From NCBI RefSeq assembly GCF_964204645.1, contig NC_134028.1, forward strand, positions 16,003,653 to 16,067,652: DNA of 64,000 nt, read 5' to 3'. Numbering within the stretch: position 1 is the stretch's first letter; every line of letters starts with the position of its first letter. Positions 1 through 64,000 of this stretch are shown one piece after another. The position numbers and the translations under genes were made by a program. Below the pieces are notes generated by a model. The model worked only from the letters and a program-made list of their open reading frames with translations, made no database searches and was not told the DNA's origin. Source of the DNA: Tubulanus polymorphus. Taxonomy: Eukaryota; Animalia; Nemertea.

Positions 1-1707
1 GTACCCCTTTTTCAATTCGCGTAAACCTAGAGTGCTAGGTATTTTAGCTAGTCTCATCGGTAAATAATTAAGCGTATCCAATATTTTCAAATCCAGCTGC
101 TGGACGTACATATACATGATTTTACCGCCGTTCGGAATAATCTCAGGTCTAATTGCCTGGTCTAGTAAATACTTCAAAATAAAATATCCGTCGAAGGATT
201 GAAAATTGTGGGCGAATGCGGTTGCCCCTCTATTTTGGTCATTGAATAACCACTCACAGAATTCCGTTTCATTTTGGAACATGAATTCGTTCTTACCACA
301 ATGGGCACATTCTGAATCGCTCGTTATAGTCGAAAACTTGCACTCTTGCCAACAACGGTGTGCCATTCCAAAGATGACCTTATGAATCGAATCTTCCGTT
401 GTCGTAGTCTCAAAATCAAACGCTACGAATTTCTTCACCTTCAATGACTCAGCATCGAATTCTTTCCCTCCCTGGAGGTACGGGTTTATCAAGACACCCG
501 CCTCGGTATTAACGACGTGTGTGTCGTTTTTCTTGACACCGATATAGCATAAGTGTCCTATGGGTCGTTTTTCTTGACACGCCGAGCAATACTTAATACC
601 GCAGTCGTGGTCGGCTGAGGCGATTTTTTCGCGTTTTACAAATTGACCGCATGCCTTACACCTCGCTCGACTGTCGCACAACGACATCCCGCTAGCCAAG
701 CTTTTCAAATGATTGGCGTAGCACCCCTGTCCCTTGTAATAGATGTTACATCTATTGCAATGTATCGAATTCCCCGCTTTACAACCAACACCGAGACACA
801 ACCGACAGTGATCGAAACACGGATGTGCCTCCTTATGATTAAACGCTTTCCTACACTTATAACAGAAGTACTTCTTACACGTGAACGCTGTCATGCTTGT
901 TATGACCTGAAAATGGTTATCGTGGTATAACAAGCAAATCTTTTTCTTCTCTGTTATTTTTTTCGATGCATACAAAACATCGAAATTGTAGTTATCCCCC
1001 GTCACGACCATGAGAAAGTAATCGTCAAGATGCTCATCGAACAACTTGACTTCGTCTAAGCCACACGTACCCAGCGGGACGCCATACTTGGTGTGTAGCT
1101 GTACGGCTGCATCTCTTTGAGCGCGTCCATCAACTCGTCGCAATTGCGCGTAAGCGGGATCATTGTCCGCATGCGCTTTGGCTACAACGATGCTTCGTGC
1201 CAAACATAAATCATCAGTGTTCCTTATTTGAACGATACAACGTTTTCGCTGTTTAAATTCATCGTATTTTAGCATCGTTCGCTTGATGCGATTTTTGTTT
1301 GGTTGTCCGGCGCCCCTGGGCATTCGAATAAAAATACAATGGAATATCAACCCCTTAAAATCAATCTTATCATTCGACTGCATCACTTTAACAATTTCTT
1401 CAAAAATTAATTCAGGGCTCAATTCTTCAACAGGTACAAGGGGCAAATTGATGTTATTATCCAAGTTTGGATGTTCAATGGAAAGGCGTATACGATCGCC
1501 ATTGGTTGCCTCTACAAATGATAACATACCGTTTATCACATTACCAATAGCATCATATAATTGTTCATGTATGTCTCTCAGGTTAATTTCGGGCGAGTCT
1601 GCATCCTGCGATGGGTCGGTTTCCTCATCGGCAGCTGGACAATCGACGATTTCAGCCTTGTAAACGTCTGTACTAAGCCCCCACTTTTTGCTTCCCCGAG
1701 AACATAC
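1..1707 (-). CDS. pPolB: Partial second copy of Maverick pPolB exon 2, open to the window edge
   Basis: Mirror of 2787-4493. It has AAG (Lys) at 1354-1356 where the + copy has TAG. Most of the upstream zinc-finger exon is lost at the 1826 breakpoint. Confidence 0.85.
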
Positions 1708-1826
1708 CTGAAAAAAGTAAAACGAATTAGAAAAAACTACAGACAAAATGGTTGACGGAAAAAAAAAAAAAAAAAAAAAACATACCCTAGTCACTTTGAC
1801 GTTACCGAACGTTCGCTCTTCCGAAT
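1..1826 (-). repeat. Inverted duplicate of 2664-4493 (Maverick pPolB region); runs off the left edge of the window
   Basis: Base 1 (gtacccc...) is the reverse complement of 4493. Mirrored ORF coordinates sum to 4494. Identity ends at 1826/2664. Differences seen: 3 substitutions and a poly-A of 22 vs poly-T of 26. Confidence 0.97.
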
Positions 1827-2221
1827 ATTTTTAACCAACCACGATTTACCGCTACATGTAGGACCACAAACGAGTGTAGTTGCCGGATGAATTAGATGTG
1901 TGGGGCCTGTGTAGTATTCCGACATTGTTTGAACTTTTACGCGTATTCATTACGACAATTTAGCTTTTAATGAATATTGTTTAATTAAATATTATTCTGT
2001 TTTTTCAAAATATCTATAAACCAGGTACAATAGTATTTAAAAGCATTGTGTTCCAGTCCAAACATTTTTCTCAACGTTAAGAATTCGGTACAAAGATTTT
2101 CAATAGGAAAATACTATGCGGTTTAATAAAATATTCATTCAAAGATTTTCCGGTTGAGCAGAATTATTCGACTCTATTTTGCGGTTTGATTATATTTTTC
2201 TAAACTCTATTTTTTCAGAAG

Positions 2222-2704
2222 ATGCATATCTGTCAGATCTGTAATGGTTCGTTCGCAACGAAACAAACCCTGCAGCGGCACCAGGTCGGTCATGAGGGAA
2301 AAAAGGGGTTCAAATGTCTTACTTGTGGTCGGGCATTCGCGCGCAAAGATGCCCTAAAGCGTCATGCCCGAAAATGTGGAAACAAAGAGCCAGGCCGTCA
2401 AGAACCGGCTGTGCCGATATGCGAAGACCGCGAGCCGCAGCAAGAACAGGCTGTGCCCAGTCAACAGCAACCATCCACATCAACAGCAGCAACGTGTTTT
2501 TCGTGCATGAAATGTAATGCGTCATTTCATCGAATACTCGACTGGAAGCGACACACCAACTTTTGCCGGAAAGGCGATGAGTCGGCAACCAAGCGCGGAA
2601 ACATCGACGAGGAACCGGCTGTTGAGCAACGGACGAAAAGACACCGAGCAGCCAATGACGATGATTCGGAAGAGCGAACGTTCGGTAACGTCAAAGTGAC
2701 TAGG
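2222..2704 (+). CDS. Exon 1 of Maverick pPolB, encoding C2H2/C2HC zinc fingers
   Basis: CQICNGSF...HQVGH, CLTCGRAF...HARKC and CMKCNASF...HTNFC. Ends AGG|gtatgt, a phase-0 donor. An acceptor-like ttttttcag at 2218 suggests a further upstream exon. Confidence 0.75.
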
Positions 2705-2786
2705 GTATGTTTTTTTTTTTTTTTTTTTTTTTTTTCCGTCAACCATTTTGTCTGTAGTTTTTTCTAATTCGTTTTACTTTTTTCAG
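2705..2786 (+). other. 82-bp spliceosomal intron in pPolB
   Basis: GTATGT donor, poly-T tract, CTAAT branch-like motif and TTTTTTCAG acceptor. Splicing joins KVTR to VCSRGSKKWG in frame. Confidence 0.8.
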
Positions 2787-5700
2787 GTATGTTCTCGGGG
2801 AAGCAAAAAGTGGGGGCTTAGTACAGACGTTTACAAGGCTGAAATCGTCGATTGTCCAGCTGCCGATGAGGAAACCGACCCATCGCAGGATGCAGACTCG
2901 CCCGAAATTAACCTGAGAGACATACATGAACAATTATATGATGCTATTGGTAATGTGATAAACGGTATGTTATCATTTGTAGAGGCAACCAATGGCGATC
3001 GTATACGCCTTTCCATTGAACATCCAAACTTGGATAATAACATCAATTTGCCCCTTGTACCTGTTGAAGAATTGAGCCCTGAATTAATTTTTGAAGAAAT
3101 TGTTAAAGTGATGCAGTCGAATGATAAGATTGATTTTTAGGGGTTGATATTCCATTGTATTTTTATTCGAATGCCCAGGGGCGCCGGACAACCAAACAAA
3201 AATCGCATCAAGCGAACGATGCTAAAATACGATGAATTTAAACAGCGAAAACGTTGTATCGTTCAAATAAGGAACACTGATGATTTATGTTTGGCCCGAA
3301 GCATCGTTGTAGCCAAAGCGCACGCGGACAATGATCCCGCTTACGCGCAATTGCGACGAGTTGATGGACGCGCTCAAAGAGATGCAGCCGTACAGCTACA
3401 CACCAAGTATGGCGTCCCGCTGGGTACGTGTGGCTTAGACGAAGTCAAGTTGTTCGATGAGCATCTTGACGATTACTTTCTCATGGTCGTGACGGGGGAT
3501 AACTACAATTTCGATGTTTTGTATGCATCGAAAAAAATAACAGAGAAGAAAAAGATTTGCTTGTTATACCACGATAACCATTTTCAGGTCATAACAAGCA
3601 TGACAGCGTTCACGTGTAAGAAGTACTTCTGTTATAAGTGTAGGAAAGCGTTTAATCATAAGGAGGCACATCCGTGTTTCGATCACTGTCGGTTGTGTCT
3701 CGGTGTTGGTTGTAAAGCGGGGAATTCGATACATTGCAATAGATGTAACATCTATTACAAGGGACAGGGGTGCTACGCCAATCATTTGAAAAGCTTGGCT
3801 AGCGGGATGTCGTTGTGCGACAGTCGAGCGAGGTGTAAGGCATGCGGTCAATTTGTAAAACGCGAAAAAATCGCCTCAGCCGACCACGACTGCGGTATTA
3901 AGTATTGCTCGGCGTGTCAAGAAAAACGACCCATAGGACACTTATGCTATATCGGTGTCAAGAAAAACGACACACACGTCGTTAATACCGAGGCGGGTGT
4001 CTTGATAAACCCGTACCTCCAGGGAGGGAAAGAATTCGATGCTGAGTCATTGAAGGTGAAGAAATTCGTAGCGTTTGATTTTGAGACTACGACAACGGAA
4101 GATTCGATTCATAAGGTCATCTTTGGAATGGCACACCGTTGTTGGCAAGAGTGCAAGTTTTCGACTATAACGAGCGATTCAGAATGTGCCCATTGTGGTA
4201 AGAACGAATTCATGTTCCAAAATGAAACGGAATTCTGTGAGTGGTTATTCAATGACCAAAATAGAGGGGCAACCGCATTCGCCCACAATTTTCAATCCTT
4301 CGACGGATATTTTATTTTGAAGTATTTACTAGACCAGGCAATTAGACCTGAGATTATTCCGAACGGCGGTAAAATCATGTATATGTACGTCCAGCAGCTG
4401 GATTTGAAAATATTGGATACGCTTAATTATTTACCGATGAGACTAGCTAAAATACCTAGCACTCTAGGTTTACGCGAATTGAAAAAGGGGTACTTTCCGT
4501 ACAAGTTTTGTACGGTAGAGAATTTGAATTACGTGGGTGCGTTGCCCGCTTTAGAAATGTACAATCCGGATGGACTCAGTAGTGGGGAGAGGGAGAAACT
4601 TGTTGCCTGGTACAATTCTCAGAAAGGTACTGTGTTTAATATGCAGCAAGAGCTAACTGATTACTGTAGATCAGATGTGGACATTCTGATGAATGCTGTT
4701 GTACATTTCCAACAGCTCCTATTCGATCTAACGGGTATCGACCCGTTCCACTCATCCATCACGATAGCTTCAGCGTGTAATGAGGCCTTGAGAACCTGTT
4801 TTCTGGAACCCAATACAATCGCTTTGCTACCACCCGGTGGTTATAGACCGAACGCTAATTTTTCAAAGATGGCCATCATCTGGTTGAGATGGGTTTCGGA
4901 AAAGCAGGGTATCAGGCTAAAGCACGCGCTGAACGGTGGTGAGGAGAGGATCGGTAAGTACTCGGTAGACGGATACGACGAGGCGACAATAACGGTATAC
5001 GAGTTTCACGGGTGCTTATTTCACGGGTGTCCCAAATGCTATAGTAATCCCCGTATCAAGTCTGCGATCAGACCGACCCTAACCATTGGAGAATTGTACC
5101 AGGCAACGGTTGATCGCGCAGCTAATATTAGGGGGGCTGGTTACAATCTGATAGAGTTTTGGGAGCATGATTATCATAATTTGATCCGAACTGATGCGGC
5201 CTTTAAAGAATTTGTACAATCGTCGGACATATTGCCCCCACTTGAACCTCGTGAATGTTTTTACGGTGGCCGAACAAATGCGATAAAACTATATCATAAA
5301 GTATCCGAGGATGAGAGAATAAAATACATTGACATTTGCTCGCTATATCCATTTGTAAATTCACGATATAGCTATCCAATAGGCCATCCCACTGTTGTAA
5401 CAGAAAACTTCGGCGATATACGGCAATATTACGGATTAGTCAAGTGCACTGTACTTCCACCGCGGAAATTATTCCTGCCGGTCTTACCATATAGGTCCGG
5501 TGGGAAACTCACTTTCCCACTTTGCCGAACGTGTGTGGATGAAATTAATCAGGACGCGCCGTGCCAACATACTGACAGGGAGAGGCAATTGACGGGCGAG
5601 TGGGTAACCCTGGAAGTAATCAAAGCCCTTGATATGGGTTATCAAATTGTTTCTTTACATGAAGTTTGGCATTGGTCCGATAACCGAACTGGTCTATTTA

Positions 5701-6593
5701 AGTCGTACATCGATAAATTTCTGAAAGTTAAGACGGAATCTAGTGGGTGGCCATCGGGCGATATGTCCGACGATGAAAGACTAAACTATATAGCGGAATA
5801 CGCGGCGCGGGAAGGTATCCAATTAGATGGGGATAAGATTGAAAAAATTCCGGGTCTGCGAACAGTCGCAAAATTATGTCTGAACAGTATGTGGGGGAAA
5901 TTTGGTCAGAATAGTAACAAAACTTCGGCGAAATACATTTCGGACCCGGGGGAATTTTACGAGTTGATTCTCGATTCGGCGGTTGAAATTTCGGACATAA
6001 TCATCTGTAACGATGATGTACTCCGTGTACATTACAAAACAAAGTCTGAGTTTGTCAAGCCAAACAGTCGAACAAACGTTGCCATAGCTGCTTTTACAAC
6101 TGCTCACGCTCGACTCATACTGTACACATACACGGAGAAGCTAGGGGATCGAACCCTTTATACGGACACTGATTCGATCATCTATTCCGTAAAGCCTGGT
6201 GAATGGGAACCAGACACTGGTAACTTCTTAGGCGACATGACAGACGAGCTCGGTCGTAATTGCTACATAACTGAATTTGTTTCGGGGGGACCTAAAAATT
6301 ACAGCTATAAAGTCCTTGATACGGAGACGAACCGTTATTCGTATGAATGCAAAGTCAAGGGGATAAATCTGAATTACAGAAATAGTCAAGTCGTCAATTT
6401 CAAATCTACGCTTAAATTAATCACCGGCGATACCCGTGAGAAGCTTTTAGTAAATAATCCGGGTACAATTAAACGAGATATAAGGAGGGGGGTAATTTAT
6501 AACAAGGATGAGACCAAAACCTACCGCGCCGTGTACACAAAAAGGGCATTTGATCCGGGTAATAGATATAACACATTACCGTTTGGTTACTAG
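2787..6593 (+). pseudogene. pPolB: Protein-primed family B DNA polymerase (pPolB) of a Maverick; one premature TAG at 3138-3140, then open from 3144 to 6593
   Basis: Exonuclease motifs AFDFETT, AHNFQSFDGYF, YCRSDVDIL; KGYFP; Vsr-like insert VDGYD...YEFHGCLFHGCPKC; polymerase motifs YIDICSLYP, KLCLNSMWGKF, YTDTDS, GPKNY, KVKG. ORFs 2748-3140 and 3144-6593 share a frame. Confidence 0.95.
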
Positions 6594-6979
6594 TTTCTGA
6601 TGTTGCGACAGTAAACTCAGTTTCATTGCCGCGATAAGCTGGAAAGTTACCTCCGTCTTGGCTCTTGGACAGTAAACTCAGTTTATTTGCGCACAGTGGT
6701 AGCTGGAAAGTTGCCTCGTAACATTGGTCTCAGAAGTACTAAACAAAACCAGATTGCGCGAAATGATTTTTTCATCTCTTGTTTGCTTGCTTCGATGATT
6801 TACTAACGGTCTTTCAATACGCATAGAACTGTCAGTCAGCTATCGGAGCGGGGGAAGGGAGATATACTTATAGTTAATTAGGCTTAATAATATTATATAG
6901 GCGACCGATAATATACCGTTTATTACGTTTCTAATGGCATCATACAATTTAGGGACATGAGTTCTATCTAGTCAATTTG

Positions 6980-7610
6980 TAGTTACTTATTTGTAAATAT
7001 TTTTGTTTGGCTCAATAAAGTACTGAAATATTAGTATTGCATTTTGATTTCCGATATTATTGTAATGTATCTAATTTGTAGTTATCTTTCAATGCAATAA
7101 AGAACTGAAATATTAGTATTGCATTTTTATTTCAGATATTACATTGATATTTATTTGTATCATTATCTGTTTTAGACACAATAAAGTACTGATATATTAG
7201 TATTGCATTTTTATTTCAGATATTATTGTAATGTATGTACTCTGTAATTATCTTATTTTGATGCAATAAAGAACTGAAATATTAGTATTATATTTTATAT
7301 ATTAATCTAATCCATTGAGTTTGTAATTATCTTTTTTATTGATGCAATAAAGAACTGAAATATTAGTATTATAATTTATATATTAATCTAATCCATTGAG
7401 TTTGTAATTATCTTTTTTTTGATGCAATAAAGAACTGAAATATTAGTATTATAATTTATATATTAATCTAATCCATTGAGTTTGTAATTATCTTTTTTTG
7501 ATGCAATAAAGAACTGAAATATTAGTATTATATTTTATATATTAATCTAATCCATTGAGTTTGTAATTATTTTTTTTTGATGCAATAAAGAACTGAGTTT
7601 GTAATTATCT
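6980..7610. repeat. AT-rich tandem repeat of ~80-bp units (about 8 copies), each with AATAAA
   Basis: gatgcaataaagaactgaaatattagtatt recurs at 7260, 7341, 7421 and 7500, with a truncated copy at 7578 and diverged units near 7013, 7095 and 7179. Confidence 0.9.
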
Positions 7611-7963
7611 TGTAAATATTCTCATAGCTTATTGTTTCCATGGAATAAAAAACATATCATTTTCATATTTCTACCAAGAAAATGTGTTGCTTCCGTTGTT
7701 ACTTTGCTATCTCCATGTGAATGTTGTTATGACTTTGTGTAAATATTCTCATAAGAACTTTTATGAAAAATAAAACGTGAACATATGATATTTCAACCAT
7801 GAAAATAATTTGTTGTTTTTTTTCTCGTTGCCACCTTCGATCCTTTTGAGCACTCCTCCCATGAGTAAAAGAAAATACGCTCGTTATCATTTAATAAAAA
7901 AGGACATTTTCGTTTATTCTTCAAAGTAATTACAATAATATGCGAATATGTAAAATAAGTAAC

Positions 7964-8764
7964 TCAGATATCAGAAGGATTGTTTACTTCGGGACATTCA
8001 CGTATCTTCTCGAAAACACTAATGTCTCTAGTAGCACAGAAACAGCAAAAGTCTTCCTGATTAAAGTGAGTGAATATACATGGTCTGGTAGTTTTGAGTT
8101 CTGGTATTATATCGCTTAAGTCAATATCTTTCAAATTATTCCACTGCGCAAGAGACAATTTAACACCTTTTTTGGTCGCTTCTCTGGTACCCTTGTCATC
8201 GACGAGACGATAATATCGTATATCAACGTACACGCGGTGGCTCTCTCGAGATTTGTAGACTTTAACGTAATTATCTCTCCCTAAACTGGATACGCTAGAG
8301 TCGTAGTCTCCAGCTTTAGCGCGATCGATTGCGTTGTCGATTTCCATTTTGCAAAAGTTTAAATGTACCCACTCTTGAATGTATAGAGATATTCCATTTT
8401 TGGTCGGATATGCCCATCTTTTTGCGCTACAATCGTAATGTCGAATGTCAATTCTTTTCGTATCGTTCCACGTAGTAGGACTGACATAAACTAGCATTCC
8501 TAGATAAAACTGCGTATCCGATTTGCTAGTGTTGTCATTCAGAAAATTCGGTGTTGCTGTATCTCCTGAAACGATAAGATTTAGGATAGATTACTAACCC
8601 GAATTGATATTGAGAATATAAGTTGAAAAAATCTGAGAGAGTTAAATACATACCTATATCAAGATTCTTTTTACTTTTCTTCTCCTTTGGTACTGATGTA
8701 TCCGTATTTTGTTGCTGATAACGTCGTTTTCGTTAGGTGACGATGAGATAACCGGAGAGTACAT
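7964..8764 (-). CDS. Tandem PC4/p15-like ssDNA-binding protein of element A; two exons (8764-8654, 8565-7964), with a probable 1-nt frameshift in exon 1
   Basis: Two PC4-type repeats (RIDIRHYD...PTKNGISL...EW and YVDIRYY...ATKKGVKLSLAQW). GT-AG intron at 8653-8566. Restoring one A gives MYSPVISSSPKRKRR. Confidence 0.75.
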
Positions 8765-8922
8765 GTTGCTCGTTGTGTGTCTCGTCTCTAAATGAAATGA
8801 CCTGTCTATTGTCGATGGATTGTAGGTGGCGATGTTGTTTCTATTGTTACAAAAATCTTGCCCAGACCCGTATCCGAAATAGCTTTTGCCCGAACTCGCC
8901 CGATGTATTTTTTAAATTTTCC

Positions 8923-9188
8923 CGCTATCTTGGATCCGCCATCTTGGATGACATTACTTCCTGCCACCATCTTGGATCCGCCATCTTGGATCCGCCATCT
9001 TGGATTACGTCACTTCCGGTCGCCATCTTGGATTACGTCACTTCCGGCCGCCATCTTGGATTACGTCACTTCCGGCCGCCATCTTGGATTACGTCACTTC
9101 CGGCCGCCATCTTGGATTACGTCACTTCCGGTCGCCATCTTGGATTACGTCACTTCCGGTCGCCATCTTGGATTACGTCACTTCCGGT
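8923..9188. repeat. Subterminal tandem array: 7 x 28 bp CGCCATCTTGGATTACGTCACTTCCGG(T/C), preceded by shorter 14-bp units
   Basis: Units start at 8993, 9021, 9049, 9077, 9105, 9133 and 9161. The array ends 49 bp from the element terminus. Confidence 0.95.
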
Positions 9189-9239
9189 TAACCACATCCA
9201 CAACCACACCCGCCTATACCGGGACAGTATAACTACTGA

Positions 9240-9628
9240 TCGGCAATTGTTAACGCTTCAGCATTTACTGGTGGTGGTTATTTATTTAAGCATATTGATA
9301 AAAATGGTTCATTAACAGAACAAAAAAGACATAACTTAGCATTAGAAAAATATAATAAAGCAGCAGAAGAATATAGAGAAAAAAGACAAAACTATACGGA
9401 TTATATTAACAAGGAATTATATGATCAGAAGATTTCACGTAGAGATTTTCAGTTGATGATGCAATGAGTTTATATATCGCGGTAACCAATAAAGAAAAAT
9501 TACATCTATACAAACCTAAATTATCAGATTATTATACCCCAAGTAAAGAACAACAGAAATATGAAATAATTTGGATTTTAGGTGGAACAGTTATTGTTAT
9601 ATTTGTTGCTTATAAGTTTACTAATTAG
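9240..9628 (+). pseudogene. Small coiled-coil plus C-terminal TM protein of element B; 5' end cut by element A, frameshift near 9450
   Basis: SAIVNASAFTGGGYLFKHIDK...EQKRHNLALEK, then a shifted frame DDAMSLY...PKLSDYYTPSKEQQKYEIIWILGGTVIVIFVAYKFTN*. Confidence 0.7.
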
Positions 9629-9648
9629 TAATTTTTTTTTCTAAATAA

Positions 9649-10083
9649 ATGGAAGATAAAGTTGATAATATTGATATTATTCCTCATGATATAAATAAAA
9701 CTAAATTAAAAATATATTTAGAAAAACAAATATTAGAATTTGAAAGTGACTTAAAGATAAAAAAGAAAAAATATTTAAAAAGTAAAATTATATATTATCT
9801 TATTATTAGTGGTTCGGTTACAATTAGTTCTGTAATAACATTTCTAGCAATATTCAGTCCATTAACACCTTTAGCTATATCAATTGGTGTGTTAGGATTA
9901 TCATCAAGTGTTTTAACTGGTATAAGTTCAAAATTAAATATAAAAAGTAATAAAGAAAAAATTAAAACTAATATAAAAGAAATTAATAAATTAAAGAATA
10001 CACTAGATTATATAATAAGTTTAAATGGCCATATAACAGTTGAAGAACAAGATAAATTATTAAAAGAATTAATAAATTATTAA
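9649..10083 (+). CDS. Hypothetical membrane protein (hydrophobic hairpin between coiled-coil-like segments)
   Basis: 144-aa ORF with a TAAATG start and a long hydrophobic segment IIYYLIISGSVTISSVITFLAIFSPLTPLAISIGVLGLSSSVLTGI. Confidence 0.75.
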   Translation: MEDKVDNIDIIPHDINKTKLKIYLEKQILEFESDLKIKKKKYLKSKIIYYLIISGSVTISSVITFLAIFSPLTPLAISIGVLGLSSSVLTGISSKLNIKSNKEKIKTNIKEINKLKNTLDYIISLNGHITVEEQDKLLKELINY

Positions 10084-10099
10084 TTTTTTAGTTATATAA

Positions 10100-11515
10100 A
10101 TGGCAGATAGTTTTCCAAAAGCTTTCCAATATAATAAATCAATTAAATATAATATTCCAGCAATAGATTTTAATAAAGATATTACATATAGAAATGAAGT
10201 TTTAAATTCATTAATTAATTTATATATTTATGTTACTGAAAGTAATAATTTTCATGTAAAGATGGAAAATATATTTCATGTGTATACAATTAATTTCAAA
10301 AATTTAAATGAGGCAAAACAATGGTTATTAAAATCTAATATGAAGTATGGGCAGAACCAATTAAATTTTGCTGTTTATTGCGCGACAACAGGATGTGGAA
10401 TTAGTTGGAATGATCATTTAAACAAACCAAGTTTACCATTGATGTTATCACTTTTTAGATTTCATACTTATTTTCAAATAAAATTAATATTAGATGAATT
10501 AGAATGTCCTTTACCAGGTTCAAAATATTTCAAAGAATTAGATAATAATATTAATTTATGAAAGTTTTATAAAATTTGTAATGAATTTAATATAGATATA
10601 AATAATTCTGATTTTAGAACAAAAATTGGAACAATAAGATCACTTCCTTGCCCTAAAAAGATTGCAGAATATTGCGCACTTCCCATACCATCTAATAGCT
10701 TTTATAATATTTATAATAATAAATTAGGTTATGGTAAAATAGAAACTAAGGATTTAGAAACATTAAATTTCAATAAATTACCGAAATTTTATGATAATTT
10801 AAAACAAGAAAACAATAATGGTTGGGTTCATTTTATTTTAGAAAATAGTGAATGTTTTACTAAATCAGGTATAGAAAGAATAAATCAATCTATTAGAACT
10901 TATTTGATATGTATTTTAGGCGCGCAAGTTGAAACAAGATCCCCAATGATTGGAAATTTGAATACATCATTTGATACACAGAAACAATTTAAAGTATTAT
11001 TTGAAGATTCAATTCATAACGATAAAAATAGATCGATTCCAGAAAACATTATAAGATATCAAAATTATTTAGATAAATCTCATGTAAGGCTTAATTATTG
11101 TATAGGCCCTAATCTATTAATTATTTCTAATGATTTAGTATTAAAGATGGGAAATATAATTGGTTATAATAATCTAATTAAAACTGCAACAATAAATAAT
11201 TCTTTTGGATTGAATGATATAAATAAAAAGATTATTACTGCTCCAAAATTAATGGAAGGTGAAAAAAATAAAAAACATATTCAATCAACAGAAACTAAAA
11301 CTAATAATATTAAATTAAATAATGATTCTAAAATAAAAGATTATAATACATCAGAAAATGGTGCCGTACGGCACCCACACGGTGATAATAGAACTGATAT
11401 TATTCAACATGATATAATTAAACTAAATGATGATAATAAATCCCATGAAAATACTAAATTAGCTATAACTTGTATAGGAATTGTAATCGGAGGAATATTA
11501 TATTTTAAATTTTAA
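10100..11515 (+). pseudogene. ~471-aa hypothetical protein with a C-terminal TM anchor; single TGA at 10559-10561
   Basis: ORFs 10100-10561 and 10904-11515 share a frame and the sequence between them is open. Ends LAITCIGIVIGGILYFKF. Confidence 0.8.
11357..11384 (+). repeat. 28-bp GC-rich palindromic micro-element, in frame within a coding sequence
   Basis: AATGGTGCCGTACGGCACCCACACGGTG, containing a perfect 16-bp palindrome at 11360-11375. A second copy lies in the integrase (17321-17348). Confidence 0.85.
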
Positions 11516-11532
11516 TTTTTTTTATTATGTAA

Positions 11533-12988
11533 ATGGATGTAGAAGGTGGAGAAGATTATGAAATGGAAAACATGAGAAATAATAATGATGCCAATACTAA
11601 CGATGATGATTATATGACTGCTGATACTAATATTGATAATGATAATGATATAACATATAATTCTAATTTAGCAGATAGTGGTTCTAAAGCCCCATCAACA
11701 GATGAATTTGATAGAAGAACTAGATCGAGAATACCTATTGAAAATGAAAATACAGGTTTATTAAAGGAAAATTTAGAATATAATGAGTATATTTATAATT
11801 TCAAACCTATATTTGAAAAATCTGGATATAATATAAATGCCAGAGGCGCCAGACTTTTAGTACAAGAATTAAAATCTTTAGATGGTGAATATTATTATCA
11901 TTTGAAAGATGATTATTATATTGATATCTCTTATAAAAAACAAAACAAAATATAAGCAGAATCAACTTTGCTTAAGTTAGACCTATCTAGAATTAAAAGA
12001 ATAAGAAATAGTAATGAAATAGAAGATGTAACACACGAAGAAATTATTAAAAATGAAAGAGTATTTAAACAAAGAATTAATGAATTATTTGAAACAATCG
12101 ATAATAATTTAGAAACAGAAACAACTTCTGAACAGAATATAACTTCCAAAACTAGTAAACTTAAATCAAATAAAGTTCCAATTGAAAAACTTTTATCGAA
12201 TGGATTACTTGATGCAACAGATCAAGAATTAGAAGATTTAGATATATTTTCTGATAAAGCAATTAGAGAGATTATTAGTATAAGAAATGCATCTGATAAA
12301 ATTGCGCATGATAAAAGTATGAGATTTTAAAATTAGAACTTTAGAAAAAGAATTAACTGATAAAAATAAAGAAATAGAACAATTAAAATTAGATAGAGAT
12401 AATAAAGTTATTGAAGAAATTGAATTTAAAAAAAGAAATGCATATTTAGAAAAAGAAATAGATGATTTAGAATATAACATAGAATTACAAAAAGAAGAAA
12501 TTAAATTATTATTAAAATCATATGATTATAATATTAATAGATTAAAAGTTATTTTTAAAGATTTGTTGATTAAACCAGATTCTAAAATATCATTGAAAGA
12601 TAGAATAAAGTTATTATTTAAATTAGAAGGAATAACAATTCTTTCAATTCTAACATCTGTAACTATGTTATTTACAACAATTGGTTTAGCTATATCAAAT
12701 GCTTTAAAATCTACTCCTACTCCCAATAAACCAGATAAACCACCGAGTAATAATTCTATACAAGATAAAGTTAAAGATGGTTTAAAGAAATTAGCAAAAT
12801 ATTTATGGGAACTATCTAAAAAATCTGCTGCAGCTTTATCAGGAATTATTGCATCAATTGTTGGTTTTATATTGAAATCTGCAGGAAACATTATTAACTT
12901 TGCTGCTGAACATATTATTTTATTTTTAATAACTGTTGTAAGTGCTATTATTTTTGGATTAGTAAACATGTTAACAAAAAATAAATAA
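11533..12988 (+). pseudogene. ~485-aa protein: acidic N-terminus, long coiled coil, hydrophobic C-terminus; TAA at 11953-11955 and a frameshift near 12323
   Basis: 11533-11955 and 11968-12330 share a frame. A shifted open frame then runs into ORF 12563-12988, which ends in TM-like helices. Confidence 0.75.
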
Positions 12989-13007
12989 TTAATTTTTTGT
13001 TAAATAA

Positions 13008-14247
13008 ATGAGTGGGAGTTATATCAATCCTTCGAAGAATATCTAATGCTATTAAAGCAGAAAGATCACATCATATAATTACTCATAACCCTTCAAATAT
13101 TAATCCCGATGAAACTTTATATGTTAGAATCCCTCGATTAACACAAAATACTTTTTATGTTCCAAATAGTATTTATTTATCGGCCGATATAAAAGTAATC
13201 GGTAATAATAATAATTATGTTGTTGATAATGTTGGAAGATATTTGATTAAAAAGTTAACAATAAAGATTGGTCCAGAAACAGTTTTCTCATTAGATAATT
13301 ATAATTTATTTATGCATTATAAAGATTTATGGTTAACTAAAGAAAATAGAAATAATATGATATTTCAAGGCATCCAATCAGAAAACCAAAATAAATTAAG
13401 ATCAGAAGCTAATAGCGCAATATTAACTAATGCTGTAGATAAATTGATAAAAAGTATATATGGAAGCAAATATAAAATTCCATTAGACTTTGAATTGATA
13501 AATAATAATGCACCTTTATATAAATACGCAATTCAAGAAGACGTTATATTCGAAATAACATTTGCTCCTGTAAATGAAATTGTATTATCTAGCGTTGTTC
13601 AAGATATGAGTTATAAATTATCGAATATATGTTTAGAATATGACACAGTAACTGATGAAAATATTTCAAGTATAATTCAAACTAAATACAATCAAGGATT
13701 TTCATTATTATATGATTATATTGATAAATTTAAAACCGTAACTATTAATGCAAATGATGAAATAATTAATGAGAATATTAACTTCCCAAGAAGATCTATT
13801 AAAGGTATATTAATATTTTTTACCATTGCAACATATACTAATGGCGCAATAAATGTTGATAATTATTACAATCCTGAAATAAAAAAAGTAGAAATAACTA
13901 TCGAAGGAATAGCAAATAAAATATTTTGTCAAGGAATGAGAATGATTGATCAATGGCCAGAAATTAGAAAACATTTTATGAATGAAAAAGTGAAATCATC
14001 TGAAAATTGTAATATTAATCAAATTGATTATTATACCGGTAATAAATACACATTATGGTTAGATTTTAGAACAACAGAGGATAATTCATTACATGGTTCT
14101 GGAAAAAAACTACAAAACACTAAAGATGGAATACAATTATTCATGACAAAGAATAAAGGAATCAAAAATTTTAAAATGCATATTTATATTATATCTGACG
14201 CGCAATTAAATATTGTAAATTCACAATTAGATAGTGTTATGTATTAA
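13008..14247 (+). CDS. Putative major capsid protein (double jelly-roll candidate) of element B; likely frameshift just after the ATG at 13008
   Basis: ~411 aa with beta-strand-like patterns (YLSADIKVIG, YLIKKLTIKIG, VIFEITFAP, KVEITIEG) near the ATPase and integrase. The TAAATG at 13005-13010 is out of frame with the long ORF. The fold assignment is inference. Confidence 0.6.
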
Positions 14248-14279
14248 AATTTTAACTTTAATAAAAATATATATAATAA

Positions 14280-15356
14280 ATGGAAGGAGGTAAAGTATAT
14301 GAAAGAATCAAAGCTGATAAAGAAATCAATGATGATTTGTTTTATGTAATACCTTATAAAAGAATAAATGAATATATTGGAACATTTTTATTAAATGAAT
14401 TAAATCAATACAAAGAATATTTAATTGAACGTAATAATAATATTGATATAAAAATAGAAGATAATATTGAAACAAAAATAGAAGATAATATTGAAACAAA
14501 AATAGATAATAATATTGAAACAAAAATAGAAGATAATGTTATACCTTCTACATCGAATGATGATAAGATTGAAACAAAAATAGAACATAATATTGAACCT
14601 AAAATAGAAAAATCAAATGTTCAACCAAAAGATAACATCAGATGTATGTATTGTGAAGAAGATTTTGATAATTATAATGATTATTTATTACACATCAAAA
14701 AAGATGAACATATTTTACAATTAGTAAAAAAATATGCCAATATATATAAAGATAAATGCAAAGAGGATCAGAATTATTGTGCCTTCTGTAATGAATGTAT
14801 AACAAAGGCTAATTGGGCAAAACATTATAAATTAAAAACAAAAGGTGGAAATGATTCAGCCCATGCAATACAGGTATTTAAATCTTGGTGTGAAAAATGT
14901 AAAGAATATGTAATATATGATAAACAATTGAATCATAAATACTCGATTAAACATATTGGTACAGATAATGTAATAGAAAATCCAACAGTTATAAATCCAA
15001 AATTTAATAATATGAATATATTAGATTATCGGTGGTATAGAAAAACATTTATAGATTATTTCTTGAGTAATGATATAGTTACCATATTGAAAAAGTTAGA
15101 TAACTTTAAACCAAATGTAACTTATGCAATGAACTTATTTGAACTTAAATATGATGATTTTAGAGAATTTTTAAATAAACATCCATCTAAAACTGAAATC
15201 GAAAATTATATTCCAAAAATATTTTCAAGAGAAACATTCAATAAATATAAACTCGGGAATCGTTCAGGAATTATACCAATGAAAATGCGAAGGAATATAT
15301 GGTTAGAATATGATAAGCTTAAAGAAAAATATGAAAATGAAAATGAAAAAGATTAA
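14280..15356 (+). CDS. Zinc-finger protein (C2H2/U1-like fingers) with IETKIEDN repeats
   Basis: CMYCEEDF...HIKKDEH, CAFCNEC...KH, CEKCKEY...HKYSIKH; 24-bp tandem repeats at about 14440-14540. Confidence 0.75.
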   Translation: MEGGKVYERIKADKEINDDLFYVIPYKRINEYIGTFLLNELNQYKEYLIERNNNIDIKIEDNIETKIEDNIETKIDNNIETKIEDNVIPSTSNDDKIETKIEHNIEPKIEKSNVQPKDNIRCMYCEEDFDNYNDYLLHIKKDEHILQLVKKYANIYKDKCKEDQNYCAFCNECITKANWAKHYKLKTKGGNDSAHAIQVFKSWCEKCKEYVIYDKQLNHKYSIKHIGTDNVIENPTVINPKFNNMNILDYRWYRKTFIDYFLSNDIVTILKKLDNFKPNVTYAMNLFELKYDDFREFLNKHPSKTEIENYIPKIFSRETFNKYKLGNRSGIIPMKMRRNIWLEYDKLKEKYENENEKD

Positions 15357-15374
15357 GTTCCATTTATATATTGA

Positions 15375-15687
15375 TTGATGAATGGATGAGTTGGATGAGT
15401 GGAAGAGTGGATGAGTGTAATAATATATTTATTTGTATATGTATATTTTTAACACATGAATTGGAAGAATAGTATGAGTATAAATATAATATTTGTATTC
15501 TTTATTAAATTTAACACAATATATATATTATTAAAATAATATTTAAATGTAGTATAAAATTGATAAAATAACTTCAAATCAAACTCTTACTGTTTTAAAA
15601 ATAAGAAACATATGTAAATTATATATTATTACACTCATCCATTCATCCACTCATCCAATTCATCCAATTCATCCACTCATCCATCAA
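15375..15687. repeat. Inverted pair of GGATGA(G/A)T iteron-like arrays flanking an AT-rich core, between convergent genes
   Basis: 15375-15428 (ttgatgaatggatgagttggatgagtgg...gtgtaataatatat) is mirrored by 15621-15687. Confidence 0.85.
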
Positions 15688-15724
15688 ACATATTCAAAAT
15701 TCTATAATATTGTAAATTAGGATT

Positions 15725-16336
15725 TTATTTTATAAATTTATATTCATATGGAAATTGTAGTCTTAGTAATAATTTTGAACCTTTATTATTCTTTAATTTA
15801 TTCATATATTCATCATGTAATTCAGTAGGTATAATTTGATTTTCTTCCAATGATTGTTGCATAGATTTTTTATCTTTGTTATAAAATAAAACTAGAAATC
15901 TTATATTCTCCCTAAAGTCTTTAACAATTGAATTATATTTTTGATTTAAAACCCATGTTGTTATCCCAAAATGTCTCCCGGAGAAAGCTAGATAACATAA
16001 CTCACTTTCTCTCACTTTTGAATCATGTAAATTTGCGCAATCATCTATAATGAATAATGTATTTGATCCTTTATAAGTATCAATTGCTATTTTTATACAA
16101 TTATCTAAATTTTCTTTTACTGTTTTAGGATCTAATATAATAAACTTTTTTATCTGAACTATATCTCTATTATATGTTTTATTCATTTCATAAGTAGGAC
16201 AGAATAATATTATATTATCAAAATGATTCTTATAAATAGTTTCTAACAAATCTAATATGAAATGTGTTTTACCACAATTGGTTACTCCAGTAACTAACAT
16301 ATTATGCGGTTCAAATATAAATAAATCTTTATTCAT
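15725..16336 (-). CDS. A32/FtsK-HerA-family genome packaging ATPase
   Basis: Walker A GVTNCGKT, Walker B LFIIDD, and GRH...Q motif (SGRHFGITTWVLNQ). Confidence 0.88.
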   Translation of the reverse strand: MNKDLFIFEPHNMLVTGVTNCGKTHFILDLLETIYKNHFDNIILFCPTYEMNKTYNRDIVQIKKFIILDPKTVKENLDNCIKIAIDTYKGSNTLFIIDDCANLHDSKVRESELCYLAFSGRHFGITTWVLNQKYNSIVKDFRENIRFLVLFYNKDKKSMQQSLEENQIIPTELHDEYMNKLKNNKGSKLLLRLQFPYEYKFIK

Positions 16337-17459
16337 TTATTCTTTTAATTTTACTAGATAAAATCCATTCATTAAATTTATCATCGTATCCTTTATATTT
16401 CACCAAAGAATACTTTTTTCCTTTAAGAGATTTTGTTTTCAATACTTTTTCTATTTTGTATTCTATTTCATCTGGATTTGGTACAAGTGATAATTCTTGT
16501 TCATAGAAATAACCTAATATTTCTTCATCTTTTAGATCTTCTAATTTATAAACAAAAGGTTTAGTTAATATTATCTTTTTAATTTTGAATATTTCTTCAG
16601 TAAAATTTGGAGTATAACCTTTATAAAATGTTTTTCTATATTTAGATATTCTAACGTGTTGTCTAATTTTGAATCTAGGTTCACCGAAATCATGTGTAAC
16701 AAAGGCTCCATATAAATTATTCCAAACTATTTCCGAATTATCTTCTTTTCTAGCTTGTATAGGTTTCATATTCATAGAACTATGTTTAGAATTATTATAA
16801 CCTTTCACTAAATCATCTAATATATTTATAGACTCATCGATATATTTATATGTTTCATTAGCAGTAAAGTATTTCCACATTCTAGTTTTCAATGTTTTAT
16901 TAAATCTTTCTATAATAGATGCTTTTTTATCTGAGTGTGTTGAAAAATAGTCTACATCGTTATCAGATAATAGTTTTTTAAAATGTTTGTTATAAAATTC
17001 CTTACCTTCATCAAATTGTATCTTATCTGGAATAGCTTCTTTAAATATAGATTTAAAAGCATTTGTCACTTCCATACCAGTTTTATTTTTGATTGGAATT
17101 GACCATGCGTATCTACTGAATATGTCTATAACATTCAGTATCCAGAAATATCCTTTGTTGTATTCCTCTAAGTTCTTCATGTCAATTAAATCTGCTTGCC
17201 ATTGTTGATCGATATATGAAACCATAACTTTTCTTGTTAAATAAGTTTTATCCATTTTCTTGTGGATTTGATATGTTGGTTGATTTTGTAACCATGATTT
17301 TAATTCACTATATTTTATACCACCCTGTGGGTGCCGTACGGCACCATTAACATTTTAATTTTCAGATTTAATTTTATTCCATAATTCTGTAACGTTAGAA
17401 TATGATACTTCACTCTCTGGGTTATAATATAAATCTCTTAAATATTGTTCTTTTTTCAT
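16329..17459 (-). pseudogene. INT: Polinton-type retroviral-like integrase (rve plus C-terminal chromodomain); N-terminal TAA at 17355-17357, open from 17255 to 16329
   Basis: DDE motifs WQADLID, IQFDEGKEF, IERFNKTLK; chromodomain YKIEKVLK...LVKYKGYDDKFNEWI; in-frame upstream MKKEQYLRDLYYNP...WLQNQPTYQIHK. Confidence 0.92.
17321..17348 (-). repeat. Second copy of the 28-bp palindromic micro-element, in frame in the integrase N-terminus
   Basis: Reverse complement reads AATGGTGCCGTACGGCACCCACAGGGTG, 27/28 identical to 11357-11384. Confidence 0.85.
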
Positions 17460-17465
17460 TCTATT

Positions 17466-17861
17466 TTAATCCATTAATAATAATTTAGATTTAGTTTCAA
17501 TGGCTTTATGATTTGACTTATTTTCTGGTATGATAGGTTTACTGTCTGTACATGGATAACTAAGTTTCCGATCATTGGAATCATCTTTATCATCAGATTT
17601 GAACTTTGATTTATATATTACACCGGATAATATAATAACTGTTACTAATCCAATTGTAATATATAATTTATAATTACTTCCAGCATTAGAAGAATCAGAT
17701 GGATTATTATTTGAATCAATATCAGATAAAGTCTGTGATTCATTTATATCAGTTAATTTCTTTTTCTTAGCTTTTTTTAATTCTGAAGATCTTTTACCTA
17801 ATTCTCTTGCCCATTTAATTTGTTTCTCGGATCTAGCCTTTTTCTTAACTCCATCACTCAT
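17466..17861 (-). CDS. Small basic protein with a single TM helix
   Basis: Lys/Arg-rich N-terminus; LYITIGLVTVIILSGVIY; TAAATG start overlapping the end of the upstream gene. Confidence 0.7.
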   Translation of the reverse strand: MSDGVKKKARSEKQIKWARELGKRSSELKKAKKKKLTDINESQTLSDIDSNNNPSDSSNAGSNYKLYITIGLVTVIILSGVIYKSKFKSDDKDDSNDRKLSYPCTDSKPIIPENKSNHKAIETKSKLLLMD

Positions 17862-18456
17862 TTATTTTAGTTAATTTTTGTTCTGATTCATTTTCTGTTT
17901 CGACGTTTGGTTGTAGTACATCTGTTTCGTTCTTACCTGATTTATATTCCATAGGTTTGATGTTCGAAAATGTTATGACACCAGTAGAAATTAATGTCAT
18001 AACCGATCCTAATTGAAATGAAGCATATCCAACCCATTTTTGTAATTCAGTCATAACTAAGTAGTCATTTTTCAAATCACTATATAATTTATTTTCATCA
18101 TCAATTGGTATTAACTGGTTACATAACTTAGAATAACATTTGACAATACCATCTGAAATAGAATCATTTATTCTAGCTAATCTTGCTTCTTCATAAATCT
18201 TAAAATATTTTATTACTTTATCTGGTTTCATAGCATCTAATTCTTGAAAAGTAATAGTCTTAGTTAAAAACTCCTTAGTTTTTCCACCGGCAATCAATAG
18301 TTCTAGATGATGCTTACAATACAAATAGTATTCATAATCTATATTGTTATTAACTTGAATAGAATTAGAAACAACTGGATCCTTATTATCACTTATACCC
18401 AAATCATCTAATGTCTTTTCAATATCAATACTATTCTTACTCGATTTCTTTGACAT
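17854..18456 (-). CDS. Hypothetical alpha-helical protein of element B
   Basis: 200-aa ORF in a tightly packed gene array, with a hydrophobic stretch near the C-terminus. Confidence 0.7.
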   Translation of the reverse strand: MSKKSSKNSIDIEKTLDDLGISDNKDPVVSNSIQVNNNIDYEYYLYCKHHLELLIAGGKTKEFLTKTITFQELDAMKPDKVIKYFKIYEEARLARINDSISDGIVKCYSKLCNQLIPIDDENKLYSDLKNDYLVMTELQKWVGYASFQLGSVMTLISTGVITFSNIKPMEYKSGKNETDVLQPNVETENESEQKLTKINE

Positions 18457-18702
18457 TTTTATTAGAGAAATTTAATAAGAAAAATATTATAAGTATTATA
18501 AAATGATACTAGTATCTCTTTAGATTAATACTAGCTTAGTTAAAGGTAAAGAATTTTAGTATTAGTTATTGTTTTTTTAGTATTTTTTATTTGTGATATA
18601 AAGTATTCTTTTTTGAAAAGAAAATATTAAAAATATAATAGAAATAATAGATAGTTGAAGGTATGTAATTTTTATTATATTTTATTTAAAATCTATTATT
18701 CT

Positions 18703-19368
18703 TTAACCACTCATTAAAGACTCAACGTATTGTTCATTATTTGGATCATTGTTCCATTGATCAATAAATTTCTTTGCATTTGTTAACTGTTCTAAATATA
18801 ACTGTAAATCTAGTTTATTAGATTTAATTATGTTTTCCTTCTTTTCTAAAGGTCTTAAATTCTTCCAATTCCAAATAAGTTTTTTATTGTATTCATCATT
18901 CATGTTAAATTTAGAAATCGGCAACACGTGATCAATATGGTAATAATCCCCATAATTATCTATATTCATTTTATCATCGAATTGAAATATAATCCATGAT
19001 TTGAGAAATTCATCTGTACAACCCAACAAATTAGATAATGTTTCTGAATGTGTTTCTTTGTTGAATAATTGTGTTAATCTAGATCTTAAGCATTGTTTTA
19101 ATCTAAAATTAAGATCTGTTTGATATCTTCCTGTCATATGTTCTACCATATAATAATTATAATGTTCTATATTATCTTCTCGATATTGTTTGGTATATAG
19201 TTTAAAACAAGTTTTACAGCAATATTGAAAACCATCTTTGCTAATCTTACGCTTACTAAATTCTGTTAATGATTTATCTAATTCACATTTAGAACACTTC
19301 TTGTAGTATATGTTTATAACGCCAGTGTTATTTGTAAAATTGATAATTTGTGGTTGTTCTGGTTCCAT
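18703..19368 (-). CDS. HNH/endonuclease VII-like protein with an N-terminal CxxC...CxxC zinc ribbon (large DNA virus type)
   Basis: KKCSKC...CCKTC; NYGDYYHIDHVLPISKF...WKNLRPLEKKENIIKSNK. Confidence 0.8.
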   Translation of the reverse strand: MEPEQPQIINFTNNTGVINIYYKKCSKCELDKSLTEFSKRKISKDGFQYCCKTCFKLYTKQYREDNIEHYNYYMVEHMTGRYQTDLNFRLKQCLRSRLTQLFNKETHSETLSNLLGCTDEFLKSWIIFQFDDKMNIDNYGDYYHIDHVLPISKFNMNDEYNKKLIWNWKNLRPLEKKENIIKSNKLDLQLYLEQLTNAKKFIDQWNNDPNNEQYVESLMSG

Positions 19369-19509
19369 TTATTATACGTATTTTTTTTACTAAATTGGTT
19401 AATAATTTTAGAATCCTCTTCCATTTCTTCGACCAACGTCATCCTTTTTCATTCCTCGCTGCTTTTGATAAGTTGTTTCGATTCCTTGATATCTAAATCA
19501 TACCAGTTA

Positions 19510-19850
19510 CAATACCCGCGTCACATGCGGACATACAGGCGCGCTTTTGCTTAATGCGCATGCGTTAATCATAATTATATATTCATTCTATAAATTCTGT
19601 AAAATAGAAACAACACATGCGTTACATGCGTCACATGCGGCCATTTATGGCCGGTTTTGCTTAATGCACATGTGTTAATCATAATTATATATTCATTCTA
19701 TAAATTCTGTAAAATAGAAACAACTGAACATAGAAAATTCAAACGCATTCATGTCCCTCGTCACATGCGTTACATGCGTCACATGCGGGTTTTGCTTAAT
19801 GCGCATGCGTTAATCATAATAGAAACGACTGAACATAAAAATTCACAAAT
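19510..19850. repeat. Cluster of direct repeats with CACATGCG and TGCGCATGCG motifs
   Basis: A ~63-bp unit occurs at about 19551 and 19662; cacatgcgttacatgcgtcacatgcgg occurs at about 19614 and 19762. Confidence 0.8.
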
Positions 19851-20499
19851 CAGATTTACACAATACATTATACAAGTTGTTCAGTCATTTCTTCCAATAC
19901 ATCATTTGATTTCTATAAATACAATTTATAATTACAAACATTTTTTCAATTGTTGGTAAATATTTAACTACATCAACAAATGTTAAACTTAATCATTGGA
20001 GTCTTAATGTTTTTGAAATTCTTATATTTCTTCGTCGATCTTTTGGTGATTCTATTGGTTTGATATCCATTGTTGTTGATTCCTCAGTCAGAAAGAGTAT
20101 CTTGAGTTTCTCTATCACTTCTTGATTCGTATGGCGTTTTATTAATCTAAAAGATATTAGCGATAACTCTAGCTATCTAAAAGACATACTAAATACACTT
20201 AAATATATCTAAAGGTTTCATATTTAATAGCCTTAATAACTACAACAAACAGTACTTACATTTAGATTTATAATTGTAAACTATAAACTCCTAATTTCGT
20301 TTCGAAAGATAGAATATCCTGAGCACAATATTACAGCGTACATTCATTTCTTGCCACGTCATCTGGCTCCGGTTCTAGAGTGTTCTCTCTCTGCACGTTT
20401 GTAATAATGAGTCATAAGTCTCGGCGTCATAGTAACAGCTGTAACAGCTGTGAATTTATAGATTTATTCCATAGCTCTGTACATTGAATGTATATAGGC

Positions 20500-20751
20500 T
20501 CAAATAGAATCATTTTCTAGTATAAACATCAGATCCTTGATATCAAATTCCTCAACGTATTGTTTATTATTTGGATCATTATTCCATAATTCAATAAATT
20601 TCTTTCCTTTTGTTAACTGTTCTGAATATAACAGTAAATATTCTAGTTTCAATTTATTCTCATAATGTGTTTTAGTTTTATTGTGTCTTGCTTTTTGGGA
20701 TTTATCTATATTGATATTACATGTTGGACAGTAGTACTTATTTGCTTCCAT
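20500..20751 (-). CDS. Small U1-like zinc-finger protein whose C-terminus is paralogous to the HNH ORF tail
   Basis: YYCPTCNI...HNKTKTH; EQLTKGKKFIELWNNDPNNKQYVE. Confidence 0.6.
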   Translation of the reverse strand: MEANKYYCPTCNINIDKSQKARHNKTKTHYENKLKLEYLLLYSEQLTKGKKFIELWNNDPNNKQYVEEFDIKDLMFILENDSI

Positions 20752-20833
20752 TTTAATACTAAATTTTTTATTAAAATTGATTTTAGAAGTTCAATGATTT
20801 ATATGTTATTAATTTATATGAATATTTTAAGAT

Positions 20834-21097
20834 TAATAGGGGTTTAGTTGTTTCAGGTTAAAGGTTGAAAGGGCGAGTGAGTAAAAAATGAAAAATATGA
20901 AAATAATAATAATTTCTACTTGAATTAGGAGTGAAACTCATAAAAATGAAAAATAAATTCGAGCGTGTGAGAATTTATTTTTCATTTTTATGAGTTTCGC
21001 GAGTAATTCAAGTAGAAATTGTTATTATTTTGATGTTTTTCATTTTTTACGAGCTCGACCTTTCGACCTTTGATCTGAAACAACTAAACCCCTATTA
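20834..21097. mobile_element. 264-bp imperfect whole-length palindrome (MITE-like fold-back element)
   Basis: taataggggtttagttgtttcag...ctgaaacaactaaacccctatta, with a central loop near 20965 and TA flanking the GGGG/CCCC ends. Confidence 0.8.
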
Positions 21098-21102
21098 CTA
21101 TC

Positions 21103-22100
21103 AGAATTTTGGGCAAATGTGAGTTTCATCGCTATCGAAAGCTCTATGTACAAGCGTAGACGGACAAATCTACCCGCTATGCCACGCGATATAGAACAGT
21201 ATCCGGGAGCAATAGAAGCCAGTGGATACAGCACAGCCTCTGATGGTTCTCCATTTTACCGTGGAATTGTCAGAATCCCAGATTAAATGGCAATTGTTTT
21301 TGCAACTCATGCGCAAATTCAATTACTAGTGGGGCAGCGCACATGGACGCGACGTTTAAAACAATACCGGCACAGTTTTACCAGTTATTCATCGTGTTCG
21401 TGACTATTTCTGGCTATGTTTTTCCTGCAGTCTTCTAATTACCAGAAAAACAGAAGACTTATACAGGGCTGTTTTTGAAAAAATCCGAGAAATAGCGGCT
21501 ACATTCAACCCATTGCGCGTGATGGCTGATTTCGAAGAGGCACCAGCACCAGCCATTCGTATAGTTTATCCAGACGTATAATGTTTCTGGATGCTGGTTT
21601 CATTGTGCACAAGCAATATTCCGCCGTGTACTGAAACTGGGACTGCAGGACTTATATCGTGATATAAACAATCCAGTACGTGTTCTCGTGATGGAGACAA
21701 TGTGTCTCCCCCTACTTCCAGCTGAGAATACTGAGAAGGGACTTCGTCTATCTGCGCCGAAAATACAGTTAGATGATTAAGTTCGTTCTTTCGCTATGTG
21801 GCCCAATATCATCCAGACAGAACCAATAATGGTGTTGAAAGTTTTCGCGCACAACTGAAGTCCCGCTTTGGGGTTCATCCAAATATATGGATGTTTCTCA
21901 AACATCACGGAAAACTAGCTGAAGATGTTGTCAACGGCGAAGAAAAAAAGGCAAAATAGTTGCTAACGACACTGCGTTGAAATCATGTACCAGGCGACTG
22001 CGAGAAAATAACTATAGCGTTGCAGAATTTCTGAATGCAGCACGCCATCATATCGGGAAATATGTGAATGAACAATGCGAAACTACAATGATGATGACGA
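21103..22100 (+). pseudogene. Decayed MULE/Mutator-type transposase forming most of the palindrome spacer
   Basis: Translated fragments SMYKRRRTNLPAMP, MDATFKTIPAQFYQLFIV, MADFEEAPAPAIRIVYP, GCWFHCAQAIFRRV and RTNNGVESF, with stops and frameshifts. Confidence 0.85.
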
Positions 22101-22368
22101 TAATGACGATAACATACTCGCGAAACTCATAAAAATGAAAAATAAATTCTCACACGCTCGAATTTATTTTTCATTTTTATGAGTTTCACTCCTAATTCAA
22201 GTAGAAATTATTATTATTTTCATATTTTTCATTTTTTACTCACTCGCCCTTTCAACCTTTAACCTGAAACAACTAAACCCCTATTAATCTTAAAATATTC
22301 ATATAAATTAATAACATATAAATCATTGAACTTCTAAAATCAATTTTAATAAAAAATTTAGTATTAAA

Positions 22369-22620
22369 ATGGAAGCAAATAAGTACTACTGTCCAACATG
22401 TAATATCAATATAGATAAATCCCAAAAAGCAAGACACAATAAAACTAAAACACATTATGAGAATAAATTGAAACTAGAATATTTACTGTTATATTCAGAA
22501 CAGTTAACAAAAGGAAAGAAATTTATTGAATTATGGAATAATGATCCAAATAATAAACAATACGTTGAGGAATTTGATATCAAGGATCTGATGTTTATAC
22601 TAGAAAATGATTCTATTTGA
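22369..22620 (+). CDS. Small zinc-finger protein (mirror of 20500-20751)
   Basis: Identical translation. Confidence 0.6.
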   Translation: MEANKYYCPTCNINIDKSQKARHNKTKTHYENKLKLEYLLLYSEQLTKGKKFIELWNNDPNNKQYVEEFDIKDLMFILENDSI

Positions 22621-23751
22621 GCCTATATACATTCAATGTACAGAGCTATGGAATAAATCTATAAATTCACAGCTGTTACAGCTGTTACTATGACGCCGAG
22701 ACTTATGACTCATTATTACAAACGTGCAGAGAGAGAACACTCTAGAACCGGAGCCAGATGACGTGGCAAGAAATGAATGTACGCTGTAATATTGTGCTCA
22801 GGATATTCTATCTTTCGAAACGAAATTAGGAGTTTATAGTTTACAATTATAAATCTAAATGTAAGTACTGTTTGTTGTAGTTATTAAGGCTATTAAATAT
22901 GAAACCTTTAGATATATTTAAGTGTATTTAGTATGTCTTTTAGATAGCTAGAGTTATCGCTAATATCTTTTAGATTAATAAAACGCCATACGAATCAAGA
23001 AGTGATAGAGAAACTCAAGATACTCTTTCTGACTGAGGAATCAACAACAATGGATATCAAACCAATAGAATCACCAAAAGATCGACGAAGAAATATAAGA
23101 ATTTCAAAAACATTAAGACTCCAATGATTAAGTTTAACATTTGTTGATGTAGTTAAATATTTACCAACAATTGAAAAAATGTTTGTAATTATAAATTGTA
23201 TTTATAGAAATCAAATGATGTATTGGAAGAAATGACTGAACAACTTGTATAATGTATTGTGTAAATCTGATTTGTGAATTTTTATGTTCAGTCGTTTCTA
23301 TTATGATTAACGCATGCGCATTAAGCAAAACCCGCATGTGACGCATGTAACGCATGTGACGAGGGACATGAATGCGTTTGAATTTTCTATGTTCAGTTGT
23401 TTCTATTTTACAGAATTTATAGAATGAATATATAATTATGATTAACACATGTGCATTAAGCAAAACCGGCCATAAATGGCCGCATGTGACGCATGTAACG
23501 CATGTGTTGTTTCTATTTTACAGAATTTATAGAATGAATATATAATTATGATTAACGCATGCGCATTAAGCAAAAGCGCGCCTGTATGTCCGCATGTGAC
23601 GCGGGTATTGTAACTGGTATGATTTAGATATCAAGGAATCGAAACAACTTATCAAAAGCAGCGAGGAATGAAAAAGGATGACGTTGGTCGAAGAAATGGA
23701 AGAGGATTCTAAAATTATTAACCAATTTAGTAAAAAAAATACGTATAATAA

Positions 23752-24417
23752 ATGGAACCAGAACAACCACAAATTATCAATTTTACAAATAACACTGGCG
23801 TTATAAACATATACTACAAGAAGTGTTCTAAATGTGAATTAGATAAATCATTAACAGAATTTAGTAAGCGTAAGATTAGCAAAGATGGTTTTCAATATTG
23901 CTGTAAAACTTGTTTTAAACTATATACCAAACAATATCGAGAAGATAATATAGAACATTATAATTATTATATGGTAGAACATATGACAGGAAGATATCAA
24001 ACAGATCTTAATTTTAGATTAAAACAATGCTTAAGATCTAGATTAACACAATTATTCAACAAAGAAACACATTCAGAAACATTATCTAATTTGTTGGGTT
24101 GTACAGATGAATTTCTCAAATCATGGATTATATTTCAATTCGATGATAAAATGAATATAGATAATTATGGGGATTATTACCATATTGATCACGTGTTGCC
24201 GATTTCTAAATTTAACATGAATGATGAATACAATAAAAAACTTATTTGGAATTGGAAGAATTTAAGACCTTTAGAAAAGAAGGAAAACATAATTAAATCT
24301 AATAAACTAGATTTACAGTTATATTTAGAACAGTTAACAAATGCAAAGAAATTTATTGATCAATGGAACAATGATCCAAATAATGAACAATACGTTGAGT
24401 CTTTAATGAGTGGTTAA
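23752..24417 (+). CDS. HNH/endonuclease VII-like protein (mirror copy)
   Basis: Identical translation to 18703-19368. Confidence 0.8.
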   Translation: MEPEQPQIINFTNNTGVINIYYKKCSKCELDKSLTEFSKRKISKDGFQYCCKTCFKLYTKQYREDNIEHYNYYMVEHMTGRYQTDLNFRLKQCLRSRLTQLFNKETHSETLSNLLGCTDEFLKSWIIFQFDDKMNIDNYGDYYHIDHVLPISKFNMNDEYNKKLIWNWKNLRPLEKKENIIKSNKLDLQLYLEQLTNAKKFIDQWNNDPNNEQYVESLMSG

Positions 24418-24663
24418 AGAATAATAGATTTTAAATAAAATATAATAAAAATTACATACCTTCAACTATCTATTATTTCTATTATATTTTTAATATTTTC
24501 TTTTCAAAAAAGAATACTTTATATCACAAATAAAAAATACTAAAAAAACAATAACTAATACTAAAATTCTTTACCTTTAACTAAGCTAGTATTAATCTAA
24601 AGAGATACTAGTATCATTTTATAATACTTATAATATTTTTCTTATTAAATTTCTCTAATAAAA

Positions 24664-25266
24664 ATGTCAAAGAAATCGAGTAAGAATAGTATTGATATTG
24701 AAAAGACATTAGATGATTTGGGTATAAGTGATAATAAGGATCCAGTTGTTTCTAATTCTATTCAAGTTAATAACAATATAGATTATGAATACTATTTGTA
24801 TTGTAAGCATCATCTAGAACTATTGATTGCCGGTGGAAAAACTAAGGAGTTTTTAACTAAGACTATTACTTTTCAAGAATTAGATGCTATGAAACCAGAT
24901 AAAGTAATAAAATATTTTAAGATTTATGAAGAAGCAAGATTAGCTAGAATAAATGATTCTATTTCAGATGGTATTGTCAAATGTTATTCTAAGTTATGTA
25001 ACCAGTTAATACCAATTGATGATGAAAATAAATTATATAGTGATTTGAAAAATGACTACTTAGTTATGACTGAATTACAAAAATGGGTTGGATATGCTTC
25101 ATTTCAATTAGGATCGGTTATGACATTAATTTCTACTGGTGTCATAACATTTTCGAACATCAAACCTATGGAATATAAATCAGGTAAGAACGAAACAGAT
25201 GTACTACAACCAAACGTCGAAACAGAAAATGAATCAGAACAAAAATTAACTAAAATAAATGAGTGA
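24664..25266 (+). CDS. Hypothetical protein (mirror of 17854-18456)
   Basis: Identical translation. Confidence 0.7.
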   Translation: MSKKSSKNSIDIEKTLDDLGISDNKDPVVSNSIQVNNNIDYEYYLYCKHHLELLIAGGKTKEFLTKTITFQELDAMKPDKVIKYFKIYEEARLARINDSISDGIVKCYSKLCNQLIPIDDENKLYSDLKNDYLVMTELQKWVGYASFQLGSVMTLISTGVITFSNIKPMEYKSGKNETDVLQPNVETENESEQKLTKINE

Positions 25267-25654
25267 TGGAGTTAAGAAAAAGGCTAGATCCGAGAAACAA
25301 ATTAAATGGGCAAGAGAATTAGGTAAAAGATCTTCAGAATTAAAAAAAGCTAAGAAAAAGAAATTAACTGATATAAATGAATCACAGACTTTATCTGATA
25401 TTGATTCAAATAATAATCCATCTGATTCTTCTAATGCTGGAAGTAATTATAAATTATATATTACAATTGGATTAGTAACAGTTATTATATTATCCGGTGT
25501 AATATATAAATCAAAGTTCAAATCTGATGATAAAGATGATTCCAATGATCGGAAACTTAGTTATCCATGTACAGACAGTAAACCTATCATACCAGAAAAT
25601 AAGTCAAATCATAAAGCCATTGAAACTAAATCTAAATTATTATTAATGGATTAA
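25259..25654 (+). CDS. Small basic TM protein (mirror of 17466-17861)
   Basis: Identical translation. Confidence 0.7.
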   Translation: MSDGVKKKARSEKQIKWARELGKRSSELKKAKKKKLTDINESQTLSDIDSNNNPSDSSNAGSNYKLYITIGLVTVIILSGVIYKSKFKSDDKDDSNDRKLSYPCTDSKPIIPENKSNHKAIETKSKLLLMD

Positions 25655-25660
25655 AATAGA

Positions 25661-26791
25661 ATGAAAAAAGAACAATATTTAAGAGATTTATATTATAACC
25701 CAGAGAGTGAAGTATCATATTCTAACGTTACAGAATTATGGAATAAAATTAAATCTGAAAATTAAAATGTTAATGGTGCCGTACGGCACCCACAGGGTGG
25801 TATAAAATATAGTGAATTAAAATCATGGTTACAAAATCAACCAACATATCAAATCCACAAGAAAATGGATAAAACTTATTTAACAAGAAAAGTTATGGTT
25901 TCATATATCGATCAACAATGGCAAGCAGATTTAATTGACATGAAGAACTTAGAGGAATACAACAAAGGATATTTCTGGATACTGAATGTTATAGACATAT
26001 TCAGTAGATACGCATGGTCAATTCCAATCAAAAATAAAACTGGTATGGAAGTGACAAATGCTTTTAAATCTATATTTAAAGAAGCTATTCCAGATAAGAT
26101 ACAATTTGATGAAGGTAAGGAATTTTATAACAAACATTTTAAAAAACTATTATCTGATAACGATGTAGACTATTTTTCAACACACTCAGATAAAAAAGCA
26201 TCTATTATAGAAAGATTTAATAAAACATTGAAAACTAGAATGTGGAAATACTTTACTGCTAATGAAACATATAAATATATCGATGAGTCTATAAATATAT
26301 TAGATGATTTAGTGAAAGGTTATAATAATTCTAAACATAGTTCTATAAATATGAAACCTATACAAGCTAGAAAAGAAGATAATTCGGAAATAGTTTGGAA
26401 TAATTTATATGGAGCCTTTGTTACACATGATTTCGGTGAACCTAGATTCAAAATTAGACAACACGTTAGAATATCTAAATATAGAAAAACATTTTATAAA
26501 GGTTATACTCCAAATTTTACTGAAGAAATATTCAAAATTAAAAAGATAATATTAACTAAACCTTTTGTTTATAAATTAGAAGATCTAAAAGATGAAGAAA
26601 TATTAGGTTATTTCTATGAACAAGAATTATCACTTGTACCAAATCCAGATGAAATAGAATACAAAATAGAAAAAGTATTGAAAACAAAATCTCTTAAAGG
26701 AAAAAAGTATTCTTTGGTGAAATATAAAGGATACGATGATAAATTTAATGAATGGATTTTATCTAGTAAAATTAAAAGAATAAATGAATAA
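25661..26791 (+). pseudogene. INT: rve-chromodomain integrase (mirror copy); TAA at 25763-25765, open from 25865 to 26791
   Basis: Same motifs; one M/I difference (HSSINMKP). Confidence 0.92.
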
Positions 26792-27395
26792 AGATTTATT
26801 TATATTTGAACCGCATAATATGTTAGTTACTGGAGTAACCAATTGTGGTAAAACACATTTCATATTAGATTTGTTAGAAACTATTTATAAGAATCATTTT
26901 GATAATATAATATTATTCTGTCCTACTTATGAAATGAATAAAACATATAATAGAGATATAGTTCAGATAAAAAAGTTTATTATATTAGATCCTAAAACAG
27001 TAAAAGAAAATTTAGATAATTGTATAAAAATAGCAATTGATACTTATAAAGGATCAAATACATTATTCATTATAGATGATTGCGCAAATTTACATGATTC
27101 AAAAGTGAGAGAAAGTGAGTTATGTTATCTAGCTTTCTCCGGGAGACATTTTGGGATAACAACATGGGTTTTAAATCAAAAATATAATTCAATTGTTAAA
27201 GACTTTAGGGAGAATATAAGATTTCTAGTTTTATTTTATAACAAAGATAAAAAATCTATGCAACAATCATTGAAAGAAAATCAAATTATACCTACTGAAT
27301 TACATGATGAATATATGAATAAATTAAAGAATAATAAAGGTTCAAAATTATTACTAAGACTACAATTTCCATATGAATATAAATTTATAAAATAA
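26784..27395 (+). CDS. A32-like packaging ATPase (mirror copy)
   Basis: Walker A/B and GRH motif; one E/K difference. Confidence 0.88.
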   Translation: MNKDLFIFEPHNMLVTGVTNCGKTHFILDLLETIYKNHFDNIILFCPTYEMNKTYNRDIVQIKKFIILDPKTVKENLDNCIKIAIDTYKGSNTLFIIDDCANLHDSKVRESELCYLAFSGRHFGITTWVLNQKYNSIVKDFRENIRFLVLFYNKDKKSMQQSLKENQIIPTELHDEYMNKLKNNKGSKLLLRLQFPYEYKFIK

Positions 27396-27763
27396 AATCC
27401 TAATTTACAATATTATAGAATTTTGAATATGTTTGATGGATGAGTGGATGAATTGGATGAATTGGATGAGTGGATGAATGGATGAGTGTAATAATATATA
27501 ATTTACATATGTTTCTTATTTTTAAAACAGTAAGAGTTTGATTTGAAGTTATTTTATCAATTTTATACTACATTTAAATATTATTTTAATAATATATATA
27601 TTGTGTTAAATTTAATAAAGAATACAAATATTATATTTATACTCATACTATTCTTCCAATTCATGTGTTAAAAATATACATATACAAATAAATATATTAT
27701 TACACTCATCCACTCTTCCACTCATCCAACTCATCCATTCATCAATCAATATATAAATGGAAC

Positions 27764-28840
27764 TTAATCTTTTTCATTTTCATTTTCATATTTTTCTTTA
27801 AGCTTATCATATTCTAACCATATATTCCTTCGCATTTTCATTGGTATAATTCCTGAACGATTCCCGAGTTTATATTTATTGAATGTTTCTCTTGAAAATA
27901 TTTTTGGAATATAATTTTCGATTTCAGTTTTAGATGGATGTTTATTTAAAAATTCTCTAAAATCATCATATTTAAGTTCAAATAAGTTCATTGCATAAGT
28001 TACATTTGGTTTAAAGTTATCTAACTTTTTCAATATGGTAACTATATCATTACTCAAGAAATAATCTATAAATGTTTTTCTATACCACCGATAATCTAAT
28101 ATATTCATATTATTAAATTTTGGATTTATAACTGTTGGATTTTCTATTACATTATCTGTACCAATATGTTTAATCGAGTATTTATGATTCAATTGTTTAT
28201 CATATATTACATATTCTTTACATTTTTCACACCAAGATTTAAATACCTGTATTGCATGGGCTGAATCATTTCCACCTTTTGTTTTTAATTTATAATGTTT
28301 TGCCCAATTAGCCTTTGTTATACATTCATTACAGAAGGCACAATAATTCTGATCCTCTTTGCATTTATCTTTATATATATTGGCATATTTTTTTACTAAT
28401 TGTAAAATATGTTCATCTTTTTTGATGTGTAATAAATAATCATTATAATTATCAAAATCTTCTTCACAATACATACATCTGATGTTATCTTTTGGTTGAA
28501 CATTTGATTTTTCTATTTTAGGTTCAATATTATGTTCTATTTTTGTTTCAATCTTATCATCATTCGATGTAGAAGGTATAACATTATCTTCTATTTTTGT
28601 TTCAATATTATTATCTATTTTTGTTTCAATATTATCTTCTATTTTTGTTTCAATATTATCTTCTATTTTTATATCAATATTATTATTACGTTCAATTAAA
28701 TATTCTTTGTATTGATTTAATTCATTTAATAAAAATGTTCCAATATATTCATTTATTCTTTTATAAGGTATTACATAAAACAAATCATCATTGATTTCTT
28801 TATCAGCTTTGATTCTTTCATATACTTTACCTCCTTCCAT
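27764..28840 (-). CDS. Zinc-finger protein (mirror of 14280-15356)
   Basis: Identical translation. Confidence 0.75.
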   Translation of the reverse strand: MEGGKVYERIKADKEINDDLFYVIPYKRINEYIGTFLLNELNQYKEYLIERNNNIDIKIEDNIETKIEDNIETKIDNNIETKIEDNVIPSTSNDDKIETKIEHNIEPKIEKSNVQPKDNIRCMYCEEDFDNYNDYLLHIKKDEHILQLVKKYANIYKDKCKEDQNYCAFCNECITKANWAKHYKLKTKGGNDSAHAIQVFKSWCEKCKEYVIYDKQLNHKYSIKHIGTDNVIENPTVINPKFNNMNILDYRWYRKTFIDYFLSNDIVTILKKLDNFKPNVTYAMNLFELKYDDFREFLNKHPSKTEIENYIPKIFSRETFNKYKLGNRSGIIPMKMRRNIWLEYDKLKEKYENENEKD

Positions 28841-28872
28841 TTATTATATATATTTTTATTAAAGTTAAAATT

Positions 28873-30112
28873 TTAATACATAACACTATCTAATTGTGAA
28901 TTTACAATATTTAATTGCGCGTCAGATATAATATAAATATGCATTTTAAAATTTTTGATTCCTTTATTCTTTGTCATGAATAATTGTATTCCATCTTTAG
29001 TGTTTTGTAGTTTTTTTCCAGAACCATGTAATGAATTATCCTCTGTTGTTCTAAAATCTAACCATAATGTGTATTTATTACCGGTATAATAATCAATTTG
29101 ATTAATATTACAATTTTCAGATGATTTCACTTTTTCATTCATAAAATGTTTTCTAATTTCTGGCCATTGATCAATCATTCTCATTCCTTGACAAAATATT
29201 TTATTTGCTATTCCTTCGATAGTTATTTCTACTTTTGTTATTTCAGGATTGTAATAATTATCAACATTTATTGCGCCATTAGTATATGTTGCAATGGTAA
29301 AAAATATTAATATACCTTTAATAGATCTTCTTGGGAAGTTAATATTCTCATTAATTATTTCATCATTTGCATTAATAGTTACGGTTTTAAATTTATCAAT
29401 ATAATCATATAATAATGAAAATCCTTGATTGTATTTAGTTTGAATTATACTTGAAATATTTTCATCAGTTACTGTGTCATATTCTAAACATATATTCGAT
29501 AATTTATAACTCATATCTTGAACAACGCTAGATAATACAATTTCATTTACAGGAGCAAATGTTATTTCGAATATAACGTCTTCTTGAATTGCGTATTTAT
29601 ATAAAGGTGCATTATTATTTATCAATTCAAAGTCTAATGGAATTTTATATTTGCTTCCATATATACTTTTTATCAATTTATCTACAGCATTAGTTAATAT
29701 TGCGCTATTAGCTTCTGATCTTAATTTATTTTGGTTTTCTGATTGGATGCCTTGAAATATCATATTATTTCTATTTTCTTTAGTTAACCATAAATCTTTA
29801 TAATGCATAAATAAATTATAATTATCTAATGAGAAAACTGTTTCTGGACCAATCTTTATTGTTAACTTTTTAATCAAATATCTTCCAACATTATCAACAA
29901 CATAATTATTATTATTACCGATTACTTTTATATCGGCCGATAAATAAATACTATTTGGAACATAAAAAGTATTTTGTGTTAATCGAGGGATTCTAACATA
30001 TAAAGTTTCATCGGGATTAATATTTGAAGGGTTATGAGTAATTATATGATGTGATCTTTCTGCTTTAATAGCATTAGATATTCTTCGAAGGATTGATATA
30101 ACTCCCACTCAT
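28873..30112 (-). CDS. Putative major capsid protein (mirror copy)
   Basis: One K/T difference from 13012-14247. Confidence 0.6.
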
Positions 30113-30131
30113 TTATTTAACAAAAAATTAA

Positions 30132-31587
30132 TTATTTATTTTTTGTTAACATGTTTACTAATCCAAAAATAATAGCACTTACAACAGTTATTAAAAATAA
30201 AATAATATGTTCAGCAGCAAAGTTAATAATGTTTCCTGCAGATTTCAATATAAAACCAACAATTGATGCAATAATTCCTGATAAAGCTGCAGCAGATTTT
30301 TTAGATAGTTCCCATAAATATTTTGCTAATTTCTTTAAACCATCTTTAACTTTATCTTGTATAGAATTATTACTCGGTGGTTTATCTGGTTTATTGGGAG
30401 TAGGAGTAGATTTTAAAGCATTTGATATAGCTAAACCAATTGTTGTAAATAACATAGTTACAGATGTTAGAATTGAAAGAATTGTTATTCCTTCTAATTT
30501 AAATAATAACTTTATTCTATCTTTCAATGATATTTTAGAATCTGGTTTAATCAACAAATCTTTAAAAATAACTTTTAATCTATTAATATTATAATCATAT
30601 GATTTTAATAATAATTTAATTTCTTCTTTTTGTAATTCTATGTTATATTCTAAATCATCTATTTCTTTTTCTAAATATGCATTTCTTTTTTTAAATTCAA
30701 TTTCTTCAATAACTTTATTATCTCTATCTAATTTTAATTGTTCTATTTCTTTATTTTTATCAGTTAATTCTTTTTCTAAAGTTCTAATTTTAAAATCTCA
30801 TACTTTTATCATGCGCAATTTTATCAGATGCATTTCTTATACTAATAATCTCTCTAATTGCTTTATCAGAAAATATATCTAAATCTTCTAATTCTTGATC
30901 TGTTGCATCAAGTAATCCATTCGATAAAAGTTTTTCAATTGGAACTTTATTTGATTTAAGTTTACTAGTTTTGGAAGTTATATTCTGTTCAGAAGTTGTT
31001 TCTGTTTCTAAATTATTATCGATTGTTTCAAATAATTCATTAATTCTTTGTTTAAATACTCTTTCATTTTTAATAATTTCTTCGTGTGTTACATCTTCTA
31101 TTTCATTACTATTTCTTATTCTTTTAATTCTAGATAGGTCTAACTTAAGCAAAGTTGATTCTGCTTATATTTTGTTTTGTTTTTTATAAGAGATATCAAT
31201 ATAATAATCATCTTTCAAATGATAATAATATTCACCATCTAAAGATTTTAATTCTTGTACTAAAAGTCTGGCGCCTCTGGCATTTATATTATATCCAGAT
31301 TTTTCAAATATAGGTTTGAAATTATAAATATACTCATTATATTCTAAATTTTCCTTTAATAAACCTGTATTTTCATTTTCAATAGGTATTCTCGATCTAG
31401 TTCTTCTATCAAATTCATCTGTTGATGGGGCTTTAGAACCACTATCTGCTAAATTAGAATTATATGTTATATCATTATCATTATCAATATTAGTATCAGC
31501 AGTCATATAATCATCATCGTTAGTATTGGCATCATTATTATTTCTCATGTTTTCCATTTCATAATCTTCTCCACCTTCTACATCCAT
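30132..31587 (-). pseudogene. Coiled-coil/TM protein (mirror of 11533-12988)
   Basis: Same stop and frameshift as the left arm. Confidence 0.75.
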
Positions 31588-31604
31588 TTACATAATAAAA
31601 AAAA

Positions 31605-33020
31605 TTAAAATTTAAAATATAATATTCCTCCGATTACAATTCCTATACAAGTTATAGCTAATTTAGTATTTTCATGGGATTTATTATCATCATTTAGTTT
31701 AATTATATCATGTTGAATAATATCAGTTCTATTATCACCGTGTGGGTGCCGTACGGCACCATTTTCTGATGTATTATAATCATTTATTTTAGAATCATTA
31801 TTTAATTTAATATTATTAGTTTTAGTTTCTGTTGATTGAATATGTTTTTTATTTTTTTCACCTTCCATTAATTTTGGAGCAGTAATAATCTTTTTATTTA
31901 TATCATTCAATCCAAAAGAATTATTTATTGTTGCAGTTTTAATTAGATTATTATAACCAATTATATTTCCCATCTTTAATACTAAATCATTAGAAATAAT
32001 TAATAGATTAGGGCCTATACAATAATTAAGCCTTACATGAGATTTATCTAAATAATTTTGATATCTTATAATGTTTTCTGGAATCGATCTATTTTTATCG
32101 TTATGAATTGAATCTTCAAATAATACTTTAAATTGTTTCTGTGTATCAAATGATGTATTCAAATTTCCAATCATTGGGGATCTTGTTTCAACTTGCGCGC
32201 CTAAAATACATATCAAATAAGTTCTAATAGATTGATTTATTCTTTCTATACCTGATTTAGTAAAACATTCACTATTTTCTAAAATAAAATGAACCCAACC
32301 ATTATTGTTTTCTTGTTTTAAATTATCATAAAATTTCGGTAATTTATTGAAATTTAATGTTTCTAAATCCTTAGTTTCTATTTTACCATAACCTAATTTA
32401 TTATTATAAATATTATAAAAGCTATTAGATGGTATGGGAAGTGCGCAATATTCTGCAATCTTTTTAGGGCAAGGAAGTGATCTTATTGTTCCAATTTTTG
32501 TTCTAAAATCAGAATTATTTATATCTATATTAAATTCATTACAAATTTTATAAAACTTTCATAAATTAATATTATTATCTAATTCTTTAAAATATTTTGA
32601 ACCTGGTAAAGGACATTCTAATTCATCTAATATTAATTTTATTTGAAAATAAGTATGAAATCTAAAAAGTGATAACATCAATGGTAAACTTGGTTTGTTT
32701 AAATGATCATTCCAACTAATTCCACATCCTGTTGTCGCGCAATAAACAGCAAAATTTAATTGGTTCTGCCCATACTTCATATTAGATTTTAATAACCATT
32801 GTTTTGCCTCATTTAAATTTTTGAAATTAATTGTATACACATGAAATATATTTTCCATCTTTACATGAAAATTATTACTTTCAGTAACATAAATATATAA
32901 ATTAATTAATGAATTTAAAACTTCATTTCTATATGTAATATCTTTATTAAAATCTATTGCTGGAATATTATATTTAATTGATTTATTATATTGGAAAGCT
33001 TTTGGAAAACTATCTGCCAT
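31605..33020 (-). pseudogene. TM-anchored hypothetical protein (mirror of 10100-11515)
   Basis: Same internal TGA as the left arm. Confidence 0.8.
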
Positions 33021-33036
33021 TTATATAACTAAAAAA

Positions 33037-33471
33037 TTAATAATTTATTAATTCTTTTAATAATTTATCTTGTTCTTCAACTGTTATATGGCCATTTAAA
33101 CTTATTATATAATCTAGTGTATTCTTTAATTTATCAATTTCTTTTATATTAGTTTTAATTTTTTCTTTATTACTTTTTATATTTAATTTTGAACTTATAC
33201 CAGTTAAAACACTTGATGATAATCCTAACACACCAATTGATATAGCTAAAGGTGTTAATGGACTGAATATTGCTAGAAATGTTATTACAGAACTAATTGT
33301 AACCGAACCACTAATAATAAGATAATATATAATTTTACTTTTTAAATATTTTTTCTTTTTTATCTTTAAGTCACTTTCAAATTCTAATATTTGTTTTTCT
33401 AAATATATTTTTAATTTAGTTTTATTTATATCATGAGGAATAATATCAATATTATCAACTTTATCTTCCAT
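33037..33471 (-). CDS. Hypothetical membrane protein (mirror of 9649-10083)
   Basis: One N/D difference. Confidence 0.75.
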   Translation of the reverse strand: MEDKVDNIDIIPHDINKTKLKIYLEKQILEFESDLKIKKKKYLKSKIIYYLIISGSVTISSVITFLAIFSPLTPLAISIGVLGLSSSVLTGISSKLNIKSNKEKIKTNIKEIDKLKNTLDYIISLNGHITVEEQDKLLKELINY

Positions 33472-33882
33472 TTATTTAGAAAAAAAAATTACTAATTAGT
33501 AAACTTATAAGCAACAAATATAACAATAACTGTTCCACCTAAAATCCAAATTATTTCATATTTCTGTTGTTCTTTACTTGGGGTATAATAATCTGATAAT
33601 TTAGGTTTGTATAGATGTAATTTTTCTTTATTGGTTACCGCGATATATAAACTCATTGCATCATCAACTGAAAATCTCTACGTGAAATCTTCTGATCATA
33701 TAATTCCTTGTTAATATAATCCGTATAGTTTTGTCTTTTTTCTCTATATTCTTCTGCTGCTTTATTATATTTTTCTAATGCTAAGTTATGTCTTTTTTGT
33801 TCTGTTAATGAACCATTTTTATCAATATGCTTAAATAAATAACCACCACCAGTAAATGCTGAAGCGTTAACAATTGCCGATC

Positions 33883-36800
33883 AGTAGTTATACTGTCCCG
33901 GTATAGGCGGGTGTGGTTGTGGATGTGGTTAACCGGAAGTGACGTAATCCAAGATGGCGACCGGAAGTGACGTAATCCAAGATGGCGACCGGAAGTGACG
34001 TAATCCAAGATGGCGGCCGGAAGTGACGTAATCCAAGATGGCGGCCGGAAGTGACGTAATCCAAGATGGCGGCCGGAAGTGACGTAATCCAAGATGGCGA
34101 CCGGAAGTGACGTAATCCAAGATGGCGGATCCAAGATGGCGGATCCAAGATGGTGGCAGGAAGTAATGTCATCCAAGATGGCGGATCCAAGATAGCGGGA
34201 AAATTTAAAAAATACATCGGGTGAGTTCGGGCAAAAGCTATTTCGGATACGGGTCTGGGCAAGATTTTTGTAACAATAGAAACAACATCGCCACCTACAA
34301 TCCATCGACAATAGACAGGTCATTTCATTTAGAGACGAGACACACAACGAGCAACATGTACTCTCCGGTTATCTCATCGTCACCTAACGAAAACGACGTT
34401 ATCAGCAACAAAATACGGATACATCAGTACCAAAGGAGAAGAAAAGTAAAAAGAATCTTGATATAGGTATGTATTTAACTCTCTCAGATTTTTTCAACTT
34501 ATATTCTCAATATCAATTCGGGTTAGTAATCTATCCTAAATCTTATCGTTTCAGGAGATACAGCAACACCGAATTCTCTGAATGACAACACTAGCAAATC
34601 GGATACGCAGTTTTATCTAGGAATGCTAGTTTATGTCAGTCCTACTACGTGGAACGATACGAAAAGAATTGACATTCGACATTACGATTGTAGCGCAAAA
34701 AGATGGGCATATCCGACCAAAAATGGAATATCTCTATACATTCAAGAGTGGGTACATTTAAACTTTTGCAAAATGGAAATCGACAACGCAATCGATCGCG
34801 CTAAAGCTGGAGACTACGACTCTAGCGTATCCAGTTTAGGGAGAGATAATTACGTTAAAGTCTACAAATCTCGAGAGAGCCACCGCGTGTACGTTGATAT
34901 ACGATATTATCGTCTCGTCGATGACAAGGGTACCAGAGAAGCGACCAAAAAAGGTGTTAAATTGTCTCTTGCGCAGTGGAATAATTTGAAAGATATTGAC
35001 TTAAGCGATATAATACCAGAACTCAAAACTACCAGACCATGTATATTCACTCACTTTAATCAGGAAGACTTTTGCTGTTTCTGTGCTACTAGAGACATTA
35101 GTGTTTTCGAGAAGATACGTGAATGTCCCGAAGTAAACAATCCTTCTGATATCTGAGTTACTTATTTTACATATTCGCATATTATTGTAATTACTTTGAA
35201 GAATAAACGAAAATGTCCTTTTTTATTAAATGATAACGAGCGTATTTTCTTTTACTCATGGGAGGAGTGCTCAAAAGGATCGAAGGTGGCAACGAGAAAA
35301 AAAACAACAAATTATTTTCATGGTTGAAATATCATATGTTCACGTTTTATTTTTCATAAAAGTTCTTATGAGAATATTTACACAAAGTCATAACAACATT
35401 CACATGGAGATAGCAAAGTAACAACGGAAGCAACACATTTTCTTGGTAGAAATATGAAAATGATATGTTTTTTATTCCATGGAAACAATAAGCTATGAGA
35501 ATATTTACAAGATAATTACAAACTCAGTTCTTTATTGCATCAAAAAAAAATAATTACAAACTCAATGGATTAGATTAATATATAAAATATAATACTAATA
35601 TTTCAGTTCTTTATTGCATCAAAAAAAGATAATTACAAACTCAATGGATTAGATTAATATATAAATTATAATACTAATATTTCAGTTCTTTATTGCATCA
35701 AAAAAAAGATAATTACAAACTCAATGGATTAGATTAATATATAAATTATAATACTAATATTTCAGTTCTTTATTGCATCAATAAAAAAGATAATTACAAA
35801 CTCAATGGATTAGATTAATATATAAAATATAATACTAATATTTCAGTTCTTTATTGCATCAAAATAAGATAATTACAGAGTACATACATTACAATAATAT
35901 CTGAAATAAAAATGCAATACTAATATATCAGTACTTTATTGTGTCTAAAACAGATAATGATACAAATAAATATCAATGTAATATCTGAAATAAAAATGCA
36001 ATACTAATATTTCAGTTCTTTATTGCATTGAAAGATAACTACAAATTAGATACATTACAATAATATCGGAAATCAAAATGCAATACTAATATTTCAGTAC
36101 TTTATTGAGCCAAACAAAAATATTTACAAATAAGTAACTACAAATTGACTAGATAGAACTCATGTCCCTAAATTGTATGATGCCATTAGAAACGTAATAA
36201 ACGGTATATTATCGGTCGCCTATATAATATTATTAAGCCTAATTAACTATAAGTATATCTCCCTTCCCCCGCTCCGATAGCTGACTGACAGTTCTATGCG
36301 TATTGAAAGACCGTTAGTAAATCATCGAAGCAAGCAAACAAGAGATGAAAAAATCATTTCGCGCAATCTGGTTTTGTTTAGTACTTCTGAGACCAATGTT
36401 ACGAGGCAACTTTCCAGCTACCACTGTGCGCAAATAAACTGAGTTTACTGTCCAAGAGCCAAGACGGAGGTAACTTTCCAGCTTATCGCGGCAATGAAAC
36501 TGAGTTTACTGTCGCAACATCAGAAACTAGTAACCAAACGGTAATGTGTTATATCTATTACCCGGATCAAATGCCCTTTTTGTGTACACGGCGCGGTAGG
36601 TTTTGGTCTCATCCTTGTTATAAATTACCCCCCTCCTTATATCTCGTTTAATTGTACCCGGATTATTTACTAAAAGCTTCTCACGGGTATCGCCGGTGAT
36701 TAATTTAAGCGTAGATTTGAAATTGACGACTTGACTATTTCTGTAATTCAGATTTATCCCCTTGACTTTGCATTCATACGAATAACGGTTCGTCTCCGTA

Positions 36801-37380
36801 TCAAGGACTTTATAGCTGTAATTTTTAGGTCCCCCCGAAACAAATTCAGTTATGTAGCAATTACGACCGAGCTCGTCTGTCATGTCGCCTAAGAAGTTAC
36901 CAGTGTCTGGTTCCCATTCACCAGGCTTTACGGAATAGATGATCGAATCAGTGTCCGTATAAAGGGTTCGATCCCCTAGCTTCTCCGTGTATGTGTACAG
37001 TATGAGTCGAGCGTGAGCAGTTGTAAAAGCAGCTATGGCAACGTTTGTTCGACTGTTTGGCTTGACAAACTCAGACTTTGTTTTGTAATGTACACGGAGT
37101 ACATCATCGTTACAGATGATTATGTCCGAAATTTCAACCGCCGAATCGAGAATCAACTCGTAAAATTCCCCCGGGTCCGAAATGTATTTCGCCGAAGTTT
37201 TGTTACTATTCTGACCAAATTTCCCCCACATACTGTTCAGACATAATTTTGCGACTGTTCGCAGACCCGGAATTTTTTCAATCTTATCCCCATCTAATTG
37301 GATACCTTCCCGCGCCGCGTATTCCGCTATATAGTTTAGTCTTTCATCGTCGGACATATCGCCCGATGGCCACCCACTAG
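33883..37380 (-). mobile_element. Mirror copy of the Maverick A end (AGTAGT terminus, 28-bp array, PC4 gene, 80-bp repeats, pPolB C-terminus)
   Basis: agtagttatactgtcccgg at 33883; array at 33932-34197. Confidence 0.9.
34356..35156 (+). CDS. Tandem PC4-like gene (mirror copy); intron 34467-34554
   Basis: atag|gtatgt ... tttcag|gagat, followed by the PC4 repeats. Confidence 0.75.
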
Positions 37381-38035
37381 TTTCATACTCGGAATCATTG
37401 CATATGATATCTAACTTAACGACTTCCATCTCATTATGACACGACTCTCTAGAACCAAATGTTGCAATACTTACTGAATCTTTCCTCATGGGTTTGAGCC
37501 CTAAAATATCAACAATACTTTGTGTGACAAATGAACGCTGTGACCCATCATCGAATAATAAATTAGCCGAAATACGTTTGGAATTACTATCTATATTAAC
37601 TACAGCTGTTTTGAGAAGTATCGAACTTCCCTTTACGGTCGATGTCGTCGTTTGTTGAATGCTGACTTCTGTTGGGGCTATCTCTTGACGCGAACAGTCG
37701 TTTTCTTCTACTAATGTGGTCGTAACAGCGGACTCGTGGCGACCTACGGATTTCTCAAACATCGACGCACCACACAGCGAAGTATGATGTCTCGAAGAAC
37801 ATTTTTTACACCGAAAACGCGATTGACAATTTCTACTACGATGTTTGCCTAGGCAATTAAAACACAAATGCGATTTTTGAATTATTTCCAAACGCTTTTC
37901 GGGATCGGATACCTTATTACACGAAGCGGTGAAATGTTGATCGTCATTGCAGAATAAGCATTTTCTATTAAATTTCACGGAGTCTCGTTTTACCCATTGT
38001 TGCTGACCATTATTGCTCGCGTGGAGTGACGTCAC
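36527..38035 (-). CDS. Chimeric ORF: BEL/Pao gag zinc knuckles and aspartic protease fused in frame to the pPolB C-terminal third
   Basis: Three CCHC knuckles (CLFC...H...C, CFNC...H...C, CKKC...HH...C) and protease motif LLFDDGSQRSFVT. The junction at 37381/37380 leads into SGWPSGD...YTDTDS...LPFGY. Confidence 0.85.
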   Translation of the reverse strand: MTSLHASNNGQQQWVKRDSVKFNRKCLFCNDDQHFTASCNKVSDPEKRLEIIQKSHLCFNCLGKHRSRNCQSRFRCKKCSSRHHTSLCGASMFEKSVGRHESAVTTTLVEENDCSRQEIAPTEVSIQQTTTSTVKGSSILLKTAVVNIDSNSKRISANLLFDDGSQRSFVTQSIVDILGLKPMRKDSVSIATFGSRESCHNEMEVVKLDIICNDSEYETSGWPSGDMSDDERLNYIAEYAAREGIQLDGDKIEKIPGLRTVAKLCLNSMWGKFGQNSNKTSAKYISDPGEFYELILDSAVEISDIIICNDDVLRVHYKTKSEFVKPNSRTNVAIAAFTTAHARLILYTYTEKLGDRTLYTDTDSIIYSVKPGEWEPDTGNFLGDMTDELGRNCYITEFVSGGPKNYSYKVLDTETNRYSYECKVKGINLNYRNSQVVNFKSTLKLITGDTREKLLVNNPGTIKRDIRRGVIYNKDETKTYRAVYTKRAFDPGNRYNTLPFGY

Positions 38036-38359
38036 CGTCCCTTCTGCTATTGGTGTAAATCTGGACTCTGATGATATACCCGCGTTGCAAAATTCGAGAA
38101 TACGGATTTCACTCGGCTCGAGGGACCAAATGTCCTGACAACGACGGATCTGACTGTATCCTCGAGGGCTTCTGTCCAGAAGGTACGAAACAAACTACAG
38201 GAATGACTTACTCACAGTGCTGAATACTGTTCGAACTTTATTATATACATAAGTCAGTCACAATACAATTTACATGGGTCATGATTCACAATCTAACAAC
38301 CTAACTTGTATATAACTAATATTATTCACACATAAATGTATGTACACGGTTGATACACA
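37381..38359 (-). mobile_element. Internally deleted BEL/Pao LTR retrotransposon fragment with PBS and probable 5' LTR (~38131-38359)
   Basis: On the - strand ...GGACA tt TGGTCCCTCGAGCCG (tRNA-Tyr-like PBS, 38128-38114); AATAAA inside the putative LTR. The outer LTR boundary is uncertain. Confidence 0.75.
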
Positions 38360-38394
38360 TTCTACAGTGCGCTGAACTGCACTGACAACACCAT

Positions 38395-38745
38395 TAGAAA
38401 GCTACAGTACTCAGAATTCAGGCCAAAATTGACATTTTTGGGAACAAAAAAGGTTACAGTACGGCCATCTTGAGTCCGATCGACCCAATTTTTCTCATGC
38501 CGATGGGCCCTTGGGGGATACAAATATATACGAATGATCAAGGTTATTGATAAAAGTGTCTTTAAAATTTCCCTCGAAAACTTCAAAAATGTGTAAAAAG
38601 TGCTGATTTTGGCGAACAACAATGGCTGCCAGTCGGCCATCTTGAATCTGACAGGGCCAGTTTTTGGCCTGAAGATGTGTCTAGGGTAGATACACGTATA
38701 AACCAAATATCAAGACATTACCTTGAAGCGTCTTCAAAACTTTGG
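38395..38745. repeat. Interspersed repeat; a second copy lies at ~48720-49013 plus 49853-49900
   Basis: Shared aaaatttccct(c/a)gaaaacttcaaaaatgtgtaaaaagtgct and gtataaaccaaatatcaagac...gaagcgtcttcaaaactt. Confidence 0.8.
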
Positions 38746-39014
38746 AACTCTCACGAACTATCTAGATGGTTATCTCTCGACCTAAATAGCTTCAAGAGCC
38801 ATCTCAAAAAACTTTGTTCCATGCAGCATACCATTAACTCTCGGAAAGCGAATTGTATTTAACATTTTTTTGGCAGAATAAAATTTGATTGAATTTGCAA
38901 TTCGGGCACATGGCTAATTAGCATATCAAGGTCATACACCCGATTTGGTAAAACCTTTTTTTTCGCGAACCTTGCGCAATTGTCAAGGATGAATTTTCTG
39001 TAGAGCAAATAAAA

Positions 39015-40065
39015 GTTCCTCCCAAACACCAAATCAACTAAAGATTTCATAGAAATCGATCTTGAAATACAATTTTAAATCTTAAAATAAAACCCGGAAG
39101 TAAAACAGTAGACGATACCGCAGGTTCGCGTGAACACCTGATTTCTGTAAACGAAATGTTGGTTGTGACAAAATTGTTCAGACGGTTTTAGGTGGTAATA
39201 AGTAGGCTACGGAAACGTAACGACCATGGTCGACTTATTCGATGAAATCAGGCCTATGTGATATCCAAATTTTGACTTTTTTATTCTCCAGACCTCCCTG
39301 ATATAGAAATACAAAATTTTGAATCACGAAAACTCCTGGCGCGGCCCCCGACGCTTTTCGTTGATTAAGTAATAAAATTATCATGCAATGGGTTTTCACA
39401 ATCTACCGCTGGTATTTACCAGATTTCAATATCACTCCAAAATTCAAAGAAACCTCGAAATATCGAACTGGAATACTTCCGGTAGATATCCGCGGCTGCC
39501 CAACCGGGAAACTTATTAGTTTCAATAGATATTGATAGGATCCATCATCTTCACCCGTCAAGGGATTCGAACCCACTAAGCTAAAGCCATGCCAGAATCG
39601 GGTCGGGCTAATCACAGCGCTTGTAACAAACCACATTAGGCTTCCTTGGAATTTCCCAGTAAATGGGCCAATCAGCGAACACGTAGCGAACGCGGAAGTA
39701 TTGTCGCGTGTTGATACATAAAGTCATGCGCAAAAGCGCCAGTAATGAAATCGCGATAATTCACGTGAACAGCTGCTGATATTTTCAGATAAACCAATCA
39801 CTGGGAAGACACAACTTCCTGATTGGCTGATAAAAATTGAAATTTTCCCGATTTAACTTTCGTGAAAAATGCAGAAAACATTTTTATGAGACCCTATTTC
39901 AAAATTCTGCTCGCTAACATTCCGAGAATGGATTACGCTTAAATACGTGATTTGTTCGAATATGCCCTCACTTGGCAAGCAAAAGAGCCTTTTGTGTGGA
40001 AACCATGTCATTTAAATTCGCTCCATTTGTATAGTAATAGGCTCAGCCTACGGCTGGCCTGATAA
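39015..40065 (+). repeat. Interspersed repeat with a 3' hairpin (possibly non-autonomous Helitron/Helentron-like); related copy at ~50795-51185
   Basis: 39021-39147 resembles 50801-50930 and 39890-40040 resembles 51025-51175; hairpin aggctcagcc-tac-ggctggcct at about 40039-40060. Confidence 0.55.
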
Positions 40066-40075
40066 ATGAGTAAAT

Positions 40076-41260
40076 TTAGAAATAAATACAGTATACGACC
40101 TTTGTGAGTCTTTTCATTATGAATAGCCAATCACACGCTATTAAGCTCCTATAAAATCTATCAATATTATGCTCACTAAAGTTTCTAGTTGAGTAAGTAC
40201 TATTATTGCAAACACGTTTACGTTGATCACACATTGTGAAAATTGGAAAATGATCAGAAATATCTGTACATAATATGCCCGAGTTAAATACATTTTGAAC
40301 ATTATTACAAAAAGTATTGTCAATTAGACTGGATGAATTATTAGTCACCCTGGTTGGTTTATCAATTAGTGGATAAAAGGATGAAGCTATCAGATTATCT
40401 AGAAATGATTCAGTAGGCTGATGAACTTCTGCTTGAAGTAAATCAATGTTAAAATCACCAATCAAATAACAATCTTTTCTTTCCCTATTCAGCTTGTCTA
40501 ATAGTAAACTAAATTCAACTAAAAAAGTAGATATACTTAGCCCCGGAGGTCTATATATGATACCAATAATCTTATTCTTTTGATTCTTACAAATAATTTC
40601 AATAAAGAGAGATTCAAATATCTCATTCTTACCAGAAAGATCTGGGCGTATTATAGATTCATAATCATCTTTGAAATAAGGGGCAACGCCACCACCCTTT
40701 ACATCATTCGAGCGGCTTTTGAAAATACTATTGTAGCCAGGTAGTTTATAAAGATTATTGTTATGGGCATTATCATTACTCCAAGTCTCAGTTAGTCCTA
40801 TGATAGAAAAATCGGATTTTATACAATTGATGTAGTCAGTGAAAGAATCAAAATTTTTGTTGCAACTTCAAATATAAAAAGTGCAAATTGAAAATTGACT
40901 TTTATCAAATTCAAAGTTATTTTCATCAAAATACTTACAATTATTAGATGAAGATGGATTGTTAATCATAGACTGATGGAAAAGAATACACTTTAAACTG
41001 CAGTAACAGGTGGGTCACCAGAAATAATCCTGTCCTTTTTATTCAGTTGGCTACAACTGCGACTGATGATAGCAGGTGACGTCTGACTATGAGATCTTTT
41101 CTTGTTTCTACCCGACGGTAAAGCAAATCCATTCAGGAATGTGGCTGTCAGTTCTTTGGCTCCGTCTATACCTAAATGAACTCCACTCCTATCCATGGAA
41201 TCGAAGAGGGCTCGTGTAACACCAGCTTGGTTGGGGCGGAACTTTTCATCATTGTCGATA
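40076..41260 (-). pseudogene. CR1/L2-type LINE fragment: end of ORF1 and APE endonuclease
   Basis: IIGLTETW, GGGVA, GIIYRPPG, IGDFNIDLL, PTRVT...LIDN, ISDHFPIF; upstream DRSGVHL resembles an ORF1 esterase motif. Confidence 0.85.
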
Positions 41261-41363
41261 TAAAAAACGGTTCACCTAATTACCAATCGGGCCGGACCAA
41301 TTGAGTGAGACCACTCAATATAGTCACTTGTAGAAGCTGTCCCCGGTGTGCATTCTGTAAATA

Positions 41364-41732
41364 TTGTCAACTGTACTGATGGAAATGTTAAGTTGTGGGT
41401 TAATGCACAAGACACTAAAGGAATCAATAATAGTTAAAGGAGTACTTCTACAACTTCATCACAACTATCATGTAGAAAGCCCCAAGATATCCCTTGATGT
41501 AGGGGAATGGTGTTTGGTGAAATATGATGGACAGAATTATCCAGGTGAAGTGAAGCGAGTAGTTGATGGAGGCGTTGAGTATGAGGTCAATGTGATGCAT
41601 CCTCCAGGTGGCAATTTTAATTGGCCTAAAGAACAGGACTGCTTTATATATCAGAATTCCGAGATTGTAAGTAAAATCAAAGCACCAGTACTGGTCGGTA
41701 CAAGACGACAGTTTCGAATACAAGTGGACTAA
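41364..41732 (+). pseudogene. Probable C-terminal fragment of a DNA-transposon protein (Tudor/SH3-like tail)
   Basis: VGEWCLVKYDGQNYPGEV...YEVNVM...FNWPKEQD pattern. The family cannot be determined from sequence alone. Confidence 0.45.
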
Positions 41733-42184
41733 GTGTAAAATGTGTTCATATGTGATTTATGACTAATATGATTGTTGAAATAGCTAGTAATAGCATGCCT
41801 TATAGAATAAGGTGAGTTCTGTACTTGCAATATATACTTATTGAGGCTATTTTCTTTTTTATTCTTGCATGTGTCAAAATGTCCTGTACCACACCGTCCG
41901 GTACCATACTTGGTCATGTTTTGTTTCATCCCCCTGGGGCTCTGAGTTTGTGAAACATAAGTAGATATATATATATATAAGTACATAATAAAATATGAGT
42001 ATATAAGTATAAATATATGCCACAAATTTTTTTGCCGTGGGATAAGATGTGCCTAGCCTATCAGGAGTAAGAAAATTATGAATCAATGCTAAGTTCTTGT
42101 AAAGTTGGGTAAACCTTATGAATGTCCCGTACAATACTCAAAGAATCCCTTTTTTCACTAATGTTGTCCCCTTTTAAATTCTGT

Positions 42185-42551
42185 CTAAGACCGGTCTAAA
42201 TGGGTCAGTACCTTGCCTGGTCCAAATTTAGGCCGGCCCAAATTTTGGTGAGCGTTCACACGGCGTTTTGACACGCGGTGACAAAATCGCTTGTCATCGG
42301 GCCCACAAGATGTCGCCATCTGCTAAATAGTTAATTGCGCCTGGATGAAGTCTTGCTTCCAGATTCCAAATAGAGCAAGACATTCTTCATTTGACCAATT
42401 CGATCCTATGTCATGTTTATACATTTTTGCGAATTCGATTTTATTCTATCATGCTGAAACTCTAAAGCCGCGTTCACACGACAACTATTTAGACCGGTCT
42501 AAATGGGTCCGTACCTGGCCGTCCAAATTTAGACCGGACCAAATTTTGGTC
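42185..42551. repeat. MITE-like fragments with a duplicated agaccggtctaaatgggtc...aaattttggt unit
   Basis: 42188-42249 resembles 42491-42550; gcgttcacacg motifs occur twice. Confidence 0.6.
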
Positions 42552-44473
42552 TGTATCAGCTGTAATCTGTATCAGCTGTCGGGAACATACACTTGAAAGG
42601 AAAAAAGTATAAACATCTGTAATCTAATGAGCTTAATGTGGTCAAGAAATATGAGAAACTCCAGAAGACACTGAAGTTAATCCATCAATTTCATAGTCTT
42701 AATCATCAATTAATAATCCATTGACTTCAGTAAAAATGCTATCACTTGTCAATTAGCAAAAGTCCTTTGATAAATAGCCCTCAAGTACATAGACCTATGT
42801 ATACACTCTGTGAGTTATCTGTACTAAAGAGACACGATGCCTTCAATGCTAATGGCTCCAAATAGTCCTACTCTACTAAAACTACTTTGTTTGTATTTTA
42901 TCACTCCAAGGGGTGTTTTCTTTTCATGTAAAAATGATGTCAAATGGACCATTCCTCCAACGGTTATTAGAATGTGGTAGTCCACGGTTTGAGGGATAAC
43001 TAAACCAGCTATTATACAGATTGTGCACTTAATTCATAAACAGGTAATTGTAAATTCGTATCAATTACGAATTCATCCGTTATCCGTTTATCACTTAACC
43101 CGTACTAAAAAACTAAGTCTCTAGTGATATGGATTAACCGAGGTTGACTGTACATGTATACACGCAGGTCAATCTATATGCCCTCTTTCCACTAAAAGTT
43201 AGAAAAGAGCATGTTTAGTATGATGATTTCACTGTTTAACTACGTTTTGACTACTCATTTTCTAGTGTCACCAGTAGAGTTTTTGGAAGGAGTACAACAA
43301 CATAACATTAGTCTTGAGATTTTAGTTTTTATTAAATTGTACAACATAAAAGTTACATAGAATAGAAAGATCAGTACACTATCAGATCCAATCAATGATG
43401 GAAATTTTATCAAATCAAAGTTAAATATGTTCAATGTTCAATATTTTCTACAATGTGAATTGTGTAATGACGATTTTGTAGAAATGTGAATATTCGTTAT
43501 AGAGGTTGACAATATGACTTTTCTTGTGACAAACACTTGAACACCAATGCCACAACCTAAAATAATAAGTACATATAATATCAAAAACAAAAAACATGAT
43601 AACATGGTGGTTCAAATATCCCTTATGTTTAACTCCCCCTTGAATAGGAAAAAATAATACAAGAAAGGTGCTTTTGAATAATTTCTTCGAAATCCATCCC
43701 AATTAGTTCCAACATCTTTTGAAGATTTCAGACAATAAAACCATATGAAAGGACCAAAGGTCCCCCGTTCTCTGGGAAGTGGTTTGAAATGCTCTACAAT
43801 CTTCTGATGTGTTATACCTTGTGTATGATCTAAAAAGATTACGAGAATAAGTAAGTCAGTTTTACTGTTTCTTTATACTCTTTACTATATATGATTTCTT
43901 TTTTCATTGGTATTTTATACTCCAAACTGTTTTGGAGGTTCGAGAAAATACCCCAGAAATACAGGTGAAGATACTAGATATTCACTGGATGTCTTCTTTC
44001 ATTTGGTACCAAGAACAAGCTTCTAACTTGATTTGAAGTGAGTAAATTGAATTTATTAACTGGCTAAGATCATGAATTATAATCAGCATATAATTCAGCA
44101 AACAATGGTACATAATTCTAGAAAACTAGGGGTCCAGGGACACCACGCCCACTTGGAAAGTGGTTTGAAATGCTCAACAGAGAATTCAATATTCAACGCG
44201 TGGTGAACATATTAAGAAAGCAATGACTTTAAAAACTCATCCAGTCATAGAGCATTTCACTAGCTACAATTTTGCATTTAATTGCGGTTACAGAACATGC
44301 CTGGATGCCAATACAATACGAAAATATTTAGCTATTCAACGCCCCCTGGTAACAATATTCAATAACCGATGACCTGGAAACTCTTCACAATTATCGAACA
44401 TGGCACAAGCTCCAACTTTGCAAATCATTCTGGTTAAAAAAATATCCATAGGTACCAATACAAATGGGTAAAT

Positions 44474-47400
44474 CAGACCTGCCTACCCAGAATTTTTGCT
44501 GCCAGTAGTTTCAGTAGTAGTAGGGCCAGTCAGAGAGTAGTTTTTTGCCATTTTTCCTAGATCGTATTCAGACTCTTCTAAGAGTAATTTTGACTTCTGC
44601 TTTTCTGTCAAAATCATAGTTTTCACTTCATCAGAGTACTTTTAAAACGTCTACATAGTCACAGAATAAAAACTAAGTAAAACAATCTCCTAATAATAAG
44701 TTTTTCTTTTATTTTAATCTAAACTGTTATGAAGTGATCATATAAAATGCAAAAATAAGGAACACATTTTTCATTAAACTAAACTAACCACAATCTTATT
44801 GAGATTTACACCAACAGTTATCTCGAATGTAGTAAATTTTTCAAAGAATGAGAGTATGCATGCTTGAATGAGAGTATGCATGCTTTAATTCATGAAGATA
44901 ACTATCTGTGTAAGCAATTTCACTTGGATTGGATTTCAACACTAACAATGCTTCAAGCGTTTTGTCTCCCAAACAAATTCTCTGATCAGTACATCTCTCT
45001 GATCAGTGCACACAATGTGCACTTGAATGAGGTATGCTCAGAATGCCGCACATTACAGAACTCAAATTCTTGAATAAGCAACTGTCAAACTCTTTAACTG
45101 CGCCAATTTGTGACCACACACTATCTAATCTCGGCTTACTAGATACATTTATCGTCGCAATAAGCTCACCATCATGAACATATTCATTAAATTGTTTAGT
45201 GACTTGGTCTTTCAGTCTATCATTACAAACAATTTCATACATTTCAAGGTAAGACAACAAGTCTTCTGATTTCACCGACTTTCATTGTTCTGGTAATGTT
45301 AACTCAAGGGCTGGATTTTTGGCATACAGTTGAAGCATGCATGTTGCTAGTTCTGAATAAATGCCATCTTCATATAATCGAACCTTTTGCCACACTTTCT
45401 CAATTCTAGAATTGGTCAATTCTTTCGTAATAGGGCGGAAATCAGTTACTTGGTACAAACAAAATTCCTCCAGAATAGTTTCTTTGGCTACACCATGTGG
45501 TATGATACACGGAAACCTATCTAAAAAAGAATTTGAGATGACTTTGAGGAACACTTTCTTTCAACGATATGTCAGCAACCTCACAGCAGTGAAGCAACTT
45601 ATCAGATACAGGGAGTTTATCCAACATATAGTCCAGCAGACTTGTATAGTATTTGACTATGTTGGCATAGAACTCCGTGATGCTTGTGTCCTTCAAATAG
45701 TTTTTGTCTTTATCTTTGATAAATGACTGTGCTTCATCACCTATCATGATCAAATGATTTGGCTTTCTGTTGTAATTCAACTTATACTGAACCTTATCAA
45801 AAGTAAATCCTACCAGTGCAGACGGTTTTAAAAATCATTGGGACTGCAAATTTAGTAGTATGTCATCAAAGACATGTACTGCGTAATTAAGAAAAAGGCA
45901 ATACAACTTATAAGTAGGCGACCTGAAGAATTCACAGAGTGATTGGCTCTTTGCTTTGGCATAAGCTTGGTTAGGTCTATTATCAGCAGCTTTTGGGGCT
46001 TTTTCTTTGTTGAAAAACTTTTTCAAAGGTTCCCAATTGTAAATCAACCTTTCAATGCACCTGAAAAGTATATGTAACACATAACGATTATCTTTAAATA
46101 TTGAATTACAACTTTTTACCTGCAAATAGATAAATCTTAATTTACCATTTAAACTAACAGTTATATATATAGTTATATAATCACCTTCCAATGCTTAGCC
46201 ACCTTGTTTGGCCATGTTCAAGAACAGGTTTTGGTGCAAGTCCACATTCCGTAGTAAGAGATGCAAGTTCCAACTGCCTTTTATCACTCTTTTTCAAATA
46301 ATTAAAGACATCAACTAATATATCATCAATACCAGGTAGGTGTGCACTAGCAGCTTTCCGTGCTACAATGTGGACCAAATGCAACACACAGCCTGACAGG
46401 TAAATATCAGGATTTTTCTTCTTGGCAAAAGCAATCACACCATTCTTATCGCCCACATTCACATTCGTATTGTCTAATCCCAATGCAAGACAGTTTTCCC
46501 ACTTAATGTTGTTTCTTCTGAGCTCACTGTCTAAAAGTTTAAAAATATTTTCACCTGAAATTAAACCGAAAGTAAGTATATAGTTAGGTTAGTTTAACAT
46601 CTATTTCATGAAGATGAATCAATGTATTTCCCTATTAAAAACAAATTCAGAAACAAAACTTACCAGTTGATCTGCCATCAATAGTTGGTACAGACAGGAG
46701 CTCCGAATCCACATTCTTCGTAATACCATTAAACAGCCTAACAACAATGGGATACTGCTTTCCATGGTTGTCATCATTGCTACCATCAGTTGAATGTGTA
46801 AATGGTTGTGTTCTTAGTCGTCTGATAATTGACTGCTGAACTGCTATTGCTGATTTTTTCATGATGACTGTTTTTACTACGTCCACAGCTGTAACCTGAA
46901 ATGGGTAATCTTATAATTGAAATAACAAATAAATTCGAAAGTGGAATAAAGATTGAGTGGAAGACCAGTGTAAAATAGAATGTCAACTCCCACACCCTCC
47001 TAGTGTGACATAAGGCCAAAACAAAATATAAGAACCTTCACCAACAAGTAAAAAACATACATATTAATTCAAGAACTTTTTGATGTGTTACTTGGTAATT
47101 ATAAATCATCATAACCCTTGTTTCCCTCTCATCAGTATCAAAATTTTGAAGCTGAATAAATGTGTAAAACTATGATGTATTATACCTAGGTCTCCAAATG
47201 TTTACAAAAAAATATCTTAGTTATCAATAGGACTATTTATTGCCTGTTGAATCAGAGACTCCGACACTGTAAAAAATATAAGCCTTATTGCAATTCAACA
47301 GAGACTAGACAACAGACATGTCCAATGATTTATGGTAGCATTTGGAGTGAAATTTTGCAACAGGTTCAATTCATGTTCGATAGATGGCGCTAGTAGTAGC

Positions 47401-48414
47401 TCAACTGTCAAATACATTCATGTTAGCTCACATGGCAGTCACATTCCGATAACAATCCCTAAATTTCAAGATATAAAGATTGCAATCCAAACTTCTAAAG
47501 GCAATCTTCATGTTAAATATCGATTTTGAAAAAGTTTTATCGATGACTTTTATATGTTTTGCGCATTTTCCGGATGTTAGAACATGAACAATGAAAAACA
47601 CTTACTCCAAAATTTTTGATGACGAAGTCACTAAAATAAAATGACTCGGCGGTAATTTATTTGAATCGAGCGGGAGACCGTAACCACACATATATTTTGT
47701 TTTGGCCTAATATTACGTACAATCCTTTTAATTTATTATCATGTTGTTTATCGTAGAATAGTAAGTATGCCTACCATACCAAAACAGCTCGTTTTTCTGG
47801 CACTTACCTTGTGCAATCTTTGAATCAAGGAAAATCTCTTTGAAGTGCTTGGTTAATCGTGTTGCAGTATTCAACGGCAAGTTCAACTCGGCGATTAGCT
47901 CAGATGTTTTTGCTTCAGCTTTAGTAATATTTCGTTTTAAAGCAATTTCAGATGTTTCTTTCGTTTTAGTTAACAATGTTTGGATTGAAGGTGTTTTTGA
48001 CAGTGCTTTAGTCAAATCCTTGTGTCCTTGTGTTTCTATGTGCCTACGACAATCCGACTGCCCGCCATGAGAGCACGATATATTAATATTGTACGTCGAA
48101 CAGTATGCGAAACATTCTCCCTTTACAGACGGTTTTAAACAAGGCCACTTTCCAGAATAGAAGTCGATGAACCGTTGATTCGATTTCTTTGTAGCGGGTG
48201 ATGAATCGACGTCATTATCATCACCCGCGCTGGCACGCTTAGGCATTTTTATTCCCGCCCACACTGCGAACAGAACAATGGCTGCAGCGCGAAGGACTGT
48301 GGGTGAACTTAGTCTCGGCATAGAACTCAAGGTTTGCGTTCGAATCCCACTCAAAATTTTTATCGCGTGACATAAAAATTAACTACGGCGATATCGTAGG
48401 GGTAGGCAGGTCTG
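44474..48414 (-). mobile_element. hAT DNA transposon with 15-bp TIRs and a 6-bp TSD
   Basis: gtaaat|CAGACCTGCCTACCC...GGGTAGGCAGGTCTG|gtaaat. Confidence 0.88.
45003..48246 (-). pseudogene. Multi-exon hAT transposase, degenerate
   Basis: BED-like exon (AYCSTY...GGQSDCRRHIETQGH), STDGSND, GLDNTNVNVG, GCVLHLVH, TRWLS, and a dimerisation-like LSIPHSSA; gtaag donors visible. Confidence 0.8.
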
Positions 48415-49013
48415 GTAAATTGCATATAATTCAATATTCAACTCTCCCTGGTGGCGAGAAAAAAAACCTGCGTAACCCCAATTCCACATGAAAAGATGAA
48501 AACTATGACAGTGATACTATTCATCAAATGTCAAGACTATAAGTCAAATCCTTTTGATATTTTTCTGAAAAAACCTTTTTCTATCTACAAATGAGGACTG
48601 ATGACACTAAGATGGCTGCCGATTGTGTCATACTTGACTGATCAAAGAATCTGTTTGATATGTATAAAAGCCCTTCTCACAGTAAGGATCGTGAATTTCA
48701 ATGAAAAATAGCAATCCATTCAGAAGCTACAGGTCTCAGAATTCAGGGCATAAATAACTTTTTTGGGGCACAAAAAGGTCACTAGACGACCAGCTTGCGT
48801 CAACCCAATTTCGCTTATGTTTTTATCCACCTATGCTGCACAGGCATATGTGAAAGATCAAGACAATTGATCAAAGCGTTTTCAAAATTTCCCTAGAAAA
48901 CTTCAAAAATGTGTAAAAAGTGCTTATTCTGACAAACAACAATGACCGCTGGTCGGTTGATTCTAATCGGGCCAGTTTTTGGGCTGAAGATGTATCTGGG
49001 GTAGATACATGTA

Positions 49014-49852
49014 CAGTCAAACCCGCTTTATTCGGATCACTTGGGACCGCTAAAATTCGTCCGAGTTATGTGAAATCCGAATTAAATAGATAGCCTTTTG
49101 TGTAGCAATTTACCATGCCTCTACCATTGAAAATGACAACAATGAGTGTTGCACTTTAAATCGAAACAAAATATCAATTTTTATTGTATGTATTATTACA
49201 TTGTATCATGAATAAACTATACGCCATCGCAATATAAACAGTCTCAGTCTTTTTTCACAAAGAAGGCAGAAATCAATGTCTGCTTGGCGCGTTTCGGGAC
49301 GTCCCGTCGAAGAAAGTTCTCATATTTCCGAGAGAAAACCAATACTCCATCAACGAATTTCTCGTCGGTAGACTTGGCCAGTGCAAATCTGTTTAGAACA
49401 TCCAAAGCCCCATGAACGTCGGTGACTGTCGGGTTGGGCTTTAATATTACAGCACACTGTAAGGCCTACTATCGCAACAATCGATACCATTAGCCTATTC
49501 TAATAGACTGTTGCCCGATCGTATACTGTATATTGCAACGCAGCGACGCGTAATGGAGCATATCACTATGACTATCGAGCGTGGATTGCATCATGTCGCG
49601 TCGCATTGCACTGTCGCTTTGCTCTGTTATATATCAAAATTTATCATTCGAATAAAGTGGTGAGATTTCAAAGGATATGGACAAATGGGACTTGAAAATT
49701 CATCCGGAATAGCCGAAAATCCGAATAATACGAACCGAATTAAGTGAAATTTTTGTAAGGTATTATAATAAGAAACTGAAGGGACTTTTAAAAATCATCC
49801 GAGATACGTCAAAATCAGAGTAAAACCGATCCGAATAAAGCGGGCTTGACTG
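49014..49852 (-). mobile_element. pogo/Tigger-type non-autonomous element with TA TSD
   Basis: TA|CAGTCAAACCCGCTTTATTCGGATC...GATCCGAATAAAGCGGGCTTGACTG|TA; remnant C-terminus KRAKQTLISAFFVKKD*. Confidence 0.9.
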
Positions 49853-51867
49853 TATAAACCAAATATCAAGACTATCCATAGAAGCGTCTTCAAAACTTCT
49901 CAAAATAACTGGATTCCGTCTACGGATGGACGAATGACAAAGCAGCGATAACCGGTATTTGACCAACCTCACCATGCTAATCACAATGTAAGGGATTTAC
50001 ATTTGAAAGACTTTAGATGGATCACGCAGCTAGGTATGTTTTTCAAGTATCTAGCAATATAGTGAATAGATCTATAACCACACAGCAGCAGTCTGAGTGA
50101 CAAGTGTGTGAAGCACATACATACCATACATCGGCAAACTATTTCTAACCAGACCGGCAGGGTAACAAAATATTTCCAGCCAACCAAAATCACAAAATAT
50201 AAGCACTAATAATCACAAAATATAAGCACTAATAATCACATTGAATGGATTTTATAAAAAATAAGCACAAAAAAAAGCTCTTACAATTTATTTTACAAAA
50301 TAAGTACTTGTAGGACCCACAACGAAACCCTGTTTCATGAAGATTTTTTGGCCCAGAACTGGGAAAAGTAATAATAATAATGATAATCCAAAGAATTACA
50401 AGAGAGTCATCTGACATTCATCGGCAAAATTATACTTATTAAGCTAGATGTAAATGGACAAAACCTAATAACATCATAAGGGAGAAACTAACAAAAAGAC
50501 CATAAGGTCATATGGACGGAGACAGATGCTTAAAATTGGCTAATCATGTAATAGTTGGTAGTGGATTCAGGGGATTTTTTGTCAGTGATAAGATTTTAGT
50601 TTCTCGTTTAATTTTTTTTTTCACTGCGCACGCTACGAACATGATTTTTTGTTTCGTCACTCAGCTAGTCGGTCAATGTTATACACACAATCCAAGGTAG
50701 TAGTAGTCTCAATAGCCATGCAACTAACCACGTAGGTTGATTTTACCTACCTTGCATAATTGTCAATGATATTTTTAGTAGTGACAATAAAAATATTCCT
50801 CCCAACAACCAAATCAACTAAAGATTTCACAGAAATTGATCTTGAAATACAATCTTAAACCTTAAAAGAAAACCCGGAAGTAAAACAGTAGACGATACTG
50901 CAGGTTCACGTGAACACCTGCGGATTTCTGCGGCTAAGCCAATCATAGAGAAGTCTTTGCTTTGAGATTGGCTTTTGAAAACTGGTGATATTTCTCTGAT
51001 TTTTCTGCGAAAACCCTCATGTAAATCCCTTTATCAAAATTCAACTTGCTAGGTCTTGGAGAATGGATAATGCTTTAATGAATGATTTGTCTGAATATAT
51101 GCTCAGTTGCAATGTAAAGGGCCTTAGCTCTGGAATCCATGTCATTAAAATTCCCTCCATTTGTATAGTAATAGCCTACGGCTAGATTACCGCTTCAAAT
51201 GGCACAGTTTGCATAGATAATATGATGCAGGCATTACTGGTTATTTTTTGAAGAAAATCCCACACTCACACTGTCAAGAGGAAATCTGGGCTTGTGCAGT
51301 AGAGCCAATAATATATCAGTGTGCGAGCACCTGCGAGAATAGTGATTGTGACAACGCTTCATTGCTTAGTAAAAACTTGAGCATCTCAAAACTTTCATAA
51401 TTCAGGCAAATGATGCGTTACAGGAATCAGTTCTATCAAAAATACATAAAGAGGAAAAATGTACAACTTATTTCGTGAAAAACTGGGGGATTTAAAAAGG
51501 CTATAATTTCATCGTCTGAATAGCTACATTCGAAATATCGGTATCGGTTGAAGCAGAAGATTCAGGACTAAGCGATGATGTTTGTTTTGTATGAATTGAA
51601 ACAGTAAGTTTCGTATAACACTTAAATGAAAAAGTGTTCTTTTAGACTTTTTACAAGTAAGATTCACTAGCATTTCACCGGGTACTCAATTCCATGCAGC
51701 GCTGCTGGATGTCAGCACTACAGTTTTGTTCCAAATACGGCATCTTCTTGGCAAAACTCTGGAGTAGCCCGCTGGCTAATTATGATTCAAGTAAAAGCCA
51801 GATGTAATAGGCTCCATGTACTATAGTCTAGTACCTGTGCCTGGCAACTCTATATTCATTTACAACA

Positions 51868-52366
51868 ATGACAAGAAAACTGAATCAGGATTTTCTGAGT
51901 ACGATTTCAATTGAAGATATTTTAAACGGTGTACAGAATCAATTAGCATCTGATGGTCATATTCTTTTTTTTGAAACAAGGAAAAGACTATGTGATAAAT
52001 TTCTACTTGAAAAAACTCTTGTAAAATTCTTGATATCGCATTTAGTGCTAGCATTCAAAAACATTAACGCAGATTCTCAATGGCTCAAGGACCCTTACAT
52101 CCATTTCTTGCTTAATTGGAAGTTATTGCTATCGGATTACATCGGAAAACCATTGACTGACAAATATGTTAGTCAAACTGAAATTAGAAAATTTGTGTTG
52201 GGTTCAGACGAAACAACGGATATGGATATTGCTGCTCTTATCCACACCATCGCTCGATACGACAAATATTCGCATAGTAAACGAACAGGAGTTTAAAAAA
52301 CACAAGAAAGCTCTGATGAAGGTAAAAACAAATTCTGGTGTCACACTTGATGAATCAATCACGTAA
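51868..52366 (+). pseudogene. Unassigned frameshifted coding fragment (TE-derived or host exon)
   Basis: 142-codon ORF with protein-like composition that appears to continue in a shifted frame; no motif recognised. Confidence 0.3.
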
Positions 52367-52387
52367 TGGATTTCCATAATCGAAATA

Positions 52388-52979
52388 CCGTAAAAACCGG
52401 CGTATAAGTCTACGCGGCGTATAAGTCGAGGTCGATTTTTAGACCTACATTTCATGATTTTAACATATATCCGGCTTATAAGTCGAGTCCCTTCTCTTAG
52501 AAGAATAATTACTTGTATCATTATATTGAATAGTTTGTTTTGATAACGATGTGCGCCTTCACGCACCCCGCCGCGTGTCAGCCTGATTGCTGCTGTGTGT
52601 TAATCAATAGACTATTACACACACACTCAGGTATAATACACTACCATACAGTGATAGAGTAGTGTGAGTCACACGCTATATATAGCCTAATGTATTAAGC
52701 GCTGCTATGAGCGCGCATATATGAATACATCGTTTTAAATGAAGCTGTGTCAAAATTAAAGAAGTTTTTTTCATTAAATAACTTTATTTATCATGAATAA
52801 TTATTCAAACTGTTATAGCAGTGAGAAGATGAACACTGTCTTTTTTGTCTGGTAGAATCAATATTTCTTGTGACCTGAAAATACTTAGTAGAAAACTGTA
52901 CTCGGCGTATAAGTCGAGGTCAATAATTTAGTGGTAAAATCAAGGGTTAAAAACTCGACTTATACGCCGGTTTTTACGG
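52388..52979. mobile_element. Tc1/mariner-pogo MITE with TA TSD
   Basis: TA|CCGTAAAAACCGGCGTATAAGTC...GACTTATACGCCGGTTTTTACGG|TA, with internal tataagtcgag repeats. Confidence 0.9.
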
Positions 52980-53865
52980 TATTCCAATTTCTTTTAGATT
53001 GCCACTAATGCAGTTTTACCGAACAAAGAAATGGAATCTGTTTTCATAAACTTGACAACTACCAGGCTTGGAATGGCATTAGCCATATATACATACACAC
53101 ACAGGAAATAAAGCGATTCAAATTTACAGGGGCGGATCCAGGGGCATGTTGTGACCATGTGACCAATAAAAAGGGCATTATTCTTAATTTAGGGCGGATA
53201 GGCATATCAGCAAAATTTTTAATATTTTACTATTATTTTAGAGCTTTCTGAGGCATTTAGTCAAGAAACATAAGTTACATATTTAGGAAAAATTACAATT
53301 TTTGGAACTAAAATTTGTATTTCCGAGTAGTACTTACCCTTTCCTATGGTTTTTGCCAATATTTTCTAAATTTGGATTTATCGCCAATGGTTTTTCTATA
53401 CGACCCGGCCCTGCGGTATTGCATTTAGCCACCGGCGAAATCCGCCATCTTTTTTCGTCATAGCAGACCAAAAAAAAAAAACAATGCGGGGCAGGTGGGC
53501 GGGATTCCCACCATAGGAAAGGGTAAGTACTACTCGGAAATACAAATTTTAGTTCCAAAAATTGTAATATTTCCATCGAGTACTGTACCCTTTCCTATGG
53601 TTTTTGCTAGACTAGCCTAGCACAAGGATGGTGGGAAAGGTAGATAGAAAAACCACCGCTCGAACGCAAGGTAAGAGGGAAAAAGAGAGCACTTACCCAA
53701 GCACGGAAGGAGCACTGTAGCACAGGGAAGACCGGTTGGCCACAGTGAGTCCGTCCAGCTCAGGAGCCCCCCCCAGAATTTTGCGAAATTAATACTTGCA
53801 GATATGAGCCCAAACTATGTACAAGGATACACCCCCTGTGATCCTGATAATGCTACATAAATATT

Positions 53866-56793
53866 CTACACTAAAGGGTCCGATCGGAAAGAACGGACAC
53901 CTTGAGCCATGACAACAGGACCAAGTGAAGCTAATGAGCCTAACTGGCCTGAAACATCCCGTAAATAAAATGACGTGAATGTCGACGGTGAATTCCAAAA
54001 GGCGGCCCGACAGACTTCCTCCAACGGAGCACCCGAAAAGGCTGCGCAGGAAGTAGCCATAGACCACACTTGATGAGAAACGACTCCCTCCGAGGAAAGA
54101 TTCTCCTTCAATAAAATGTCCTTGATCATTGAAGAGACCCATCGGGCTACTGTGTCCCGCGAAATATCACCCTTTAGGTGATCCAGCAGCGGAATAAATA
54201 ACCGCTCCCGTGAACCCCTCCGTGAAGCAGAGCGATCTAAATAGAAACACAACGCCCGCACAGGACATAAAGTCCTGTCCGGGATGCCCGGTTCCACTCG
54301 ATGTTTTAGGGCTTCAATTCGCCATTGACGCCCAACCGAGCCTGGTCGTTGGTTCTTTGCCAAAAATTCCAAAGCAGGCCGCAGCGAAACAAATTCATTC
54401 GCTGGCCCAAAGACAATGTGACCTTGTCGGACTGAAAGCGCATGAATCTCAGAGCGACGGGCCGAGCAAGCCAAGAACAGCAAAAATACAGTCTTTTTTG
54501 ACAAATTTGCAAAAGACGCTGCCGAAAGAGGTTCAAATGGAGCCTCCATTAACTTCTTCAAAATTACAGACAGATCCCATGGTGGAACTGTCCTTGTTAC
54601 CCGAGGCCGGGAAATAGAAAACCCAGCAACCAGCTGGGATATCCGATGATCCCCTGCTACATTTGGCCATCCAGAAGCACGCAATGTATGAGAAATCGCG
54701 GAGCGGTAACCTTTAATAGTTATGACCTGTAAACCTTTTGCTACAAATAGGTGCAGTAAAAAATCTGCCAATTGAGCTACAGAGGGTGAGCATGGATCAA
54801 TTTCCCCTGCAGCACACCAATCCGCAAAATGACTCCATTTGGCATCGTAAATGGTACTTGTTGATGGCCGCTTAGATCCTGCGATAAAGGAGGCAGCCTG
54901 TTCTGAAAAGCCTGAAGCTGACAAGGATCGCTGGACAATGGCCAGGCGAGCAGATTTAACCACTGGCTGTTTGGATGATGCCGAAAGATCCCCTGAGACA
55001 GAAGCGATGGGAAATTCGGAAGAATCCTGGGGTTGTCGCACAGTAGGTTGAGAAGTGGTAGGAACCATTTCTGAGCCGGCCAACATGGTGCTATCAGAAC
55101 TATGTTGCAATTGACTGATCTCTCTATTTGATCCAGTAGGCGCGGCAGGACTGGTGTGGGCGGGAACGCATACGCATGCATCCCCGACCAGTCCAGAGAG
55201 AAGGCATCGACCCCCCACGCTTCCGCGTCTGGAAACGGGGACACAAACAGAGGACACCTCCGATTGAACCGGGTGGCAAACAGATCCAGCAGCGGATTGC
55301 CAAAAATGCCCCGAACCCGATCGACTACTTCTTGGTGGAGAACCCATTCTGTCGCAATAGCCTGACCTCGACGAGACAGAGCATCGGCCATCACGTTCCT
55401 TTTCCCTGCTAAATGTGCCACAGTCAGGGACACGCCCTTTGTCTGGCACCAAAGAAGAATTTTGGCCGACAGACCTGTGAGGGTTTCTGAGTGAGTGCCC
55501 CCTTGGTTCTGAAGGTAAGCCCTCACTGTTGAATTGTCCGTGGCTAACCAAACGTGGTGGCCCTCCACTCTCCTGTGAAAGAACTTCAGGGCCTTCCACA
55601 CGGCCAGCATTTCTAGGAAATTTATGTGGTTGGTGGCCTCGTAGCGAGACCATTTCCCGGCTTTGACTCGGTTCTCCAGATGTGCCCCCCAACCTTGGTG
55701 ACTGGCATCCGTGAATACACGAACTGGAGCCTCTAACGGGGCTAGTGACACCCCGAGCCGAAGATTCGTAGTGGCCGCCCACCACTGAAGATCCGGACTT
55801 AGATCGGTTGGAGGTACGGGAATCAAGGCCTCCCAGTTGCCCTTCGACTGAGACCAGAAGACCTTCCAATATTGTTGCAAGCGCCTGCTTCTGAGGCGGC
55901 CTAAGGGCACCACCAGACCCATGGAGCTGATGGAGCCTAGAAGCCGTGACCAGTAACGAGCTGTTCTCGGGGTTGTGGACACTCCCGCTACAGCTTCTTG
56001 AAGTTTGGCCACTCGAACCATAGACGGAAAGACTTTGCCGATTCGGAGATCGAAGTCCATGCCGAGATAAGTGAACTGTTGGGCCGGCGTCAACTGAGAT
56101 TTTTCCCTGTTTACGCGGAACCCTAGCTGATGGACTAAGTCCAAGACTGAGGTCATTGCCTCCCGACATTCCTGAGCCGAATTCGCGACTATTAACCAGT
56201 CGTCGAGGTAAACGAACAGTCGAACACCCCTTGACTGAAGTACCTTCTGAACTGACTTGACCAACTTGGTGAAAACCCACGGGGCCGTACTGAGGCCAAA
56301 TGGAAGAGACCTGAATTGGAACTGGCGGCCTTTCCACTTTATCCTGAGAAATCGCCGAGATTTTGGGTGAATTGGAACCTGAAAGTAAGCATCCTTCAGG
56401 TCCAATGAAGCCGCCCATTGACCCGGACGGAGCCCTTGAATCACGTCCTTGGGCTTGGTCATCCGGAACCTTGGAATGTCTAGGTGCCGATTGAGGGATG
56501 ACAGATCTATCACTGTCCGTTGACCCCCTGTGGCCTTTGGTACCATGAATATTCGAGAAAACCAGCCGGGAGAAGTTTCGTTGCAAACTGGTTCTATCGC
56601 TCCCTTCTCTGCCAGTTCCTTGAGAGCCGGAGAGATTAAGGCCTCCTGACCTGGTTTTGGCCGCATGTCGGGAGGTGACCTCGTCAGGCGCGGTCGCCTT
56701 AGGAAACGGAGACGGTAGCCACGAGAGACGACCCGGGAGGGCCAACCATCTCCAAAAAGGTCGGACCAGTGGGTTGCTGCCTTCTGCAGACAA
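53866..56793 (-). CDS. DIRS tyrosine recombinase ORF (YR in the C-terminal ~360 aa; long N-terminal frame overlapping RT)
   Basis: STSTIYDAKW, TIKGYRSAI, PPWDL, SARRSEIHAL, LCPVRAL, HQVWS, FWNSPSTFTSFY. Confidence 0.9.
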   Translation of the reverse strand: MSAEGSNPLVRPFWRWLALPGRLSWLPSPFPKATAPDEVTSRHAAKTRSGGLNLSGSQGTGREGSDRTSLQRNFSRLVFSNIHGTKGHRGSTDSDRSVIPQSAPRHSKVPDDQAQGRDSRAPSGSMGGFIGPEGCLLSGSNSPKISAISQDKVERPPVPIQVSSIWPQYGPVGFHQVGQVSSEGTSVKGCSTVRLPRRLVNSREFGSGMSGGNDLSLGLSPSARVPRKQGKISVDAGPTVHLSRHGLRSPNRQSLSVYGSSGQTSRSCSGSVHNPENSSLLVTASRLHQLHGSGGALRPPQKQALATILEGLLVSVEGQLGGLDSRTSNRSKSGSSVVGGHYESSARGVTSPVRGSSSCIHGCQSPRLGGTSGEPSQSREMVSLRGHQPHKFPRNAGRVEGPEVLSQESGGPPRLVSHGQFNSEGLPSEPRGHSLRNPHRSVGQNSSLVPDKGRVPDCGTFSREKERDGRCSVSSRSGYCDRMGSPPRSSRSGSGHFWQSAAGSVCHPVQSEVSSVCVPVSRRGSVGGRCLLSGLVGDACVCVPAHTSPAAPTGSNREISQLQHSSDSTMLAGSEMVPTTSQPTVRQPQDSSEFPIASVSGDLSASSKQPVVKSARLAIVQRSLSASGFSEQAASFIAGSKRPSTSTIYDAKWSHFADWCAAGEIDPCSPSVAQLADFLLHLFVAKGLQVITIKGYRSAISHTLRASGWPNVAGDHRISQLVAGFSISRPRVTRTVPPWDLSVILKKLMEAPFEPLSAASFANLSKKTVFLLFLACSARRSEIHALSVRQGHIVFGPANEFVSLRPALEFLAKNQRPGSVGRQWRIEALKHRVEPGIPDRTLCPVRALCFYLDRSASRRGSRERLFIPLLDHLKGDISRDTVARWVSSMIKDILLKENLSSEGVVSHQVWSMATSCAAFSGAPLEEVCRAAFWNSPSTFTSFYLRDVSGQLGSLASLGPVVMAQGVRSFRSDPLV

Positions 56794-56948
56794 CCTCCCA
56801 CTGGTCCCAAGAATTCATTTCGAGTTTTTCCGAAAGGAAGAGCCCCTTTTTGGAGCCTTCCCCTTGCCTCGATACGAACCGGAACTGTTACGACCGGACG
56901 AGGCTTGACACGATTGTTGAAGTTGCGCGCTAGTTCTCCAACCGGCAT
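54777..56948 (-). CDS. DIRS reverse transcriptase - RNase H - methyltransferase-like ORF
   Basis: LDLKDAYFQVP, LPFGLSTAP, YLDDW; FTDAS, HINFLE, TDN, NVMADALSR; DLFAT...DAFSLDW...YAFPP. Confidence 0.95.
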   Translation of the reverse strand: MPVGELARNFNNRVKPRPVVTVPVRIEARGRLQKGALPFGKTRNEFLGPVGGCLQKAATHWSDLFGDGWPSRVVSRGYRLRFLRRPRLTRSPPDMRPKPGQEALISPALKELAEKGAIEPVCNETSPGWFSRIFMVPKATGGQRTVIDLSSLNRHLDIPRFRMTKPKDVIQGLRPGQWAASLDLKDAYFQVPIHPKSRRFLRIKWKGRQFQFRSLPFGLSTAPWVFTKLVKSVQKVLQSRGVRLFVYLDDWLIVANSAQECREAMTSVLDLVHQLGFRVNREKSQLTPAQQFTYLGMDFDLRIGKVFPSMVRVAKLQEAVAGVSTTPRTARYWSRLLGSISSMGLVVPLGRLRSRRLQQYWKVFWSQSKGNWEALIPVPPTDLSPDLQWWAATTNLRLGVSLAPLEAPVRVFTDASHQGWGAHLENRVKAGKWSRYEATNHINFLEMLAVWKALKFFHRRVEGHHVWLATDNSTVRAYLQNQGGTHSETLTGLSAKILLWCQTKGVSLTVAHLAGKRNVMADALSRRGQAIATEWVLHQEVVDRVRGIFGNPLLDLFATRFNRRCPLFVSPFPDAEAWGVDAFSLDWSGMHAYAFPPTPVLPRLLDQIERSVNCNIVLIAPCWPAQKWFLPLLNLLCDNPRILPNFPSLLSQGIFRHHPNSQWLNLLAWPLSSDPCQLQAFQNRLPPLSQDLSGHQQVPFTMPNGVILRIGVLQGKLIHAHPL

Positions 56949-59106
56949 CCGAAGCCGCCTGAGAAAGCGCTGAAGTTTGAGATGGTCCTGTTTGCGTCCG
57001 TGCCGAACCTTGCGCCGCCGGCGTCGAACCAGAACGCTTTTTCCACGGAGTTCGGGGGTTGGACTTGGCCTGAACCTCCCGAATCTTCCTCAGCTCTGCG
57101 GAAACCGGAGCGCACCAACCGGAGAAGAGACGTGAAGACGTCCCCAATGGGGCTCTCAGCAAAGCATTGGACACCATATCCGGTAGACGAGTTTTGGCAC
57201 TGGAGTCCATCACTGACTGACGGGAGGCTAACACCAGATTAGCCTGACCCCGAACCGACAACGGAATTACATGCGAAACAGACCGAGCCAAAGATTGGAT
57301 AATCCGGTCCATTCCCTCCAGTTTTAGGGCAACTGACTCTGGGTCGGAGCCCGCATGAACGGCGGCGTGAGTCTCGCGAAGCTCACCCGTCAACACCTTA
57401 AGTGCCATATCTTGAAACGAACCAACCCTGGTAAGATTGTCCAGGATTGACGTCATGGCCACCAAACCGGACTTAGGCAAACGAATACCCGACTGTGCTG
57501 TAACAGTATCCGGGCTGATCAAAGTATAATCAGCATCCAGGCAGTTATGACTGTGATCCACAGCACCTGGAGTTGCGTAATACGCCGAGCGAAATGCGCC
57601 TATAGGTGGATCGGTTGAACTAAAATATTTCCCAGATTTCATACCCCGTTCTGGAGGGGGAAATGAAAAAGTTTCAGGCCGACATTCACCCCATAATTGC
57701 GTATCCAATCGAGCCCATTCTCTTGAAACCGCTGACGATTCCCGTAAAACGTTAAGATCGGAGTCCGGAGGGCGATAAGCTTCCATTGACTCACCGACCA
57801 GAGGAGCTGCTGTGGGCTTAGCGCGAGTTGCCCCGTGCTTGACAAAGAACTCACTTATCATCGCTCTAAATGGCATGTCCCCCGCTGGTTCGGATAAAAC
57901 TGAACGGGACGGAGATACATTGCGAGCCAGGGAAGCCCCCATCGTCTGGGGCAACCCACAATTGCTTGCGACAGGAACGACCCCAGAAGGAATTGCCGCC
58001 TCTGGGACCGGATCCTCATTGAAATCAGACCCTACCGCAGCATCCAGGAATTCAGAGTCAGAATTCCGAAAAACTGAGTGGGCTGGCGAACTTCTAACCG
58101 GACAATCAGGAATAGGCTTACCTGTTGTAGAAGTTGCAGCGACTTGTTGCGACGAAGATAACAAGTTTAAAATTTTCTCCTCAAATACATGGAAATCCTT
58201 CTGAGTCAGGTATTTTCCAGTATCCCGACGATCATGCCGACTTCGGTGACGGTCCCTCGAACGGGATCGCGACCTACTAGAAGAATCGCTTTCATCGCTA
58301 ACCGACGTCGACGAACGATGAGAAGACCGACGGCGAAACTTCCGACAATAACGATCGTAGTCCCTCTCGCGATCAAACCTTGATCTGCGAGAAGGAGATC
58401 TTGCTCGTTTATTACGCTCACGGCGTCTAAATCTAGTGGGAGAGCGAGCTCTATCCCCGGAGCGACGATCAGAATCAGACGATGAACGTACCGGATGTTT
58501 TGAACCGGACGACGTCTGGACCGGACCGGTGGCCGAACCGGACCGAACCGGACCGATGCCCGACCCGGACCGGACCGGTACCGACCGAACCGGTGCGGGC
58601 CGTTCGCGACTACCGCGGCGCGCGCTCGGTTCCGAACATGTAGTCTGAACCGGCCGAACCGGCCGAACCGGTGAACGACCAGAGACCGGTGAATGACCGG
58701 AGACCGGTGCCGGTGAACGACCAGAGACCGGTGAATGACCGGAGACCGGTGCCGGTGAACCAGCGTTCCTCCCCGGTGAACGGAGTTGGGAAGCCGATCG
58801 TACCTGAACGACCGGCGACCGCTCCGCTTTACGATAAGAAACAGGATTAGAAACGTCGGTTGGCACATCGGCCGAAACCGACGAATCCCTGCTAACTCGA
58901 CGACGATCTCTTAGTTTAAGAGCCTTATCGGCCCGAAGCCAAAGGTCCTCGGACCACACGACGCAAATATTGCAAGGATTGCTCCTTGCACATATTTGAC
59001 CGGATTTGCGCCTGCACGACGCACATGAATCGTGGTTGTCCCAGGCGCCAAACAAATGCCCGCATCCCTCCCCGCCACGATGCTGACCCTTAGGAGGGGG
59101 TGGCAT
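56815..59106 (-). CDS. DIRS ORF1 (gag-like)
   Basis: N-terminal Cys/His cluster (CGH...DNHDSCASC...CARSNPCNIC), Arg/Ser-rich region and a 42-bp tandem repeat; ATG at 59106. Confidence 0.85.
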   Translation of the reverse strand: MPPPPKGQHRGGEGCGHLFGAWDNHDSCASCRRKSGQICARSNPCNICVVWSEDLWLRADKALKLRDRRRVSRDSSVSADVPTDVSNPVSYRKAERSPVVQVRSASQLRSPGRNAGSPAPVSGHSPVSGRSPAPVSGHSPVSGRSPVRPVRPVQTTCSEPSARRGSRERPAPVRSVPVRSGSGIGPVRSGSATGPVQTSSGSKHPVRSSSDSDRRSGDRARSPTRFRRRERNKRARSPSRRSRFDRERDYDRYCRKFRRRSSHRSSTSVSDESDSSSRSRSRSRDRHRSRHDRRDTGKYLTQKDFHVFEEKILNLLSSSQQVAATSTTGKPIPDCPVRSSPAHSVFRNSDSEFLDAAVGSDFNEDPVPEAAIPSGVVPVASNCGLPQTMGASLARNVSPSRSVLSEPAGDMPFRAMISEFFVKHGATRAKPTAAPLVGESMEAYRPPDSDLNVLRESSAVSREWARLDTQLWGECRPETFSFPPPERGMKSGKYFSSTDPPIGAFRSAYYATPGAVDHSHNCLDADYTLISPDTVTAQSGIRLPKSGLVAMTSILDNLTRVGSFQDMALKVLTGELRETHAAVHAGSDPESVALKLEGMDRIIQSLARSVSHVIPLSVRGQANLVLASRQSVMDSSAKTRLPDMVSNALLRAPLGTSSRLFSGWCAPVSAELRKIREVQAKSNPRTPWKKRSGSTPAAQGSARTQTGPSQTSALSQAASDAGWRTSAQLQQSCQASSGRNSSGSYRGKGKAPKRGSSFRKNSK

Positions 59107-62100
59107 AATTATCCTGTTACAAATCAAAACAATTCAATTCAATTCAATCAAATTATATTTGTAAATAAAATTCTTACGGAAAAAAAGAAATCAGGGATAA
59201 CCCCCAAACCGAACGGACTCACCGTTACGAGAGTGAAAACTCCCTAATATCCTAATTCCCAGATTTTTACGGCGAAAAAATCCAACGCGTTCTACTGCGA
59301 GAACGCCAAGAAAAAAGATGGCGGATTTCGCCGGTGGCTAAATGCAATACCGCAGGGCCGGGTCGTATAGAAAAACCATTGGCGATAAATCCAAATTTAG
59401 AAAATATTGGCAAAAACCATAGGAAAGGGTACAGTACTCGATGGAAATATATCTATTGTGTATCACGGGTGGTTACAGCGGCAAATTTTAAAATTCCGAC
59501 CGTGTCAAGCGACACGGTCGACATGGTCTAAATCCGCCCCTGATTTACACAACAAACATCTTATTTAAAGCTCCTTTTGTTCTGCCCCTGAACCCCTGCG
59601 CAGCATTACAGTTCGTCTAGCTTGAGGATAATTCAGCAAAGTGAGTTTTCCCCCACACAATGTTCAAATTGTGAAAACAAAGTTTCAAACGCGCCAGCAT
59701 TCAATGTGAGTGATGTGATTTTTCCTCTTTTTGTATTTTTTGTTCTATATGATACAGCGTTATGGAATTATATCCATGGCATAGGAGATGTTGTTCTGTT
59801 AACAGCAGGATTTTTACTAGCTACAATGCCTATATTTTCTTCAAACATAGTAACAATTATGGCATATATAGCGCAGGTATCAAAAACAGAAACTAGTTCT
59901 TATTACACACTTGAAAAGTTGAGGTAGGGGCATAAAAAGAGGTTGTGAAGATATAGGGATGTCCTGTTTTAATGAATTTGAATAAAAGTTTACATATATT
60001 TTACATGCATAGGTATAGGATCCAAGTTTATTGTTTTTAGGGCAAAATGATTTGTTAGTAATAATATTAGTTGGACATTCAAAAACATTCATAAACAATT
60101 CTGCTGTAGGGCACTAACAAGGTCTCAAGGGGGTGGCAAATAAAGCTCTCCAATAATTATGTGTTTAATAAATTTTCTTACCGGCTATTATAAAAAATCC
60201 TCCATTTCCCGCATGAACATATCATATACGTCATCTTTAGTTTTTGACATCGTTTGTGGCGCAGGCCGTGATAAAACTGAGTACATCTCATTTTTGTCTA
60301 AAAATTAAAAAAAAATAATAATAAGCATGAACAAAAAATTAAAACAAATTATGTTATGCCACACTTTGCATCCACATTTATATTCAAGGACGAAAACGGA
60401 GTAGTCTGAAAAATGCGGAAATAAGTGAAACTACTGGCCTGTGGAGCTTCAAAGGTACAAAGACCCTTAAGGGGGGGGGTAGTTGGGGTTTTGGGGGCCC
60501 GAGAAAATTATGAAATTTCAAGGGGTTTTTGGCACATCTGAGGCCCATTTTCCAGCATTGACTGATGACAAAATAAGACTGCTGCTATGCACAGTCGATC
60601 GTTTGTTGTTTATGTCTGGAAATGAAAAGGATGGCATATAGTAATACCAGTTAGGTTCGAATCCCTAGCTGCATGTTTTAGATATTTTTATACAGGTAAT
60701 TCCCTAAAAGTGCAGGGATTGAAACAATGACTAATTTTATTATCGATCACATATATTCTTTGTTAAATGTAATATATAAATTTCCCGCGCAGCGCTATTA
60801 TATACAATTATTGATTTGTTGAAACTCGCGCTGACAGGTGGCTTTAGACGATGTTTCGCAACGATGTTGTATATGAGAGATTTAGAGATCGTAGCACCAG
60901 TTTTATAAGACGCTTTTACAGTCTGTTCATTAAGTGTGTTCATTAACTCATAACTTTAACCACTACCAGGCACCCCCCCATTTTCTCAACGGATCTACAC
61001 GAATCAACAAATGATAAAAATAGATATCCAACCGCGGATTTCCGCATAAGATTTTCATCCCTGTATATTGTTTTATTACTCTAACTCACAGCTGTAACAC
61101 CATGCACCGATTATCAAAATATTTTCACTCAATAACCGAACATCCTTTCTCATACTTAACGCAAGAATCGTGCTAGTCATCAAACCAGGTGTCGAAATAG
61201 TAAATTGACATACGAGTCCTGTACAAGTAATTTATTCTCTTTAGTAGTTTATTTGATTAATAATTCCTTGTCATGTTGACATGAAATTGCTTTCTTAATC
61301 TTTAACCCTTTCAGTACTGGCCAATATACCCACTCGCTGTACTGAGCCAGGAATAGAAATTTTCTGTGATTTTATTAAAACCCCTGGTATCAAGATGCCG
61401 TAAGTGTTATGAGAGGGGTACTGTTCCAACAGAGGGCAACATTTTGGTGAGAAAAAAATTAATTTCTATACTAATTATGTGCGTCACATGACCTAATTAG
61501 CATAATTCATATAGTTTTTCAGAAAAATCTCTAATAAAATTTGGATATCCTATCAATTGATAAACAAAGCCTGCTTTACTATTCTGCAGTATGTTCTGAT
61601 GATTATCCGAGAATTTGACGGTAAAATTCCTTTTCATAAAAAAATTATGGCCGTTTTAGTGTATCAAGGTAGCCTGCACAATAAGGTAAGGAAATATACT
61701 AATTAATATATTTATATATTATATATTTTGAAACGACTATTTATACAAAGTAGCTGAAGTACTTCGAAGCTTTTGCGATAGATATTCTCTATGAAAATGC
61801 ATGTCACCGGTGACCAAGTACAACGTAGCGAAGCTGTGTTATGTAAGTCACCGGTGACAGAGTGCCACTTAACGAAACAGTTAATGTAGGTCCTACAAAT
61901 GTTGTTTAATAAAAAAGAAACTTATGCTTTCATTGGAAATTAATGTTGACTAAAAATTAAAAGCAATGAGAATGTTGACATCATGATATGTTTGACGTCT
62001 ATAATGCAGTCAAAACTAGTAAGTTTCTGTCGGATTGGGTTAGCTGCAGATATCAGCGGGTTTCCATACTAGTGTTTTACTTCTGGGTTAATTCTTTGAT

Positions 62101-62687
62101 TATTCTAGCTTCCATTTCTGTGAAGTCTTTTGGGTTTTTGGTCCAAGTGGATATGTTATAATAATTCAATCATTTACTTTCATTTGTGTGACATTTATGG
62201 ATACATTTAGGGAAAAATAATGTTATTGCTATGACTCAAATACAAACTACCAAATGCAAGATACCGCACAAATGATGTCATCATTGAAAGTCAATGAGAA
62301 AAATAATGGCATTATCTGGATAGAACAACTTTTTGCGAAAGAATACCGGACTTTCAATGTTTATTACCACGCAATGGAACATCTGACTGAAATCTTATCT
62401 CAACATTTCATCTTTCTTAAATGGCACTCATCACACAACGAAAGTCTACAGAACAAAAGACGAGTATCGATACACTCCATTTCGTAAGTTATTTCTCGAC
62501 AGGTCTCCAGAATGAAAAGAAAGAATTTGTGACAATATGAGTAAGGCCTGCCTTGAGGAAATGGTATTCAAAACCTGCTGATGTCAACAACAAAGCCAAT
62601 CAGAGAGAAGGCTTCGCTCTCTGATAGGATTTTAAAAACATTTTGGTGTTCTAATTTTTGGGAAAAAACCCGTTCATCCCTTAAAAC

Positions 62688-63753
62688 TACAATTTTTGAA
62701 ACTAAAATTTGTATTTCCGAGTAGTACTTGGTTTTTTGCCAATTTTTTCTAAACTTGGAATGATCGCCGATGGTTTTTCTATACGACCCGGCCCTGCAGT
62801 ATTGCATTTAGCCACTGACAAATTCTACCAACTTTTTATGCCATAGCAGATCCAAGAATGCAGCTATGCGGGGCAGGTGGGCAAGATTCCCACCATAGGA
62901 AAGGGTTTGCTAGACTAGCCTAGCACGAGGATGGTGGGAAAGGTTGATAGAAAAACCACCGCTCAATAGAGTAAGAGGGAAGGGAAACTTACCCAAGCAC
63001 AGAATGGAGCACTGTAGTACAAGGACGACCGGTTGGCCACAATAATTCCATCCAGCTCAGGCCCCCCACCGAATTTTGCAGAATTAATACTTGAACATGA
63101 GCTATGTACACGGATACACCCTCATGGTCCTGATAATGCAAACATAAAAATTCTACGCTAAATAAAAAGACGTGAATGTCGATGGAGAATTCCAAAAGGT
63201 GGTCTGATAGACTTCTTCTAAAGGAGCACCTAAAAAGGGTGTGTAGGATATAGCCATAGACCTCACCTGATGAGAAACAACTCCTTCAGAGGAAAAAAGA
63301 ATCTCCTTCAATAAAATGTCCTTGATCAGTGAAGAAACCCATCGGGCCACTGTGTTCCGAGAAGTATCACCCTTCAGGTGATCCAGCAGCAGAATGAATT
63401 ACCGCTCCCGCAAACCCCTTCGTGGAGCAGAATGATCTAAATAAAAACATAAGGCCCATACTGGACATAACGTACTGTTAAGAGAAGAGCTGGTTCAACT
63501 CGATGTTTTAGGGGGTTCAATTCGCCATTGACGACTGACCGAACCTGGCCTTTGGTTCTTTGCGAAAAACTCCAAAGCAGGCCACAGCGGAAAAAAATTC
63601 CTTCGCTGGGCCCAAGATAATATGACCTTGTCGAACTGAAAGTGCATGAATTTAAGAACGACAGGCCTAACGAGCCAAGAACAGCCAGAATAGTCATCTT
63701 TTACAAATTCGCAAATGACACTGTGGAAAGAGGTTGAAATGGAGCCTCCATTA
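62688..63753 (-). mobile_element. Decayed 3' fragment of a related DIRS element (terminal repeat, partial ICR, YR remnants)
   Basis: Collinear with 53294-54552, with deletions; contains SHQVRSMA and FWNSPSTFTSFY. Confidence 0.9.
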
Positions 63754-64000
63754 CAGAGCCGTTAGAAGGGATTTTTCAGTGGCGAGGCATATTTCTGAAG
63801 GGGGGGAGGTGTGGATGCCCCAGAAAAATTTTGGAGATGCGTTTTGGGCCCATTTCACGGTCTCATTCTCAGAAGCATGAAGTGGTGAGCCAACCGAATA
63901 GTGTAGAGAACGACGAGCTGCTACGCTAAATTTTTTTAGTGATTTTGTGATTTTCGTTCAAACTGCTCTGCATTACCTTCCTCAAAATTGGACAGATCCC

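Follow-up and report, generated by a model that had tools for sequence, protein, structure and literature searches.

Gene content and extent of element B

The window analysed here, a 64,000-nt stretch of the Tubulanus polymorphus genome, contains a Polinton-like provirus, element B (9238..21099), which encodes a double-jelly-roll capsid protein, an A32 ATPase and an rve integrase and is devoid of introns. It abuts element A (1827..9237), part of an ordinary Maverick of 40% GC that bears zinc-finger/pPolB and PC4 genes and, beside the B junction, a 28-bp repeat array. The B copy lacks its left end and has decayed, at least five of its genes being interrupted by premature stops or frame breaks. 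The GC content of about 20-25%, estimated by eye in the first-pass annotation, was computed to be 24.2% (9238-20833), and the tight packing of intronless genes described there was borne out, as gaps between same-strand genes range from -8 to 32 nt in the two main blocks and the B proteins are colinear with unbroken relatives, no intron-sized gaps being found. The end of B, previously placed at 20833, in fact lies near 21099, past a terminal imperfect palindrome with a stem of about 135 bp (20831..21102; DNA fold -106.8 kcal/mol, z -22.9). A check for terminal inverted repeats and target-site duplications showed that only this right end remains and that the left end is lost. At the edges, 701 X6 reads continue past 9238 into unlike sequence and 506 continue past 21099 with an agreement of 0.36. 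Read depth over B reached 100 to 200 times that of the low-copy flank in one run, and the B family is present in host DNA in many copies with varied flanks. An inverted copy of 5736-21005 occupies positions 22115..37384. Over its 15,270 nt it carries 8 substitutions in the interior and 1 at the edge; it may be a recent duplication or a fold-back artefact and, being an inverted repeat, it was not counted as independent evidence.

The plus-strand block opens with the remnant of a small membrane-protein gene of a conserved 139-aa family (9240..9622), whose 5' end is cut at the element A junction and whose frame is broken near 9450; tblastn aligned it in two frames to the 139-aa ORF of the related locus L003 with 72-79% identity. 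It is followed by genes encoding a 144-aa two-helix membrane protein (9649..10083; 78% identical to L003, with a weak SLATT_fungal match, E 0.004), a protein of a conserved ~440-aa family (10100..11515; 70% identical to L003, premature stop at 10559) for which library, PDB and Atlas searches gave no match, and a coiled-coil and membrane-helix protein of a ~485-aa family (11533..12988; premature stop at 11953, frame break near 12323). The major capsid protein gene (13008..14247) has a frame break within its first ~15 codons. Its product is 74-75% identical to those of L001 and L003, and the AlphaFold model (pLDDT 86) matched capsids of large DNA viruses and virophages in Foldseek (TM 0.5-0.65, <18% identity, E down to 6e-20). 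The gene at 14280..15356 encodes a variable 358-aa protein with Cys/His clusters, 26-29% identical to L001 and L005, and its 3' part is rare among the copies (X6 depth of ~50 over 14510-15143 against ~800 on the capsid gene). A long imperfect hairpin (15357..15724; z -13.8 against dinucleotide shuffles) separates the two convergent gene blocks. Hairpins of different sequence occupy the corresponding position in L001, L002 and L005 (z -8 to -10), and we regard this structure as a candidate 3'-end signal.

The minus-strand block contains the A32-type packaging ATPase gene (15725..16336; Pfam Pox_A32, E 3.9e-12), whose TAAATG lies within the last codons of the integrase gene (16329..17459; Pfam rve, E 1.3e-9). 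The integrase carries a C-terminal chromodomain (Chromo, E 1.7e-4) and an in-frame premature stop at codon 35. Together with the capsid and ATPase genes, it upholds the earlier description of B as an integrating Polinton-like virus. Further along are genes for a 131-aa basic protein with one membrane helix (17466..17861), whose TAAATG again lies within the last codons of the upstream gene, a conserved 200-aa protein from a family of 50 ORFs (17854..18456) and a 221-aa HNH/endonuclease-VII-like nuclease (18703..19368; PHROG 1035, E 2.4e-18). Upstream of the nuclease gene lies a 110-bp tandem repeat (19518..19787) with GC-richer motifs that we take to be possible host-factor sites, a caveat for any reading based on helper promoters. 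An 83-aa zinc-finger ORF follows (20500..20751; minus strand), the 3' part of which duplicates the nuclease C-terminus (84%).

Neither a penton gene nor a protein-primed DNA polymerase B gene was found in the left-truncated B copy. In L003, a 254-aa protein (model pLDDT 63) has the mavirus penton as its best match (E 4e-8). In L007, one of 15 clade loci, a C-terminal fragment is 39% identical to a family in which polymerase motifs A-C were recognized by eye; Pfam, PHROG and PDB gave no confirming match for it. No match to an adenain-like cysteine protease was obtained with 15 B protein pieces or 30 chosen proteins from relatives, whose contigs are partial.

A two-part signal at start codons

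The first-pass annotation had noted TAAATG at most start codons of B, and the count held exactly, with 8 of 11 starts carrying it (9649, 10100, 11533, 13008 and 14280 on the plus strand; 16336, 17861 and 19368 on the minus strand). The two near-forms it listed are also present, at 18456 (TAAAAATG) and 20751 (TAAAATG), and at the eleventh start, that of the integrase (17459), TAAAA stands six bases farther upstream. Across both strands of 9238-20833, 28 of 473 ATGs are preceded by TAA, or 20 of 465 once the eight starts are removed, so that the starts are enriched over the background even when counted conservatively as 8/12 (Fisher p = 2e-8). We further observed a T at position -12 from the A of the ATG in 8/8 TAAATG starts and in 10/11 B starts (including 18456), against 8/20 other TAAATG sites of B. 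This fixed upstream T is absent from the earlier description, and the signal is stronger than was reported there. The complete two-part, promoter-like arrangement is exemplified at 9631..9651 (plus strand), where an A/T-rich stretch at -18 to -15 and a T at -13/-12 precede ATAAATG; it recurs at 10082-10102, 11515-11535, 12990-13010 and 14262-14282 on the plus strand and at 16334-16354, 17859-17879 and 19366-19386 on the minus strand.

Relatives were collected and the clade of B was delimited as 15 capsid rows in a quick tree (SH-aLRT 99), the contigs being all partial and amounting to 61.6 kb. TAA directly precedes the ATG in 44/53 homologous clade ORFs compared to 141/2272 of all ATGs, and in 44/51 ORFs when near-identical loci were dropped. 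The T at -12 is found in 59/64 true starts against 40/114 other TAAATG sites (p 1e-14), and 75% of the true starts have an A at -18. Of the 10 exceptions, at least four retain a TAAAT shortly before the ATG, as would be expected of an initiator more than of a translation context.

The low GC content and crowded genes of B might suggest that the enrichment simply follows from AT richness or stop-start packing, an explanation to which we give almost no likelihood. AT-rich sister loci or elements start with TAAATG in 0/9 cases while clade-type loci with GC >= 35% do so in 11/14, the TAA serves as the stop of the upstream gene in only 1/56 cases, and 80 viral contigs chosen for one motif match gave 45/595, with 15/247 in the subset of GC <= 30%. 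These controls, together with the fixed T, refute base composition or stop-start coupling as the source of the signal. Among distant relatives only 4/300 starts are TAAATG; within the window, none was found among the four candidate starts of element A or the four of the retrotransposon region, and TAA precedes the ATG at 1/12 non-B ORF starts. These results support a start signal shared throughout the clade whatever the base composition, and absent from element A and the distant relatives. Element A has distinct motifs, as had been noticed previously: its 28-bp tandem array carries GCCATCTT, TTACGTCA and CACTTCCGG, which are not found in B and which we take to be YY1, CRE and ETS sites, respectively.

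Resemblance to poxvirus late promoters

Published descriptions of vaccinia late promoters place TAAAT(G) over the start codon with a conserved T ten nucleotides upstream (PMC11980589), and the RNA starts at the first A of TAAA (PMC12917281). In B, the T lies 10 nucleotides before the first A of TAAA and 9 before its T, so that, with a T count ambiguous by one base, the predicted B signal matches the vaccinia late promoter as published to within one base. The likeness extends to the vaccinia intermediate/late promoter, where the T about 10 upstream stands among other T's and an A/T-rich element lies 15-19 upstream (PMC11980589, PMC5294985, PMC12917281, PMC12722222). The poxvirus-like architecture proposed earlier, TAAATG over the start codon, thus holds with a fixed upstream T for both B and its clade. 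By contrast with vaccinia, the predicted promoter of B sits in a small integrating virus in which no RNA polymerase gene was seen. The motif is no proof of a poxvirus, because the yeast cytoplasmic element pGKL uses a TAAAAT initiator and makes poly(A) leaders (PMC12722222) and promoters of the ranavirus polymerase contain TAAAT (PMC5294985).

The T-tracts that follow several stop codons had also been linked to the TTTTTNT early terminator, and this part of the proposal found no support. TTTTTNT occurs within 60 nt after the stop in only 2/12 genes, both times inside the next promoter, and in none of the two convergent gene ends; the tracts are the promoter core of the next gene. In the clade, sense T5 runs number 50 where 80 are expected, and A7 runs are similarly scarce (23 against 51), so TTTTTNT is not specifically avoided in coding DNA.

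As nearly all its genes start with a poxvirus late-type signal, B probably parasitises a poxvirus-like virus: judging from its sequence, it is likely a mavirus-like satellite whose genes a cytoplasmic helper of poxvirus type, not yet seen in the host, would transcribe with its own RNA polymerase. Integrated copies would be silent. Upon infection by the helper, its intermediate/late factors would read the A/T core, and its polymerase would start in TAAA, yielding transcripts with no templated 5' UTR and with a poly(A) leader made by slippage. B would then copy itself by its own protein-primed polymerase, a candidate for which is seen only in the relative L007, and, in the manner of mavirus with CroV, pack the DNA in a capsid of its own. 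No helper-like or B-like contig was found among 80 motif-matching viral contigs from 21/64 parts of a viral collection. A literature search returned nothing relevant on poxviruses in nemerteans, the poxvirus hosts named in the sources retrieved being chordates and arthropods.

Transcription of B by host RNA polymerase II, as an autonomous nuclear Polinton whose motif would be a compact core promoter or a translation context, appears unlikely. It accords with the high copy number of integrated B, the chromodomain of the integrase, the possible host-factor repeat at 19518-19787 and the lack of a helper in the parts of the collection scanned. However, the motif overlaps the start codon, leaving no space for a leader between such closely spaced genes, its T is held at a fixed distance, and the eight starts of element A and the retrotransposon region lack it. 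Moreover, a T at -3 does not resemble animal Kozak contexts.

We consider it rather improbable that the promoters are relics of a poxvirus-type satellite lineage now maintained solely as a transposon in the host, its helper gone. The broken genes of this copy, the heavy amplification of the family and the unsuccessful scan for a helper would agree with such a history, yet the motif has persisted among capsids that share only 52-75% identity and in loci ranging from 20 to 44% GC, and the ORFs of relatives are unbroken, which argues for continuing selection at least at the level of the clade. Still less probable is a self-transcribing cytoplasmic element like pGKL, with its own poxvirus-related RNA polymerase encoded in the missing left part. 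The initiator and poly(A) leaders of pGKL are compatible with it, and none of the clade members seen was complete; against it, B has an integrase and a capsid, and the longest contigs of close relatives among the matches listed measure 10-17 kb. Furthermore, the clade contigs of all 15 loci, including the 11.5-kb L003, contain no ORF >485 aa and hence no large RNA polymerase subunit.

Relation to known Polinton-like viruses and virophages

The word virophage, used for B in the first-pass annotation, may suit it in the sense of a predicted lifestyle but not in capsid class: in Foldseek, mavirus and Sputnik rank 38-45 with 9-12% identity, below iridovirus and chlorovirus. The B capsid gave no match to the Maverick capsid profile PF21738 at E 0.05, only Capsid_N matching weakly (E 0.016), and it has relatives at 34-38% identity, one of them labelled Mactra antiquata. 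On these grounds B is probably to be placed with the animal Polinton-like elements that fall outside Maverick groups 1 and 2; this placement is inferred, the capsid tree having been built without reference capsids. Such elements include Polinton-3_NV and N1A_NV (PMC11296320), octocoral, hydrozoan and bivalve elements near Aquintoviricetes (bioRxiv 10.64898/2026.06.19.733378) and coral elements (PMC11131425). The word 'promoter' is absent from the main text of these three sources, and, unlike B, its distant relatives lack TAAATG.

Sputnik and mavirus share the late promoters of their helpers (PMC6723459). Mavirus and the EMALEs of Cafeteria resemble B as integrated, AT-rich small dsDNA viruses with an rve integrase, an A32 ATPase, a capsid and a late promoter of helper type ahead of nearly all genes, the motifs differing between lineages, and may resemble its relatives in having their own pPolB (candidate in L007) and penton (candidate in L003) (PMC6723459, PMC8547959). 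B differs from them in residing in an animal rather than a protist, in using TAAATG instead of the CroV TCTA and in a capsid only 9% identical to that of mavirus. Poxvirus-associated Polinton-like viruses are already known in insects: AHEV_PLV1/2, CBEV_PLV1 and Ca_PLV1, associated with entomopoxviruses, are capsid-encoding elements of ~12 kb like B, described as proposed poxvirus parasites in animals, and one is integrated in a beetle chromosome (PMC11296320). In them either a tyrosine recombinase or no integrase was detected, along with a cysteine protease, whereas B has an rve integrase and no protease was found; their capsids, compared by eye, look unlike that of B, and their link to poxviruses rests on co-occurrence in occlusion bodies (PMC11296320). 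Neither 'promoter' nor 'TAAAT' occurs in the main text of that source, and our literature searches found no report of promoters shared between poxviruses and insect Polinton-like viruses. Gezel-14T (PgVV) is a Polinton-like virus that relies on a giant virus for its transcription and has its promoter in common with that virus, but it uses a mimivirus-type early motif on few genes and has an algal host (bioRxiv 10.1101/2022.07.28.501842).

Animal Polintons may be autonomous viruses, transposons or helper-dependent satellites, a question of long standing. Mavirus and Sputnik were linked to their helpers by evidence of the kind that a clade-wide helper-type promoter provides. The satellite reading of B predicts RNA starts in TAAA, poly(A) leaders and activity only in poxvirus-infected cells, and also a poxvirus-like virus in a host group for which our search found none reported. 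The copy number of the B family shows germline spread, for which a helper may not be needed. More tentatively, B could be a germline-stored provirophage of a true marine-worm poxvirus, woken by late transcription factors as an inducible antiviral defence, a possibility that we hold with some doubt. If so, sister lineages with a TATA-type initiator by the ATG would serve other helpers, and the type of promoter would serve to chart large DNA viruses still hidden in marine invertebrates. If infection wakes the integrated copies, the virophage defence of protists would extend to animals.

Start signal of element B and its relatives

The first-pass annotation had placed eight starts of element B, the Polinton-like provirus at window 9238 to about 21099, in exact TAAATG, and all eight were verified. 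The starts at 18456 and 20751 read TAAAAATG and TAAAATG, respectively. TAA precedes only 20 of the 465 remaining ATGs of 9238-20833, and the comparison of B starts with this background gave a clear enrichment (Fisher p = 2e-8, using a conservative 8/12 for the B starts). The signal is larger than first described and includes an upstream T: at position -12, counted from the A of ATG, T was found in all eight TAAATG starts, in 10/11 of all B starts and in 8/20 of the other TAAATG sites within B. The signals of starts 16336 and 17861 fall within the final codons of the preceding gene.

The B capsid had 174 matches in a word-indexed search and, in a full scan at E <= 0.001, matched 2,775 clusters; the analysis covered the 80 best of 288 metagenome loci, together with 3 loci from the genome collection. 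In a quick tree of 49 capsids, taking in only alignments of at least 250 residues, B fell in a 15-row clade with a support of 99, called here the close group. ORFs of at least 90 aa with a homologue in another locus were scored at their first ATG. Among these best-matching loci, TAA directly preceded the first ATG in 44/53 ORFs of the close group, 0/33 ORFs of the sisters and 4/300 ORFs of the distant relatives. When near-identical loci were removed, TAA was retained in 44/51 close-group ORFs, 41 of which also carried T at -12. The full signal was present on four additional ORFs of 75-80 aa and was spread over at least 10 gene families, in kin loci that are not independent. A separate pair, L021 and L025, whose capsid lineage is 33-35% identical and lies outside the 15-row clade, carries TAAATG in 4/4 homologous ORFs, reflecting either an independent gain or a loss in the sisters.

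An effect of base composition is extremely improbable as the source of TAAATG: clade-type loci at 35-44% GC have a TAA start in 11/14 ORFs, whereas sister loci at 29-31% GC have none (0/9), and 80 control viral contigs, picked for holding one motif match that was left out of the count, have it in 45/595 other ORFs (15/247 at GC <= 30%). TAA doubles as the stop of the preceding gene in 1/56 cases. T at -12 occurs in 59/64 true starts versus 40/114 other TAAATG sites (p 1e-14), and among the true starts position -18 is A in 75% and position -4 is A in 88%. Of the 10 exceptions, at least 4 retain TAAAT a few bases before the ATG, and about 3 appear to be ATGs inside ORFs that are broken or split. 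Elsewhere in the window, TAA precedes 1/12 non-B ORF starts, that of an unannotated ORF. A promoter-pattern scan of 21/64 parts of the viral collection listed 120 stretches, and none of the 80 viral contigs analysed with flanks was B-like or helper-like. The start-signal feature is real, and the case for a helper drawn from it is well founded but indirect.

Likeness to poxvirus promoters and source of transcription

Vaccinia late promoters are described as TAAAT, in most cases with a G next to it that completes the start codon, and with a conserved T ten nt upstream among other Ts, and intermediate promoters as having an AT-rich stretch 15-19 nt upstream (accessible parts of PMC11980589 and PMC5294985). 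TAAA spans -1 to +3 and is recognised by the viral polymerase itself, according to the available text of PMC12917281. The T of B precedes +1 by ten bases and the T of TAAAT by nine, and its match to the vaccinia T is exact or one off, according to how positions are counted. The two-part signal, TAAATG with T at -12, would be a promoter for a poxvirus-type polymerase provided by a helper. TAAAT is also reported within ranavirus polymerase promoters (PMC5294985, in part), so the helper of B could also be a virus other than a strict poxvirus.

It is rather likely that B is a helper-transcribed satellite of the mavirus pattern that uses a poxvirus-type polymerase. On that pattern, it would have its own DNA polymerase and integrase, would carry the late promoter of its helper on nearly all genes and would stay latent until the helper infects; the use of a helper late promoter and latency until helper infection are reported for mavirus (PMC6723459 and PMC8547959, as far as accessible). 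In line with this pattern, one clade locus holds a fragment that resembles polymerase B, identified from motifs alone, and a close relative of B encodes a penton-like fold. The gene set of B, the lack of introns, the clade-wide two-part signal and the many copies are established, and from them the helper polymerase proposed by the first-pass annotation is inferred. Its TTTTTNT part fails: this early terminator follows 2/12 genes, each time as part of the next promoter, and is absent at both convergent ends. Transcription of B by the host Pol II is unlikely. Avoidance of TTTTTNT was rejected as a specific feature: T-runs on the sense strand of the clade are depleted, yet long A-runs are depleted too.

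In B and in the capsid-relative loci L001, L002 and L005, the convergent blocks are separated by a strong hairpin whose sequence is not conserved. Hairpins of unrelated sequences (z -5 to -14) stand 3' of the ATPase gene at window 15357-15724, L001 3688-3852, L005 3121-3277 and L003 9085-9409, and the gap of L021 has none. These hairpins are reminiscent of the hairpin polyadenylation signal of mimivirus and Sputnik (PMC6723459, in part).

A polymerase encoded by the element itself, as in the yeast pGKL elements with their TAAAAT initiator (PMC12722222, in part), is very improbable: the partial clade contigs, 61.6 kb in total, contain no ORF of the size needed for the large subunit of an RNA polymerase.

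In the sisters (L015-L018, L028, L031), TATA occurs at most 20 nt from the ATG in 11/14 cases versus 11% in the background, and TAAATG is absent; in distant loci the figure is 81/233 versus 5%. This TATA often has an A-rich stretch 13-19 nt further upstream. It lies too close to the ATG for the TATA box of a Pol II promoter and may represent a further initiator of helper type. TATATA is reported for ASFV late promoters (PMC5294985, in part).

As to gene traffic with a helper, neither the B nuclease (14 matches) nor the deoxynucleoside kinase of L003 (4 matches, E <= 1e-20) had a named homologue among its matches. The kinase gene of this close relative (L003 10340-10981) starts in TAAATG. The sister element L016 has a weak Pox_VLTF3-like match at 6543-7052 (E 6e-4), and coral polintoviruses are reported to encode homologues of VLTF3 (PMC11131425, in part).

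Integrity and copy number of element B

B encodes a double-jelly-roll capsid protein, an A32 ATPase, an rve integrase bearing a chromodomain, an HNH-type nuclease and several conserved proteins without names. Its description as AT-rich, tightly packed and intronless holds: GC is 24%, same-strand gaps in the two main blocks range from -8 to 32 nt, and the genes are intronless because they align colinearly with unbroken relatives. B is cut within a gene at 9238, where it abuts element A (1827..9237), part of an ordinary Maverick that carries genes for pPolB and PC4. Near 21099 it ends in an imperfect hairpin of about 135 bp, flanked on the right by a MULE transposase remnant (21100-22114). This copy is decayed: premature stop codons interrupt its genes at 10559, at 11953 and at codon 35 of the integrase, and the reading frame is broken near 9450, near 12323 and at the capsid start. 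That the promoters of the lineage are relics is quite unlikely.

The terminal hairpin was considered as a poxvirus-type telomere and this candidate was dropped, a resolution-site-like pattern being absent from 20501-21120 and a comparable terminal hairpin from the 9 loci examined. Rfam gave no match within 5700-22200. A perfect 16-bp GC-rich palindrome occurs identically at 11360-11375 and 17330-17345, in two unrelated B genes, with 0 chance matches in 100 shuffles and no occurrence in any of the 203 loci searched; reads from other B copies skip 17319-17358, around the second palindrome.

The segment 5736-21005 recurs as an inverted repeat at 22115-37384 with 8 internal substitutions, either a recent duplication or an amplification or assembly artefact, and this mirror copy was left out of the evidence counts. 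Two nested near-perfect fold-backs span window 1-4493 and 5736-37384 (spacers of about 0.8 and 1.1 kb), and no contig among those listed bridges 37384.

In the raw-read run X6, of which 12% was used, depth was 419-899 over B, 9-59 over element A and 3-5 over the low-copy flank; 506 reads continue beyond 21099 into sequence agreeing only 36%, and 701 depart from the reference at 9238. These depths and diverging reads show that B forms a family with many copies inserted at many sites, and that the junction with A belongs to this copy alone. Measured against a host repeat, B had a ratio of 1.1 in X1 and 0.11 in X6, about 10 times richer in X1. The X1 richness is no evidence of active replication in sample S1: X3 and X4, which come from a single sample, also differ 11-fold (0.07, 0.006), so library bias could explain it. 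A host repeat of very high copy lies at 38260-40179 (about 8,500-fold depth in X6 versus about 4.5 in the low-copy flank), next to a BEL/Pao-like Gag-protease remnant (37385-38110; weak match, DUF1758, E 0.002); a DIRS-like retrotransposon with 122-bp inverted ends occupies 53335-59431. BEL/Pao elements are not known outside animals, so the remnant agrees with an animal host.

Element B among known systems

Searches of IMG/VR with the capsid, the ATPase and the 442-aa family (gene at 10100..11515) of B found no relatives, and INPHARED gave none either; Atlas gave capsid matches to unnamed viral clusters only and none for the 442-aa protein. Family members in records labelled bacterial (L081; P0045, P0132-P0139, from an Anaerolineae MAG and several Bartonella sp.) are probably eukaryotic contamination.

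By profile and fold, the B capsid is neither of Maverick nor of virophage type, so the virophage suggested at first would hold as a lifestyle only. B can probably be grouped with animal elements that fall in neither of the Maverick groups 1 and 2 (bioRxiv 10.64898/2026.06.19.733378, bioRxiv 10.64898/2026.10.13.758929 and PMC11131425). Polinton-like viruses co-purified with entomopoxviruses have been proposed as poxvirus hyperparasites (PMC11296320); their integrase type differs from that of B, and promoters go unmentioned in the main text of that source. The searched literature, mostly open-access papers and the main texts of bioRxiv preprints, and including PMC8956199, 10.1101/2024.03.23.586382 and 10.1101/2022.07.28.501842, yielded no account of a Polinton-like virus with late promoters of poxvirus type.

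Integrating satellites transcribed by a helper are already known; B would be a further one, notable for the animal germline and the poxvirus-type promoter. It is a tentative and somewhat doubtful possibility that B is a provirophage, which would be stored in the germline, would be woken by the late factors of a poxvirus infecting marine worms and may play an antiviral role.
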